Notes under the pieces: generated by a model | Database searches by the model: none | What the model was told of the DNA's origin: nothing | Seen by the model: the letters and a program-made list of their open reading frames with translations, nothing else | Position numbers and translations under genes: made by a program | Assembly (NCBI GenBank): GCA_963737655.1 | Contig: CAVTTN010000002.1 | Span: 4,192,001-4,256,000 of the forward strand | Direction of reading: 5' to 3' | Source of the DNA: an uncultured Planctomycetota bacterium | GTDB taxonomy: Bacteria; Planctomycetota; Planctomycetia; Isosphaerales; Isosphaeraceae | DNA length: 64,000 nt | In this document: positions 1 to 64,000 of the stretch, piece by piece | How positions within the stretch are numbered: the first letter of the stretch is position 1 | Layout of the letters: each line of letters begins with the position of its first letter

Positions 1-149
1 TGGCCCAGGTCCCCGAGCAAAGATGGTAACGATCGCCGCATCCGGCGAGATGACGCCGTCCTGCCACGACCCATGCCGAATCGAATCGACGCCTCGTCAC
101 CGACGCGAGATTGCCGCGACCCGCGGGGCCCGACCGCCCCCGGGCCGCG

Positions 150-261
150 TTCCCGGCGACCAGACCGGCGGGGCCACACCCGTTCCCATCCCGAACACGG
201 CCGTTAAGCCCGCCGGGCCCATGATAGTGCCCAAGGCGCGAAAGTCGGTGATCGCCGGGAT
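150..261 (+). rRNA. rrf: 5S ribosomal RNA
   Basis: Complementary ends TCCCGGCGA...TCGCCGGGA, conserved CACACCCGTTCCCATCCCGAACACGG motif and GCGCGAAAGTCGG loop; about 110 nt. Confidence 0.95.
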
Positions 262-272
262 CTTCCTAACAC

Positions 273-313
273 CCGCCCGGGAGGAGAATTTCTCCTCCCG
301 GGCGGTTTTTTTT
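273..313 (+). terminator. Rho-independent terminator after the 5S rRNA
   Basis: 15-bp perfect stem CCGCCCGGGAGGAGA/TCTCCTCCCGGGCGG followed by T8. Confidence 0.9.
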
Positions 314-682
314 GCGCCTTGACGGAAACCGTTTGAGGGCAGAGGGCTTGGGAGGTCGAATCGAACCAGGAGGCGGCGAGCTTGCCCGTCGACCTTTCCC
401 CCAGCTCCGCCGCGGTCGTTGAGCTCCGGCTCCGCTCGAGTTTTGTCCTGGCCGTGAAGTTTGGCCGCCAGACCATGCGGTTCATTAGGGGCCCGGATCA
501 CAATGGCCTCCAATCATGCTTCTTGGCTGTCTTCTTCGAGCAATCGCATGGATGTTTTTCGATTCTAGATTTAGATTTCCGGACCCATTCCGAGGGATGA
601 TCGCCTGATGCCTTCATTTCCCCGGAGCGACGTCCTAAGATGGATGCGGAATTCGGGTCGAAAAGCCCAAGGTCGAGCGGAC

Positions 683-1729
683 ATGAATCAGAGCCTCCTC
701 GATCATTCGACGGACGAGCTCTCGGCCTGGATGGTCGAGCGCTCGTTCCCCGCCTTTCATGCTCGGCAGGTTATCCGCTGGGTTTTCGAGCGGCGGGTTG
801 AGACGTTTGAGGGGATGACCGACCTTCCTCGGCGGCTCCGCGAGGCGCTTTCGGCCGATTGGGAGGTTTTCGGGTCGGCGATCGACGTCCATCATGTCTC
901 CCCCGACTCCACCGAGAAACTCCTGCTCACGATGAGGGACGGGGCGCGGGTCGAGTGCGTCTTGATGGCCGAGGACGATCGGCGGACCGTCTGCATCAGC
1001 ACCCAGGTTGGCTGCGGGATGGGTTGCGTTTTCTGCGCCAGCGGGCTGAAGGGCGTGGTGAGGAACCTGACCCGAGGCGAGATCCTGGAACAGGTCCTCC
1101 GGCTTCGCAATCTCCTCCCGGCCGACGAGAAACTCACGAACCTGGTGGTGATGGGGATGGGGGAGAGCCTGGCGAACCTGGACAACCTCATCCCGGCGCT
1201 GGATCGGCTGTGTTCGCCCGAGGGGCTGAACTTCTCGCAACGCCGGGTGACGATCTCGACCGTCGGCCTGCCGGAGAAGATCAGGGCGTTGGCCGATCTG
1301 GATCGGCAGTATCATCTGGCGGTCTCCCTGCATGGGGCGACGCCCGAGGTTCGGGATGAACTGGTGCCGATCAATCGCAAGGTTGGGCTGATTCCGGTGA
1401 TCGAGGCGGCCGATGCCTACTTCCACCGGACGGGCCGACAGGTTACCTTCGAGTATGTCCTGCTCCGAGGGAAGAACGACCGTCCCGACGATGCCGACGC
1501 CCTGGGGCGCCTGCTGGCCGGGCGGAAGGCGCACGTCAACCTGATTCCCTACAACCCGGTGGCGGGCCTGCCGTTCGAGAGGCCGAGCCCCGAGGCGATC
1601 CGCCGGTTCTCGGCGATCGTGGCGGGCCGAGGCGTGAGCGTGAGCGTCCGCAAGACCAAGGGCCGGGAGATCGACGCCGGGTGCGGGCAACTGCGGAGAC
1701 GGGTCGAGACGGCCGGATCGGTTCTCTGA
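683..1729 (+). CDS. rlmN: 23S rRNA (adenine2503-C2)/tRNA methyltransferase RlmN
   Basis: CISTQVGCGMGCVFCASG radical SAM motif, MGMGE, TFEYVLL, NLIPYNP, IDAGCGQL. Confidence 0.95.
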   Translation: MNQSLLDHSTDELSAWMVERSFPAFHARQVIRWVFERRVETFEGMTDLPRRLREALSADWEVFGSAIDVHHVSPDSTEKLLLTMRDGARVECVLMAEDDRRTVCISTQVGCGMGCVFCASGLKGVVRNLTRGEILEQVLRLRNLLPADEKLTNLVVMGMGESLANLDNLIPALDRLCSPEGLNFSQRRVTISTVGLPEKIRALADLDRQYHLAVSLHGATPEVRDELVPINRKVGLIPVIEAADAYFHRTGRQVTFEYVLLRGKNDRPDDADALGRLLAGRKAHVNLIPYNPVAGLPFERPSPEAIRRFSAIVAGRGVSVSVRKTKGREIDAGCGQLRRRVETAGSVL

Positions 1730-1742
1730 TCGGAAGGCGACG

Positions 1743-2423
1743 ATGGCACGTCCGCCCGCACAGTCGATCCCCGATACCGGACCCGATCACGTGGACGGTG
1801 GCGAGACCCTGGAACAGCAGCTCGAGACGAGGGACCCGGACGTCAAGCTGATGCTCCAGGTCCGGGACGACGTGGCCGGCGCGTTCGAGGAGCTGGTGGT
1901 TCGCTACCAGGCGCGCCTCCTCGGGGTCATGACCCATCTGATCGGCCGGGCGGAGGAGGCGGAGGACCTCACTCAGGACGTCTTCTTGCGGATCTACAAG
2001 GCCCGCAAGGGATACCGGCCGAAGGCGAAGTTCTCGACCTGGCTGTTCACGATCGCCAACAACCTGGCCTTGAACCATCTGAGGGGCAAGGGAAGAAACC
2101 CGACGGTCGCCCTGGATGCCGGCCACTCGGGCTCCCAGGCGATCGCCTGGGCCGGGGACCGCGTGGCCGCCCGAGACGGCTCGGCGTCGGCCCAGATGAG
2201 GAAGGTCGAGCTTTCGGAAGTGGTCCGCGAGGCCCTGGATACCCTGGGCGAAGACCAGAAGCTGGCCGTCCTCCTGAACAAGTTCGAGGAGATGAGTTAC
2301 GCGGAGATCGCCGAGGTCATGGGACGGACCGAACCGGCGATCAAGTCGCTCCTGGCCCGCGCTCGAACCAACCTCCGGGAACGGTTGGAGCCGTATCTCC
2401 GGACGGGCCACAAGGGGGCCTGA
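1743..2423 (+). CDS. ECF sigma-70 factor
   Basis: AEDLTQDVFLR, FSTWLFTIANN (region 2); MSYAEIAEVMG...IKSLLARAR (region 4). Confidence 0.9.
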   Translation: MARPPAQSIPDTGPDHVDGGETLEQQLETRDPDVKLMLQVRDDVAGAFEELVVRYQARLLGVMTHLIGRAEEAEDLTQDVFLRIYKARKGYRPKAKFSTWLFTIANNLALNHLRGKGRNPTVALDAGHSGSQAIAWAGDRVAARDGSASAQMRKVELSEVVREALDTLGEDQKLAVLLNKFEEMSYAEIAEVMGRTEPAIKSLLARARTNLRERLEPYLRTGHKGA

Positions 2424-2433
2424 CCGGCTCGTC

Positions 2434-3186
2434 ATGCCAACCGAACCGATCGGGGCCGTTCGAGGGCGTTCCTGGCGATGGCTCCCCCGACAGGTGGCCC
2501 TGGCTGTCCAGGACCTGTTGTTCCCCCTGACCTGCTCGATCTGCGGGGCCGCCGGCCACTCCGGGCCGTGGTGCGAGGATTGCCGGGGAGAGATGCTGGA
2601 AGGGGCCGGACCCGCGTGCCCTCGATGCGCCGTGCCGATCGGTCCGTGGGAGAACGTCGAGGGCGGTTGCGCCTGGTGCCGCGGCAAGCGCCTGGGGTTC
2701 GATTCGGCGGTGGCCCTGGGGCCGTATCAGGGGCCGATCCGTCACGTCTGCCTCGCCATGAAACGGTCGTCCGGGTCGTGGCTGGGCCGCTGGGCGGCCG
2801 ACCTCCTGATCGAGGCCCGGGGCGACGTTCTCCGGGCCGTGGGCGCCTCGGCCGTCGTGCCGATCCCTCTGCACTGGTCCCGGCACCTGACCCGTCGCCA
2901 TAATCAGGCGGACGTCCTGGCCGATCGCCTGGCCGAGCGGCTCGGTTTGCCGAGCCTCCGACCCCTCCGCCGGGCGTATCGCACTCCGAAGCTCGCGGGG
3001 ATGTCTCGAACCGAACGGGCGGCGAGGATGAAGGATGCGTTTCGGGCTCGCGAGGAGGTCCGAGGGCGAACCGTCCTGCTCGTCGATGACATCCTGACCT
3101 CGGGCGCGACGTGCGGATCGGCGGCCCGAGCCTTGAAGAAGGCCGGGGCGAAACGAGTCGTCGCGGTGGTCCTCGGCCGGGCGTGA
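2434..3186 (+). CDS. comF: ComF family protein (double zinc ribbon + phosphoribosyltransferase domain)
   Basis: Four CxxC pairs, VVPIPLH, HNQA, VLLVDDILTSGAT. Confidence 0.9.
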   Translation: MPTEPIGAVRGRSWRWLPRQVALAVQDLLFPLTCSICGAAGHSGPWCEDCRGEMLEGAGPACPRCAVPIGPWENVEGGCAWCRGKRLGFDSAVALGPYQGPIRHVCLAMKRSSGSWLGRWAADLLIEARGDVLRAVGASAVVPIPLHWSRHLTRRHNQADVLADRLAERLGLPSLRPLRRAYRTPKLAGMSRTERAARMKDAFRAREEVRGRTVLLVDDILTSGATCGSAARALKKAGAKRVVAVVLGRA

Positions 3187-3224
3187 ACCGCCCGAAATCC
3201 GTCCGAAATGCCTGGAGAGATCGC

Positions 3225-4201
3225 GTGGAACCCCCCCCGAACCCAGCCGGCTCGCCTCGAATCTCGCTCCGCCTGGGGACGCGGGGCAGCCGCCTGGCCC
3301 GTTGGCAATCGGAGTGGGTGGCGGCCCGGCTCCGGGCTCTCCATCCCGGCTTGGATGTGGAGCTTGTGGAGATCAGGACGCTCGGGGACATCGACCGCAC
3401 GTCCCCCCTGGCGGCGATCGGCGGGCTCGGCCTTTTCACCAAGGAGATCCAGAGGGCGTTGCTCGACGAAAGGGTCGATCTGGCCGTTCACAGCCTGAAG
3501 GACCTGCCGACCCGAGGGCCGGAGGGCCTGGTCCTGGCCGCGGTCCCGGCTCGCGAAGACCCGTCCGATGCCCTGATCTCACCTCGGTTTCGGACGCTTG
3601 ATGCCTTGCCTCCCGGCGCGAAGGTCGGCACGGGTTCCCAGCGGAGGAGGGCGCAGCTCCTGGCGATCCGGCCGGACCTGGACGTCCGCGAGCTCCGGGG
3701 GAACGTGGAGACCCGGCTGGACCACGCCCGCCTCGGCAAGCTCGATGCCGTGGTGCTCGCCTCGTCGGGCCTGAAGCGGCTCGGGCTGGAAGCGGAGATT
3801 ACCGAGACGTTGCTCTCCGAGCGGTTCTTGCCGGCGGTCGGCCAGGGGGCCCTGGGGATCGAATGCCGGGCGGACGATCGGGCGACGCGTGACCTCCTCG
3901 GGCCGCTGAACGATCCGGCCACTCGCCGGGCCGTCCTGGCGGAACGCCAAGTCCTGGCCGACCTGGAAGGGGGCTGCACGATCCCTCTGGCGGCCTGGGC
4001 CCGCGACTCGGCCCGGGCCTGGCGCTGGATGCCGCCGTGTTCGATCGAGACGGCCTGCGACGGGTCGAGGCCGGGGCGATCGGCGACCCGGACGACCCGG
4101 AGTTCCTCGGAGGGGTCGTGGCCCGAGCCTTGAAGGAACGGGGGGCCGACGAGGTCCTGGCCGGGGCTCGCCGACCGATCGCCCGGGAGACGCCGGAGTA
4201 G
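3225..4201 (+). CDS. hemC: Hydroxymethylbilane synthase (porphobilinogen deaminase); apparent frameshift near 4015
   Basis: LGTRGSRLARWQ, GLFTKEIQ, VHSLKDLP, LRGNVETRL, PAVGQGALG, GGCTIP; C-terminus (LALDAAVF...RGADEVL) continues in another frame to TAG at 4199-4201; start uncertain. Confidence 0.9.
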
Positions 4202-4298
4202 CTCGCGAAGGGGGAATTCTGCCGGAGGCCCCGAGCCCCGGCCGATAATCCGAGGAGACGGCCGACGATCCCGACGGCCGAGGCTCGGAGAGGCCCTC

Positions 4299-5594
4299 GT
4301 GAGCGACCACCTCGGCCCGGACGCCCCCCGATCGGCGCCGTTTTCTGCCTTCGCGGATCTCGCCGCCCGGATCTCGGCGAAGGCCGCGGTCGGCCTGGGG
4401 CTGATCGCCGCGACGAGCGTGGCCATCGCCGTGGCCGCCTCGCCGTGGCTGGTCCCTCCATACCTCGGGTTGATGGCCTGGCTCCTCGCGGCCCCGGGCA
4501 AACCCGCAGAACCCGAGGCGCCGGACCGCTCGAATCCGCCCGACTGCCCGACCGAAACGGCCATCCCCTCGGCGATCGAGCAGGCGGCCGAATTCGAACC
4601 CGAACCGTCCCCCGAACTGCCTCCTCCGCCTCGCAAGCCGCGAAAATCGAGAGGGAAAGGCCGGGCGAAGGCCATTCCGGCCGCCTCGGCGGAGAAGCCG
4701 CAGGCCACCTGGGTCCAGGTCGAGCCGGGGAAGTTCGTCCGCGTCGAGATCGCGCCGGGGTCGCCGGTCGAGGCCGATTCGGAGTCGTCGGAATCGACCA
4801 ATCCGGTCTCCGAGTCCTCCTCGGAGGCGGAAGACGCGGCGATCACCTCGCCCGATTCCGTCGAGGAGGAGAATCCACCCGAGGTCGAAGCGATTGCGCC
4901 GTCTTCATCGCCGCAAGACCCCGCCTCCACCGAGGTTCGAGCCGCCTCCGATCCTGGTCCCGAGGCCGAAAACGCGGCCACGCCGGAGACGGTCGAGCGG
5001 TCCGCCCCCGATTCGGACGACGGGAATCGGGACGAGATTCCCCTGGAAATCGCCGACGCCTCGCCCTCGGGGAATCGAGACGAGCACGAGGAGGCCGATG
5101 GTCCTTCCCCCCAACCGATCACCCTCGATCCGCCGCTCCCGGTCGCCTCGGAATCGCCATCGCCTCGATGGCCAGGCCCAACGATTGGGCCCGTCCGTCG
5201 AGATCGCGCCATCCGAGGGGCCGGCCCGCGCCGCCGGGGGATTTCCCGGACGAGGAGCGCGGCCAATCGACCCGGACCTCGTCGGGCGATCGCGGCCCCG
5301 AGGGCGAGCCGGGGGCGGGCCCCTCCTCGTCCCCGACGACGGTTTCTCTTCTCACTCGGGATCGGGGCGGCTCGCGAGCTTGGACGCGGGACGCCCCGTC
5401 TCGTTTTGAGCTATCGGGGCGGCGATTCGGGACCGTCCATCACGAACCGGCGGATCAAGTCCGGCAATTCGGCCGAGAACCGGCTCCGGGGCATCACCGG
5501 GTCGCAGCCGGCGTCCCGGGCGGCGTCGAGCGCGGCAACATCGACGTGGGAGCCGAAGGCGAGGAATCGCGTCTCGGGAGCGATCGTCCGGTAG
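4299..5594 (+). CDS. Hypothetical protein: N-terminal hydrophobic segments, acidic/Pro-rich disordered body, basic tail; 3' end uncertain
   Basis: Hydrophobic GLGLIAATSVAIAVAASPWLVPPYLGLMAWLL, WVQVEPGKFVRVE motif; the ORF end overlaps the convergent gene, so the true stop may be earlier (about 5409 with a frameshift). Confidence 0.55.
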   Translation: MSDHLGPDAPRSAPFSAFADLAARISAKAAVGLGLIAATSVAIAVAASPWLVPPYLGLMAWLLAAPGKPAEPEAPDRSNPPDCPTETAIPSAIEQAAEFEPEPSPELPPPPRKPRKSRGKGRAKAIPAASAEKPQATWVQVEPGKFVRVEIAPGSPVEADSESSESTNPVSESSSEAEDAAITSPDSVEEENPPEVEAIAPSSSPQDPASTEVRAASDPGPEAENAATPETVERSAPDSDDGNRDEIPLEIADASPSGNRDEHEEADGPSPQPITLDPPLPVASESPSPRWPGPTIGPVRRDRAIRGAGPRRRGISRTRSAANRPGPRRAIAAPRASRGRAPPRPRRRFLFSLGIGAARELGRGTPRLVLSYRGGDSGPSITNRRIKSGNSAENRLRGITGSQPASRAASSAATSTWEPKARNRVSGAIVR

Positions 5595-5806
5595 GCGATC
5601 AGGGCCTCGGGACGAACCAGGGGGCCGGCGGCCAGGTCCACGAACACGGACCTCGGCTTCCATTGCTCGATCAGCGAGGTGGCCAGCGATTCGTCTCCGG
5701 CCGTGAGCATCCTCACGCCGAGCTCGCGGGCGGTGCCGGTGATCTTCGAGGTGAAGATCAGGTCGCGGCTCAGGAGGATGGCCGAGGGACCGTCGGCGGG
5801 GGTCAC
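5411..5806 (-). CDS. Atypical single-domain receiver (response regulator-like) protein
   Basis: beta/alpha pattern ILLSRDLIF...VFVDLAAG...FLAFGSHVD...AGCDPVMPRSRF; GTGA overlap with the upstream HAD stop. Confidence 0.7.
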   Translation of the reverse strand: MTPADGPSAILLSRDLIFTSKITGTARELGVRMLTAGDESLATSLIEQWKPRSVFVDLAAGPLVRPEALIAYRTIAPETRFLAFGSHVDVAALDAARDAGCDPVMPRSRFSAELPDLIRRFVMDGPESPPR

Positions 5807-6501
5807 GGCGAGACCTCCGGGGCGAACATCGTCTCGACCCACCGCGGCCCGAGCCCTTCGAGCCCGGAGACCACGGCGTCGGCCCCGGCGCCTCGGAGTT
5901 CGCCGTCGGCATACGTGTTCGAGACGCCCACGGCCCACATCCCGGCGGCCTTGGCCGACTGGATGCCCGCCAGGCTGTCCTCGAACACCAGGCAATGCGC
6001 GGCCTCGAGGTCCTCGCCCACCGAGGATCGGAGGGCGTCGAGCGCGAGCAGGTAGCCCTCGGGGTCCGGCTTGCAGTTGGCCGTGTCCTCGGCCGAGACG
6101 ATCGCCAGGACCCGGTCGCGGACGCCCAGGCGATCCAGGCTGTACTCGATCTCGGGCCGCAGAGCCCCGGAGTTGATCGCGATCGGCCATCGGCCGGCGA
6201 GGCTCCTGAGCCCGTCGCCGGCCCCCGGGAAGTAGCGGAGCCCGTCCTTCGCCCGGGGGACGTACCGCGCGGCCTTCCGGGCGATCAGCTCGTCGAGCCT
6301 CGACGGCGGGGCGGCCTGGCCGGCGTCGGCCAGGGCGGCCTCGAAGCATCGGCGGTCGTCGTAGCCGAGGTATTTCTCGTGATAGAGCGCCTCGGTCAGC
6401 TCCACGCCTTCCTCGGCGAGGACCTCCCGGAACAGCTCGAAATGGACCGACTCGTCATCGACGAGGACGCCGTTGAAGTCGAAGATCACCGCGCGGATCA
6501 T
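5803..6501 (-). CDS. HAD family phosphatase (beta-PGM/CbbY-like)
   Basis: VIFDFNGV, INSGA, CKPDPEGY, VFEDSLAGIQSAKAAGM. Confidence 0.9.
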   Translation of the reverse strand: MIRAVIFDFNGVLVDDESVHFELFREVLAEEGVELTEALYHEKYLGYDDRRCFEAALADAGQAAPPSRLDELIARKAARYVPRAKDGLRYFPGAGDGLRSLAGRWPIAINSGALRPEIEYSLDRLGVRDRVLAIVSAEDTANCKPDPEGYLLALDALRSSVGEDLEAAHCLVFEDSLAGIQSAKAAGMWAVGVSNTYADGELRGAGADAVVSGLEGLGPRWVETMFAPEVSP

Positions 6502-6606
6502 GGGGGAGGGCCAACCGGGGAGGGGAGGGAGGGGGATGAACACGAATCGGAGACGGAATCCGTGTTCATCAAGGAACGCGAGGTCGGCCGGGCCGGCCTC
6601 GGGGGA

Positions 6607-6954
6607 TCAGATGGCCTCGGGTCCGCGCTCGCCGGTGCGGATGCGGATGCAGTCGTCCATCGGCAGGATGAAGATCTTGCCGTCGCCGATCTTGCCTTCG
6701 GGACCGGTGCGGCCGGCCTGGATGATGGCGTTGACCGTCGGCTCGACGAAGTCCTCGTTGACGGCGATCTGGAGCTCGATCTTGCGGAGGAGGTTGACGG
6801 TGAACTCGTGGCCTCGGTAGACCTCCGTGTACCCCTTCTGACGGCCGAAGCCCTGGACGTCCATCACCGTCAGGCGGAAGACCTCGACGTGCGAGAGGGC
6901 CTCCTTGACGGCTTCCAGCTTGGTGGGCTGGATCACAGCGATGATGAGCTTCAT
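6607..6954 (-). CDS. glnB: P-II nitrogen regulatory protein (GlnB/GlnK family)
   Basis: GFGRQKG, EVYRG T-loop, GKIGDGKIFI, IRIRTGERG. Confidence 0.93.
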   Translation of the reverse strand: MKLIIAVIQPTKLEAVKEALSHVEVFRLTVMDVQGFGRQKGYTEVYRGHEFTVNLLRKIELQIAVNEDFVEPTVNAIIQAGRTGPEGKIGDGKIFILPMDDCIRIRTGERGPEAI

Positions 6955-7334
6955 CGATCCCCTCTCCGGGTCGCGGACGGCCCAACGTCCGCGGGGCCGG
7001 ACAAGGCCGCGCGGGGCCGCTTCTGACCCCAATTGAACCGGAAACCCGTCCGGCGTCAACAGAAAAGACCCGGCGGGCCGGGCCGTCTCCTCCTCGGAGG
7101 GAGCGACTTCGGACGAGTTCCGGCCGGCATGGGTCCCGATCTCGGCGGCCGCGGAGAGACGGCCCCCGGGGTCCGAGGGCGGAACACTCGCCGCCGGGAC
7201 GCCTTGCGGCCTCGTCATCCGAGAACGGTCCGGCCCGGACGGCGTCGGCTCCGGAGCGGTCGATCAGGGCGACCCCGAGTCCGGCGAGACGCCGGGCCGG
7301 GCCGGGATTTCCGGCCCGACTCGGGGGGATCGTC

Positions 7335-7691
7335 TCAGAGACCCGGGCGAGCCGGGGCGTCCGGACCGGCCGGAGGCGAGGCCGGGACCACCGGAGGGGC
7401 CGCCGGGGCCGCCGGCCCCGGGGGCGTGGCCGGGGCGATCGTCGGCGGGTCCAGGCCGGGGTCCGAGGGCTCCGACCCGGCCGCCGGGGGCGTCGGGCTG
7501 AACGGACCGGACGAGGGGACCGTCTCCGGCTGGGCCACCGGGACCCCGCCGTAGGGGTACACGGGCGCTCCGCACCCAGGACCCGTGCAGGGCAACGGCA
7601 TGTCGTCGCAGGTGTCGCAATGGGCGCACCCGGCGGCTCCCAGGGCCGCCAGCGACGCCAGGGCGAACAGGTTCCGAGCCGACCGCAACAT
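7335..7691 (-). CDS. Small Cys-rich, Pro-rich putative lipoprotein
   Basis: Signal peptide with lipobox-like AAGC, then CAHCDTCDD..PC..PGCG; GGAG RBS. Confidence 0.7.
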   Translation of the reverse strand: MLRSARNLFALASLAALGAAGCAHCDTCDDMPLPCTGPGCGAPVYPYGGVPVAQPETVPSSGPFSPTPPAAGSEPSDPGLDPPTIAPATPPGPAAPAAPPVVPASPPAGPDAPARPGL

Positions 7692-8134
7692 GGCGGTCTC
7701 CTTTCGCGAGGGGATTCCGCGCCGGGAAGGGCCTCCCCGAACCTCGGGGACGCCGGGCGAGCGGGCGGGCGCGTCTCGTCTCGGGCCCGGCGGCTCCGCC
7801 GCGATGGGGCCCGATCGCACCGCTCTCTTCGTTCGTCTCCGCTTCATCGACCCCGCCCCACGCCCCGCAATACCGATTCGAGCCCGCAGCCCCGACGACC
7901 CGGACGGTCCTGCCACCTGGCTAAACCTTGAGGATCGCGGCCTTTCGTCGGCCTCGGCCCGATCCGCGACGCCTCGCCCTCGGAATCCCTCGTCGGCGGC
8001 CATCCAGGTTCCTCGGGGGGTCGAGGAAAGCGAGGAGAATCGGCGTGAAAAGGCAAATCGGGTGCTCTGGGTCGAGCGGAGGTGACCCGCGGATCAGGAA
8101 AAAAACTCCCCATGGCCTTTCTTAAGTAAACCTG

Positions 8135-8162
8135 TTGACTCCTTCTCACGATGTACTAAGGT
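8135..8162 (+). promoter_or_regulatory. Putative sigma70-type promoter of the group-2 sigma gene
   Basis: TTGACT-16 nt-TAAGGT in an AT-rich island. Confidence 0.4.
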
Positions 8163-8276
8163 GAGGAGGGACCGGACTCGACCCGGGCGGGATTGACCTC
8201 TCCGCCCGCCCCTCGACGCCGCCCTTCCCGCCGAGCCGACGAGGAGACGCGACGCCGCGCCAGGAGATCCCCCGCC

Positions 8277-9128
8277 ATGATGCCTCGCCGTCGCCGACGC
8301 GATACCGATCGCAACTCGATTCTTCATCTGTACTTGCAGGACATCAACAACACCCCGCTCCTCTCGGCCGAGGAGGAGAAGTCCCTGGCCCATCGCGTGG
8401 CCGAAGGCGACCCGGAGGCCCGCGACCACATGGTCAAGGCCAATCTCCGGCTCGTCGTGAGCATCGCCCGAGGCTACCTGAATAAGGGACTCGGCCTCGA
8501 AGACCTGATCGAAGAAGGCAACCTCGGCCTGATGAGGGCCGTCGAGGGGTTCGACGGCGAGATGGCCAACCGGTTCAGCACGTATGCGAGCTACTGGATC
8601 AAGCAGTCGATCCGCCGCGCCGTGATGAATCAGGGCAAGCCGATCCGCCTGCCGGCCTACATGGTCACGCTGCTCTCGAAGTGGAAGCGGGTCACCAACG
8701 TCCTGACCGAGGAGCTCGGCCGCCCCCCCCTGCCCGAGGAGGTGGGCCGGGCCCTCCGGCTGTCGAAGAAGAAGGTCGGGATCGTCACCAAGGCCATCCG
8801 GGTCAACAACTTGACGCCGCACTCCGACGGCGACGACGAGGACGGGGGGATGCTCGACGACCTCCTGACCGACGACCGCAGCCGGGCCCCGGACGACCTC
8901 ATGATCGAGGCCGACGACATGACCCGGATCCTCGACAGCCTCGAACGGCTGGAGGCGAGGGAGACCGCCGTGATCCGCCTGAGGTTCGGCCTCGACGGCG
9001 ACGGCCCGAAGACCCTCCGGGAGATCGGCGAGACCCTGGGGCTGACCCGCGAGCGGGTCCGCCAGCTCGAACACGGGGCCCTCATGAAGCTGATCGCGGC
9101 CGTGGACACCGAGCGCTCGGCCGTCTGA
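8277..9128 (+). CDS. RpoD/RpoS-family sigma factor lacking region 1.1 (group 2-like)
   Basis: LYLQDI, MVKANLRLVVSIA, DLIEEGNLGLMRAVE, RFSTYASYWIKQ, TLREIG..LGLTRERVRQLE. Confidence 0.92.
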   Translation: MMPRRRRRDTDRNSILHLYLQDINNTPLLSAEEEKSLAHRVAEGDPEARDHMVKANLRLVVSIARGYLNKGLGLEDLIEEGNLGLMRAVEGFDGEMANRFSTYASYWIKQSIRRAVMNQGKPIRLPAYMVTLLSKWKRVTNVLTEELGRPPLPEEVGRALRLSKKKVGIVTKAIRVNNLTPHSDGDDEDGGMLDDLLTDDRSRAPDDLMIEADDMTRILDSLERLEARETAVIRLRFGLDGDGPKTLREIGETLGLTRERVRQLEHGALMKLIAAVDTERSAV

Positions 9129-9144
9129 TCCGCAGCCCCGACCA

Positions 9145-9260
9145 CCACGACGCCACGAACGCCAGGGCCGACGCAAAGGGAATCCGGGAAATGGGTTGAG
9201 GACGCCCTCCTCAATCTCCCCGATCCCCGTGCGTCGGCCCTGGCGTTCGTGGCGTCGTGG
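9145..9260. repeat. Intergenic inverted repeat (31-bp perfect arms), MITE/REPIN-like
   Basis: CCACGACGCCACGAACGCCAGGGCCGACGCA at 9145-9175 and its exact reverse complement at 9230-9260. Confidence 0.85.
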
Positions 9261-9472
9261 CCGTCGGGGCTGTTCCCCGGTTTTCGCTTGATCGGCGGCT
9301 GGTGCGGCCGGACGATCAGGGCGCGGGGCTTCCGAGAATCGCGCTTCGGGCGCAATAATCGGATGGGGGGCCCGAATAGCCATGTAGGGGACGCGGGCCA
9401 GAGGCGACAGCCGGCCCGGGTCGCCGCGACGACCGCCTGCCTGCCCGTGGCCTTAACTCCAGGAGACGTCCG

Positions 9473-10285
9473 ATGATGTGCAAGGTTGTGAAGAAGGGGC
9501 TGATCGGGATGGCCATCGGGGCGGGCGCCCTGGGCCTCCTCTACGGCACCTCGGCCCCCAGCTACGTGAAGACCGCCTTCTTCAAGGTCCGCGAGCGGGC
9601 CCAGAGGTCGGTGCCGATCGAGTTCGAGATCGACAAGGCCCGCCAGGAGATCGCCCAGCTCGAGCCGGCGATCAACTCCGGGATCGAGGCGCTGGTCAAG
9701 GCCGAGGTCGAGGCCGAGCACCTCGACAAGGAGATCGTCGCCACCCGAGAGGAGCTGAACCGTGAAGGCCGGGAGCTCCAGGCCCTCAACGACCACCTCA
9801 AGACGGGCGACCTCCACCTGACCAACGGCGTCGCCTACACGGCCAAGGAGGTCAAGACCGACCTCGCCCGCCGGATGGACCACTACCGCCTGGTCAAGAA
9901 CATCCTGGCCGAGAAGCAGGAGACGCTCAAGGTCCGCCAGAAGAACGTCCTGGCCGCCCGCGAGAACCTCGTGGCGATGCAGGCCGCCAAGCGCGACCTG
10001 ATGGCCCGCGTCGAGGGGATCGAGGCCCGCCTGAACCAGATCCGCGCCAGCCGGGCCACCAACGACTTCACCTTCGACGACACGGCCGTCGGCAAGGCGA
10101 AGCAGACCGTCAGCGAGCTGGAGACCAAGCTCGAGGAGATGGTCAAGATCGACGACTACAAGGGCCGCTACGCCGATCGCGGCGTGTCGGTGACCGTCGA
10201 GCCGGGCCGGGACGTCGCCAAGGAGATCGACGCCGAGTTCGGGACCTCCCCGAAGGCGAGCGAGAAGGTCGGCGAGAAGTATTGA
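9473..10285 (+). CDS. Coiled-coil protein with an N-terminal hydrophobic anchor; PspA/IM30-like
   Basis: Long heptad-rich helices, VPIEFEIDKARQEI start of hairpin, C-terminal F-D...ELETKLE; family call is by pattern only. Confidence 0.8.
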   Translation: MMCKVVKKGLIGMAIGAGALGLLYGTSAPSYVKTAFFKVRERAQRSVPIEFEIDKARQEIAQLEPAINSGIEALVKAEVEAEHLDKEIVATREELNREGRELQALNDHLKTGDLHLTNGVAYTAKEVKTDLARRMDHYRLVKNILAEKQETLKVRQKNVLAARENLVAMQAAKRDLMARVEGIEARLNQIRASRATNDFTFDDTAVGKAKQTVSELETKLEEMVKIDDYKGRYADRGVSVTVEPGRDVAKEIDAEFGTSPKASEKVGEKY

Positions 10286-10305
10286 TCGGACCGAGCCGAA
10301 GCCAA

Positions 10306-10345
10306 CCCCGCCCCCTCGGAGGATCGATCCTCCGAGGGGGCGGGG
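10306..10345. repeat. Perfect 40-bp palindrome downstream of the PspA-like gene
   Basis: CCCCGCCCCCTCGGAGGATC|GATCCTCCGAGGGGGCGGGG. Confidence 0.85.
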
Positions 10346-10479
10346 CCGCCCTTCCGAGAATCGCGACGATCCCACGGAACGCGGCGAACCAACGGCCCCC
10401 CAAGGGCGAACCGACGATCAGATCCGGGCGGGAGTTGAGGGACGCGATCCCCATGGTCAACCTGGGCGGTGAGCACACC

Positions 10480-12048
10480 ATGTTGGGACAATGGCGAATC
10501 GTCTTGAAGCAGGCGGAGGAGGCGGCCCGGGCCGGCCGGTTTGACGAGGCGCTGGCCCTCGCCGCCCGGCCCGACGTGGCCGACCACCGCCAGGCCGTGA
10601 TCCTCCGGGCGAAGCTCGCCTCGGACCTCCTGGGCCGGGGCATCCGCCGAGGAGAAGCCGACGACGCCCCCGGGGCCATCGCCGACCTCGACCTGGCCGA
10701 GGCCCACGGAGCGGCCCCCGACGCCCTGGCCTCCGCCCGGATGAAGCTGGCCGAGGGCCTGGCCGAGGAGATCGAGGCCGAGTTCTCGGCCGGCGAGCCG
10801 GCGAGGGTGGCCGACCGGGTCGCCGGCCTGGCCTCGCACAAGGTCTCCGGCCCGCGGCTCCGTCGCCTCCGAGAGGCCGCCGAGGCCTGGCGGAAGGCCC
10901 TCGACGACGCCCGCCGAGGCGAGTTCGGCCTGGCCGAAGAGGGCCTGGATCGCGCCAACCGGCTGGCCGGCGGACTCGGCGCCGACGCCCTGGCGGCCTC
11001 CTCCCGAGAGGTCGCGGGCCGCCGGGACAAGGCTCAAACGCGTGTCGAGCGGCTCTATCAGGCCCTCTCCGCCGGCAAGTGGGGCGAGACCCTGGCCGCC
11101 GCCGAGGCGGTCCTGGAAGTCATCCCCGATCACCCCGCGGCCCGCGGGGCCCGCACCCGGGCCTGGCAGCAGATCGGCGCGATCAACCCGGCGGCCACCC
11201 TGCCCGGCCGGTCGTCCCGAGGAGTTCCGCCGACCGCGCCGATCCCCGCACCGGCCGAACGGCCGGCGCCGATCCGGTTCCTCGCCAGCTCGTCGCCGTC
11301 ACCGGGCCCCGCGCCGGCTGCCTCGCCCAATCGAGCCGGGATCGTCTTCCTCGACTCGGCGCCGAAGTCGAGCGAGGCGTCCACCGTGCCCTGGAACGAC
11401 GCGACGACCCGCCGGGCGTCGATCGCCTCCTCGCGTCCCGAGTCGAGGCTCCGAGGCCGCTTCCTCCTCTGGGCCGACGCCATCGGCGGCTATCTCGTCT
11501 GCCTGGACGACGAGGTCATCCTCGGCCGATCCGGGCCGGACAGCCCGGCCGACGTCCCGCTGCTGGGCGACCTCTCGCGGGACCACGCGGCGATCATCCG
11601 GGACGGGGACGGCTACGTCCTCAAGGCCAAGCACGCGACGTTCCTCAACGGGCGGAAGGTCGATGCGGCCCCGCTGCGAAACGGCGACGTGATCCGCCTG
11701 GGCTCGACGGTGGAGCTGGAATTCCGCCAGCCCAGCCCGGTGAGGCTCGACGGCCCGGCTGGAGATCGTCAGCCGCCATCGCCTGCCGCTGGCCGTGGAC
11801 GGGGTGATCCTGATGGCCGAGACGTGCATCGTGGGGCCCAGCCCCCAGGCGCACGTCCCCGCGGCGAACCTGGAGGCCCCGGTGGTCTTCTATCGGCAAG
11901 GCGGCGGCCTCTGGTGCCGGGCCGCCGGCGAGTTCTCGGTGGACGGCAAGGCGGCCTCGGGCCGGGCGCCCTGGCGCTCAGCTCGTCGGTCGTGGGCGAG
12001 GGCTTCTCGTTCGGCCTGGAGCCCCTGAATCCGAACGCCTCGGCCTGA
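10480..12048 (+). CDS. FHA-domain protein with N-terminal helical/TPR-like repeats; two compensating frameshifts (about 11744 and 11972)
   Basis: ILGR...DLSRDHA...FLNGRKV...GDVIRLG FHA motif; the sensible sequence STARLEIVSRHRLPLAVDGVILMAETC lies in an alternative frame. Confidence 0.85.
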   Translation: MLGQWRIVLKQAEEAARAGRFDEALALAARPDVADHRQAVILRAKLASDLLGRGIRRGEADDAPGAIADLDLAEAHGAAPDALASARMKLAEGLAEEIEAEFSAGEPARVADRVAGLASHKVSGPRLRRLREAAEAWRKALDDARRGEFGLAEEGLDRANRLAGGLGADALAASSREVAGRRDKAQTRVERLYQALSAGKWGETLAAAEAVLEVIPDHPAARGARTRAWQQIGAINPAATLPGRSSRGVPPTAPIPAPAERPAPIRFLASSSPSPGPAPAASPNRAGIVFLDSAPKSSEASTVPWNDATTRRASIASSRPESRLRGRFLLWADAIGGYLVCLDDEVILGRSGPDSPADVPLLGDLSRDHAAIIRDGDGYVLKAKHATFLNGRKVDAAPLRNGDVIRLGSTVELEFRQPSPVRLDGPAGDRQPPSPAAGRGRGDPDGRDVHRGAQPPGARPRGEPGGPGGLLSARRRPLVPGRRRVLGGRQGGLGPGALALSSSVVGEGFSFGLEPLNPNASA

Positions 12049-12139
12049 TCCCCGTCAAGATCCTCCCCACGCGGTCGAATCGCTTCCCGGCCCGACGACG
12101 AGCGGTCCGCAACAGGGCGCCGACAGAGAGAGGAACCCG

Positions 12140-14105
12140 ATGAGCGCGACGGCCCGAGATTACCCGGACGCCCCCCCGATGGACGAGACGATCCCCTACG
12201 CTTCGCCCGACCGACCCTCCGGACCCGACGGGGAGCCGCCCATGCCCAGGACCCCGGACGCCTCGCCCCAGCGCTACACCTACGGCTCCGGGGCCCGGCC
12301 CCTGGACGGCTTCACCATCCGTCGGGCGATCGGCCGGGGCGGGTTCGGCGAGGTCTACTACGCCACCTCCGACGCCGGCAAGGAAGTCGCCCTGAAGCTG
12401 ATCACCCGGAACCTCGAGGTCGAGCGCCGCGGGGTGGTCCAGTGCATGAACCTCAAGAGCCCCCACCTCGTCGCCATCCACGACCTGAAGCAGAACGACG
12501 GCGGCGACTCGTTCGTGATCATGGAATACGTCGCCGGGCCCAGCCTCGCCCAGGTCCTCGCCCAGAGCCCCGCCGGGCTCGCCTCGGCCGAGATCCGGAT
12601 GTGGCTGAAGGGCCTGATCGACGGCGTGGCCTACCTCCACGACCACGGGATCGTCCACCGGGACCTCAAGCCCGCCAACCTCTTCCTCGAAGAGGGGATG
12701 GTCAAGATCGGCGACTACGGCCTGACCAAGGCCATCACCGGCGGGACGCAGAACCCCGGCCATTCGGAGTGCGTCGGCACCTGCCACTACATGGCGCCGG
12801 AGACCTCCACCGGCAAGTATCATAAGGCCATCGACATCTACGCCATCGGCGTGATCCTCTACGAGATGGTCACCGGCCGCGTCCCGTTCGACGGCGAATC
12901 GGTGGGCGAGGTGCTCATGAAGCACCTGACCAGCCGGCCGGACCTCACCGTCCTGCCCGAGCCGTTCAAGAGGATCGTGACCCGGGCCCTGGCCAAGGAC
13001 CCCAACCATCGCCCGGCCCGGGTGACCGACCTCCTCCTGCCCGGCGACCTGCCCAGGGAGCCGGAATTGCGGTTCATCGGCGACAAGTCCTGGCCGCCCG
13101 GCACCCCCGGGCCCGGCCAGGCCGCCGCGGAGCCGAAGAAGGACGACGTCCTGAGGATCAACGCCGAGGAGTCCTCGGTCTTCTACATCGGCCCCGAGAC
13201 CCGTCCCCAGCCCCGGGGCGACCGGAACCGGCCCACGACCCGGACCGCCGGCCTGGCCCGGGCCTGGGCCTGGTGGCGGAACCCGCAGTTCGTCCGGCCG
13301 TCGAGGCGGCCCGCGCCCTGGCCGGCGCCCCCGGCCCCGGTGGCGGCGGCCCCGCCTCGGCCGCCGACCCCTCGACCGGCCCCGGCGCCTCCTCCTCGAC
13401 CGATGCAGACCCAGGTCCGCACCGAGCCGGCCCCTCTCGGACCGCCCCCGGCCATGCCCAGCACGCGGGTCCGCGTGGCCGAGGCTCGCCGGGTCGATGC
13501 TCTGGGCGGCCCCGACCGCGGCCCTGGGCTCGGCGATCCTCCTGCCGCTCTTCTCCCTGGCCGAGGGCACCCGGGCCACGGACCCGAGGCAGATGTCCCT
13601 GGTCTTCGGCACCGCCCTGCTCTCCTCCTGGGCGATCCTGGTCGCCGGCAAGCTCTGGGAAGGCAAGAAGAAGGCCACGTTGCGGAAGATGGTCGCGATG
13701 GCGATCCCCGGCGCCCTGATCGGCCTGGCCGGCTTCGGCCTCTGGGACTCGACTCACCTGGGCCCGGTCCAGGATTCGGTGCTCGGCGACCTGGCGAACG
13801 TCTCGACGTCGACCCTTGGCCCGAAGCTGGCCGGGGCGACCACCTTCGCCTCGTTCTTCAGCCTGGCGATGGCCTCGTTCCCCTGGTGGGCCGCCACGGC
13901 CAGGGACCGCCGCCGCCGGGTCCGGCTCTGGCCGGTCCTCCTGGCCTCGTTGCTGGGCGGGACCGAGGCCCTGCTGTTCCCGGGCGTCCTGCCGTTCGGC
14001 CCCCTGGCCTTCGGTGTCGGCGTGATGGTGGCCGGCGTGGTGAGCCCCTGGAGCCGGGAGGCCGCCACCTACGCCCGGGAGGCCCGCCGTCGGCGGGTCG
14101 CCTGA
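12140..14105 (+). CDS. Ser/Thr (Hanks-type) protein kinase with a multi-TM C-terminus; frameshift near 13485
   Basis: IGRGGFGEVY, VALK, HRDLKPAN, IGDYGL, YMAPE; Pro-rich linker; TM domain in the ORF 13497-14105. Confidence 0.9.
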
Positions 14106-14228
14106 GCCTTCCCCGGGCCAACCGTTCAAGGAATCGTCCCCGAGAGCGAATCTCCTGGTGAAGTGACGCCGCTCCGAGAGGCCGGGCCGATCGGCCCGAA
14201 CCGAGGACCCGGCAAGGACCGAATCGCC

Positions 14229-14828
14229 ATGAACCGCCTCTTGCTCTCGCTCCTGATCCCCGCAATCGCCGCGGTCGGCCTGGCCGGCGAGGCCCAGGCC
14301 AAGGCGCCTCGGCCCCCGAAACGGGACCATCGCTCCGCACCTCCGGCACCGGCCGCCGCCCCTCGGGAGCTGCGGACCGTCCAGAGCGAGCTGATGGCCA
14401 GCGTCGAGCGCTCCGAGAACGACCTGACCGTCCAGGTCAAACGGGCCATCGTCGACTGGCTCGCGCAGGACGGCGTCCCCGCCTCGTGGACGCCTCCGAA
14501 GGGCCTCGTCGAGTCGATGCTCGTGGGGAAACCGGCCGTCGAGCCGGTCCAGTGGAAGGACCTCCAGGTCTTCCGGGCCTCTCGCCAGGTCGATTTCTCC
14601 CCCTCGAAGAAGGCTGAGCTGCTGGAGGTCTTCCACCGCCAGCAGGCCGGTCGAAGGCTGGCGATCCTGGGCGGGGGACTCGTGTTCGTCCTCTCCCTGC
14701 TCGGGGCCGTGGCCGGCTACATCCGGGCCGACGAGGCGACCCGGGGCTATTACACCAACCCCCTGAGGCTGGTCGCGGCGGCCGGGGTGTTGACGGCGGG
14801 CGCGGCGGTTTACGGACTCCTGGCCTGA
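14229..14828 (+). CDS. Hypothetical exported/membrane protein (signal peptide + two C-terminal TMs)
   Basis: MNRLLLSLLIPAIAAVGLA signal; YIRADEATRGYYT between two TM helices. Confidence 0.75.
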   Translation: MNRLLLSLLIPAIAAVGLAGEAQAKAPRPPKRDHRSAPPAPAAAPRELRTVQSELMASVERSENDLTVQVKRAIVDWLAQDGVPASWTPPKGLVESMLVGKPAVEPVQWKDLQVFRASRQVDFSPSKKAELLEVFHRQQAGRRLAILGGGLVFVLSLLGAVAGYIRADEATRGYYTNPLRLVAAAGVLTAGAAVYGLLA

Positions 14829-14846
14829 TCGCTCCGGAGGTTCGCC

Positions 14847-15260
14847 ATGATGCTCTCCCTGGTCCTGCTGATCGGCCTGGCGACCACGACGGCCTGGATC
14901 CTCTCCCCGACGTTCCGGGGAGGGCTGCGGCACCTCGCCACCAGGCCCCCCCTGGCGGCGGTCCTCTGGTCGGCCCTGGGGCTCAGCGTCCTGCTCCTCC
15001 TGACCGACCCGCCCTCGGAGCTCGCCTTCGCCTTCGCCGTCGCGGCGATCCTGGCGTTCCTGGTGCTCTGGGTCCGCGAATTCCTCGGCCTGATGACCCT
15101 GACCGACGACGCCTTCCCCGGCCGCCACGACAAGCTGATCTGGGTGGCCCTGATGGTCCTCCTCCCGCCGGTCGGCCTGGCCAGCTTCTCCCTGTTCCGC
15201 CGGGCCTACTGGCCCGCGACCGAGAAGCCGGCCCCGGGACGGGCCTCGGAACTCCTGTAA
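14847..15260 (+). CDS. Small membrane protein with a PLDc_N-like C-terminal hairpin
   Basis: Four hydrophobic segments; FPGRHDKLIWVALMVLLPPVG matches the K..W......P..G pattern. Confidence 0.75.
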   Translation: MMLSLVLLIGLATTTAWILSPTFRGGLRHLATRPPLAAVLWSALGLSVLLLLTDPPSELAFAFAVAAILAFLVLWVREFLGLMTLTDDAFPGRHDKLIWVALMVLLPPVGLASFSLFRRAYWPATEKPAPGRASELL

Positions 15261-15342
15261 GAGGCTCCCGGGGCCGGAGGCTCGGAACCGTCAGAAACGG
15301 TGTCCGATCGGCTCCGGAAAAACCCCCCTGGAATGAGGAAAA

Positions 15343-15416
15343 CGAGTAGGTCCGACTTCAGTCGGGCCTAGAAAAAGGTCTTATTTTCTAGGCCCGACTG
15401 AAGTCGGACCTACTCG
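15343..15416. repeat. GTAG-type REP doublet (33-bp perfect inverted repeat)
   Basis: CGAGTAGGTCCGACTTCAGTCGGGCCTAGAAAA, 8-nt loop, exact reverse complement; each arm holds an internal CCGACT-TC-AGTCGG hairpin. Confidence 0.85.
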
Positions 15417-15625
15417 ATCCCCCTCCATCACCGGGTTTTCTTCAGAGCATGTCCGATCGATATTTGTACCCCAAAATCGATCCGACACCATTTCCGAGTC
15501 CCCATCTCCCGCTTCCCGTCCTGGCTTCCCCGTCTTGCCTCCGGCCGAGGGATCGGGGATGGTGAAGGCGGGCCGTGGCCGATCGGATCGGCCCCTCGGG
15601 CCCCTTTCCCTTCGGGTCTTGATCG

Positions 15626-16912
15626 ATGGATGCTGCCTCCGCGGTTGCCGGGCCGGACGGCCGCCGATTTCGTCGGGCGGCCCTGGGCGGGGCCGTCCTG
15701 ATCGGGGTGGTCGGGGCGGGCCTGGTCCTCTGGGGCTCGATCTCGTCGCAGAGGATGGCCGACCGCGCCCGCCTCGCCCTGGATTCCGGCAAGCTGGACG
15801 AGGCCCAGGCAATCCTCGGCCGCCTGCTCGCCGAGACGCCCGGTTCGGGCGAGGGGCATTACCTCCGGGCCCGCCTGGCCCTCGCCCGCGACCGCCCGGA
15901 AGACGCGCTTCGGGCCCTGGAGAAGGCCCGGGAGGCCGGCTTCGACGAGCCGCCCATCCTCCGCGTGTGGGGCCTGATCCTCGCCCGATCCGGCCGGGCC
16001 CGGGAGGCCGAGCCGGCGTTACGCTCGGCCTGGGAGGCCCTCTCCGCGCCCGATCCGGAAGTCGCCGAGGCGCTCACGAAGATCTATTACGAGGCCTTCC
16101 AGCTTCCCCGGGCCCTGGAGGTCATCGACGGCTGGCTCCGCCGCGAGCCCGACAGCCTCCAGCCCCTCCTGTGGAGGGCCGAGGTCCATTCGCGGACCGA
16201 CCCCGGGCCCGAGGCCCTGGTCCGGGACTTCGACGCCATCCTCGCCAAAGACCCGGACCAGGACGCCTCCCGCCTGGCTCGGGCCGACAACCTCAGCCGG
16301 CTCGGCCATCTCGAACGGGCCAGGGCCGATTATGACCTGTACCTGACCCGCAAGCCCGACGACCCCGCCGGCCACCTCGGCGCGGCCCACGCCGCCGAGG
16401 GGCTGGACGACGACGATTCGGCCCTGATCCACTACGACCGCGTCCTGGCGATCGACCCGAACCGGGGCCAGGCCCTCCTGGGCAAGGCGGCGATCCTCGT
16501 CCGTCGCCGGCAGCTCGACCCGGCGCTCGCCCTGATCGAAAAGGCCGAGACGCTCGCCCCCGACGACCCCGAACCCCACTATCGCCGGAGCGTCGTCCTG
16601 GACCGCCTCGGCCGTCGCGACGAGGCGAAGCGGGAATTCGCCGAGAAGACCCGGCTCCAGGCCGCCCAGGAACGGATCGAGAGGGTCCGCAAGCTCCTCG
16701 TCCGTGACCCCGAGAACGCCGAGCTCCGCGCCGAGGTCACCGCCTGGCTCCTCGACCACGGGAACGCCCCGGAGGGCCTCGAATGGGCCAAACAGACCCT
16801 CGACCGCCGCCCCAACCACGCCCCCACCCTCGCGATCCTCGCCCGGTATTACCGCAGGATCGGCAACGAGGCGCTCGCGAGCTTCTACGAGGCGCAGGTC
16901 AAGGCCCCCTGA
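15626..16912 (+). CDS. Tetratricopeptide repeat protein with an N-terminal TM
   Basis: Multiple TPR-like A..Y...L...P repeats. Confidence 0.85.
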   Translation: MDAASAVAGPDGRRFRRAALGGAVLIGVVGAGLVLWGSISSQRMADRARLALDSGKLDEAQAILGRLLAETPGSGEGHYLRARLALARDRPEDALRALEKAREAGFDEPPILRVWGLILARSGRAREAEPALRSAWEALSAPDPEVAEALTKIYYEAFQLPRALEVIDGWLRREPDSLQPLLWRAEVHSRTDPGPEALVRDFDAILAKDPDQDASRLARADNLSRLGHLERARADYDLYLTRKPDDPAGHLGAAHAAEGLDDDDSALIHYDRVLAIDPNRGQALLGKAAILVRRRQLDPALALIEKAETLAPDDPEPHYRRSVVLDRLGRRDEAKREFAEKTRLQAAQERIERVRKLLVRDPENAELRAEVTAWLLDHGNAPEGLEWAKQTLDRRPNHAPTLAILARYYRRIGNEALASFYEAQVKAP

Positions 16913-16928
16913 GGTGAGTCGCCGGGCG

Positions 16929-17606
16929 TCACGGGAACGGGCAGCCCGAATAGAGCTCGTCGGGCGCGTCGGTCGTGTCGATCGGCTCCTCCTTGAGCCC
17001 CGAGAGCCGGGCGATCCGGGCGTTGAGGTCGCGGAGCATGCTCACCGAGAACCCCGGCCAGAAGGCGTCGAGCTTGCCGTCGCGGTCGATCAGGGCGACA
17101 TACGCCGAGTTCTCGGCGCCGAACTCCCGGGTGATCTTCAGGGACTTGTCGGGGACCAGGGGGAACGGCACGCCGTTCCGGTCGGCCCACTTGCGGGCGT
17201 CCTCGGCGTCGTCGTCGATGATCCCGACGAACCGGACCCGCCCTCGATAGGAGGCGTGGAGGCCGTTGAAGAACCCTTCGGCGGCGACGCTGCACGGGCA
17301 GCCGTCCTGGATGAAGACCACGACGACGGGCCCGGTCTTCCACCACTGGGCCAGGTCCACGAGCTTCCCCTCGGCGTCCTTCTCCCGAAAGCTCGGGGCG
17401 GCCTGGCCCTGCCGGGTCGTCGCCCGATCGAGCATCGGGGGAGAGACCTTGTGCCTCTCCTCGGTCGCCGTGACCGTGAGGACCGGCGCGGCCGGGCCGG
17501 CGGCCTTCCCCGGGCGGCCCCTCTCGGCCTTCAACCGGGTCGAGGCATAGAGCCCGGCGACGATCACCAGGAGCAGGGCGAGGGCCAGGAGCGATCGAGT
17601 CTTCAT
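16929..17606 (-). CDS. Exported AhpC/TSA (redoxin) family protein
   Basis: APSFREKDAEG, VVVFIQDGCPCS, FPLVPD, N-terminal TM, C-terminal SGCPF. Confidence 0.8.
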   Translation of the reverse strand: MKTRSLLALALLLVIVAGLYASTRLKAERGRPGKAAGPAAPVLTVTATEERHKVSPPMLDRATTRQGQAAPSFREKDAEGKLVDLAQWWKTGPVVVVFIQDGCPCSVAAEGFFNGLHASYRGRVRFVGIIDDDAEDARKWADRNGVPFPLVPDKSLKITREFGAENSAYVALIDRDGKLDAFWPGFSVSMLRDLNARIARLSGLKEEPIDTTDAPDELYSGCPFP

Positions 17607-17824
17607 CGGGATTCGACTCGGAAGGCCGGGCGCGATCGAAGCCGGGACGGTTTCATGCAGACCCTCATCGTATCGCGACGGACCGAAAACGGCCAGGGTT
17701 CGCGGGACGGGAACTTGCTCGGGTGGCTCGGTTCGAGCTAAGATTCTAGTGCGCCTTGTCCTCCCCAGGGCGCCCCTCGCTCGGTCGCGGCGGGCGACGT
17801 CACCCTACCCGATCGGGACCCTCC

Positions 17825-20348
17825 ATGGTCGAGCCTTCGGCGTCGCGATTCTGGCACGCGGCCCTTCGCAGCGGATTGCTCGACGAGTCGGCCCTCCAGG
17901 CCGCCTGGGACGAGATCCCTCCGGAGAAGAGGACGCACGACGCCGTGGATCGCCGCCTGGCCCGGCAGGTGGTCAACTCGGGCAAGCTCACGCTCTGGCA
18001 GGCCCAGCAGATGCTCGCGGGGCGCTGGCAAGGGCTGAGGATTGACAAGTACGTCCTCCAGGACGTCATCGGCCACGGCGGGATGGGCCGGGTCTATCTC
18101 GCGAAGGACTCCCGGCTCGGCCGCAAGGTGGCCCTGAAGATCCTCTCCCGCGAGAGGATGAACAACCCCCGGGCCCTGGCCCGGTTCCGTCGCGAGGCGA
18201 AGGTCGGCGCCCAGCTCCAGCACGAGAACCTCGTGAGGATCTACGACGAGGGCGAGGCCCACGGCGTCCGGTTCCTCGTGATGGAGTTCATCGAGGGCAA
18301 GACCATCGGCCACCTGATCGCCGACGGAGGGCCGATGCCCCCGGCCATCGCCGCCGACATCGCCCGCCAGGTCGCCCTCGGCCTGGAGCACCTCCACCAG
18401 AAGGGCCTGGTCCATCGCGACGTCAACCCGATGAACATCCTGATCGGCCGCGACGGGATCGCCAAGCTCACCGACCTCGGCCTGGCCATCGACCTGGGCG
18501 ACCTCGACGACATCGTGACCCGCGACGGCGCGACCGTCGGCACGTTCGATTACATCTCGCCCGAACAGGCCCGGCACTCGCGATCGGCCGACATGAGGAG
18601 CGACATTTACTCGCTCGGCTGCACGCTCTATCACATGCTGGCCGGCCGGGTCCCGTTCCCCATGCCCAGCCTGCCGGAAAAGCTCTACGCCCACCAGGTG
18701 GCCGAGCCCGAGGGCCTGGAGCACGTCGTGCCCGACCTGCCCGAAGGGCTCGGCGACGTCGTCCGCAGGATGATGAAGAAGAACGCGGCCGAACGGTTCG
18801 TCCAGCCGATCGAGGCGGCTCGGGCCCTGGAACCGTTCGCCCGGGGCCATGCCCCGGTGGCGGGCGTGGGGGCGTGGTCGGCCTCGCCGTCGAACACCAA
18901 CGGCTCGACCGTCTCCAGCACGTCGCAGGCCGGCCTGACTCCCCCGGGGTCCGACCCCGAGCTCGACCCGTCCCGGGGGGTCGCGGCGAGCCCCTCCGGC
19001 CCTCTCCGCCGGGTCCGACCCGATGGAATTCATCCCGAAGCTCGATTTCGGCCCGCCCGAGCCGCTGTCGCTCTCGACCACGAGGAAGCCGGCCCGGGCC
19101 CCGAAGCCGGCCCAGGCCAGACCGCCCCGATCCCTGCCGATCGTGCCGATCCTGATCGGCTCGGGCGTGGTGATCCTCGCGGCGATGGTCGCCCTGGCGG
19201 TCCCGGCGGTCCTCAGGGCGATGAAGGATCGCCCCTCGACCCCGAAGGCCGCGCCCCTCTCGGCCGAAACCCCGGAAACGCCCCGGCCGCCGCCCGCGTC
19301 GCCCGGGTCGGCCCCGGCCGAATTCGCGATCCGCGAGGCCGACGGCGAGGAGAGGCCCGAGGCTTCGCTCCGAGACGCCATCCGCCACGCCTCCGGCCGG
19401 GACAAGGCCGAGATCGTCGTGAGGTCGAAGGCCCTGACCCGCCCCGGAGAGGTCGGCAAGGCCCTGAGGGTCCCCAGGGGCTTGCTGGTGATCCGGGCCG
19501 ACGGCGACGCCCACCCCGAGCTCCTGATCGAGCTCTCGAAGAAGGCCCCGTGGATCGAGGTCGGCCCCCAGGCCCGCCTGAGCTTGATCGGCTTCAAGAT
19601 CCGCCAGGAAGTGCCGATCGCCGATTCCTCCAACGCCCCCCCGCCGGCCCTGATCGCCTCGCTCGGCAACGTTTCGCTCGAAAAATGCGAGTTCTCCACC
19701 ACCGGAAGCGACCGATCGAGCCGGGTCCTCGCCTCCGAGGGGCTGGACACCCGGATCACCGATTGCTTCTTCGAGGGATTCGATCGCCCGCTGGCCCTCC
19801 AGTTCTACCCCGGGGCCGACGTCCGCCTGACCAACTCGATCTTCGTCCGCGACATCACGGGAGACCCCCTGGCCGGCTGGGCGATCGGCGCCACGGGCAA
19901 GACGGCGATCAACGGGACGAAGCCGAGGAAGCTCAGCCTGGATCGCTGCACGGTCCTCGGCGCCGGCCTGCTGGCGGCGGAGGGATTCTCGGCCGAGGCG
20001 CCTCTGGACGTCTCGTTGAAGCAGACGGCCGTGAGCGCGAAGTCGCTCCTCCTGACGGAGCTGCCCAGGCCGGCGCTGGCGAAGGCGATCCACTGGTCGG
20101 GCCAGGAGGACTGGTTCGCGATCTCCGAGGCGTCCTGGGCGATGGTCGCCCCGAAGGCGTTCGACGCCCTGGCCGGGGGCCTGACCGACCTGAAGGCCTG
20201 GACGGCCGCCGTCGGCCCGGAGGCCGGAAGCCGCGAGGAAGTCCTCCCGTTCGCGGCCGGCTCGCCCAAGGAAGGCAGCCCTCCGAGGGACTTCGCCATC
20301 ACCGTCGAGAACGGCCAGCCCCCCGCCGGGGCGAAGCTCGGTCCCTGA
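17825..20348 (+). CDS. Ser/Thr protein kinase with a TM and a C-terminal beta-helix-like domain; frameshift near 18975
   Basis: IGHGGMGRVY, HRDVNPMN, DLGLA, GTFDYISPEQ; C-terminal half in the ORF 19023-20348 with one TM. Confidence 0.88.
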
Positions 20349-20352
20349 GGAG

Positions 20353-20766
20353 CTACTCCTCGCCCGGGAGCAAATGCCGGCTCGAATGGTAGATCCGCTT
20401 GTGACGGGTTTGCGCCGCCGGGGTGGGTTCGGCCTTGCTCTTGAGGTCGGCGAGGTTGGCGGCGCAGAACGGGCAGGCCACCACGTCGATGTGGAACTTG
20501 ATGTATTCGGCGTGGTCGGGGTCCAGGGCGTCGAGCAGGTAGCTTCCCAGGGTCTGCCGGGACGCGCACGTCAACCTCGATCGGTTCCAGATCGCCCCGA
20601 GCGAGTGGAGGCCGGCGTCTCCCCGGTCGAGCCGGACCTCTTCGAGCTGGTGGCGGAGGTCGGCCGAGTCGCGGAGCGCCTTCTCCACCCGGGCCATCTC
20701 CTCGGGCGCGAGGCTCTCGGCGAGGTAGGCTTTCAGGATCTCGACGTCAATCGCACCGTTCCCCAT
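20353..20766 (-). CDS. Putative zinc-binding anti-sigma/ECF partner protein
   Basis: H-x5-CxxC (FHIDVVACPFC) plus an upstream Cys; directly downstream of the ECF gene. Confidence 0.7.
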   Translation of the reverse strand: MGNGAIDVEILKAYLAESLAPEEMARVEKALRDSADLRHQLEEVRLDRGDAGLHSLGAIWNRSRLTCASRQTLGSYLLDALDPDHAEYIKFHIDVVACPFCAANLADLKSKAEPTPAAQTRHKRIYHSSRHLLPGEE

Positions 20767-20805
20767 CGGCTTCGGACCCTCGCGGACGGACATTCGGATC
20801 AAGAC

Positions 20806-20827
20806 TGGTGCATTTCATGCACCCTAC
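20806..20827 (-). repeat. REP-like palindrome GTAGGGTGCATGAAATGCACCA
   Basis: Identical to the copy at 23530-23551; its GTAG contains the ECF stop codon. Confidence 0.85.
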
Positions 20828-21447
20828 AGCACGTTGTCGAAGCTCAGGCCCGCCCTCCGGGCCATCTCCTTCAGGCGGGCGACGGTCTGGAATTTGTAGC
20901 TGGCGACGGCCTGTTCGGTGATCCCCAGGTACTTCGCGACGTCCTTGTTCGCCCATCCCTTGACGATCAGGAGCTCCAGGCACCGGAGGCGGGCGAAATC
21001 GCCGCGATCGAGCCAGTCGCGGACGAGGTCGCCGAGGGATTCGGCCAGCATCCGCTCCTCGGCCACCCGGCGTTCGTCGCTCCGGGCGATGCTGGAGGCC
21101 GCTCGGATGTTGCCGGCGACCTCTTCGAGGGGGCGGCCGTGGTCGTCCGAACCGAACTGGTCGATCGGCCTCCGGCCCTGGCGGCGGAGGTGGTCCGTCA
21201 GCTTGTGGGCGGCGATCGAGAAGAGGTACGCCTCCAGGTCGCGGGCCTCGTCGTAGTGCGGGAGGCTCGTCAGGAAGCCGATGAACGTCTCCTGGACGGT
21301 GTCCTCGGCGGCGGCCCGGTCGTGGATGCGACTATCGACGAAGGCGAGGAGCCGCCCCTCATACCGCTCGATCAGCCCGTTCCACGCCCGGGCGTCGCCG
21401 TCGCGGACTTGGCGGATCAGGAGTTTCTCGGCGTCGGTCGTCGCCAT
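20824..21447 (-). CDS. ECF sigma-70 factor
   Basis: AEDTVQETFIGFL, YLFSIAAHKLTDHLRR, WANKDVAKYLGITEQAVASYK. Confidence 0.9.
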   Translation of the reverse strand: MATTDAEKLLIRQVRDGDARAWNGLIERYEGRLLAFVDSRIHDRAAAEDTVQETFIGFLTSLPHYDEARDLEAYLFSIAAHKLTDHLRRQGRRPIDQFGSDDHGRPLEEVAGNIRAASSIARSDERRVAEERMLAESLGDLVRDWLDRGDFARLRCLELLIVKGWANKDVAKYLGITEQAVASYKFQTVARLKEMARRAGLSFDNVL

Positions 21448-21701
21448 CGCGCGGGGTCTCGCACGCCTCTCCCGGCCGGGAACGACACCCGTCCGATCCG
21501 CCCATTCTAATCGCGACGGCGAGGCGATGGCTACGGGGCACCCGGATCGGCCCGGACCGGCCACCGGGCCAGGAGGGGCTGGGCCTTCGGGTCGCCGCCG
21601 TGATAGAATCGGCCCGTCCGCTCCATTTCCTCGGCCGGTCGTGCCCTCGGCCGGGTCTCCGCCATCGTCCTCGTCATCGGCCCCGAGGCCGGGGTGTCGC
21701 C

Positions 21702-23507
21702 ATGCTCTGCCCGGATCGCCCGTCGCGGCGGCGAGGCCTGGCCTTCGCCGCGTTGGTCCTCGTCGCGATCGCCGGATGCGACGCCAGGGTGTCTTCCTCC
21801 ACGTCCGGCTCGGCCCCTCCTCCCGCTCCTCCGCCACCGACGCCCCCGACCATCGAGGCCGCGGCCGCACCCGATGCCATCCGGTTCGAGGACGTGGCGA
21901 GGCCCTGGGGAATCGACTTCGTCCACGTCTCCGGGATGACGCCCGAGAAGCTCAACCCCTCCGCCAACGGCTCCGGCGTCGCCATCTTCGACTACGACGG
22001 CGACGGCAAGATGGACCTCTACCTCGCGTCCACGACCACCCTGCCCGTCGGCAAGGAACCCCGAGGCCGGAACCGCCTGTACCGCAACCTCGGCGGAGGC
22101 AAGTTCCAGGACGTGACCGAGACGGCGGGCGTCGGCTTCCGGGGCGAGTGTCACGGAGTGATCGCCGGGGACCTCGACAACGACGGCGACCCCGACTTGA
22201 TCCTCTGCAACTACGGCCCCAACGTCCTGTACCTCAACAACGGCGACGGCACGTTCCGCGACGCCACCAGGGACGCCGGGCTCGGCCGCCCCAACGCCGT
22301 CGATTCGAAGAGCCCGAACTGGTCGTCCGGCGGCGCCCTGATCGACTACGACAATGACGGCGATCTCGACGTCTACATCGCCAACTATGCCGATTGGAAC
22401 TACGAACGCGACCGGGACAAGTATTGCGGTCATCCCGACAAGCAGGTGAGGTTCTATTGCGGGCCCAAGGACCTCGAGCAGACCCGCCACGACCTCTACC
22501 GCAACGACGGCCCGAAGGACGGCGTCCCGCGCTTCTCCGACGTGACCGAGGCCGCCGGCCTCGCCCGCAAGGACGGCCACGGCTTCGCCGCCGTCGCCGC
22601 CGACCTCAACGGCGACGGCAAGATCGACCTGAACGTCGCCAACGACCAGTGCCCGGCGTTCCTCTTCCTGAACAACGGCGACGGCACGTTCCGCGACGCC
22701 ACCGAGAGCTCGGGGGCCGCCTTCGACGACAAGGGCCAGGCCCTCTCCGGGATGGGCGTCGACGCCGAGGACCTCGACGGCGACGGCCTCCCCGAGCTGT
22801 TCCGCTCCCATTTCTCCAAGGAATACAACACCATCCACCAGAACCTGGGCGACGGCCAGTTCGCCGACTGGACCCCGGGCTGGGGGATGAACATGGACAG
22901 CATGCCCTACGTCGGCTGGGGCTGCGTCCTCACGGACTTCGACAACGACGGCTGGCCCGACGCCTTCGTCGCCAACGGCCACACCGACGACAATTACCAC
23001 CTGATCGGCCGCGCCGACGAGCCGTTCGCCCAGCCCCCCCTGCTCCATCGCAACGTCGCGTCCCGGAAGGGCCGAAAATTCGCGATGGTCAACGCCTCCG
23101 CCGGACCGTTCTTCACCTCGGACCACGTGGCGAGGGGCGTGGCGCAGGGCGACCTCGACGACGACGGCCGGATCGACCTGGTGGTCAGCGTGATGGATCG
23201 GCCGGCGGCGGTCCTCCGCAACACCACGGACTCCGGCAACCGCTGGATTCGCCTGGACCTCCGGGGCACGAAGTCCAATCGCGACGCCCTCGGAGCCAGG
23301 GTGGAAGTGATCGCCGACGGCCGGACGATCCATCGGCAGAAGAAGGGCGGCGTGAGCCTCGGCTCCTCGCACGACCCGAGGCTCCTCATCGGCATCGGCA
23401 AGGCCGAGAAGGTCTCGCAAGTCACGATCCGATGGCCCTCCGGAGGCCCGCCCACCGTCCTCCGAGACCTGGCGACGGGGCAGACTCACACGGTGGTCGA
23501 ACCGTAG
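21702..23507 (+). CDS. CRTAC1-family lipoprotein (FG-GAP/VCBS repeats + ASPIC/UnbV domain)
   Basis: Lipobox IAGC, repeated DxDxDGxxD motifs, SNRDALGARV...IGIG...IRWPSG. Confidence 0.9.
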   Translation: MLCPDRPSRRRGLAFAALVLVAIAGCDARVSSSTSGSAPPPAPPPPTPPTIEAAAAPDAIRFEDVARPWGIDFVHVSGMTPEKLNPSANGSGVAIFDYDGDGKMDLYLASTTTLPVGKEPRGRNRLYRNLGGGKFQDVTETAGVGFRGECHGVIAGDLDNDGDPDLILCNYGPNVLYLNNGDGTFRDATRDAGLGRPNAVDSKSPNWSSGGALIDYDNDGDLDVYIANYADWNYERDRDKYCGHPDKQVRFYCGPKDLEQTRHDLYRNDGPKDGVPRFSDVTEAAGLARKDGHGFAAVAADLNGDGKIDLNVANDQCPAFLFLNNGDGTFRDATESSGAAFDDKGQALSGMGVDAEDLDGDGLPELFRSHFSKEYNTIHQNLGDGQFADWTPGWGMNMDSMPYVGWGCVLTDFDNDGWPDAFVANGHTDDNYHLIGRADEPFAQPPLLHRNVASRKGRKFAMVNASAGPFFTSDHVARGVAQGDLDDDGRIDLVVSVMDRPAAVLRNTTDSGNRWIRLDLRGTKSNRDALGARVEVIADGRTIHRQKKGGVSLGSSHDPRLLIGIGKAEKVSQVTIRWPSGGPPTVLRDLATGQTHTVVEP

Positions 23508-23667
23508 GGTGCATGCAATGCACCGTCATGTAGGGTGCATGAAATGCACCAACCCCGCGGCGGCCAAAAGGCCGCCCACCATTTTCCACCCTCCCATTCC
23601 GCGAGATCCCCGAGGAAGGGCGAGCGGCCGAGGTCCCCGGTGTCTTGGTGCATCCCTTGCACCCGAC
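23504..23667. repeat. Cluster of three GTAG-type REP-like palindromes (two tandem, one inverted and degenerate)
   Basis: GTAGGGTGCATGCAATGCACC (23504-23524), GTAGGGTGCATGAAATGCACCA (23530-23551), inverted GTCGGGTGCAAGGGATGCACCA (23646-23667). Confidence 0.85.
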
Positions 23668-23687
23668 CGAACCATGCGAACCCCATC

Positions 23688-25490
23688 TCATGAGAAGATG
23701 AGGAACTCGTGGGGTCGCATCCGAGACGACGGCGCCTCCCCCTCGGCCCCGAATTCGGCGACCTCCGAACGAAACGCCGGCGTCTCACCCGCGAGCTCGG
23801 TCGGCCACGGCCGATCCTCGCCCGAGAGGTTGAAGACGATCCGCAACTCGGCGACTCCGTCCTTCCCGCCTCGGACGACCTCCAGCACGTCCCCGTGGTG
23901 AATCCGGGTCCGGGCGTGCGAGAAGTCGCGGAGCGTCGGCCATTCCCGCCTCATCCTCAACAATTCGGAGTGCAGCCGGCGAATCCCCGCCCGGACCGGG
24001 TCCGACCAGTCCCAGCTCAGGATCGCGAGGTCCCTGGTCGAGCTCGCCACCGGGTCGGGCGGCTCGGCGTCCCAGCCGAAATGGGCGAACTCGCGTTTCC
24101 GGCCCTCGCGGACGGCCTGGATGAGTTCCGGGCTCTCGAAGTCGCAGAAGAACGGGAACGGCGACGTTTCGCCATATTCTTGGCCCATGAACAGGAGCGG
24201 CAGGCGAGGGGCCAGCAGCAAGATCCCCGCCGCCAGCCTCGCCAGCGAGGGCCGCTCGCTCGTCGCCACGCGGTCGGACTTCAAACGGTTGCCGACCTGA
24301 TCGTGATTTTGCGTGAAGGCAAGAAAACGGTCCCCCGAGAACTCGACGGCCGGAGTCCCATGCCTCCGCCCCCGGAATTTGCTGTAATTGCCGTCGTTGA
24401 CGAACACCCGCTCCAGGGCCTTCGCCAGCGCGGGCGCCCCGGAGGCGAAATCGGCGTAGTACCCATCGACCTCGCCGGTCAGGACCACGTGGGCGGCATG
24501 ATGGAAATCGTCGTTCCAGTGGCCATCGAGGCCGTATCCTCCGCGATCGAGGGGATGGAGGAACCGCGGGGCGTCGTTCAGGTCCGTCTCGGCGAAGACG
24601 TGGACCGGGAACCCCCGGTTTTCGGCCTCGCGATGGGCGACCTCGGCCACTTCCGACAGGATATGCCGGGGACTGCGATCGTAGATTTGATCGGCGGCGT
24701 CGAGCCTCAGCCCATCGACGTGAAAATCCCGGACCCACATCCTCGCGTTGTCCAAGACCATCCGGCGGACCGGGTCGCACCCCCGGCCGTCGAAGTTGAT
24801 CGCCGGGCCCCAGTCGCTCTGGGTTTTTTCGCTCAGGTAGTCGCCGAACCGGGGGAAGACGTTGCCGTCGGGGCCGAAGTGGTTGTAGATGACATCCAGG
24901 AAGACCGCCAGCCCGCGTCGATGGCACTCGCCGATCAACCGACGGAGCGCCTCGGGGCCTCCATAGGTCTGTTGAACGGCGAACGGGAACACGCCGTCAT
25001 AACCCCAGCTCCGCGACCCCGGGAACTGGCCAACCGGCATCAGCTCGACGGCCGTGATCCCCAGGTCGCGAAGGGCGTCGAGCCGGGGGACGATCGCATC
25101 GAAAGTCCCTTCGGGCGTGAACGTGCCGACGTGCAGCTCATAAACGATCAGGTCGGCCCTCGCCACGCCCTTCCAGTCGCGATCGCCCGACTGATCTATC
25201 TGGTCGGTGAAGAAAACGGCGGAGGGCCGATGAATCCCGTCGGGCTGGAACCGCGAGAGCGGATCGGGCCTCGGCTCCTCGCCGTCGAGCGCATAGGAAT
25301 AGCGCAGGCCGGGGCCGGAAAACGGCGCCTCGGCCGCGAAGAAGCCCCGGGGGAGCGATTCCATCGCGATCCGGCGATCGTCGAGGACCAGTTCGACGGC
25401 CTTCGCCTTCGGGGCCCAGACGCACCACCGGGCCGACTCCGGGCCGGTCGGGATCACGCCCTCGGGGGGCAATTCGGGGTCATCGATCAC
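23688..25490 (-). CDS. treZ: Malto-oligosyltrehalose trehalohydrolase (GH13)
   Basis: YELHVGTFTPEGTF, WGYDGV, DVIYNHFGPDGN, DGLRLDA, WNDDFHH, QNHDQVGNR, LFMGQEYG, VREGRKREF. Confidence 0.92.
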   Translation of the reverse strand: MIDDPELPPEGVIPTGPESARWCVWAPKAKAVELVLDDRRIAMESLPRGFFAAEAPFSGPGLRYSYALDGEEPRPDPLSRFQPDGIHRPSAVFFTDQIDQSGDRDWKGVARADLIVYELHVGTFTPEGTFDAIVPRLDALRDLGITAVELMPVGQFPGSRSWGYDGVFPFAVQQTYGGPEALRRLIGECHRRGLAVFLDVIYNHFGPDGNVFPRFGDYLSEKTQSDWGPAINFDGRGCDPVRRMVLDNARMWVRDFHVDGLRLDAADQIYDRSPRHILSEVAEVAHREAENRGFPVHVFAETDLNDAPRFLHPLDRGGYGLDGHWNDDFHHAAHVVLTGEVDGYYADFASGAPALAKALERVFVNDGNYSKFRGRRHGTPAVEFSGDRFLAFTQNHDQVGNRLKSDRVATSERPSLARLAAGILLLAPRLPLLFMGQEYGETSPFPFFCDFESPELIQAVREGRKREFAHFGWDAEPPDPVASSTRDLAILSWDWSDPVRAGIRRLHSELLRMRREWPTLRDFSHARTRIHHGDVLEVVRGGKDGVAELRIVFNLSGEDRPWPTELAGETPAFRSEVAEFGAEGEAPSSRMRPHEFLIFS

Positions 25491-25555
25491 GGGGGGCGGG
25501 CCTCGTCGCGAAACGTGGGATCAACGCCCCAAAATGCGAAGCAACCGGCGCGCCA

Positions 25556-26236
25556 TCAGGGAGGGAGGATGTCCGAGACGAGGATTCGCCCGACCTCGGT
25601 CCCATCGATCACGACCGGGACCGCCTCGCCGGCCCGGAACGTCCGGCACGACGCGAATCGAGGATCGGGGCCGGGCCCGGTCGGGTCGGAATAGACCTCG
25701 ATCACGTCCGAGACGAGGTTCGCGATCCAGGCCAGCGCGACGTTCGCCCAGGCCAACCGCGGGAGTCCGAGCCGATCGTCGCGAAGGGTCGAATCGGCGA
25801 CTTCCACCACGAAGAGGACGTCGGCGGGCGTGGGCCTCCGATGGAGATAGTCGCGGATCGAGCCCCGGATGATCGCCAGGTCAGGCTCCGGCTCGCTGGC
25901 GAAGCCCGAGGGGCCGTCGGGCAGGAGGATCGGGTCTTCCTTCCTCACCCAGAAACCCGGCGGAAGCACCTTCGTAAGAGCCTCCAGGGCAAGGTAGGTC
26001 GCCGCGACGTGACGTTCGCCCTTGGTCAGCTTTCGAACGAGCATCCCGTCGAGGAGGACGATCGGTGCCCCTTCCTGGAGAATGCCCGATCGCGTCATTC
26101 GATCGACCTGGTCCGGCGAGAACCGATAGAACCGCTCCTCGATCGGGGCCGGAGGATCGACCCGCGAGGCCGGAGTGGCCGCGATCGGCCCATCCTCGGA
26201 CGGATCGATCGCGACGGGCCTCGCGACGGTCGCCAT
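25556..26236 (-). CDS. Uma2 family PD-(D/E)xK endonuclease-like protein
   Basis: SEPEPDLAII, FVVEVADST, WIANL. Confidence 0.88.
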   Translation of the reverse strand: MATVARPVAIDPSEDGPIAATPASRVDPPAPIEERFYRFSPDQVDRMTRSGILQEGAPIVLLDGMLVRKLTKGERHVAATYLALEALTKVLPPGFWVRKEDPILLPDGPSGFASEPEPDLAIIRGSIRDYLHRRPTPADVLFVVEVADSTLRDDRLGLPRLAWANVALAWIANLVSDVIEVYSDPTGPGPDPRFASCRTFRAGEAVPVVIDGTEVGRILVSDILPP

Positions 26237-26254
26237 TCCGCTCGCCCCCGACGA

Positions 26255-27937
26255 TCAGACCGTGAACAGATCCTGGGTCGAAGGGTCTTCGACCAGCGAC
26301 AGCAGCAAAGACCGGCTCTTGTCGCGGGTCTCGCCGATCGCGGTCACGTAGACGGCCGGGTCGTCCTTCACGGGGCATTCGTGCTCGCAGATCCCGCAGC
26401 CGATGCACTTCTCGGGGTCGATCTCGGGGCGCTTGAGCTCCTTGGTCTGGCCCCAGCGGTCGGTGATCGTCACGTTCCGGGTGAAGATGGCCTTGGGGCT
26501 GACCGGGCAGACCTCCTCGCAGACGACGCAGTGGGTGTCCATCGCCCAGGGGAGGCAGCGGCCCCGGTTGTAGAAGGCCGTCCCGGTCTTGATCGGGCCC
26601 TTGGATTCGAACGGGCCGACGCCGAGCTTTTCGGTGATCGAGATCTCGCGGATCGCCCCGGTGGGGCAGACCTGGCTGCAGAGCGTGCAATTCAGCTCGC
26701 ACCAGCCCATCTTCGAGATCATGATCGGCGTCCAGAGCCCCTCGACGCCCGCCTCGAACATCGCCGGCTGGAGGACGTTGGTCGGGCACACGCGGATGCA
26801 CTGGTCGCACTTGATGCAGCGGCGGAGGAACTCGTCCTCGGCCACCGAGCCCGGGGGGCGGATCACGGCCTTGTTGAAGTTCTTGCGGACCCCGCCGGAG
26901 AGCCGGGCCATCGGGAAGAACAGGACGCCGAAGAGGCCCGCCAGCATCAGTTGCCGCCGGCCGATCGCCGGGGCGGTCACTTCGCTCGCCTTCCTCGGCA
27001 GGAAGCGGAACGCCAGGGCGTCGTGGGGGCAATCCTCGATGCAATTCAGGCAGACGAAGCACTCGGACTTCCTCAGATCGGCCTGGGGGTCGCTCGCCCC
27101 CTCGCACGACTTCAGGCAGAGGTCGCAATCGGTGCAGCGGACCGGGTCGCGGTCGATCCTCCAGATCGCGAACCGGCTGAAGATCCCCAGCAACGCCCCG
27201 AGGGGACAGACCACCCGGCAGAAGAACCGGGGAATCCACCAGTTGGCCACGAGGAACCCGACGAAGATCACTCCGACGACCCAGCCCCACATGTCTTCCC
27301 GGGGTTCGGTGTACACGCCCTCGGTCGTCTTGTGGACCGTGGGCAGGACGCTGGTGGTCATCGAGCGGACGGTCAGGGCGATCGGGTCGAGCAGGCCGAT
27401 CTGGAGGGTGCTGTTGCTGCCCTTGCTCTCGGCCGCAGCCCGGGAAATGCCGGTCCCGACGGCGCCGACGGCCCGGGGGACGAAATTCGGAGTCTTCGAT
27501 TCGGAGTAGGCCCTGGCGATCTCTCCCGGCGACTTCCACGCCGTGGGGACGATCCAGAGGGCGGCCATCGCGAGCATGGCGGCGAGGATGTAATACTTGA
27601 TCGCGAAGATCCGGCGATACCGGTTCGACTCGATCATCTGCTTGGTGTTCCGGCGGTTGCCGATCCAGCCGAAGAAGTGGTGGAGGATGCCGAACGGGCA
27701 CATCCAGTTGCACCAGACCCGCCCGAGCATCATCGTGATGGCGATGATCACCAGGCCCCAGACGAGGTTGCGGTAGAGCGTGTGGGTCGTCAGCGCGGTG
27801 GAGACCGCCACCAGGGGGGTGGCCTCCAGGAAGAACGAGACCGGCCACCCCTTCAGGTAGCGGAGGTCGGTGATGATCAGGAAGAACAGGAAGAGGCCGA
27901 GGGCGAGGGCCTCATAGGCGCGGCGAATCTTGACCAT
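26255..27937 (-). CDS. Membrane polyferredoxin (NapH/MauN-like fused to NapG/MauM-like)
   Basis: WCNWMCPFG and FCRVVCPLG motifs, TM helices, IRPPG, several CxxCxxCxxxCP clusters. Confidence 0.9.
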   Translation of the reverse strand: MVKIRRAYEALALGLFLFFLIITDLRYLKGWPVSFFLEATPLVAVSTALTTHTLYRNLVWGLVIIAITMMLGRVWCNWMCPFGILHHFFGWIGNRRNTKQMIESNRYRRIFAIKYYILAAMLAMAALWIVPTAWKSPGEIARAYSESKTPNFVPRAVGAVGTGISRAAAESKGSNSTLQIGLLDPIALTVRSMTTSVLPTVHKTTEGVYTEPREDMWGWVVGVIFVGFLVANWWIPRFFCRVVCPLGALLGIFSRFAIWRIDRDPVRCTDCDLCLKSCEGASDPQADLRKSECFVCLNCIEDCPHDALAFRFLPRKASEVTAPAIGRRQLMLAGLFGVLFFPMARLSGGVRKNFNKAVIRPPGSVAEDEFLRRCIKCDQCIRVCPTNVLQPAMFEAGVEGLWTPIMISKMGWCELNCTLCSQVCPTGAIREISITEKLGVGPFESKGPIKTGTAFYNRGRCLPWAMDTHCVVCEEVCPVSPKAIFTRNVTITDRWGQTKELKRPEIDPEKCIGCGICEHECPVKDDPAVYVTAIGETRDKSRSLLLSLVEDPSTQDLFTV

Positions 27938-28609
27938 TTATGAAGTCCCTCCGGCGGGGGGCGGCGTCTCGGGTCGGGGGCGTTTGGGCGGGTCCCAGGC
28001 GTCGGCCCTGGAGAGCAAGCGGGCGAGCGGCAGTTCGAAACCGGGGAGGAGGTCGGTCCGGTAAGTCTCAGGCTCGGCGACGATCACGGTCGTCCCGCCG
28101 TCCGGCCCGTACCGATTCACCGCCATCATACGGCGGAATCGGTCGATGATCCAATACTCGCGGCCCCCGACCTCGCGATATTCCCGGGCCTTGACCTCGT
28201 AGTCGCGAAGATAGTCCCGCTTCCGGCCCGAGACGATCTCGATCACGATGGTGGGGATGTCCCGCTCCAGGTCGGGAGTCCGCCCCAAACCGACCCAGAT
28301 GGCCCGATCGGCTCTTCGGCGGTTGGGGGTCGTGGCGATCGTCTGTTCGAGCAGTGTCAGGTCGAGTGCTCGGCCTTCAGGGGAGGTATCTCCATAGAGC
28401 CGGAGTCGATATCCGAGCTCGTCGTTCGGGTTCCGCTCCCCACCGCCCGGAGGCGGCGTCACGATCAGGACTCCCTGGACCAATTCGTAGCGAAAATGCG
28501 GCACGAAGTCGGCGGAATCGAACTCCGACGGGCTCAGCAAGATCCCCGCCGAGCCCGGTCCCAGCCGCCTCGTCCGAGCTTTCGGAGCGATCGTCGCCAT
28601 TGGGGTCAT
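27938..28609 (-). CDS. Uma2 family endonuclease-like protein
   Basis: YELVQGVL, RRADRAIW, IVIEIVS, DYEVKAREY, EYWIIDR, LLPGFEL. Confidence 0.88.
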   Translation of the reverse strand: MTPMATIAPKARTRRLGPGSAGILLSPSEFDSADFVPHFRYELVQGVLIVTPPPGGGERNPNDELGYRLRLYGDTSPEGRALDLTLLEQTIATTPNRRRADRAIWVGLGRTPDLERDIPTIVIEIVSGRKRDYLRDYEVKAREYREVGGREYWIIDRFRRMMAVNRYGPDGGTTVIVAEPETYRTDLLPGFELPLARLLSRADAWDPPKRPRPETPPPAGGTS

Positions 28610-28633
28610 CCCGTGAGAGTCGGATCGGCCGTT

Positions 28634-29242
28634 CTAGAGGATTCCGGCCAGGTCCAGGACGAACCCGGGGAGGACGTCCTCTCCGGAAAGCGTGGCCGGA
28701 GACGAGGGGATCTCGACCTCCCGGCCCGGCCGATCGATCTCGACCTCGCCGGCATGGGGGTCGATCAGCCAGCCGAGCCGGACTCCCTGCGAGAGATATT
28801 CTTGCATCTTGCGGCGAAGCGTGGGCTTCGAGTCGCTCTCGGAGCGGAGTTCCGCCACGAAATCGGGGTAGACATGGGAGAACCGCTTGCGGTCCTCCTC
28901 CGGGATCGCCTCCCATCGGTCCAGGGAGAGCCAGCAGGCGTCGGGGCTGCGGATCGCCGTGTTCGGCAGGGTGAACCCGGCCGAGGAGTCGAAGGCCACG
29001 CCGAGTCCGGTCCGCTCATTCCAGAGCCAGAGCTGGCCGGAGAGGCTGATGTTGCGGCGTCCGGAATCCATCCCCGCGGGCGCCATGGCGATGAGTTCCC
29101 CTTCGGCGGTCCTCTCCAGCCTCATCTCCGGGTTCGCCCGGCAGAGCGCGTAGAAGGCCCGTTCCGACACCTTCAACCCGGGGCGGGTCGGCAGTCGGAG
29201 GAGGACTTCCTCTCGGGTCGCTCTCGGCCGGGCCGACGCCAT
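28634..29242 (-). CDS. Uma2 family endonuclease-like protein
   Basis: ERTAEGELIAMAP, FDSSAGFTLPN, RSPDACW, PDFVAELRS, GVRLGWLIDP, LPGFVLDL. Confidence 0.92.
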   Translation of the reverse strand: MASARPRATREEVLLRLPTRPGLKVSERAFYALCRANPEMRLERTAEGELIAMAPAGMDSGRRNISLSGQLWLWNERTGLGVAFDSSAGFTLPNTAIRSPDACWLSLDRWEAIPEEDRKRFSHVYPDFVAELRSESDSKPTLRRKMQEYLSQGVRLGWLIDPHAGEVEIDRPGREVEIPSSPATLSGEDVLPGFVLDLAGIL

Positions 29243-29243
29243 G

Positions 29244-30317
29244 TCAGATCGTCACCTCGCTGGTCCACTGGGGGCGCCAGTCCTGGCCGAGCCCCCGGGC
29301 GATGACCTTGTCGAGATAGATGATCTCGTGCCGGGACTTCTGCAGGAGGCGGGTGACGCACCAGCTATCGACGGCCGTGCAGTCGGTGCCGACGACGATG
29401 GCGTCGGCCTTCTTCACGTCGTTCAGGCTGCCCCCGGTCGGGCCGTTCCTCATCAGGAGCTTCCGGCCGTCGGCCACGACGAAGGTGGGCTTCATCATCA
29501 GGGCGAAGTCGGAGATGATCCCGTGAATATCCTGGTGGAACTGGTTCCTCGGGTTGCCCAGCAGCCCGTACCAGTTCTTCATGGTGACCGTGGCCTTGCA
29601 GAGGTTGTGGTCCTTCACCGGGGAGACGCCGATGACCTTCGTGGCCTCGCGGAACGGCCGGTAGAACATCTTCCACGTGTTCTTGATCGTCTCTCCGCCG
29701 ACGTAGAGGTCCTCGAAGTACGAGTGCTGGGGCATCATGACCTCGGCCCCGGCCCGTTGCGCGGCCTCGCCGACCTTGGTCTTGAAGAAGCAGCTCTCGG
29801 GGTTGTTGATCGGGTTGTCGGCGACGATCACCTTCCTCGCGCCGTTCTTCAGGCAGAGCTTGACGACGGCGGCCACGGTGTCGGGCTGGCTGGTGGCGGC
29901 GAGGTCGGGGTTCTTGTCGAACGCCACGTTGGGCTTGACGACGACCACGTCCCCCTTCTTGATGAACCGGGAGATCCCGCCCATCTCCTCCAGGGCCGCG
30001 CGGACCATCTGGAACGCCTGCTCCTCGCGGGCGGCCAGGTCGTCCACGGGCGAGGACCTCACGACGACCAGGCTCGGCTTGCTCGGCATCGCCTCGACGG
30101 CGTAGTTCTTCAGGCGGACGGGCTCGGGGGGCTGGACGCCCTTCATCCCCCAGTTGTCGTGGATCAACACGCCCGCCCCGGCGGCCCCGCCGACGACCGC
30201 GGCCGTCCCGCCGACCTGCGTGAGGAATTGCCGGCGCGAGAACGGCTGCTCCGCCGGGTTCACCCCGCCGAGCCGCTCCAAATTCCGCTGCTGCGTCTTG
30301 GTCAGCTTCTCGCTCAT
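29244..30317 (-). CDS. DUF362 domain protein with a twin-arginine-like signal
   Basis: SRRQFL + hydrophobic stretch; GGISRFIKKGDVVVVKPN, KDHNL...TMKNWYG, FHQ, NGPTGG. Confidence 0.88.
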   Translation of the reverse strand: MSEKLTKTQQRNLERLGGVNPAEQPFSRRQFLTQVGGTAAVVGGAAGAGVLIHDNWGMKGVQPPEPVRLKNYAVEAMPSKPSLVVVRSSPVDDLAAREEQAFQMVRAALEEMGGISRFIKKGDVVVVKPNVAFDKNPDLAATSQPDTVAAVVKLCLKNGARKVIVADNPINNPESCFFKTKVGEAAQRAGAEVMMPQHSYFEDLYVGGETIKNTWKMFYRPFREATKVIGVSPVKDHNLCKATVTMKNWYGLLGNPRNQFHQDIHGIISDFALMMKPTFVVADGRKLLMRNGPTGGSLNDVKKADAIVVGTDCTAVDSWCVTRLLQKSRHEIIYLDKVIARGLGQDWRPQWTSEVTI

Positions 30318-30382
30318 GGGTCATGTCCCGGGGAAAAAGAGGAGGGACCGCGAGGCGCCTGGCAGGAGCGGGAGGAAAGGGA

Positions 30383-32049
30383 TTACTTCCCTTCCTTCCC
30401 CTCCTCTTCCTTGGCGCCCTCGGGGCCGCGGATCACCGGCACGTTGGTCGGCAGGGCCTTGGCGAATTCGCGGGCGAACGCCTCGGCCAGCTTGGCGTCG
30501 GTCGCCCCGTTGGCGCCGGCCACGGCGTTCCCCTTGAGGAAGACAGCGTCAGCCAGCCCCACGTTGTTCGAAACAATCATCTTGTCGGCCGCAGAATCGG
30601 CGATCACCGTGATCGTCGCCCCGTCGGCCTTGGCCGTCTCGACGTACTTCTCGAACATCTCCCGGGCCTTCTCGGGCGTCTCATACGGCCGGAGGAAGCC
30701 CTGGAAGTTGACGTCATCCCGGGAATAATCGGCCATGAAGACGTCGTTCAAGAAGCTGAATCCGAAGACGTCCTGCGCCACGAACTTCGTCGCCGACTGC
30801 TTCGGCTCCTTCGGCAGCAACTTGAACACGTCGTTGGGCTCGGGCCCGAGGCCGCCGGGCCGGCCTTCTGGCCGCTCGCCACCCGCCTGGCCAGGTCCAG
30901 GGCGAAGGCCGACAGCTTCGGGTCGTCCTGGGCCAGGTTCACCACCGTGTAATACGGCCCGAGGTGGAAGAAGACGCTCCCGCTCGCCGTGTACGCGCCG
31001 TCGCCCAGCTCCGTCGGCTTCGCGTCGTCGGGCTTCTCCGAGTCGAACTTGGCGCCGGCCCGCAGGGCGTCGCCCATCTCGAACACGAAGAGCTGGACCT
31101 CCGCGTCCTCGTCCTTGCCCGGGTGGTACGAGCAGCACGCCATCCCCTTCACGCCGTTCTGGATGAAGCTCTCGGCCCGGCCGTCCATCTTCTCGTAGAG
31201 GTTCTCGGCGTTGAACGTCTCGACATATTTCGGCGGGCTCACGCCCGGGAGCTTCGAGAGGTTCCAGCCGGCGGGCAGGTCGGAGAGCGGCAGCATCTCG
31301 GCCAGCGCTTTCTGGGGGGCCGGCACCGCCGCGACGATCGCCTCGATCGCCGGCTTCGCCAGGCCGCTGGCGGGCGGAGGCGCCGGAGGGGCGACCTCGC
31401 GAGCCGCGACCGGAGCCGCCGGAGCGCCGGATGAGGCCGGAGCGCCGGCACCCATCTCGGCCGGCTTCGCCTGGACGATGATCTGCTGCTGGGGGGCGTC
31501 CAGGCCGATCGACTTGCGGACCTTCCCCATCCGCTCCAGGACCTCGTTCATCTCGGGGACGACCGCCGGGTTGGCGATCGCCGCCTCGCGGAGGGCCAGC
31601 ATCGCCGTGTCCAGGCTCTTGACCGAGTTCACCAGGTCGCGGCGGACCTCCGCCAGCCGTTTTTCCTCGGCGCGAACCGCCTCGTCCAGCATCTCGGCCG
31701 ACTTCAAACGATCGAGGACCTCGTACCGCCGCCCCTCGTCCACCGGGGTGATCGTCCGGTTCGGGTCGAACTCGTACCGCTTCTGGTCGTAGTGCTCGCC
31801 CTTGAGCATCACCGCCAGGAGGATGGCCGGGATGCCCATGACCATCATCATCGAGCAGACGACCGACCACCACGACGGCCTCTGCAACGTCCGCCCTCGC
31901 CGGGCGTTGAACCACTTCATCCCGCCCATCAAGGCGAACGCCAGCGGGGTGGAGGCCAGCGCGATCCCGGCCGCCAGCAACGCCACGGCCGAGGTCGGGC
32001 TCTCGCGGAACAGGTCGCCGAGCTGGAGGAAGAAGTCGTTCGGTCTCAT
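30383..32049 (-). CDS. Membrane-anchored DUF6599-like protein; frameshift near 30855
   Basis: Two N-terminal TMs, coiled coil, LYEKMDGRAESF...FEMGD..AGAKF; C-terminal part (VFGFSFL...) in a second frame ending at 30383. Confidence 0.75.
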
Positions 32050-32096
32050 CCGGCGACGTCCCCGGGGGTTGAACAACGGTTGGACGCAACCGCCCG

Positions 32097-32126
32097 ATTA
32101 TAGCCGACCCGCCCGCGAGCCGGCAA
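32097..32126 (-). promoter_or_regulatory. Putative sigma70 promoter of the DUF6599/DUF362 operon
   Basis: TTGCCG-18 nt-TATAAT about 50 nt upstream of the ATG. Confidence 0.55.
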
Positions 32127-32265
32127 TCGGCGATCCCCCGAGGACCGAACGAATTGGCCCCCGACGAGGTTCCTCCATCGGCCTCCGAAATAGCGGCCGT
32201 GGTCGAGGTCCGCCCTCGGCCTTCTTCGCCGCGGCCTGGAAACGCGGAAGTGGCCACCTATTTGC

Positions 32266-32831
32266 GTGGCATGCTTACATCTTCGTAAGCATGTCTTCGG
32301 TTCGAGTACACCGAATTGGCAAGAATGTTTGCTTCATGATCCCAGGTTTGTGGTTACTCGACGACTCGTTCCCACGCTCGGCGTGGGTACGTGTTTCGCG
32401 GGTGAGAAGGCGGTCTTTGCAGGGTCCGCTCTTGCGGACCTCTTCGATTTCCCTTCGTCGCCAGGAGGTCCGCAAGAGCGGACCCTGCAAAAACCGCGGG
32501 CTCTTGAGTCCGGATTGGTGGTGACGTCGGATCTCCCTCGTTCCCACGCTCGGCGTGGGAATGCCGTCTTGCACGCTCCGCGTGCCTGCGGACGCCGACG
32601 AACGAAGAGGACGCGGAGCGTCGAAGACGGCATTCCCACGCCGAGCGTGGGAACGAGTCGTTACGCAAACACCCATCCGGAATCATGAGCCAAACCGCGA
32701 TTCGAGGTGCTAAACACGTGCCCGCGCGGGAACGAGGGAGATCCGACGTCACCACCAATCCGGACTCATGAGCCGCATGTTTTTAGATAACAGCGCCCGA
32801 AGACATGCTTACGAAGACGTAAGCATGCCAC
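32266..32831. repeat. Nested composite of inverted repeats (REP/MITE-like)
   Basis: Outer 35-bp IR (32266-32300/32797-32831), 27-bp IR (32416-32442/32465-32491), 41-bp IR (32505-32545/32728-32768), CTCGTTCCCACGCTCGGCGTGGG units. Confidence 0.85.
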
Positions 32832-33542
32832 CCGACGGGACCGCGTCCCATCGCCCGAGGTGAGGCGAGGCGAGGCGAGGCGAGGCCTCGGCCCGCCGTC
32901 CCCGAGGATCGCGCAGCGGATCGGCAGTCCGAGGTCTGCCCTACGGAAAATCCCCGACCGGGTTCCCGGGCATCCGCGGACGGCCTCTCGCCAACCAAGG
33001 GCCGGTCTCGGAGCTTCGGCCCCTCGGTCGCCCGCTTCTCATGCGAATCGACGGACTTGCGCCCAGGAGATTGACGAAGTCCACGAAAATTGAGGAAATT
33101 GGGCCGTTCGCGAAGACCTTGCGGTTGCAAGAGCACGTTCCCTTTTCCGAAAATCTGAAAACTCCTTAATTCAATAAGACATGACTACCGCCTAAGATCC
33201 GGGAAGTTGACAACACTTGGCACCGCAAAGTGGGCGTTCGCCCTTCAAAACAAGCCGAATGCTCGCGCAGTCCCCGGTGACAATCCACGAATTCCAATTC
33301 TTGAAAACGTGGATAATTCGCCCGAAACCGCGAACTGGCCAGGGGTTACCACGCGAGGCCCCGCGGAGCCTTCGACGCGAAGTCGGCGTCTCGGGGCGTT
33401 TTCGCCGACTCGACGAGTGACAGCCCCCTGTCGCGGGCGATCCGCCGCACGCCGATCGGCGATTCCGAATCGGTGATCGAAGGCCGCCCCGGTCGCGATG
33501 ATTCCATCGGAACGGTTCGGCTCCATCCCCCTCCGGGACCGA

Positions 33543-34448
33543 TCAGGTGAACAGCGACTCCACGAACGCATCGACGTCGAACGGCTGCAAGTCCTCGATC
33601 CCCTCGCCCACGCCGAGGAACTTCACGGGCAGGTCGATCTGCTGGCGGACCGCCACGACCACGCCCCCCTTGGCCGTCCCGTCGAGCTTGGTCAGGATCA
33701 CGCCCGTACAGCCGATCGACTTGGTGAAGACCTCGGCCTGGCGGATCGCGTTCTGGCCGTTGGTGGCGTCGAGGACCAGAAGCACCTCGTGCGGGGCACC
33801 GGGAATCTTGCGCTGGAGGACGTTTCGGACCTTTTCGAGCTCCCTCATCAGGTGGGTCTGGGTGTGGAGCCGGCCGGCCGTATCCACAAGCAGGATATCG
33901 ACTTGCCTCGCCAGGGCCCGGTCGCAGGCGTCGTGCGCGACGCTCGCCGGGTCGGCGTTCGGGGCTCCCCGGACGATGTCGGTCCCGGCCCGACCGGCCC
34001 AGATCCCCAGCTGGTCGGCCGCGGCGGCGCGGAAGGTGTCGCAGGCGGCCAGGAGGACGGTCTTCCCCTCGTCCTTGAGCCTCTGGGCGAGCTTGGCAAT
34101 CGAGGTCGTCTTGCCCGACCCGTTCACGCCCGCGATCAGGTAAACCGAGGGCTTGGTGGGACTTACGGCGAGCGTCCCCGGCCTCGGATCGGCCAGCAAC
34201 GCCCGGAACTCGGCCTTCACGAATTCGAGGAGGTCATCGCCGGCCGTCTGGTCGGCGAACGCCTCGCGGACCCGGGCGATCACGCGGTCGGTGGCCTTCA
34301 CGCCGACGTCGGCCTGGATCAGGCTCGATTCGAGCTTGTCCAGGAACTCCTGATCGACCTTCTTGCCGAACCAGGAGCGGACGTCGAACAGCCGGGCCGT
34401 CCGGGCCAGGCCCTTCTTGAAGCGGGAGAGGATGTCCTTGAAGGCCAT
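33543..34448 (-). CDS. ftsY: SRP receptor FtsY
   Basis: GVNGSGKTT, DTFRAAA, DTAGRL, DATNGQN, TKLDGTAKGG. Confidence 0.96.
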   Translation of the reverse strand: MAFKDILSRFKKGLARTARLFDVRSWFGKKVDQEFLDKLESSLIQADVGVKATDRVIARVREAFADQTAGDDLLEFVKAEFRALLADPRPGTLAVSPTKPSVYLIAGVNGSGKTTSIAKLAQRLKDEGKTVLLAACDTFRAAAADQLGIWAGRAGTDIVRGAPNADPASVAHDACDRALARQVDILLVDTAGRLHTQTHLMRELEKVRNVLQRKIPGAPHEVLLVLDATNGQNAIRQAEVFTKSIGCTGVILTKLDGTAKGGVVVAVRQQIDLPVKFLGVGEGIEDLQPFDVDAFVESLFT

Positions 34449-34481
34449 GAACCCATACCGAAAGGGAAACCAGGATTCGAG

Positions 34482-35306
34482 TTATGGCTGAGCCGCCCGA
34501 CGGAGGCGTTCGAGGTCCTCGCGAGGCGTGAGGGTCGAGCCGAGCCATCGGCCGGGCCGATCGGGGGCGTGGAAATCGCTCCCGGCGACCGGCACCAGGC
34601 CGAATCGGTCGGCCCAACCCATCAGCCGGGGCCTCCGCGACTTCGCCACGCCGGGGCCGGCGACCTCGATCGCACCCAGACCGTCGGAAACCATCTCGCC
34701 GAGCGGCCTTTCGCCGAGATCATAGGGCGGATGCGCCAGGGCGGCAACCCCGCCCGCCTCGCGGACGATCGCCAGGGCCTCGGCCATCGGCAAGAGGGGC
34801 TTGGGCACCTGGGCCGGCCCCCCGTCGCCGAGGTAGAGGGTGAACGCGGCTCGATCATCCCGGACCTGGCCGGTCCGGGCCAGCCACCGGGCCAGGTGCT
34901 TCCGCCCGATCGTGGCCCGGGGAAACACTTTGCGGATCGCTGCCAGATCCACCTCCAGCCCGAGCGACGCCAACCGCTCCGCCATCGCCTCGATCCGGGC
35001 CTCGCGACGGCCTCGCAAGTCCAGGCACGCGGCGACCAGCGTCGCATCGTCTTCCCGGAAAAAATAGGCCAGAACATGGTATTCCCGGCCATTTCGCTCG
35101 GTCGAGAGTTCGACGCCCGGGACCAGCTCGACGCCCAGGCGATGGGCCTCATCCCGGGCGGTCGGGATGGCCGAGAGGGTGTCGTGATCGGTGATCGCCA
35201 GGGCGTCCAGGCCGAGGGCCGAGGCGGCGCGGACGACCTCTCCCGGCGAGCACGAGCCGTCGGAGTGGGTCGTGTGGACGTGGAGATCGGCCCCGCCGAG
35301 CGTCAC
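34482..35306 (-). CDS. PHP domain phosphoesterase (TrpH/YciV-like)
   Basis: DLHVHTTHSDG, AITDHDT, GVELS, AHP, GSDFH. Confidence 0.9.
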   Translation of the reverse strand: MTLGGADLHVHTTHSDGSCSPGEVVRAASALGLDALAITDHDTLSAIPTARDEAHRLGVELVPGVELSTERNGREYHVLAYFFREDDATLVAACLDLRGRREARIEAMAERLASLGLEVDLAAIRKVFPRATIGRKHLARWLARTGQVRDDRAAFTLYLGDGGPAQVPKPLLPMAEALAIVREAGGVAALAHPPYDLGERPLGEMVSDGLGAIEVAGPGVAKSRRPRLMGWADRFGLVPVAGSDFHAPDRPGRWLGSTLTPREDLERLRRAAQP

Positions 35307-35310
35307 CGGG

Positions 35311-36069
35311 TCATTCCGAAGGGGGAGGGGCGGCGGCCTCGGTCTCGGGGGTGGCCGGTTCGGCGGGGGCGGGCGGGGCGGAGTCGTTGGAATGGAGCCG
35401 GTCGAGGATGCCGTTGACGAACCGGCTCGACTGCGCCGTGCTGTATCTCTTGGCCAGTTCGAGGGCTTCGTTGATGGCGACCTTCACCGGGACGTCCGGG
35501 TCGTACAGCATCTCGAAGGCCCCGAGCCGCAAGATGTTGCGGTCGATGGCGGCCATCCGGTCAATCCGCCAGTTCTCGGCCACGCCGGAGATCAGGGTGT
35601 CCAGCCCGGGCTGATGGGCTTTCACCCCGGCGACCAGGGCGCGGGCGAACTCCTGGAGCCGTTCGTCCCGGAGCCGCCGGACGATGAACCGCTCGATCTC
35701 CTCGGCGTCGGCCCCGGAGTTTTGTTCCATCTGGTAAAGGACTTGCAGCGCAATTTCGCGGGCCCGGGTCCGGCGGGTGGCGGGGCCTCGATGGCTCTCC
35801 GACCGCTTCGGTTCCGCCGGGGGCTCGGGCTTCGGCAGGGGGGGAGGGGCGACGGCCACCGGAGGAGGGGCCGGCTCGGCCTTCGCCCATCCTCGGTCGA
35901 GGAGGAACATCAGGTCCTTCTCGCGAACCTCGTCGCCCGGCGAAAGCGCGAGGATCCCGGTGAGGAATCGCTCCCCCTCGGAGGACAGGCCGAACTCGAC
36001 CGACTCGCCGGGTCGGTCGTCCTGGACGATGAGCCCCCCGGCGGGGGTCTTTTTCCTGAGGACCGGCAT
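35311..36069 (-). CDS. nusB: Transcription antitermination factor NusB with an N-terminal extension
   Basis: RTRAREIALQVLYQ, NWRIDRMAAIDRNILRL, VAINEALELAKRYS...FVNGILD. Confidence 0.92.
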   Translation of the reverse strand: MPVLRKKTPAGGLIVQDDRPGESVEFGLSSEGERFLTGILALSPGDEVREKDLMFLLDRGWAKAEPAPPPVAVAPPPLPKPEPPAEPKRSESHRGPATRRTRAREIALQVLYQMEQNSGADAEEIERFIVRRLRDERLQEFARALVAGVKAHQPGLDTLISGVAENWRIDRMAAIDRNILRLGAFEMLYDPDVPVKVAINEALELAKRYSTAQSSRFVNGILDRLHSNDSAPPAPAEPATPETEAAAPPPSE

Positions 36070-36300
36070 GCCGACGTTCTCCCCTCCATGCCGAATCCCG
36101 GCGGTGCACCTCTCGGAGGATCATACGCCGGGGCGGCCCGGATCGGAAAGTCCCCCGGGCCCGGGAATCGTCGATCCCAGTCCCCCGGAGCCCCCTCTCG
36201 CCGCCGCCCTTGTCTCCATAGAATAGACTATCGGAGGAGGGACGGGGACCGATCGCCCGGGACCCGCCGAGTCGTCGGATTCCCGAGCGAGGGGGTGGCC

Positions 36301-37794
36301 GTGACCGATCGTCGCCGGCTCTGGACTCTCGGACCGTTCCTGGCGGCCCTCCTCGGGACGGGCCAGGCCCTGGCCGATCCCGTCCCACCCCCGAGCCACG
36401 CTGAAATCGCCCAGCTTACCGAGGCCTCGCGGGGGATCGGTCGCAAGGTCGTCCTGGTCGGCCATCCCCAACGTGGTCAAGGGACAGCCTTTGTGATTTC
36501 CCGATCGCATCGACTCCTGGCCACGGCCGCCCACGTGGCCGACCTGTACAAGGGACCCGGGACGATCTGGGCGGTCCCTCAAGGGACGGGCTCGGCGATC
36601 CCGGTCGTCCGGGTCTGGTATCACCCAAGCCTCCATCGCATCATGGATGACGGCCTGACCGTCCGCTCCCCGGACCCGGCCGATGGCCCGGTGGCCGTCC
36701 CGGGTCCGGATGTGGCCGTCCTCCAGCTCGCCAACGACGGCACGCCGTTGCCCGAGGAATGCGAACTAGCCTCGCCCGAGGAGCTCCGCAAGCTCGACGG
36801 CCTTTCCCTGGCCCTCCTGGGCTACCCAGGTTACGGCGATTGGCCCACGCTCCAGGTCCCAGGCCGCCTGACGCTCAAGACGGGGAAAGTCCAGGTCGTG
36901 GACGGGTTTACGCCCGAGGAAGGGGCCCATCCCGAGCGTCGGCAGATGATCGAGCATTCCGCCGCGGCCCCGGAGGGCAGCAGCGGCTCGCCGGTGTTCC
37001 TTCCCAACGGCCATATCGTGGCCATCCACAACATCTTGCGGCTGTCGGGGCCCGAGGGCGGCACGGAGTCGGGCATGAGCGTTCGGCTGGATTGCCTCTG
37101 GGAACTCCTGGCCTATCACAAGCTCGATCGGCTCGTGCCGATCCCCCAGGATTGGCTGGTCCTGGTCCCGACCGGCCCGCAGGTCGACCCCAAGCGGGCC
37201 GATTACCGCCGGGCGAAGGAGCTAGTCCGCGAGGCGGAGGCCCTTTCGGCCGTCCGGGACTACCGGGGGGCCGGCGCCAAGTGCAATCAGGCCCTGGCTT
37301 TAGCGCCCGACTACCCCGCCGCCTTCCTCGCCCGAAGCCGGGTCTTCACCGGCTATTGCGGCACCTTCTGGGCCTCCCTGCCGATCGACGAGAAGCGAAA
37401 ACAGGCAGACTGGGCGATCCAGGACGCCAAGACCGGCTTTCTCCTGGCCCCGGATCGGCCCGATGGGCTGTGCCTGATGCTCCAGAACGCGCTGTTCCTC
37501 GGCCACCTCGACGGCGACCGCTCGGCCTTCGAGGAGACGCTCGCCGGGGCCGATTCGCTGCTGTCTCGGCCGTTTCTGGAGAAGCATGACCGGAGCTTCC
37601 TCACGAATTGCCGGGCGCAGGCCCGCCATTACCTGGGGGACTGGTCGGGCGCCCTCAAGGATTATAATGAATCGATCCGTCTGGCCCCCTCCGAGCCGAT
37701 CTGGTACCTGAACCGGGCGCAGTACTGGGACCAGGTCGGCCGCCCCGACCTCGCCGCCGCCGACCGCCGGATGGCCCAGGGATTGCGCAGGTAG
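36301..37794 (+). CDS. Trypsin-like serine protease with C-terminal TPRs
   Basis: Signal peptide; TAAHV, PDVAVL, GSSGSPV catalytic triad motifs; TPR helices. Confidence 0.85.
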   Translation: MTDRRRLWTLGPFLAALLGTGQALADPVPPPSHAEIAQLTEASRGIGRKVVLVGHPQRGQGTAFVISRSHRLLATAAHVADLYKGPGTIWAVPQGTGSAIPVVRVWYHPSLHRIMDDGLTVRSPDPADGPVAVPGPDVAVLQLANDGTPLPEECELASPEELRKLDGLSLALLGYPGYGDWPTLQVPGRLTLKTGKVQVVDGFTPEEGAHPERRQMIEHSAAAPEGSSGSPVFLPNGHIVAIHNILRLSGPEGGTESGMSVRLDCLWELLAYHKLDRLVPIPQDWLVLVPTGPQVDPKRADYRRAKELVREAEALSAVRDYRGAGAKCNQALALAPDYPAAFLARSRVFTGYCGTFWASLPIDEKRKQADWAIQDAKTGFLLAPDRPDGLCLMLQNALFLGHLDGDRSAFEETLAGADSLLSRPFLEKHDRSFLTNCRAQARHYLGDWSGALKDYNESIRLAPSEPIWYLNRAQYWDQVGRPDLAAADRRMAQGLRR

Positions 37795-37841
37795 GCGCCG
37801 TCCCGATCGTTCACCTCGCCTCCGCATCCCTGACCCTGACA

Positions 37842-38843
37842 CTATCCCCCCTCGGCCCCCCCGCCGATCACGCCTTTTTCCGCCTGGCGGACCTCTCCGA
37901 GCAAATATGTGGTTTTGTGTTGCGATTCATAATAAGTTCGCATGACCATTTCCGCGAGAACGCCCATCAGGATCGCCTGGACCCCCGCCAGGAAGAACGT
38001 CACCGAGAGCATCGGCAGCGGGGTCTCGACGAACGATTTCGACGGCCGGAACACATATTTGAAATACAGCATCAGTCCGAAGGTCAGGACGCTCAGGACG
38101 ATCGACGCGAGCCCGATCCGGCCGAACAGGTGGATCGGCCTCTGAGCATATTTTTGATAAAATCGGATCAAGAGCAAGTCCAGGACGACATTGAAGGTCC
38201 TGCCCAGGCCATACTTGGTCCTGCCCGCCCCCCGGGGTCGGTGGTGGACCTCCATCTCGGCGACCTTCGCCCCCTGCCAGGAAGCGAAGATCGGGATGAA
38301 TCGATGCATTTCTCCGTAGAGCCGGACCCCCTCGAGGACCCGCCGCCGATAGGCCTTCATCGTGCAGCCGAAGTCGTGGAGCGGAACGCCCGAAATCCTC
38401 GACACCAGCCAGTTTGCGACGAGTGAGGGCACCCTTCGCGTCAGCCATTTGTCGCGGCGGACCCGCCTCCAGCCCGAGACGACGTCGAACCCCTCGTCGA
38501 GCCGGGCGAGCAGGCCCGGGATGTCGGCCGGGTCGTTCTGTCGGTCGCCGTCCATCGGGACGAGGATCGACCCGCGGGCCAGGTCCAGGCCCGCCGAGAG
38601 CGCCGCGGTCTGCCCGCAATTCCTCCTCAGGAACGCGGCGCGGACGTGCTCCGGGTCGGCGTCCTGGATCGCCGAGAGCCTCGCCCGGGAGCCGTCGGTC
38701 GAGCCGTCGTCGACGAAGATCAGCTCGTAGCGCAGCCCCGACGGCCGGAGGACGGCGTCGAGCTCCCGGTGGAGCGGCCCGACGTTGTCCTTCTCATTGA
38801 AGACCGGCACGATCACCGACAGGTCGATGAGATCATCGTTCAT
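37842..38843 (-). CDS. GT2 glycosyltransferase (ArnC/DPM1-like)
   Basis: SVIVPVFNE, VDDGSTD, MDGDRQNDP, HDFGC, EMHRFIP, two C-terminal TMs. Confidence 0.92.
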   Translation of the reverse strand: MNDDLIDLSVIVPVFNEKDNVGPLHRELDAVLRPSGLRYELIFVDDGSTDGSRARLSAIQDADPEHVRAAFLRRNCGQTAALSAGLDLARGSILVPMDGDRQNDPADIPGLLARLDEGFDVVSGWRRVRRDKWLTRRVPSLVANWLVSRISGVPLHDFGCTMKAYRRRVLEGVRLYGEMHRFIPIFASWQGAKVAEMEVHHRPRGAGRTKYGLGRTFNVVLDLLLIRFYQKYAQRPIHLFGRIGLASIVLSVLTFGLMLYFKYVFRPSKSFVETPLPMLSVTFFLAGVQAILMGVLAEMVMRTYYESQHKTTYLLGEVRQAEKGVIGGGAEGG

Positions 38844-38849
38844 GAGAAA

Positions 38850-39767
38850 TCAGCCGATCACGTATTGCGAGAGGAAACGTCGGCTGATCTCCAGGGATTC
38901 ACGTCTCCTGTCCAGCGACCCCTCGAACGCCCGGTCCTCGACCTCCACGCACACCGGGCCGTCGTAGCCCGCGTCGGCCAACGCGCCGAAGAACGCGCCC
39001 CAATCCACGTCCCCCTGGCCGGGGATCTTGGGCGTGTGCCAGAGCTTGGGATAGGACAGGACGCCGTGATCGTCCAGGGCCTGGCGGTCGATCCGGGCGT
39101 CCTTGGCGTGGACGTGGAACAGGCGGTCGCGGAACTCGGCCAGGACCTTCCGATAGTCCATCTGCTGCCAGACGAAGTGCGACGGGTCGAAGTTCAGGCC
39201 GAGGCTCGGGCTGGGGATGTCGGCGAACATCCTCCGCCAGATCGCCGGAGACGTGGCCAGGTTCTTGCCCCCGGGCCACTCGTCGCGAGAGAACAGCATC
39301 GGGCAGTTCTCGATCCCGACGCGCACGCCCCGGGCCTCGGCCCGAGCGATCAAGGGGCGCCACGTCTCCAGGAATCGGGGCCAGTTCTCCTCCACGGACA
39401 GGACCGGATTCCGGCCGATGAACGAATTCACGACGTTGATGCCCAGATCACATGCCGCGTCGATCACCCGTTCCAGGTGGGAGACCGCCAACTCGGCCTC
39501 GGCCGGGTCGGCGGCCAGGGGGTTGGGGTAGTAGCCGAGTCCGGAGATCGCGACGTCATGGAGGTCCACGCAGTCGCGGACCCTCGCGATGGCCTCGGCG
39601 TCCAGGCTGGTGACGTCCAGATGGCTCACGCCCGCGTAGCGACGATCGGCCCGGCCGGGCGGCCAGCACATCACCTCCACGCACGAATAACCCATCTGCG
39701 AGGCCGCCAGGAGCACCTCGGCCAGCGAGAGTTCCGGCAGGATCGCGGTCACGAATCCCAGTTGCAT
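38850..39767 (-). CDS. Sugar phosphate isomerase/epimerase (AP endonuclease 2 fold)
   Basis: [31 protein letters not shown]. Confidence 0.88.
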
Positions 39768-39810
39768 CGTTCCATCCGGGGAGAAGGACTCTCGAAGGCC
39801 CCGGGACAAT

Positions 39811-41031
39811 CTAACGGATCGTCGGCCCCGGATCGAGGGGACCGGGCGGATTCGGCGGGATCGTCGCCGGGGTCGGCCCCCGATAGCTCGCCCGCTCGAC
39901 CTCGCGGGCCTCGAACGCCACGTCCTTCCACAGGATGCGGCCCCGGTGGTGGTTCCAGACGCTCGAACATATGATCGCCAGATAGGCCGATGCGCCGAAC
40001 GGGAACGTCAGGGCGAACGCCGGGCTGATCCTCAGGAACACGGTGGAAGGCACGATCGCGATCAGCTGCGCCGCCACGCCCCAGAGCCCGGCGATCGCCA
40101 GCGGCCAGGCCCCGGCCGCCCCGCCCCGGACCAGCCCGAAATACGGCGTCCAGACCATCGCCAGCGCCACGATCAGGCCCACGAAGAACTTGTGGAGATG
40201 ATATTCCATGCCGGCATAGGCATTCTTGCGCAGCCCCCGCCAGATCTCGCCAAATGATCCATACATATGAGTCCACGCCAGTTCCGGCGCGAGGTGGACC
40301 GAGAGCCGCCCGCCGGCTTCCTTGATCGTCCGGGCCATCTGGATGTCCTCGACGATCTCGGAACGGACCGCCTCGTGGCCGCCGACCTTCTCATAAATCG
40401 ATCGGCGCACGAGCAGGAACCCCCCGGCGGCCAGCGCGGCCCGGCAATCGGGGTCGTTCACCCGATGGAGCGGATAGAGGGAGAAGATGATCTGGCCGAT
40501 CGCCAGGGCCACCGCCCCTTGCCAGAACGAGCGGATCTCGGGCCTCGCGACGATCGAGACGAGGTCCGCCCCCGACCGGCGCGCCCGATCCACCGCCGAG
40601 GCCAGGGCCCGGGGATGCAAGCCCATGTCCGCATCCACGAATAAGATCCATTCGGCCTCGACCGACCGGGCCCCCTGCGCCACGGCCCAGGTCTTCCCCA
40701 CCCAGCCCGGGGGGCGGGGCTCGCCGTGGAGGACGCGGATCGGCAGCTCGCGGGCGAGGCGGTCGAGGATCGCGCCGGTCTGGTCGGTCGAGCGGTCGTC
40801 CACGAAGATGGCCTGGAATCTCGGATAGTCCTGGGCGAGGAGGGCCCGGACGGTCCTCTCGACGTGGGCCTCCTCGTTGCGGGCCGGGACGATCGCGGCG
40901 ACATCCGGCAAATCGTCGGGGATCGGGCCTTCGATGGCCTGGAGGAAGTGGATTTTCCGGGCGTTTCGGACGTTGCGGACGGCCAGCAAGGTCCACGCCA
41001 GGGCGACGAGCGAGGCGAGGATCGTCATCAT
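39811..41031 (-). CDS. GT2 glycosyltransferase (CrtQ/HpnB-like)
   Basis: VPARNEE, DDRSTD, PPGWVGK, FVDAD, VEDI, MYGS; ATGA-type overlap with the desaturase. Confidence 0.85.
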
Positions 41032-42566
41032 GGCCGAGACACCATCGGCCGCCCCTTCCGGGCCCGGAGGTTCAGGTCCCGGGCGATCTTCTCGGCCGCG
41101 AGCTTGCCGCTCTGGACGACCATCGGCAATCCCGCGCCGGGCTGGACGCCTCCCCCCGCGAAATACAGGCCCGGGACGTCCGCCCGGTAGTTCAGGGGGC
41201 GGAAGCTGCCGCCGAGGACGTTGTGCGCATTGCCGAGACCATAGATCGATCCGAGGAAGGCGTGGAAGCGGTCGCGGAAGTCGCTCGGCCCGAAGACCGA
41301 CCGCGAGACGATCGCCGACCCGAGGCCGGGCAGGCCGGCTTCCTCCAATCGGGCGATCAACTGGTCGGCATATCGGCGCTCGAAGTCGCGATCGGGCCCG
41401 CTCCCGGGCCTCATCGGCGGGGCCCCGACGACGATGAAGGGGTTCGAGCCCCCGGGGGGGGCGTCGCCCGGGTCGGTCTCGCTCGTGGCGTTCACGTAGA
41501 TCGGCGGGTCGCTGGGGAACTCCCCTCGGGTGAAGAGTTCGTCATAGACTCGCTCCGAACCTTTGGTCAGGACCAGGATATGATGGGCCAGGGCGTCCCA
41601 CGACCGATCGCAGCCGAGCTGGATCGTGAAGAACGAGCCCGAGGGCTGGGCGTGGCCGTCGCGGAGGGCCTGGACCTCCCCGGAAAACCCGGCGCCCCCG
41701 CGGAGCATCCGGTGGGTGTGGACATAATCGCTGTTGGAGACGACCGCGTCGGCCGCGATCCAGCCCGAGGACGTCGCCACGCCGACGACCCGGCCCGAGG
41801 CGTCGAGCTCGATCGTCTCGACCTCCTCGTTCGTGCGGATCTCGACCCCGACGTCGCGGCACGCGGCGGCGATCCCCCTGGGAATCGCGGCGATCCCTCC
41901 GATTTTCGGATACCAGACGCCTTCGCGGATGATCGTCCAGGGGATGATCGCGAGCGAGGCGGGCGCGGTCTTCGGGTCGAACCCGGAATAGGTGGGGAAG
42001 CCGTACAGGAGCTCGCGGATCGCCGGGGATCGGAAGTGGCGGTCGATCTCGGTCGCGTAGGTCTGGGCCGGGGAGACCACGGCCGCCGAGAGCATCAGCG
42101 GCGAGAACAGGACCTGCGGCCAGGTCTCCAGGATGCGGTCGCAGAAGGCGTGGCCGATCAGCCCGGCGAAGCGGTCCATCCTCGCCAGGAACTTGCCCAG
42201 GCCGTCGCCGTCGCGAGGGTCGATGGCGGCGAAGGCGTCGCGGAGGCCCTCCTCGGAGGCGGGGATATCGAGCGATCGGCCGTCGGTCAACACGACCCGG
42301 AACGCCGGGTCCAGCCTCTTCAAAGGGAGATAGGCGTCGGGGTCCAGCCCCGACGCCTCGAACAGGGTCGTGTAGACCCAGGGCATGACGACGATCGACG
42401 GCCCCTCGTCCCACCGCCAGCCGAGCTCCCGGCGTTCGCTGGCCTTGCCGCCGACCTCGGCGAGGCGTTCGAGGAGGATGACGTCCGCGCCTCGTCGCGT
42501 CGCTTCGAGGGCCGCGGACAGCCCTCCCACCCCTCCGCCGATCACGACGATCTTCGACCGAGCCAT
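41028..42566 (-). CDS. Phytoene desaturase family (CrtI/CrtN/CrtP-like) carotenoid oxidoreductase
   Basis: GGGVGGL FAD motif, DEGPS, WYPKIGG, GSIYG, GLYFAGG..QPGAGLPMV..SG. Confidence 0.88.
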   Translation of the reverse strand: MARSKIVVIGGGVGGLSAALEATRRGADVILLERLAEVGGKASERRELGWRWDEGPSIVVMPWVYTTLFEASGLDPDAYLPLKRLDPAFRVVLTDGRSLDIPASEEGLRDAFAAIDPRDGDGLGKFLARMDRFAGLIGHAFCDRILETWPQVLFSPLMLSAAVVSPAQTYATEIDRHFRSPAIRELLYGFPTYSGFDPKTAPASLAIIPWTIIREGVWYPKIGGIAAIPRGIAAACRDVGVEIRTNEEVETIELDASGRVVGVATSSGWIAADAVVSNSDYVHTHRMLRGGAGFSGEVQALRDGHAQPSGSFFTIQLGCDRSWDALAHHILVLTKGSERVYDELFTRGEFPSDPPIYVNATSETDPGDAPPGGSNPFIVVGAPPMRPGSGPDRDFERRYADQLIARLEEAGLPGLGSAIVSRSVFGPSDFRDRFHAFLGSIYGLGNAHNVLGGSFRPLNYRADVPGLYFAGGGVQPGAGLPMVVQSGKLAAEKIARDLNLRARKGRPMVSRP

Positions 42567-42685
42567 GACTCACCCTCTTCGGGACGATCGGCCCCGGAGG
42601 GGCCATCGCCTCAGTGTAGGCGAGGCGGACAGGTCCGGCCATCGCCCGACCGCCCGGCTCGGGGCCGATCCGTCCCCGGGGGCGC

Positions 42686-43657
42686 TCATTGCGACCATTC
42701 GGTCGGCACGCGGTCCCACCGATGGGCCTTGAGCGTCTCCATCAGCGACGGGTCGAGCGGCGGGGCCCCGCTCGCGGCGATGTTCGCCTCGACGTTCTTC
42801 TTCTTCCTCATGCCGGGGATGATCGTCGAGACGGTCGGCTCGGCCAGGATCCAGCGGAGGGCCAGTTCGGGCATGGTCATGCCCCGGGGCACGACGGGGC
42901 GGAGCCTCTCGGCGTGCTCGACGCTCTCCCGGAGGTTCTTCGGGTTGAAATAGCCGCTCCGCCAGTCCTCGGCGGGCCAGGTGGAGTCGAGCGAGAGCGT
43001 CCCGGTGAGCGTCCCCTCATCGAAGGGCACTCGCGCGATCACGGCGATGTTCAATTCCCGGCAGAACGGGAACAGCATGTCCTGAGGGGCCTGGTCGAAG
43101 ATGTTGTAGATGACCTGGACGGCGTCGATCAGGCCCGTCTTGAGGGTTTCGACGCCGTTCTCTGGCTCCCATCGATTCACGCTGATGCCCACGGCCTTCA
43201 CGAGCCCTTGCGCCTTCAGGTCGTCCATCGCCCTCTGCCAGCGGCGATCGTCCGTCCAGGTGTCTTCCCAGACGTGGAATTGAAGGAGGTCGATGTGGGG
43301 GAGGCCGAGGTTCTCGAGGCTTTTCTCGGCGTACTCGCGGATGTGGTCGGGCGGGAAGCATTCGTCGAGCGTGTAGCCCCGTCTCGACGGCCACTTGAAG
43401 TTCTTCGGGGGGATCTTGGTGGCGACGTAGAGGGTCTTGCCGGGATGCTCGCGGACGATCCGGCCGAGGATCTGCTCGCTCTTGCCGGCCGCGTAGCCCC
43501 AGGCGGTGTCGAAGAAGTTGCAGCCGAGCTCGATCGAGCGGCGGAGGCTCTCGAGCGACTCGTGATCCTCGGAGCCGGTCCAGCCGGCGAGGCCCCACAT
43601 CCCGTAGCCGATCTCGGAGACCTGCCAGCCGGTCCGGCCGAATGTTCGGTAGTTCAT
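42686..43657 (-). CDS. Aldo/keto reductase
   Basis: VSEIGYGMW, FFDTAWGY, VATK, IDLLQFH, QVIYN, IIPGM. Confidence 0.92.
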   Translation of the reverse strand: MNYRTFGRTGWQVSEIGYGMWGLAGWTGSEDHESLESLRRSIELGCNFFDTAWGYAAGKSEQILGRIVREHPGKTLYVATKIPPKNFKWPSRRGYTLDECFPPDHIREYAEKSLENLGLPHIDLLQFHVWEDTWTDDRRWQRAMDDLKAQGLVKAVGISVNRWEPENGVETLKTGLIDAVQVIYNIFDQAPQDMLFPFCRELNIAVIARVPFDEGTLTGTLSLDSTWPAEDWRSGYFNPKNLRESVEHAERLRPVVPRGMTMPELALRWILAEPTVSTIIPGMRKKKNVEANIAASGAPPLDPSLMETLKAHRWDRVPTEWSQ

Positions 43658-44613
43658 GAACCTTCTCCCATGAGATCGCCGGGAAGGACGGGATGCCCCT
43701 TGAGGAATTCCGAGGCCGGCATCGCCTTCTTGCCCGGCACCTGGACCGTCACGAGCCGGATCGCCCCGTCGCCCGCCGCGACGATCAGGCCGTCGCGCCC
43801 GGCCGAGGTCACCGATCCCGGCGCCCCCTGCCCTTCGACCACGGCCGTCTCGTGGACGATCAGCCGGACCGGGGACCTCCCGGCTTCCGAGGGGTGCCAG
43901 AGCGTCGAGGCGATCGGCCAGGGCCTCAGGGCGCGGACATGGTCGTGGACCGCCCTCGCCGTCTTCGACCAATCGATGGCCGAATCCTCCTTGCGGAGCT
44001 TCGGGGCCCGGGTGACCTTCGCCCGGTCCTGGGGGAGGATGGTCGCCGAGCCGGCCTCGATGGCGTCGAGGCTCTCCAGGATCAGGGGGGCGCCGATCTC
44101 GGCCAGGCGGCCTTCGAGCTCGCCGGAGGTCTCGTCGGGGCCGATCGGGGTCCGGGCGAAGGCGATCATCCCCCCGGCGTCGATCCGGGGGGTCATGCGG
44201 ATCACGGTCACGCCGGTCTCGGTGCGTCCGTCCTGGATCGCGCGGGCCACGGGGGCGGCGCCTCGATACGAGGGAAGGATCGACCCATGCAGATTGATCC
44301 CGCCGAGCCGGGCGGCCCCGAGCAGGTCTGCCGAGAGGATCTGGCCGTACGCGGCCGTGACGAGCAGGTCGGCCCCGAGAGCGCGGATGGCGTCGAGGGC
44401 CTCCCCGGCATTCACGTCCTCGGGCTGGAGGACGGCGACGCCCCGCTCGATCGCCGCGAGCTTGATCCGGCTCGGGATGAGCTCCTGCTTGCGCCCCTGG
44501 GGCCGATCGGGCTGGGTCACCAGAGCCAGCACCGGGTGCGCGGAACCGCAGAGCCGCAGGAAGGTCGGCAGGGCGAAATCGCCGGTCCCGAGCATCACCA
44601 AGCGCAGGGGCAT
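43654..44613 (-). CDS. fmt: Methionyl-tRNA formyltransferase
   Basis: LGTGDFA, VTQPDRP, INLHGSILPSYRGAAP, IDAG, PGKKAM. Confidence 0.95.
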   Translation of the reverse strand: MPLRLVMLGTGDFALPTFLRLCGSAHPVLALVTQPDRPQGRKQELIPSRIKLAAIERGVAVLQPEDVNAGEALDAIRALGADLLVTAAYGQILSADLLGAARLGGINLHGSILPSYRGAAPVARAIQDGRTETGVTVIRMTPRIDAGGMIAFARTPIGPDETSGELEGRLAEIGAPLILESLDAIEAGSATILPQDRAKVTRAPKLRKEDSAIDWSKTARAVHDHVRALRPWPIASTLWHPSEAGRSPVRLIVHETAVVEGQGAPGSVTSAGRDGLIVAAGDGAIRLVTVQVPGKKAMPASEFLKGHPVLPGDLMGEGS

Positions 44614-44620
44614 GTCGGCC

Positions 44621-45238
44621 TCATCCCTGGTCATCCGGCCTCGATCGCGGTTCGTCGGCGTCGAGGAACTCATCGAGCCTCTTCAGGATTTCCGAATCGC
44701 TGGGCCATTCGCCGGCGGCCTGGGCGCGGCGGAACTCGGCCTCGAACTGGCGGACCCTGGGCTCGACCTTCTCGCGGACGTCCGGCGCCAGGCGATCGAT
44801 GAACAGATCGCCGTTCACGTGATCGGTCTCGTGCTGGACGGCCCGGCTGAAGAGGTCGTGGGCCTCGAGGTCGATCGGCTGGCCTTCGAGGTTGAACGCC
44901 TGGATCTTGACCTTGCGGGCCCTCTGGACGTTCGCATACAGGCCCGGGAAGCTCAGGCAGCCTTCCTCGCCTTCGATCGAGCCGTGCCTCTTGACGATCT
45001 CGGGGTTGAGGAAGACCTGCTCCTGGTCGGGCTGGTTCGGGTCGGCGGTGAGGTTCAGGACGAAGAACCGCATCGGCAGGCCGACCTGGTTCGCGGCCAG
45101 CCCGATCCCCTTGGCCTCGTACATGAGGTCGAACATCTGCCGGGCCCAGCCTCGCAGGTTTGCATCGATGCGTTCGACCGGACGGGACCGATAGCGGAGC
45201 GCGGGGTGGGCATAGGTCACGATCTTCAGCGGACTCAC
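44621..45238 (-). CDS. def: Peptide deformylase
   Basis: GIGLAANQ, EGCLSFP, QHETDH. Confidence 0.96.
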   Translation of the reverse strand: MSPLKIVTYAHPALRYRSRPVERIDANLRGWARQMFDLMYEAKGIGLAANQVGLPMRFFVLNLTADPNQPDQEQVFLNPEIVKRHGSIEGEEGCLSFPGLYANVQRARKVKIQAFNLEGQPIDLEAHDLFSRAVQHETDHVNGDLFIDRLAPDVREKVEPRVRQFEAEFRRAQAAGEWPSDSEILKRLDEFLDADEPRSRPDDQG

Positions 45239-45283
45239 TCGGGACGCTCCTCAGCACGATTTCCGACGGAGGGGGAAGCCGCG

Positions 45284-45313
45284 ATTATAGAGGAGCGGGC
45301 GAGGGGCCGCCAA
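45284..45313 (-). promoter_or_regulatory. Putative sigma70 promoter of def-fmt
   Basis: TTGGCG-18 nt-TATAAT. Confidence 0.5.
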
Positions 45314-45336
45314 GAGACCGGGCGGCCGAGGATCTC

Positions 45337-46479
45337 TCACTTCACCGTCTTCCGCGAGCGGCGTCCCCCGAGGAAGCTGTCGAAGACGTACTTGCCGAGG
45401 TCGTCCGAGGAGCAGTACGCCGCGACGCCCTGCGAGACCCTCGCCATCTCCTCGACGAAGTTGACCAGGCCGAGATAGAAGTAATCCTCGATCAGGGCGA
45501 AGCTGGAGACGCGGATGCCGGCCTGGGCGCACCGCCTGACCTCGGCCAGGGTGTGCTGGGCGGTCTTCTCCGACGGCGGGTAGATCAGGACGACTTCCCG
45601 GCCCTCGATGTGCGCGGTGGGCTCGCCGTCGGTGATCACGATGACCTGCTTGTTCGCCGCGCCGGACCTCGTCAGGAGGCTGCGGGCCAGCCTCAGCCCC
45701 GCGTGGATGTTCGTGAAGTGCTGGGGGACTCGCTTCGGGGGGTTGTCCAGGTCGAACCGGAGGAAGACCTTGCTGTCATAGAGGCTCACCGGCTTCGGCG
45801 CCGAATTGAGCAGCTGGCGCTCGGTCATCACGTTCGCATACGTGTAGAAGCCGACCATCTGGAGGGTGTCTTGCGCGTACTGGGCCTTGACCATCGCCTG
45901 GAGGGCCAGGGCGACTTTCTTGGTCATGTAATACTTGCCGTATCGGTTCATCGAGCCGCTCATGTCGATCAGGACGACGGTGTGGCAGCTCGCCTGGTAC
46001 TCGGTCTCATGGACGACATAATCATCCTGGCGGAGGCGGATCGGCGTGCCCCCGCCCTGGCGGACCATCGCGTTCTTGAGCGTCTCGTGGAGGTTCAGGT
46101 TGCTCAGGGGGTCGCCGTAGACGTAGGGTTTCGAGTCTTCCAACCGGATCGAGCCCCCGCCCTTCTGAGGGGTCTCGTGCTTGCCGACGGAGTCCCTCCG
46201 GAAGGTCTGGAACAGGTCGGTCAGGGCGTTTTCCTGGATCCGCCGGAGGCCCTTGGGCGCGACGACGAACTTGCCCTCGCCGTCCTCCTCGATGTAGCCC
46301 TCCTCCTGGAGCTTCTTGAGGAGGTCGGGCTGGTCGTCCTCGTCGAAGTCGTCGAGCTGCCTGAGGACCTGGTCGCCGTACTGGAGGAGGTACTCGGCCA
46401 GCTGGTCGAACGCCTTGTCGGCGGACTGGGGCTGGAACTCCTGAGAGCCGTCCCATTCGCTGTATTCGAAGAGGGGCAT
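45337..46479 (-). CDS. VWA domain protein (partner of the chelatase-like AAA ATPase)
   Basis: MIDAS DMSGSM, FTNIHAGL, ITDGEPTAH. Confidence 0.88.
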   Translation of the reverse strand: MPLFEYSEWDGSQEFQPQSADKAFDQLAEYLLQYGDQVLRQLDDFDEDDQPDLLKKLQEEGYIEEDGEGKFVVAPKGLRRIQENALTDLFQTFRRDSVGKHETPQKGGGSIRLEDSKPYVYGDPLSNLNLHETLKNAMVRQGGGTPIRLRQDDYVVHETEYQASCHTVVLIDMSGSMNRYGKYYMTKKVALALQAMVKAQYAQDTLQMVGFYTYANVMTERQLLNSAPKPVSLYDSKVFLRFDLDNPPKRVPQHFTNIHAGLRLARSLLTRSGAANKQVIVITDGEPTAHIEGREVVLIYPPSEKTAQHTLAEVRRCAQAGIRVSSFALIEDYFYLGLVNFVEEMARVSQGVAAYCSSDDLGKYVFDSFLGGRRSRKTVK

Positions 46480-46494
46480 GAAGGCATCCCTGGA

Positions 46495-46896
46495 TTAGCG
46501 GTTGAAGAGGATCGGGCAGATGGCCAGGGGCACGAGGGGCTCGAATTCCTTGCGGTCGGCGGTGACCACGGTCCCGCCGACCTCCTGGGCGAGGGCAACG
46601 CACGCGCAGTCGGCCAGAGAGAGCCGGGCCCCGGCCTTCAGGCGCCCCATCCTCTCCCAGAACGGGCGAGACAGGTCGGACCGCGGGGCGATCCCGAGCG
46701 CCTCCAGGTCGTCCACCGCCTGGACGGCTCTCGCCTCATCGAATCGACGCGCGAGGTCATAATACACCTCGCAATAGTTCAGCGAATGGGCGCAGCACCG
46801 GGCCGAAGGGTCGGGGAGGAACCGTTCCACGATCGATGAACCGGCCTCGTTCATGAGGAAGGCGATCATCGCGCAGGCATCGAGGACGAACGTCAT
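46495..46896 (-). CDS. PIN-domain VapC-like toxin
   Basis: VLDACA, NYCEV, LSLADC, VVTADR; ATGA overlap with the upstream gene. Confidence 0.85.
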   Translation of the reverse strand: MTFVLDACAMIAFLMNEAGSSIVERFLPDPSARCCAHSLNYCEVYYDLARRFDEARAVQAVDDLEALGIAPRSDLSRPFWERMGRLKAGARLSLADCACVALAQEVGGTVVTADRKEFEPLVPLAICPILFNR

Positions 46897-47402
46897 CTCC
46901 GAGGCCTCTCTTCCAGTCGCTTCTCGTCCTCTTTCCTCGCCGCGAACCCCTCGGAACTCCAATCCAGGCCCGCGTACCTCGCCCGGATGGCGTGCATCCT
47001 CTCCAGCATCGTCGTAGGCGGCGGAGGCGAATCGACCCGGGCCGGCGAGGGCCCGACGACCCTCTCTCCCCAGGACCCAAGGACCCTCTCCGGAGAGGTC
47101 GCGACCCCTCCCCCGTCCTCGTTACCAGCCACGAACGTGCCGCGAGCCTCGCCCGCCGTTCCCTTCCCCGAGCACAGCGCGAGCAGGATCGTGAAGGCGC
47201 GTCGCACGAGGCCCGGGTCGAGTTCGCGGGCCGCGAGCGCCTCCCTCGCCGCGGCCCCGAACGCGTTCTCGCCCTCGTCGGAGAGGCCCTGGGCGAGCAT
47301 CAGGAGGAGGGTCGAGAGCTGGGAGGGCGACAGGCCCCGACGGCTGGCCTCGGCCGCGAGCCCATCTTCCAACGGCGGAGGCAAGTCGATGGAGACGGAC
47401 AT
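46893..47402 (-). CDS. Putative antitoxin (RHH-like N-terminus)
   Basis: MSVSIDLPPPLEDGLAAEASRRGLSP; C-terminal SSEGFAARKEDEKRLEER; translationally coupled to the PIN gene. Confidence 0.65.
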   Translation of the reverse strand: MSVSIDLPPPLEDGLAAEASRRGLSPSQLSTLLLMLAQGLSDEGENAFGAAAREALAARELDPGLVRRAFTILLALCSGKGTAGEARGTFVAGNEDGGGVATSPERVLGSWGERVVGPSPARVDSPPPPTTMLERMHAIRARYAGLDWSSEGFAARKEDEKRLEERPRR

Positions 47403-47449
47403 CGGAGAGCTCCTGTCCCGGGCCTGGCCCGGCGGGCGGCCGTCGAAGC

Positions 47450-48875
47450 TCACCGCCGGTAGGCCGTCGCCCCGGACTTCGTGGTCTTGTTCAATTTGTT
47501 GTTGACGTGCAGACCTTCGAGGATGAACTCGGCCGCGGCGGCCGTGGCGGCGTCCCTCGCGGCGGGTTCGGTCAGCTCGGGCTGGACGAGCTTGCCGAAC
47601 TCCTCGGCCTTCTTTCGCAGGAGCGGGATCCGCTCGATCCGGGAGAGGACCTCGGCCACCGAGAGCGTGTCGCCGACCTCGATCCCCTTGCCCCCTTCGA
47701 AGAAATCGACGACCGGGCGGAACTCCTTGGCGTCGAAGTGGACGGCAAAGATGTTCTTCACCGCCTCGGCCACGATCCGCTCGACCAGCTTGTCTTCCTG
47801 GCCGTCGTCCTCGGTCATCGTCAGCTCGAGCTTCCCCCGGGCGCGGCGCGAGGTGGGCGAGGTCCGAGACCCTGGGGATGATCCAGTCCTCGCCGTTGAG
47901 CAACGCCCGCCGTTCGGCGTTGGAGACGACGTTCTCGAGGTTGGCGATCGACATCCGCACCGACACGCCCGATTGCTGGTTGATGTGCGAGCTGGTCCGG
48001 GCCAGGCGGGAGGTCTCCTCGACCACTTCCTTCACGTAGAACGGCACGGCCAGGCGGCCCCCGTCTCGCTGGAGCCAGGCGTTCTGGTCGCTGATCTGGA
48101 TGCCGAGCTCTCGCGTGAGCGGGTAGTGCGTGCGGATCGTCGAGCCGATCCGGTCCTTCAGGGGCGTGACGATCCGGCCGCGATTGGTGTAGTCCTCGGG
48201 ATTCGCGGAGAAGACCAGCGCCAGGTCGAGGTTGAGCCTCACGGGGAAGCCCCGGATCTGCACGTCCCGCTCCTCCAGGACGTTGAACAGGCCGACCTGG
48301 ATCTTGGGGGAGAGGTCGGGCAATTCGTTGATGCAGAAGATCCCGCGATTGGCCCGGGGGATCAGGCCGAAGTGCATCGTCAGCTCGCTGGAAAGATAGC
48401 GGCCTTCGGCATGCTTGATCATGTCGATTTCGCCGATCAGGTCGGCGATGGTCACGTCGGGCGTGGCGAGCTTCTCGTGGTATCGCTGGTCGCGGCCGAC
48501 CCAGGCGATGGGCGTGGAGTCGCCCAGATCGGCGATCTTGTCCCGGGCTTCCCTGGAGATCGGGGCATAGGGATGGTCGTTGACCTCCGAGCCCTCGACG
48601 ATCGGCATGGCGTCGTCCAGGAGGTGGACGAGCTGGCGGAGCATCCTCGTCTTGGCCTGGCCCCGGAGGCCGAGGAAGAGGATGTCGTGCTTGGAGAGGA
48701 TGGCGTTCTGGACCTGGGGGATCACGGTCTCTTCGTAGCCGAGGATCTCGGGGAAGAGCGGCTCCCGGGCGCGGACCTTGCGGACGAGGTTCCGCCGCAG
48801 CTCGTCCTTGACCGACTCCATCCGATATCCGCTGGCCTTCAGCTCGCCCAGGGTCCGGGGTCGCTCCGTCGCCAT
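47450..48875 (-). CDS. Magnesium chelatase-like/sigma54-interacting AAA+ ATPase; frameshift near 47840
   Basis: GLRGQAKT Walker A, EKLATPD, INELPDL, SANPEDYTNRGRIVTPLKDR; C-terminus in the ORF 47450-47818. Confidence 0.88.
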
Positions 48876-49051
48876 GAGATGCTCAGCTCCGGTGAGGGGA
48901 AGGGCGCGGCCCGAACGGAGGGCGTTCGATCGGACGGGGCCGCCGGACGCGAGCGGGATCGGCGCGCGAGGAATCGCGGCGCGCCGGCCCGTGTCCACAC
49001 GATCATGGTAGGCCGGGGGTCAAGGCGGCGTCAACGCGTCGCGAGGGGCCG

Positions 49052-50751
49052 TCAGTCGCGGACGGTGGGCGTCCCGGAGTCGAGGGCCGAGTCGGCGAGG
49101 TCCGCGCCCCCGGGCCGGATCACGGCGAGGCGGAGGGACTCGGTCCGTCCCTTGTTGAGGTGGAAGCCCTGGATCTCGCCCCGGACCTCGATCTCCAGGC
49201 GGCTGTCGGCCCGGAGCTTCGTCAGCTCCATCGGGGAGAGGGCGGTGACGATCGAGCCTTCGCGGCGGAGGACTTCCAGGAGCCAGCGGCGGTCCCTCAT
49301 CACGGGCGCGGGGCGGCCGAAGGCGTAGATCAGGCTGGGCTCCTGATACGTGGCGAGGATCGCCATGCCCTTGACGCGACCGGCGGCGTCGGTCAGCTCA
49401 CGGGCCACCTTCTGCGGCAGGCGATAGGGCTCGGCCGAGGGGATCAGCCAGGACGCGGCCAGGAACAGCGTGACGCCCCAGGTCGTGACCAGCGCCAGGG
49501 CGCTCTCTCGGTCTTCCCGCCGTGGAGGGCGTCGATCGCGATCAGCGTCCCGACCCCCACGACGACCGCCATCAGGAGGCTCGGCCATCGCATCGGACCG
49601 GGCAAGACGATCGTCGCGCCGAGGAGAGCGACGGTCACCCCGATGCCGATCCCCGCCAGGAGGCCCATCGCCAGCCGGCCCAGGGGCCATCGGCGGAGGG
49701 CCCGATCGTCCTTCGAGATCGCTTCGACGAGCCAGGCGACGGCCAGGGCGCACGCCGGGATCGACGGCAAATAGTAGTGGACCAGCTTCGTCTTGACGCA
49801 TTCGAGGAGGATCAACGGGCCGACGATCCAGCCCATCAGGAAACCGAACGCCGGGTCGGTCCGCCTCCGGGTCCAGGCGGCGACCATCGCCGCGGGGAGG
49901 AGGGCCGACCAGGGGTAGAACGTCAGGAGCCCGGTGGCCGGGTAATAGCCCGGGAATCCGCCGTGCTCCTCCATCCCGGTGGCGACCCGTCGGAGGATCT
50001 GGCCGCCGACGGCCACCCGGAAGAACTCGCCGCGGGTCACCACGCCGATCGCCACGTACCACGGCAGGGCGATCACGCAGAAGACGGCCAGGCCCCACCG
50101 CCATCGGAGCCGCCGATAGCACGCGCCCGGCCCGCCCCACCACCAGCCCAGGGCCCCCGAGAGGGCCACCAGGGCCGGCCCCACCGGGCCCTTGGTCAGG
50201 CAGGCCAGGCCCATCAGGGCCCAGAAGGCCATCGCCACGGCGAACGAGTCGCGACGGTTCAGCTCCCAGAGCGCGAACAGGGCCGAGACCAGGAACAGGG
50301 CGAGCGTGGCGTCGGTCGTCGCGAGCTTGGACTCGATGAACATCAAGGGGGACGTGGCCAGGATCAGCGCCGCGAGCCGCCCTCCCCTCGGGCCGATCAT
50401 CCGCGAGCCGAAGCCCCAGACCAACAGGCAGGTGAGCGTCCCGGCCAGGGCCGAGACGAGCCTCGCGCCGAACGGGTTGTCGCCGCCCAGGGCCGTCCCT
50501 CCGAGCATCAGCCAGTAGATCAGGACGGGCTTCTGGAACCGGGGCTCGCCGTTGAACGTGGGGAGGACGTAATCCCCCCTCTGGCGCATCTCCCGGGTGC
50601 ACTGGGCGTATCGCGGCTCGTCCCGGTCCCAAAGACTGGTCCGGCCGTTGCCGGCGAGGTTCAGGGTCAGGGCCAGGGCGGCGATGCCCAGGGCCTCGAC
50701 GATCCATCGGCCCCGTCGCGGGGAATCGGGGGCGGATTCGGGCACGGGCAC
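49052..50751 (-). CDS. ArnT-like (GT83/PMT) membrane glycosyltransferase; frameshift near 49500
   Basis: DRDEPRYA, FQKPVLIYW, LTKGPVG, PWY, HGGFPGYY, TKLVHYYLP. Confidence 0.87.
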
Positions 50752-50881
50752 CCTCCCTGGAAGCCTCGCCGACCCTCCCGAGGCCGGGTTCTCTCTCGTA
50801 CTGATCGGTTCGGCGCGGGAGTATAATCCACCCTTCCATTTTCCGAGAGTCCGATTTCCGCCCGATCCGAGCGCGAGTTCC

Positions 50882-52045
50882 ATGGCCCATCGACCCGAGG
50901 CCGCCTGCCTCCTCCAGACCGGCGCGACCTATCCCCGGAGGATCGGCCTGGTCCCTCCGGCCGGAGACCTCATCTTCGTCGGGACCCGGCGAGGCGGGCT
51001 GTCGATCTATCACGGCGACGCCCCGATCTATCACTTCGACCTCGAAGGCCGATGGCAGAGGGCATTCATCGAGGGGGTCCACTTCCGCAAGGGCCTGGAT
51101 AACGCGGCGGTCGCCATCGACCGCGAACGATCCGGAGAGAACCTGGTCCTCCGCCGCCGGTCGCTCGCCTTCGCCGAGGCCGCCGACCTGGATGAGTCGA
51201 TCCGGGTCTCGGCCCTGGAGCTGGTCGAGGGGATCAGTTCGGGCCTCCTGAGGCCGGAGGGGCCGCCCGAAGGCGTCATCCTCCGCGACCTGGCGGGCTG
51301 GCGAGAGTTGCTGGAACGGGTGGCCTCCTGGGACGCCTCGGCCTGGTTCGCCCATCGCGAGCGATACCTCGCCGCGTATGGTCCCCGGCCGATTTTCGTC
51401 CCGCCGGACGCCCAGAACGCCGTGATCCTCCAGGCGACGAGCGGAGACGGCTTCTTCCGCACTCCCGACGAGTTCGCCAACCACGCCGAGGCGGTCCGCC
51501 GGCTCCTGGGGCGTCGGGCCGTCCAGGCCTCGGGCGTCCTCCTGGCCGATGGCGCGGTTCTGCATCGCCCTATTGAAGAGGTGATCGCCCATCTCGACGC
51601 GATCGCCCGGGTCTTCCCGATCCGCGACGACGACGCGCCGAAGAGACTCCGCGACCTGCCCGAGGAAGACGTTTCGCTCTCCGGGATCGAGGTGATCCTC
51701 GAAGGGACGGCCGGCCCGTCGCCCGACCCGGCGGCGTTCGGGGCGATGAAGGCGAGGAAGCTGCGGAGGGTCACCTGGAAGGCCGGCCCGGAAGACGACT
51801 CGCGATCGGCGGCCTCCTGGATCGATCCGATCGTCCGATCGGGGCTGGCCCTCTCGATCGTGGTCGAGGGCGGGACGGCCGCCCGGGATTCGGTCGGCGC
51901 GATCCTCGACGCCCTCGAGATCGGCCGGGGGACGACCGTGTACCTCCTGGGAGACGACCCCGACCGTGCGAACCCGGCGATGGCGGGCTCGAGATCGCGA
52001 GGCGCGAAGGTCCTGGCCTATTCGCCGGAAAAACAATGGTTCTAG
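50882..52045 (+). CDS. Hypothetical protein resembling a radical SAM protein but lacking CxxxCxxC
   Basis: YHFDLEGRW..AF...FRKGLD N-terminus; YGPRPIFVPPD..AVILQATSG with no following Cys motif. Confidence 0.65.
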   Translation: MAHRPEAACLLQTGATYPRRIGLVPPAGDLIFVGTRRGGLSIYHGDAPIYHFDLEGRWQRAFIEGVHFRKGLDNAAVAIDRERSGENLVLRRRSLAFAEAADLDESIRVSALELVEGISSGLLRPEGPPEGVILRDLAGWRELLERVASWDASAWFAHRERYLAAYGPRPIFVPPDAQNAVILQATSGDGFFRTPDEFANHAEAVRRLLGRRAVQASGVLLADGAVLHRPIEEVIAHLDAIARVFPIRDDDAPKRLRDLPEEDVSLSGIEVILEGTAGPSPDPAAFGAMKARKLRRVTWKAGPEDDSRSAASWIDPIVRSGLALSIVVEGGTAARDSVGAILDALEIGRGTTVYLLGDDPDRANPAMAGSRSRGAKVLAYSPEKQWF

Positions 52046-52118
52046 CGGCTGGAAATCGGGCAGCGCGTTAGTTACGGGGAGCGAAGCGGTGACGCGCTTC
52101 GCGGACTCGACCCGCCTC

Positions 52119-52562
52119 TCAATGCCACCAGCCCAGGAGGTCGTTGAACTTCAGGAGCAGGACGACGACCGAGACGCTCACGAAGATAATGACCGCGACG
52201 AGGACCCCTCCGGAGGCGATCTCCCGGGCGACCTTCGGGCCGGGGGCCTCGGGATCGCCCAGGGCCCGGGCCAGGGTGTCGATGGCGCTGTGGGACATCT
52301 CGGCGATCAGGACGAGCCCGGCGGCCAGGACCAGGAAGATCCAGCCCGAGGGGCCGACGCCCAGCAAGCCGGCGGTCAGTGCGATGAAGATCCCCCGATA
52401 GGCGTGGGCGAAGAAGCTGGAATCGCCCCTCATCGCGTGTTTCAGGCCGTTCAGGCCGGCGGCCAGCTTCGCCTTGGCGTCCCGACGGCCGGCCCGGGCC
52501 GACCAGGGTTCGGGCTCGCCCCATTCCGCCAGTCTCTCTTCCAGGTCGTTCGTCGTGACCAT
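52119..52562 (-). CDS. dgkA: Diacylglycerol/undecaprenol kinase (DgkA family)
   Basis: AGLNGL, AEMSHSAID, KVAREIASGGV; three TMs. Confidence 0.75.
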   Translation of the reverse strand: MVTTNDLEERLAEWGEPEPWSARAGRRDAKAKLAAGLNGLKHAMRGDSSFFAHAYRGIFIALTAGLLGVGPSGWIFLVLAAGLVLIAEMSHSAIDTLARALGDPEAPGPKVAREIASGGVLVAVIIFVSVSVVVLLLKFNDLLGWWH

Positions 52563-52603
52563 CCGGGGGCGTCTCCCTGAGGCGCGATCGGCGAGGCCTG
52601 ATC

Positions 52604-55600
52604 TCACTCCGACGGCGCGAACCGCGAGTCGAACCGCGAGCCGAGGGTCGAGCCGAACCTCACGTTCGGGCTGAATCTCGGGGCAATCTCGAAGGCGAAG
52701 TTGTAATTCATCCGCTGGGGATCGACCGTCAGGCCCACGCTGGTCAGGTAGTCCTTGCCGATCTTCGTGACCGAGACCGTCGATCCCAGGAGGATGGCGT
52801 TGCCGAAGTCGTAGCTCGTGGCGAAGAACATGTACCACTTCGGGCTCAGCCAGTAGGTGTACGACGCATTCAGGGCCGACGTCGAGATCGGTCCCGTGTT
52901 GATGATCGTGTAGCCGAGGTAGACCGAGCCCCGAGGGGGCCGGCTGATGTTGAACCCCGAGCTGATCACCGCGAACTTGAACGGGTCGTTCGTGTGGGTG
53001 GGGTTCGAGATCAGGATCGGCTGGCCGGAGATGTCGAAGAACTCGAACCAGCCGGAGGAGATGAAGCTGGTGCGGTCGCCGATGTACCATTCGTAGTTGT
53101 ACATGGTCTGGCCGAACGCCTTGCCGAAGTTGTCGCGGCGGGCGTTGGGGAAATAGGTGGTGGTGAGGTCGAGGATCATGTAATCGATGATCCGTCGCTT
53201 GCCCTCCGGGCCCCTCTTGGTCTGGAGCCTCTGGTTGAGGTTCAGGCGGACGGTCTCGATCGAGTCCTGGATGTCGGTCGTCCCGGTGATCGGCGAGATC
53301 CCCCGTCGGAGGGTCAGGAGCCTCGGGTCGTACTGGCGGGGCAGCAACCCGCCGACGTAGTTGGCCAGGGCGAAGTAGCGCCGGGTGTATTCATACGAGT
53401 TGTCGTCCAGGTCGTCCTGGACGCCGATCCGTGCCAGGCTGACGTTGGAGAAGGCGTCGCGGTAGTCGGCCTGGAGGTTGACCTTGTGGGCCAGGCCGTG
53501 GACGTTGAGCAGCTCGCTCTCGAACTGGGGCCCGGTGAAGGTCCGCCACGCCAGGATGTTCGCCCGGGCCCCGATGGCCCCCCAGGCCCGGCCGATCGGG
53601 ACGTTGCCGATCTGGTTGTCCCAGCCGACGAGCTGCCCCTGGACGTACGGCGTGAAGTTCAGGTACTCGAACTTCAGGGGGACGTCGATCTCGGTCGCCG
53701 CGTAGGCCCGGCCGGTGTTCAGCGTGCCGCTCGTGTTGGAGACCGGGTCGGTGGGCAGGAACGCGAAGATGTTCGGGTTGTTCACCTCGACGGCGGTGTG
53801 GGTGCTCGCGTAATCCACGCCCGTCCGCGACGAGATGCTCACGTAATTATTCAGGAAGTTGTCCCCGAGCCGTGTGTACTCCAGCTTCGGGAGCCACTGG
53901 GTCTCGGTGTACCAATTCTGGAGGTTCGCCTCGGTCTGGAGGGTCAGGGCGCGGTTCTGGTTCTGGTAGATCCCGTAGAAGAGCGTCTCCTGGTCCACAC
54001 CGGTGTCGAACAGCCTCTTGTAGTATTCCTCGATGAAGTTCCGGTCCGAGACGTAGCCGGCCTCGAACTGGAGGCGGAGGTCCACGTCGGTGACCTCTTC
54101 GGGGTCGAGCAGGCGGACCATGTGCCGGGCCGTCGCGCGGCCCCGATAGTCCAGGAACGTCGGCTGAGACGTCCGCTGATACCCCTGCTTCCCCGCGCCG
54201 TTGGGGCCGTAGGTGATGATCGCCGGCCCGGGGCCGAGGACGTCTCGGCCGGTGTCGTTGATCCCCCAGAGGTCGAAGTAGCCGAAGTAGGGGTGGTTGA
54301 CCTTCGTCTTGGCGTTGCCGTACGGATTCTGGAGGTCGCCGATGAAGTCGCGGCCGAACCAGCCGAGCTCGCTGCCGACGGCGAACCCGCGATAGCTCAG
54401 GTAATCGATGTCGATGTTCCAGATGTCCGTCCACTTCGGCCGGCGGATGTTGAACAGGCGGTAGCCGCTGAGGTCGAACTGGGCCGTCTGGCCGAAGACG
54501 TTGCCGGTCTGGAACCGGAAGTTCCTCAACAGGGGGTCGAACTCGCTGGTGAACTTCGAGTAGGGCGAGTAGAAGACCGGGAGCTTCCCGAGGAAGAGGA
54601 AGTTGTCGTACGCCTCGAACAACTGGACGCGATCCTGCTCCACCGGGTCGCCCCCGGGCCCGACCTTCCCCCCGGTGTTCTGGTCGGTGAGCGTCTCGGT
54701 GATGTCGGTGATGTCCAGCGACCGGCTGCGGAAGCGATATCCGGGGATCGGGAACCGGCTGCCGGAGGTCACCGACTGATCGACCCGGATCTGCTGGGGG
54801 CCGAGGATGTAGCCGCCCTTCTTCGGGTCGATCCCCCTGACTTCCTTGTACTGGTCGATCCTCTTGCCGTCGGTCCTCAGGGGGGCGAGGAGCCCCGGAG
54901 TGTTCGTGTAAACCCGGCCGTCGAGCGCGACGAGCCGTTCGGTGCGGAGGTCGTAGTACGCCTGGGCGGCCTCGAAGATCTTCTCGTCGCCGTTGCCGGC
55001 GAGCTTGCGGTCGTCGCGGCGGATGCGGACATTGCCTTCCATGTAGAGCTGCATCGGCGTGTCGGGCTTCTGCGAGACGCCGACGGTGGGGTCGCCCGGG
55101 GCCCCGGCCTGCTTCTCCTCGCGGCGGGTCCAGATGATGATGCTGTCGGCCGTGACGTCCACGGTGGCGAACGGCGGAGGGGTGCCGACCGGAGGCGGAA
55201 TCTCCCCCTTGGGCACGGGGTCGGGCTTCCTCGGGATGTTGGCGATCAGGTTCACGCCGCCCTGAAGGATGTAGATGATCTCGCCTTCCGGGGTCTCCTT
55301 GACGTCGAACTTGAAGTTCGGGCCGCCGTTGACGCTGAAGGTGCGGCGGGTCTCGGGCGGGATCGGCAGGAAGATCTTGCGGCCGTCGTCGGCCGCCGGA
55401 GGGGCCGCCGGCCCGATCGGCACCACGCCGGGCAGGGGGTCGAGATCGGTCGGGGGTTCCTGGAGCCCGTCGATCGGCGCGGGTCCGAGGGCCGGGGGCT
55501 GCTGGGGGCTCTCGTCGATCAGGTCGGGGCGATTGAGGATGATCTGGCCGTCCATGGCGTCGCCGTCGGCCTGGGTCCGGGTCACGGCGGGGTCGAGCTT

Positions 55601-56295
55601 GGGCTTCGGGTCGCCCGGATCGGGCGCGGGCACCGGGGCCCGAGCCCGACCTCCGGCGACGGCTCGGCGGGCGGAGGGGTGAGTACCGGCAACGCCCTGG
55701 GGACGTCGGCCGAGGCGACGGCGCCTCCGCCGGATTTCGCCTGGGAGACGACCGGCGCCGCGGCCGCTTTGGACTTCGCCGGGGGTGCCGACGGCCCTCC
55801 GGGGAAGCCTCGGGCGAGGATCGCCAGGCCCTTGGGCGCGGCGTCGAGCTTGACGAGGCCGCCCTCGCGGAACGCCGTCAACTTCAGCTCGCCGGTGGTC
55901 GAGAGCGAGGCCCTCCGCGAGTTGCTGGGCCGGCAATCGGGCTCGGTCGTCCGGGCGTGGCCCTCGGTGTGGATCTCGACTTCCAGACTCTTCCAGGTGC
56001 GTCTCTGATTGCGCTCGATCCGGGCCACGATCGCGTCGGCCCGGAGCCCGTCGCCGCCCTGGAGAGCGGCCGATTGACCCTGGAGGACGACCCAGCGGAC
56101 CCCGTCGGCGTCGTCCCAGTAGCGGACCGAATCGGCCGACAGGACGACGTCCTCCGACGACGGCGAGGGCTGCGCCCCGGGCGAGTCGGCGGAGGAGAGT
56201 CGTCCGATCGCCACGACGACCAGGGCGAGGATCGTGACGATCCCCGTCCGGGCGCGACAGAGGCGGAGACGGAGCGTCTGGTGGTGACCGGGCAC
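52604..56295 (-). CDS. lptD: LPS-assembly protein LptD-like outer-membrane barrel; frameshift near 55636
   Basis: OstA-like N-terminal segments (YMEGNV, AAQAYYD), KLPVFYSPY, DYLSYRG, SDRNFIEEYY, NQRLQTKRG; N-terminal signal region in a second frame. Confidence 0.8.
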
Positions 56296-56520
56296 GTCTG
56301 ACCCCCTCGCGGACCACCGCCCGAGCCCGAAGGCCGGCCTTCCCTGGCCGGGACCTTCCAGCTCGGCATCCCCTTCGCCCGGTCCGAGGGCTGATCCGAC
56401 ATCCAATTCCAAGGGGACGCATCGAGGGGGGGATTTCGGGTCCAGACTCTCGCAAAGCGACGGGACGATCGGGCGGGGAGGGTATCCGCTCGGCCCTCGG
56501 GCGTCAACCCGAGGGCCGAA

Positions 56521-56713
56521 AGCAGTGGACCGAGCCGTGGGCAGTGGACCAAGCAGTGGGCAGTGGGCAGTGGGCAGTGGGCAGTGAAAAGAATCTGTGG
56601 TCGGCCCGAATCGCATTACCCCAATCTTCTGCCCACTGCCCACTGCCCACTGCCCACTGCTTGGTCCACTGCCCACTGCCCACTGCCCACGGCTCGGTCC
56701 ACTGCCCACTGCT
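56521..56713. repeat. Inverted arrays of the heptamer GCAGTGG
   Basis: (GCAGTGG)n at 56521-56586 and (CCACTGC)n at 56629-56713 with shared interrupting spacers. Confidence 0.9.
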
Positions 56714-56714
56714 C

Positions 56715-59645
56715 CTACGAAATCACTCCCTTGGGCTTCGGATCGCGCAGGGCCCGCCGCAATCGGGGGTTGAGTCCGTAGCCGAGGCCGAGGAGCTTCA
56801 TCGGGTGGAGCGTGCGTTTGGGGATGTTCTGCTCCATCTGCATCCGGCAGGCCGAGCATTCGGTCGAGCCGAGGTCCAGGTCCGGGTCCTTCAGGCGGCT
56901 TCGGAGCGGGTGGCCGGCTCGGAGCGAGGCGCGGAAGTTCTTCGCCGAGAGCCCATACGTCCCGGCGATCCCGGAACAGCCGCGGTCGATGAACTCGACC
57001 TCGAGCTCGGGGATCGAGCGGATCAGGTCCAGGCCCGGAGTCCCGGCCCCGAGCGCCCGGAGGTGGCACGGCTGGTGATAGCCCACTCGCGCCTTGACCG
57101 GGAACTCGGGACGGCGGACCTGGCCCCGGACGACCAACCCCTGGAGATACATCCCCACGTCCATCGTATTGCGGGCCACGAGCTCGGCGTCGAGGTCGTC
57201 GGTCAGCCTCGGCGCCTCCCTCGTGAGCATCAAGGCGGCGGTCGGCTCGGAGCAGACGACCGTGTAGCCGTCCCTCACGGCGTTGCCCAGGGCCCGGAGG
57301 TTCCGGCCGACGAGGTCCCGGGCGCGGTCGAGGTCGCCGGCCACCAGGGCGGGCATCCCGCTGCCTCTCTGCGCCTTGGGGACGAAGACGTTCACCCCGG
57401 CGTGGCGGAGGACCGCCACCACCGATTCGGCCAGGTCCTGGTCGAAGTGGTCGGCCACGACATCGACGAAATACGCGACCCGAGGCCCCGGGGCATGCGG
57501 CCTCGGGACCGTCAGGCCCAGCCGCTCGGCCCGTCTCAGGAAGGACGTGCGATGCGCCCGGGGGAGCCTCCGGCTTTGCGACAGCCCGAACGCCCGCTCC
57601 AAGAGCCATCGGGCCGGGCGGCTCGTCATCATCGCATTGAACAGGACCGGCAGGCGGCTCGCCCATTTCGCCCAGACGTCGATCCGGGACAGCATCCAGG
57701 CGTCGGACGCCAACCCGTGATTGGCCACGTACGCGGCCTTGGCCTCGATCATCAGGCCCGAGACGTCCACTCCGGCCGGGCATTCGTCGCGGCAGAGGTT
57801 GCAGTGGACGCACAGATCGGCGCGGGCCTTGATCTCCTCGCCGGCCCAGAGGCGGGGATCGATCACCCCGGAGGCGACCTGGCGGAGCAAATTCGCCTGG
57901 GCCCGGGGGGTGGCCTCTTCCGATCCCGAGGCCCGGAACGCCGGGCACATCCGTAGCGAGGGGCTCGCGGGTCCGGCACTGTCCGCACCCGTTGCAGGCC
58001 GAGACGTTCTCGTCCCGCGATCGTTCGGGCCATCTCAGCAGGACGGGCAGTTCGGTCACCTCTCGGGGGCGGGCGCGGAGGTTCCGGGTCAAAAGGTGGG
58101 GGTCGTCGCCGACGACCTTGCCGGGATTCAGCAGGTTTTGTGGGTCGAACGCATTCTTGACCTCGCGGAAGATCCCGGCGAGGTCGCCGTATTGGCGGCG
58201 GATGAATTGCGTCCTCGACAGGCCGCAACCGTGCTCGCCGGAGACCGTCCCGCCCAGGGCGATGGCGGCCTCGGCCACGGCGGAGGCCATCGGCTCGATC
58301 ACCGACGAATCGGCCGGGAGGTCGAGGAACGGGCGGGCGTGGACCTGGCCGCTCCCGGCGTGGGCGTTGATCGTCCCCGAGGCGCCGAACTCCTTCCAGA
58401 TCGCCTGGAGTCGGGCGAGGAACTCGGGGAGGGCCTCGGGCGGCACCGCCGCATCCTCGATCAAGGGGACCGGCCTCGCCGGGCCGCGCTTTCGGAGGAA
58501 CAGGGGCTCGACGGCCTTCCTCAAGCCGAGGAGGCGTTCGGCCTCGACCCGTCGGGAGGTGCCGACGGGGTCGCCCACCAGCCCCCCGCGACGGGCCATC
58601 CGCTCGGCCAGGGAGCGGGCCCTCCGGGCCGCCAGGTCGGGGTCGGCGGCCTCGAACTCGACGATCAGCGCCGCCTCGGCCGATTCCGGGATCCACTCGC
58701 GATAATCGGCGCCGACCTCCCGGGCGAGGCTCAGGGCCCGCCAGTCGTGAAGCTCGCACGCCGTGGGGCCGTCTTCCAGGCACTCGACGACCGCCTCGGC
58801 CGCGTCCCGGAGCAGGCCGAACGGCAGCAAGACCGCCGCCTGGGCCGCCGGGACCGGCACCGTCTTCAGGGTGATCTCGGTCGCCAGGGCGAGCGTCCCC
58901 TCCGAGCCCACCACCAATCGGCGGAGGTCCAGGATTCCCGGCCCCCACGCCGATCGAAGGGCGTATCCGGCGCGATTGCGGACGGCCCGGGGCCACCGCC
59001 TGGCGATCGAATCGGCGTGATAATGCAGGAGGGTGCCGACTCGCCGGGCCACGAGCGAGGCGAACGGCTCGGCGTCGTCGGAATCCTCGGCCGGGGGCAT
59101 CGGCCAGGGGATCGGCCCGAGATCGCCGATCTCGCCGTTGGCGAAGACCACCCGCAGGCCCTCCACCGAGTCGCCGGTGGTCCCGTAGGTCAGGGACCGC
59201 GCCCCGGAGGCGTCCAGGCCGATCATCCCCCCGATCGTCGTCACCTCCGGCGCCGAGGGATCGGGGCCGATCCGTCGACCGAGAGGGGCGAGCTGCGCGT
59301 TCAGGCGATCCAGGACCACCCCGGGCTGGACGACCACGGAATCGCTTCGGACCTCGATCACGCGCCGAAGGTGTTTCGAGAAATCGATCACCAATCCCGG
59401 CCCGAGGCTCTCGCCCGCGAGGCCGGTGCCGGCGCCCGGGCGTGGATCGGCAGGCCCTGGTCGGCGGCGTACTTGACCACGAGGACGAGGTCGGCCTCGG
59501 TCCTCGGGGCGATCACGCCGAGGGGGTCGATCTCGTAGAGGCTGCCGTCCAGGGCGAACGGCGCGCGCTCGACCGGGCCGAAGATCAGCTCCCCGCCGAT
59601 CATCCCGCGAAGGTCGTCGAAGATCCGGGCGCGATGCTCATCCAC
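56715..59645 (-). CDS. FAD-binding/Fe-S oxidoreductase (GlcD-GlcF/GlpC fusion, YdiJ-like); frameshifts near 59437 and 57960
   Basis: VQPGVV, TIGGMI, GSEGTL, HAGSGQVH, SGEHGCG, LNPGK, CNGCGQC, CVHCNLC...CP, HQPCH, CSGIAG. Confidence 0.88.
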
Positions 59646-59742
59646 GGTGGGGGACGGACGCCTCCGAGGCCGAGGCCGGAAGGGGACGGGGGAAGGCCGG
59701 TGGGTGTGGGCCTGGTCCCGAGGGGGGAGGTGACGGCCCGGC

Positions 59743-60234
59743 TCAGGCGTCCTCGGACCTCGCCGCGCGAAGCTCCTCGATCCTCAGCCTCTCCTGCCGA
59801 TACCGCTCGCCGATGGCCAGGTCGAACGGAGCGAACCGACCCTCCGGCGCGCTGCCCTGGCCCCGGAACTGGCTCAAACAACGGTAGCAGATCGTGACGT
59901 CCGGTACGAGGTAGTACAGGACCAGATCCAGCATCGCCGTCGCGAGGAACACCGCGAACGTCCAGATCGGCATGTACAGGTACCAGAAGATCGACCCCGC
60001 CGCGAACCCCACGATCACGATCGCCAGGCCCAGCCCGTGAGGGAAGTCCTTCTGGAGATAGAGGTCGGGCGTGGCACACCAGGCGCACGCGCCAAGGCCG
60101 CCCTCGGGGTCGAAAGCCCCCCGGCGGACCTCGCGCTCATGGCCGCAATGCGAGCACCGGACGACCTCGCACGCCTCGATCCCCGGGACGAGGCCCACGG
60201 CCTCGCATCCGGGGCATTCAAACGACAGTTCCAT
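59743..60234 (-). CDS. Hypothetical zinc-ribbon membrane protein
   Basis: Four CxxC pairs (CPGC, CSHC, CAWC, CYRC) around two TMs; LYLQKDFP. Confidence 0.75.
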   Translation of the reverse strand: MELSFECPGCEAVGLVPGIEACEVVRCSHCGHEREVRRGAFDPEGGLGACAWCATPDLYLQKDFPHGLGLAIVIVGFAAGSIFWYLYMPIWTFAVFLATAMLDLVLYYLVPDVTICYRCLSQFRGQGSAPEGRFAPFDLAIGERYRQERLRIEELRAARSEDA

Positions 60235-60317
60235 CGGCGGCTCGGCGAACAGGGGGGCGTTTCGAAGGGGGGGACGGCCCCATTGTATCCGATCGGGGCC
60301 GAGAAGCCCGAGCCCGG

Positions 60318-61085
60318 TCAGCAGACGATCCCCGAGCCGCGCTCCAGGATCAGCGCCGAGAGCTCGCCGAACAGGGTCAGGGTCATGCCGATGTAAAGGA
60401 TGCCCGTCGCCGACTGGGTCGATCGGATCTCGACCGTCTTCCAGGCCAGGACCGTGGCGAGGGCCGGCCCGAGGACGCCCATGCCCCACCTCATCCCCAG
60501 GAACATCGGCGAGAGCTCGGCTCGAGACCCCAATCCGGCCCATCCTCCGAACCACACCGCCAGCCCCGCCGCCGCCAGGAGCGTCCTGACGCCCAGCGAG
60601 CCGGCCATGATCGCCACGAACGTCCTCAGGGGCGAGATCGCCATCGCGGGGGCGGTCAAGTAATGATGCCCCAGGAGCATGGCCGTCAGCGTCGAACCCA
60701 GGAGGGCCGAGGACGCCAGCCCTCCCGCGAGATTCAGACCCACTCGCAACGCCGACCCAGATCGTGAATCCCAGGCGATCAACCCCGCGCCGATCAAGGC
60801 GATCGCGAACGTGATGGGCAAGGCGACCCGAGGCAGGCCGATCCCCCAGAGGGCCGAGCCGAGGTACGCGAGCGCGGCCGCCGCGATCGTGGCCGACAGG
60901 ATGATCGTCGGCACCGATCGGCCCTCGGCGACCGCCGCGACGACGAGGAGGCCGAGCATCACGAGGCAATGGGTGCGGAAGAACGCGAGGGGGACGACCG
61001 CCCTGGGCGCGATCAGGAGCATCGCGGCGAGTCCTCCGGCGACCCGGATCGCGAAGATCGCCAGCATCGGGATCTCGGGGGGCAT
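60318..61085 (-). CDS. Conserved-looking polytopic membrane protein
   Basis: Seven to eight hydrophobic segments; MLLGHHYL, STQSATGILY. Confidence 0.75.
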   Translation of the reverse strand: MPPEIPMLAIFAIRVAGGLAAMLLIAPRAVVPLAFFRTHCLVMLGLLVVAAVAEGRSVPTIILSATIAAAALAYLGSALWGIGLPRVALPITFAIALIGAGLIAWDSRSGSALRVGLNLAGGLASSALLGSTLTAMLLGHHYLTAPAMAISPLRTFVAIMAGSLGVRTLLAAAGLAVWFGGWAGLGSRAELSPMFLGMRWGMGVLGPALATVLAWKTVEIRSTQSATGILYIGMTLTLFGELSALILERGSGIVC

Positions 61086-61122
61086 CGCGGGCGATCTCCG
61101 GGGCGGGGCGATCGGTCCAGGC

Positions 61123-61779
61123 TCAGCGGGAATCGCCCCGGAGGAACGACAGGACCTCGGCCCGGGTCGCGTGCTTGTCGCGGAACGCCCCGAGAAGGGC
61201 GCTGGTCACGCACGAGCTGCCCGGCTTGCGGACCCCCCGGATCGTCATGCAGCTGTGAGACGCCTCGATCACCACCGCCACCCCCCGGGCATCGAGCTCC
61301 TTCATCAGGAGTTCGGCCAGGTCGACCGTCAGCCGCTCCTGGACCTGGGGCCTCTTGGCCAGGGCCTCGACCACCCGGGGGATCTTCGACAGTCCCACCA
61401 CCTGCCCGTTGGGCAAGTAGGCGACGTGGGCCTTGCCGGTGAACGGGAGCAGATGATGCTCGCAGAAGCTGGCGAACTCGATGTCCCGGATCAGGACCAT
61501 CTCGTCATATGCCTGAGTGAACAGCTTCCGCAGGTGGGCGGCGGGATCTTGATGGAGGCCGGCGAAGACCTCCGCATACATCCGGGCGACTCGCGCCGGG
61601 GTCTCGACCAGTCCCTCGCGGTCGGGGTCCTCGCCCACGGCCAGGAGGATCTCGCGGACGGCCCGGCGGATGCGCTCCTGGTCCACCGGAGCGGCCGGGA
61701 CCGCGTCCTCGTCGCCGTCGATGTCGAGCGTCGGGAACGCCATCGAGGCGCCATTGCCGTTGCCGTAGGAATCGGCCAT
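61123..61779 (-). CDS. folE: GTP cyclohydrolase I
   Basis: [45 protein letters not shown]. Confidence 0.96.
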
Positions 61780-61844
61780 GAAGAGGGTCTCGATCCGGCC
61801 CAAGTGGAGAGCAGACTTGCGGTTCCGACCGACGGACCGCGGGG

Positions 61845-61873
61845 ATTGTAGGAAACGACTCGCTCGAAATCAA
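61845..61873 (-). promoter_or_regulatory. sigma70-type promoter of folE
   Basis: TTGATT-17 nt-TACAAT. Confidence 0.6.
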
Positions 61874-61896
61874 GGGCCGGGTCCGGGTCTCCGATC

Positions 61897-61964
61897 CGTC
61901 CGAAAAGGGTGTCAGATCGGATTTTTTCACGGCGAAAAAAATGATCTGACACCCATTTCGGACG
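61897..61964. repeat. Intergenic inverted repeat (GGTGTCAGATC family)
   Basis: CGTCCGAAAAGGGTGTCAGATC ... GATCTGACACCCATTTCGGACG, 21/22 complementary. Confidence 0.8.
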
Positions 61965-61973
61965 CCCGCCCCC

Positions 61974-62661
61974 TCAATTGGCGCTGAACGGCGGAGGGAA
62001 CGGCCGATCGGCCTCGACGACGAGCTGGAGCTGGGCGGCGACCTGCTTGAGCAGGGCGATCAGGCCGTCGGCCCGGCGATCGACGGCGGGGTCGGCCAGG
62101 AGGGCTTGCTTGAGGACCGGGGGGAGGCCGAGGGCCTGGGCGAGCAGGTCGGTGACGACCCCGAGGGGAGGGTCCGAACGGAGGAGGGCGTCGAGGTCCG
62201 GGTCGAGCGTCCTGGTGTGGCGGGCGACCTCGCGATAGAGCCGGACCAACGGCGACCGGCGGGCCTGCGGGGGCTCGTCCGACGCGAGGTCTTCGAGGAT
62301 CTCGACGTCCGCCTGGCGGTAGAGCGTCCCGGCCTCGATCTCCCGGACGATTCGCACCCGCTTCCGCCCGAGCAGGAGGATGTTGAACCGGCCGTCGGGC
62401 AGGCGTTCGTGCTGGAGGACCTTGCCGAGGCAGCCCACGGCCTCGAGCTCGGGGCTCACCCCGGTTCCAGTCGGCCCCGGGGCCGACCTGGACGATGGTG
62501 ATCAGGCGGTCGGAGGCCAGGGCGTCCTCGGTCATCTGGCGATAGCGGGGCTCGAAGATATGCAGGGGGAGGACGGCGTGGGGGAACAACACGACCCCCG
62601 GCAGAGGAAACAGCCGGGCGAGGCCGCTGAAGTCGCGCAGGTCGAGGGTGTCGTCATCCAT
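61974..62661 (-). CDS. LON peptidase substrate-binding domain protein; frameshift near 62455
   Basis: LFPLPGVVLFP..LPLHIFEPRYRQM; VGCLG...LPDGRFNILL.G; FPPPFSAN end. Confidence 0.85.
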
Positions 62662-62862
62662 CGGGCCGTCCCAATCGCCAGGCGCAGGCCGACATGAGGG
62701 GCCGGGGCCGAGGTCGGTCGAATCGTTCCATGCGGGGTCCACGGGAAAATCTGCCGATCCAGGACAGGGCCGGGCGATGACGACGAGGGCGGTTCACCGG
62801 CACCCGGGCGTATTGTAGAAGCTCTCCCGCTACCGGCAAGGCGGAGGATCGCGGAGGTCCCG

Positions 62863-63519
62863 ATGGACGATCCCTCACTCAAAAAGAAGGCCGCGAAGGT
62901 CGTCAAGGCGCTGGCCCGGCACTATCCCGACGCCCGATGCGCCCTGGACCACTCCGACGCCTTCGGCCTGCTCGTCGCCACGATCCTCTCGGCGCAATGT
63001 ACCAACGCGCGGGTCAACCTCGTGACCCCGGCCCTCTTCGCCCGGTTCCCGGGCGCCCCGTCCCTGGCGAGGGCCGACCTGGCCGAGGTCGAACGGCTGA
63101 TCCACTCCGCCGGGTTCTTCCGGGCCAAGGCGAAAAACCTCGTGGCGATGGCCCAGGCCCTCGTGACGAAGCACGGAGGGGACGTCCCGCAGGACCTCGA
63201 CGCCCTGACCGAGCTGCCCGGAGTCGGCCGGAAGACGGCCCACGTCGTCCTCGGGTCGTTCTTCGGCATCCCCTCGGGCGTGGTGGTGGACACCCACGTC
63301 AAGAGGCTGGCCTACCGGATCGGCCTGACCGAGAGGACCGACCCGGAAGGCGTCGAGCGCGACCTGGCGGCGATCATCCCCAGAAAAGGGTGGATCGATC
63401 TCAGCCATCGCCTGATCTTCCACGGCCGGCTGGTCTGCCTCGCGAGGAAGCCGAGGTGCTCGGCCTGTTTCCTCGGGCCACTCTGCGATCGGGCCGGGGT
63501 CGGTTCGAATCGCGAGTGA
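62863..63519 (+). CDS. nth: Endonuclease III
   Basis: LVATILSAQCT, LPGVGRKTA, VDTHV, CxxxxxxCxxCxxxxxC. Confidence 0.95.
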   Translation: MDDPSLKKKAAKVVKALARHYPDARCALDHSDAFGLLVATILSAQCTNARVNLVTPALFARFPGAPSLARADLAEVERLIHSAGFFRAKAKNLVAMAQALVTKHGGDVPQDLDALTELPGVGRKTAHVVLGSFFGIPSGVVVDTHVKRLAYRIGLTERTDPEGVERDLAAIIPRKGWIDLSHRLIFHGRLVCLARKPRCSACFLGPLCDRAGVGSNRE

Positions 63520-63658
63520 TCGACGTTACAATCGGTTGAGGAACGCTCGCGGGCGACGCTCCCTACATCAAGGGCCGGAGTCGGAGGTTCTCGGACCGAG
63601 AGGGACCGCCCTCGGCTCGTCCCACGATCCCTCTCGACGAACGAGGAGGCCGCCCCCG

Positions 63659-64000
63659 ATGATTCTCAGCGATTCGGCGACGGAGGGGGGCCCGCGGCGG
63701 GCCCGGCTCCTCGGCCGCCTGGCCCTGGTGGCGATCCTGGTCCTCGCCGCGGGGTTGCGGCTCTGGAGGCTCGACCGCAACGGCTGGGGTAATCCGTACT
63801 ATTCGGCGGCAGCCCGGTCCATGCTCTCCGGGCCGTCCCAGTTCTTCTTCGGCTCGTTCGACCCCGTGGGCCTCGTCACGGTGGACAAGCCCCCCGTCGC
63901 CCTCTGGCTCCAGGCCGCCAGCGCCGGGATCTTCGGGTTCCGGGGGTTCAGCCTGTTCCTCCCTCAAGCCTTGCTCGGCGTGGGGTCGGTCTGGCTCACG
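63659..64000 (+). CDS. GT39/ArnT-like membrane glycosyltransferase, truncated by the window end
   Basis: Manual translation: LRLWRL..NGWGNPYYSAAARSM...FFFGSFDP..VTVDKPPVALW. Confidence 0.8.
   Translation, partial: MILSDSATEGGPRRARLLGRLALVAILVLAAGLRLWRLDRNGWGNPYYSAAARSMLSGPSQFFFGSFDPVGLVTVDKPPVALWLQAASAGIFGFRGFSLFLPQALLGVGSVWLT

Follow-up and report, generated by a model that had tools for sequence, protein, structure and literature searches.

The PspA/IM30/Vipp1 proteins (PF04012) are soluble and cytoplasmic and have no transmembrane helix, a description from which the first gene product of the locus studied here departs. In the Psp response, PspA is accompanied by PspB/PspC and by the sigma-54 activator PspF; neither planctomycetes nor FHA domains are mentioned in the portions of two Psp surveys drawn on here (PMC11237479, PMC9239133). 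Kinase-linked ECF sigma factors include the ECF43 pairs EcfP/PknT of Vibrio parahaemolyticus, related to polymyxin resistance, and EcfK/PknS of Xanthomonas citri. The group ECF61 is said to originate from Jogler et al. 2012. The summary of this group in Casas-Pastor et al. 2021 (PMC7826278) describes planctomycete ECF sigma factors with a conserved kinase of at least five membrane helices, usually encoded two genes upstream; according to that summary the promoter motif predicted for the group lacks conservation, and no anti-sigma factor is named.

Here we analysed a 64,000-nucleotide stretch of DNA (the window) from an uncultured bacterium of the Isosphaeraceae (Planctomycetota). The five genes under study are the front part of a cluster conserved among planctomycetes. 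A promoter-like motif that precedes both this cluster and known envelope-stress genes predicts an undescribed membrane-stress response, in which a probable PspA-like protein controlled by a membrane Ser/Thr kinase and a co-encoded ECF sigma factor would constitute a novel form of Psp-like stress control.

Gene organization and conservation of the cluster

The five co-oriented genes of the original prediction were found where it had placed them, at positions 9473-15260 of the window (Table 1). In assembly GCA_963737655.1, genes 2 and 3 are split into more than one open frame; relative to members of the same genus, gene 2 carries one extra base at ~11745 and a compensating loss of one base at ~11972, and gene 3 carries one extra base at ~13485. 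The same genes are single frames of 510 aa in relative L021 (gene 2) and of 644 aa in relative L022 (gene 3). The four genes tested were intact in 8/8 relatives from fragmented assemblies (at least 160 contigs), and at least one of them was split in 8/9 relatives from assemblies of 110 contigs or fewer. Since the splits track few-contig assemblies, the three frameshifts are probably long-read errors.

Table 1. Position of the cluster genes, predicted promoters and rearranged elements in the window
Feature	Position	Strand	Evidence or remarks
Predicted ECF-type promoter, operon head	9352..9382	+	-35 AATAAT 9354-9359, -10 CGAA 9373-9376
Gene 1, 270-aa helical hairpin protein	9473..10285	+	hhalign, structure model, Foldseek
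Gene 2, TPR-like N-terminus and FHA	~10480..12048	+	Pfam; two compensating frame breaks, ~11745 and ~11972
Second motif copy, before kinase gene	12055..12085	+	20.3 bits, 85 nt 5' of the kinase gene
Gene 3, Hanks Ser/Thr kinase with membrane tail	12140..14105	+	PF00069; frame break ~13485
Weak third motif copy, before gene 4	14126..14156	+	14.4-14.8 bits, below the 16-bit line
Gene 4, 199-aa membrane protein	14229..14828	+	no Pfam family
Gene 5, 137-aa membrane protein	14847..15260	+	weak PLDc_N match
Palindromic repeat element, left edge of rearranged block	15311..15448	.	65-nt arms, 77% complementary
Zinc-finger protein, 137 aa, soluble	20353..20766	-	PF13490 zf-HC2
ECF sigma factor, 207 aa	20824..21447	-	PF04542, E 8e-16

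Conservation of gene order in related genomes, on which the original prediction depended, was examined and found to go far beyond chance: the coiled-coil, FHA and kinase genes remain together across Planctomycetota, in several orders. At 31 loci of the same class, two of which end at contig ends, gene 1 is followed downstream by an FHA gene (28 loci), a kinase gene (26), an ECF gene (22) and a zinc-finger gene (20), and all four are present in 19/31. In other classes the order was FHA-kinase-ECF-zinc finger-gene 1 in 10/10 loci, which had been chosen since the ECF and zinc-finger genes lay upstream of gene 1. The module of five genes proposed earlier was thus drawn too narrowly, as the conserved core also has the ECF sigma factor and zinc-finger genes; this pair had been missed because it is inverted to positions 20353-21447 in the window.

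The gene-1 family was detected in 54/201 genomes of the phylum. Among the 31 genomes searched, 30 carry it and 4 pass the PF04012 cut-off; G019 (97% complete), the sole searched relative without gene 1, gave no ECF match either, and where gene 1 stands alone, in two genomes, the ECF gene lies elsewhere and the promoter motif is retained. No canonical PspA was found in the host genome (88% complete). The cluster is also present in a cultured species, Blastopirellula marina.

The first gene product

Gene 1 encodes a 17-residue hydrophobic N-terminal helix (anchor, residues 3-23) followed by long helices, and is probably a divergent relative of PspA/Vipp1 (ESCRT-III superfamily) with an added N-terminal anchor helix. 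Its profile matched PspA in hhalign at 90.4% and 90.0%, with an E-value of ~1.5e-6 (1.4e-6) over 142-146 columns; the match begins in register with helix 0 of PspA and with the conserved Pro that precedes helix 1, whereas reversed-profile controls gave 2.3-5.5%. The structure model has helices at residues 29-45, 49-111, 124-197, 205-234 and 248-256 in a PspA-like order, the short helix 4 and the helix 5 elements being also present. With this model, the first ten Foldseek matches were all Vipp1 (E 0.0024-0.011), and no match reached E 0.001. In VIA-align, Vipp1 ranked 23 (Z 10.4, rmsd 2.8, 155 aligned) and PspA 26 (Z 10.3, rmsd 2.4, 122 aligned), both behind unrelated coiled coils. Every score of PspA likeness was marginal, and VIA-align did not separate the gene-1 protein from other coiled coils. 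Neither of the two outcomes that were to refute the original prediction was seen: gene order is conserved, and there is a match to PspA/Vipp1, albeit a weak one, in the profile comparison and in Foldseek.

No PF04012 match was obtained for gene 1 in Pfam, nor was this family among the 25 listed for 55 relatives; of 7 distant homologues one matched it, at 29.8 bits and thus below the cut-off of 33.9. We did not file gene 1 as a member of PF04012 because no match was found at the Pfam gathering cut-off. A local PspA profile was matched at E 0.01 by 2/208 family members. In a search of 30,912 genome ORFs together with 22 PspAs, a PspA was the best non-self match of the family profile (E 4.9e-4); conversely, the 40 best matches of the PspA profile included 32 members of the gene-1 family. 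Automatic naming in UniRef labels two homologues 'PspA/IM30 family protein', and automatic 'signal peptide-containing' names also occur in the family, which in a quick tree sits on a long branch apart from the 22 canonical PspAs.

Helix 0 has a mean hydrophobic moment of 0.39 (206 sequences), compared with 0.48 in the 22 PspAs, and as judged from these values the family shares with PspA/ESCRT-III proteins an amphipathic helix 0, a candidate for membrane binding. The anchor helix is conserved in the family (mean hydropathy 2.1), with an A-x-A cleavage-like motif in only 8/206 sequences; the net charge is +2.1 before it and +1.2 in the helix after it. The anchor could place the protein on the periplasmic side, unlike PspA.

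The FHA protein, the kinase and the membrane proteins

The product of gene 2 comprises a helical TPR-like N-terminus (TPR_9 at E 0.07 only), a Pro-rich linker, an FHA domain (~11518-11703; PF00498, E 7e-9) and a second, degenerate, beta-rich part that is FHA-like in our reading. The FHA domain in the window has both the G-R and the S-x-x-H motifs, with a short loop before N-G. The phosphothreonine-binding Arg of the G-R motif was present in 16/17 members from the Isosphaeraceae and in 1/27 others; the reading of phosphothreonine proposed earlier may at most hold in the Isosphaeraceae, and is not a property of these FHA proteins as a whole.

Gene 3 joins a kinase domain (PF00069, E 3e-47), through a Pro-rich linker, to a multi-pass tail with about six hydrophobic segments by eye, or 3-6 membrane helices by a crude hydropathy count. 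Its catalytic motifs are intact, and 80% or more of 38 kinase sequences keep each of the Gly loop, the Lys-Glu pair, HRDLKPxN, DxG and APE, with DYG where DFG is usual. Gene 4, present at 23/31 same-class loci, encodes a signal/anchor helix, a soluble domain and two C-terminal hydrophobic helices with a conserved Y-I-x-A-D-E-x-T-x-G-Y-Y-T loop; it gave no match in Pfam and no named Atlas family, and may be a sensor or may work together with the kinase or with gene 1. As stated earlier, gene 5 encodes a membrane protein of the cluster; its PLDc_N match (PF13396; E 0.019, 15.4 bits) falls below the cut-off of 23.3, its homologues scoring 14.8-18.0 bits. It was found at 10/17 loci of the Isosphaeraceae and at 0/14 other same-class loci (10/31 in all), and is peripheral: accessory and family-restricted.

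The ECF sigma factor and its zinc-finger partner

In relatives, the ECF gene comes immediately after genes 4/5 and in the same orientation, and the zinc-finger gene comes after it in both gene orders. In the window, the pair is 5 kb from the operon in an inverted block (16929-21447), according to the block order in L267, L268 and L269; the palindromic repeat element at the left edge of the rearranged block (15311-15448) matches 76 places of the genome over at least 80 nt. The ECF gene of the window is cut off from the operon promoters, and no copy of the two-box motif described below was found upstream of it. The encoded protein shares 88% identity with the ECF that L021 encodes within its operon. 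By gene context this sigma factor is ECF61-like: a planctomycete ECF with a kinase at position -2, or at -3 in loci that have gene 5.

Region 2.2 of the sigma factor reads A-A-E-D, with E48 conserved in at least 85% of sequences and D49 invariant in 35/35, and the Thr54 position is Ser or Thr in 87% of 39 sequences. This does not fit a phospho-activated sigma factor of the ECF43 type, in which the acidic DAED residues are lost and a conserved Thr stands in their place.

The zinc-finger protein matched PF13490 on residues 11-37 (E 4.8e-5; 23.8 bits, cut-off 22.2), and W60, C67, F91, H92, C98 and C101 are invariant. Its spacing is H-x5-C-x2-C, the usual one of ZAS zinc fingers being H-x3-C-x2-C. 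These features make it a candidate, putative anti-sigma factor of the ZAS (zf-HC2) type.

A conserved promoter motif and its predicted regulon

An ECF-type two-box motif, AA(T/G)A(T/A)-N13/14-CGAA, is conserved upstream of gene 1 in 30 loci, with an information content of 22.2 bits vs 12.1-12.3 in three shuffles. Using a matrix trained on 28 relatives, with the window left out, the operon-head site, 121 nt 5' of the gene 1 start codon, scored 21.8 bits and ranked 11 on the 7.6 Mb contig. At least 16 bits were reached in 21/22 held-out loci, four of these loci being close kin of a training locus, and in 0.5% of 19,009 random 400-nt windows. The copy before the kinase gene, a site absent from training, has a counterpart of at least 16 bits at the equivalent place in 13/17 same-family loci, and the position before gene 4 scores 17.7-23.8 bits in L021, L026, L028 and L030. 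Outside the class, the motif precedes gene 1 in 3/36 loci, gene 1 being the last gene in many of those.

Genome-wide, 76 sites scored at least 18 bits, vs 8-25 with five permuted matrices; many of them are noise, because 37/76 lie inside called genes. Among the 20 intergenic sites with a downstream gene, 14 precede a protein with a hydrophobic segment, vs 214/713 random positions, and strand-flipped sites gave 7. In relatives, the motif was found before LemA genes (12/20 orthologues, 0/4 paralogues), HtrA (6/13), SPFH (2/2) and DUF697 genes (3/4), the last of which we take to be the YcjF family. LemA reportedly drives membrane reorganisation and interacts with PspA (bioRxiv 10.64898/2026.10.21.759321), and both Band-7 (PMC11237479) and ycjXF (PMC3041696) have been linked to PspA/envelope stress. 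The presence of the motif before the operon and before envelope-stress genes predicts an autoregulated envelope-stress regulon; from linkage only, we infer that the cluster ECF, and not another sigma factor, reads it. No tie to the planctomycete internal membranes, which the original prediction had brought up, was found, the predicted targets being general envelope-stress genes.

Discussion

The original interpretation was borne out in its gene order and, weakly, in its PspA match, and had to be revised in the extent of the module. The reading we favour, and consider reasonably probable, is an autoregulated cell-envelope-stress system in which the membrane kinase would switch on the ECF sigma factor, and this in turn the operon and the LemA, HtrA, SPFH and DUF697 genes. 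Its best-supported output is transcriptional, because the conserved core includes the ECF sigma factor and the zinc-finger protein. In such a system, the membrane tail of the kinase would sense membrane damage, probably with the gene-4 protein, and the kinase would phosphorylate the zinc-finger partner (on the conserved Thr66 or Ser129), freeing the sigma factor, or alternatively the sigma linker Ser118. The sigma factor would then read AA(T/G)A(T/A)-N13/14-CGAA, creating a positive feedback. The PspA-like protein, tethered by its own N-terminal helix and not recruited by PspB/PspC, would polymerise on the membrane and patch it, and the TPR-FHA protein may be a scaffold, whose reading of phosphothreonine would be family-specific at most.

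A more tentative idea, which we think possible though doubtful, is that planctomycetes have an ESCRT-III branch of their own, which a transmembrane helix keeps permanently in the membrane and which may face the periplasm. This branch would be the leading effector of a kinase/anti-sigma/ECF regulon that also supplies the membrane shapers LemA and SPFH. If true, this would widen the known modes by which the fold attaches to membranes, and would mean that a bacterial ESCRT-III acts while fixed by an anchor, or on the outer side of the inner membrane. The setting would be the planctomycete inner membrane, which is deeply folded.

It is rather unlikely that the regulon is real and gene 1 is an unrelated anchored coiled-coil hairpin, possibly a periplasmic scaffold or an envelope-spanning adaptor of PcsB/EnvC-like shape. 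An in-register profile match that is lost on reversal (90% vs 2-5%), the helix 4 and helix 5 elements of the model, and the reciprocal results of the profile searches (PspA as best non-self match; 32/40 top matches in the family) argue against it, even though gene 1 has no PF04012 match, unrelated hairpins score up to Z 12.6 in VIA-align, PcsB comes just behind the Vipp1 block in Foldseek (E 0.018 vs 0.011), and the signal-anchor-like N-terminus, the 'signal peptide-containing' names and the long branch apart from the PspAs would all fit such a protein.

Improbable, in our opinion, is the wiring of the original prediction, in which the kinase would directly target either the PspA-like protein or the FHA adaptor and so control polymer assembly for membrane remodelling (vesicles, invaginations, division), with the sigma factor only setting expression levels. 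In some distant loci (L136-L143) a kinase gene adjoins gene 1, three of them also giving a weak FHA match, and no ECF gene was found in the 11 kb covered upstream; control of this kind has been proposed for archaeal ESCRT loci that include kinases and FHA domains (PMC10936438), and LemA is reported in membrane reorganisation and in interaction with PspA. Also cited in its favour is the paralogous locus L043, which keeps gene 1 together with a membrane gene and the FHA, ECF and zinc-finger genes; as these are retained without the kinase, the parts of the cluster are modular. However, the phosphothreonine-binding Arg is missing in 26/27 FHA domains outside the Isosphaeraceae, the HtrA and DUF697 genes of the predicted regulon are typical of stress repair, and a family restricted to 54/201 genomes fits poorly with a core morphogenetic machine. 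Finally, activation of the sigma factor by direct phosphorylation of region 2.2, as in EcfP/PknT, with the zinc-finger and coiled-coil genes as passengers, is very improbable: ECF61 is listed among the phosphorylation-regulated groups and Thr54 is mostly Ser/Thr (87% of 39 sequences), but E48 and D49 are retained, unlike the STTA motif of EcfP, and in either gene order the zinc-finger gene comes after the ECF gene.

If the kinase-ECF envelope-stress system is true, the cluster would supply the missing Psp-like system of the many same-class planctomycetes without canonical PspA, and it would give a function, a promoter and a list of targets to a kinase-linked ECF group that lacks them in the published summary.

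Among known systems, the archaeal ESCRT loci of the main and Halo_FHA clades (PMC10936438) likewise encode a membrane kinase and an FHA protein next to an ESCRT-III-type gene, but they carry Vps4 and winged-helix proteins, neither of which was found among the products of the five genes and of the ECF pair. A PspA homologue, membrane anchor or sensor genes and a dedicated regulator are also combined in LiaIH-LiaFSR of Bacillus subtilis and ClgR-PspA-PspM of Mycobacterium; there, either a two-component system with a His kinase or an HTH activator has the role that a Ser/Thr kinase with an ECF would play here. With the Psp response the cluster shares a probable PspA-type first gene and small membrane proteins, and the SPFH/Band-7 and DUF697 genes predicted to be co-regulated here both have links to Psp. 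In contrast to Psp, gene 1 gives no PF04012 match, carries an extra anchor helix at its N-terminus and has an insertion at the tip of the hairpin, no match to the PspB, PspC or PspF families was found among the cluster neighbours, and a Ser/Thr kinase together with an ECF sigma factor would exert the control.

As in the ECF43 pairs, a membrane Hanks kinase gene lies beside an ECF gene, the output of EcfP is envelope-related, and the conserved Ser of the sigma linker recalls Thr106 of EcfK; unlike in those pairs, the cluster sigma factor retains the acidic residues of region 2.2 and has a co-encoded zinc-finger partner. The arrangement of ECF61 is that of the relatives without gene 5, membership being judged here from gene context. 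Compared with the summary of that group (PMC7826278), which includes neither a PspA-like or FHA gene, nor an anti-sigma factor, nor a conserved promoter, the cluster described here is predicted to have them all.

Gene content of the cluster and its conservation

The five co-oriented genes that the original prediction placed at 9473..15260 are present there on a single strand. The source genome comprises three contigs (7.6 Mb, 88% complete); near relatives of its proteins are assigned by name to Planctomycetota, one of them to Isosphaeraceae. Comparison with same-genus relatives revealed single-base breaks near 11745, 11972 and 13485 in genes 2 and 3, which encode the FHA protein and the membrane Hanks kinase, respectively; both insertions read GAGGCTC, where one relative reads GAGCTC or GAGCTT. 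Since 8/8 relatives with fragmented assemblies were intact and 8 of the 9 with few contigs were split, the comparison suggests that the breaks are probably long-read sequencing errors.

Synteny across Planctomycetota had been set as a test of the prediction, and gene 1, the candidate PspA/Vipp1-like gene, was found linked to FHA, kinase, ECF and zinc-finger genes in several classes. Gene order is conserved, but the conserved set is not the proposed five-gene module, as it also includes the ECF sigma and zinc-finger genes (see table). A gene-1 homologue was present in 30/31 searched genomes among relatives and in 54 of the 201 searched phylum-wide. Downstream of gene 1, the 31 same-class loci carried genes for the FHA protein (28), the kinase (26), the membrane proteins encoded by genes 4 (23) and 5 (10), the ECF sigma factor (22) and the zinc-finger protein (20), with FHA, kinase, ECF and zinc finger all together in 19. 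Another 22 named records, several of which stop early, contained the FHA gene in 20 cases, the kinase in 19 and the ECF in 16. In other classes the ECF and zinc-finger genes lie upstream of gene 1 in 13 loci, and the order FHA-kinase-ECF-zinc finger-gene 1 was seen in all ten of these that were re-fetched with longer upstream DNA. More distant loci still have a kinase nearby, with a weak FHA match in three, and for about ten distant loci a companion gene was not found within the stretch fetched. Two genomes with a lone gene 1 kept the promoter motif described below and have the ECF gene elsewhere; in the genome lacking gene 1, the search gave no ECF match.

Three distant gene-1 homologues (L121-L123) lie amid three to four Ser/Thr kinase genes. 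A kinase-less paralogous cluster, L043 (G025:C1:1785000-1799000, 3928-7777), retains the promoter motif and contains a gene-1 homologue, a membrane protein, an FHA protein, a different ECF and a short zinc-finger gene.

Features in and around the cluster
Feature	Position	Strand	Remarks
Sigma-70 gene, group 1/2-like	8193-9128		
Long hairpin	9133-9272		49-nt arms, 92% complementary; between sigma-70 gene and operon promoter
Motif site 1	9352		21.8 bits
Motif site 2	12055		20.3 bits; before kinase
Motif site 3	14126		weak
Palindromic repeat	15311-15448		65-nt arms; 76 genome copies of at least 80 nt; edge of inverted block
Second Ser/Thr kinase	17756-20348		membrane helix and C-terminal domain; frame-broken in window
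Zinc-finger gene	20353-20766	minus	
ECF sigma gene	20824-21447	minus	
Second small repeat family	20806-20836 and 23521-23551		core TGCATTTCATGCAC

Relative to two same-genus genomes, the block extending from the ECF gene to an AhpC-like gene is inverted in the window. On its flanks are the palindromic repeat, which we regard as MITE- or REP-like, and TPR and ASPIC-like genes that were not seen in those two genomes. The inversion junctions lie between complete genes, which favours a real rearrangement. One copy of the second repeat family is located between the ECF and zinc-finger genes, and the stretch 20791-20850 had about 240 genome matches. In several family members the sigma-70 gene is also found upstream of the operon, and the second Ser/Thr kinase gene is convergent to the zinc-finger gene.

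Relationship of gene 1 to PspA

In line with the proposed PspA/Vipp1-like nature of gene 1, profile and Foldseek comparisons gave matches to PspA/Vipp1, though weak ones; PF04012 gave no match to this gene. When the sequences of solved structures were searched using the family profile, every hit was a generic coiled coil (best E 0.044). NCBIfam gave only weak SMC-type matches for gene 1, and the ESM Atlas, queried with genes 1 and 4, only unnamed planctomycete clusters. A search of 1.8 billion representatives yielded 2118 matches at E 0.001; the best 150 of these were ordinary gene-1 family members, and deepening the profile with those 150 sequences did not raise the PspA match. On the side of homology, one gene-1 paralogue matched PF04012 at E 5.8e-7, under the cut-off. 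That gene 1 is instead an unrelated anchored coiled coil seems unlikely to us.

Aligned with a profile built from 22 canonical PspAs, the family profile scored 90% (E 1.4e-6), compared with 2-5% for reversed-profile controls; the alignment keeps its register from helix 0 up to and including the conserved Pro. Run against 30,912 genome ORFs together with the PspAs, the family HMM had a PspA as its best non-self match; conversely, the top two matches of the PspA HMM were gene-1 family members, with only 2/208 members passing E 0.01. The AlphaFold2 model of gene 1 (mean pLDDT 79) has helices at 29-45, 49-111, 124-197, 205-234 and 248-256, which is the PspA order, preceded by an additional helix at 3-23. 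The first ten rows of the Foldseek search were Vipp1 chains (E 0.0024-0.011); with VIA-align, Vipp1 (Z 10.4, rank 23) and PspA (Z 10.3, rank 26) were intermixed with, and not separated from, unrelated hairpins. Two gene-1 homologues already bear an automatic PspA/IM30 name. Altogether, we consider homology of gene 1 to PspA quite likely; the quick tree of the family is midpoint-rooted and carries no information on the direction of descent. Conservation extends to the added 17-residue hydrophobic helix, in which a cleavage motif is mostly absent; the charge pattern would fit a hairpin on either side of the membrane.

The gene-1 homologue of L043 is the only one with a PF04012 match. In a family of Planctomycetia (f4; L050, L051, L163-L172), 12/12 searched genomes encode, besides the gene-1 family, a short PF04012-positive protein, with frames mostly of 180-230 aa whose match is confined to positions 3 to about 123-175 of the model.

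Promoter motif and predicted regulon

Motif discovery in 30 upstream regions gave the two-box motif AA(T/G)A(T/A)-N13/14-CGAA, with an information content of 22.2 bits (12.1-12.3 in shuffles). With a scoring matrix built from 28 relatives, a score of at least 16 bits was reached in 21 of the 22 loci kept out of training (four being closely related to a locus in the training set), compared with 2/22 on the opposite strand and 0.5% of random windows. This matrix also located the three sites of the window given in the table. The internal sites of the operon, which are outside the training set of the matrix, recur in relatives. Of 36 loci from outside the class, three have the motif ahead of gene 1, and within the class it was found at 16 bits within 1.5 kb of 0/14 canonical PF04012 genes.

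Genome-wide, 76 sites scored at least 18 bits, against 8-25 with permuted matrices; 39 of them are intergenic and 20 are directed at a gene within 400 nt (7 when flipped). A hydrophobic segment is encoded in 14/20 target genes, versus a background of 30%, and this count is the unbiased test, as the 18 targets scanned with Pfam were hand-picked from the 76 sites. Ten of these 18 had no Pfam family; the names found were LemA, HtrA/DegP, SPFH/Band 7, two DUF697 proteins, a HAD hydrolase, a pentapeptide-repeat protein and a Prok-RING protein. The site was conserved before LemA in 12/20 orthologues and 0/4 paralogues, before HtrA in 6/13, before SPFH in 2/2 and before DUF697 in 3/4 (the opposite strand also scoring in 2/4), counts that are not independent because the genomes are kin. 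One predicted regulon member (L215, G000:C2:424257-425768) has two N-terminal membrane helices and a GTPase domain fused to DUF697.

Proposed mechanism and comparison with known systems

The predicted Hanks kinase keeps all its catalytic motifs. The FHA protein, proposed to read phosphothreonine, has the G-R and S-R-D-H motifs in the window, but the Arg of G-R is present in 16/17 members of the window's taxonomic family and in only 1/27 other FHA domains; phosphothreonine reading is therefore not conserved across the whole gene family. In the zinc-finger protein, a candidate anti-sigma factor, C67, H92, C98 and C101 are invariant, and Thr66 and Ser129 are conserved.

The original idea of a Psp-like stress system wired to kinase and FHA signalling is partly supported: the cluster is real and conserved, and probably under kinase control; ECF control would be added, and FHA reading is family-restricted at most. 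We conclude that the cluster probably encodes a Psp-like envelope-stress system controlled by the kinase and the ECF sigma factor. In this scheme, the multi-pass kinase would be activated by membrane stress, and the sigma factor would be freed by a phosphorylation whose most likely substrate is its zinc-finger partner. The sigma factor would then transcribe the operon together with membrane-repair and quality-control genes, and the anchored PspA-like protein would polymerise on the membrane. What was directly observed is the gene set and the motif; with each step inferred, we regard the chain as a whole as somewhat more probable than its alternatives combined. A remodelling polymer under direct kinase control seems improbable to us. 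The sigma factor has conserved Thr54 and Ser118. Its activation in the manner of EcfP, a member of ECF43, with the zinc-finger and coiled-coil genes as passengers, is very improbable considering the acidic region 2.2 residues discussed below.

A full-text literature search found no description of the cluster; a mention of the locus is possible in Jogler 2012 and Wiegand 2020, which lay outside its scope. Neither the PspA-like gene nor its zinc-finger, promoter and regulon companions turned up in the accessible portions of PMC7826278, PMC2754498, PMC10936438, PMC8999054, PMC13147305, PMC8103513, PMC3041696, PMC7619361 and bioRxiv 10.64898/2026.10.21.759321, or in text passages of the Psp surveys PMC11237479 and PMC9239133. 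ECF59 was ruled out as the group of this sigma factor, its kinase being at +1. RB138/RB140, a pair of Rhodopirellula baltica genes induced by stress, was considered as functional evidence but set aside: according to the accessible part of PMC2754498, its kinase is 987 aa long and is encoded downstream of the sigma factor.

The kinase-ECF link itself is already known, as far as the available part of PMC7826278 goes, as the context of ECF61, a planctomycete group with a membrane kinase nearby, and the ECF of this cluster matches that context as published in the consulted part of its supplement. In contrast to EcfP, in which the acidic region 2.2 residues are not kept, the sigma factor described here retains them.
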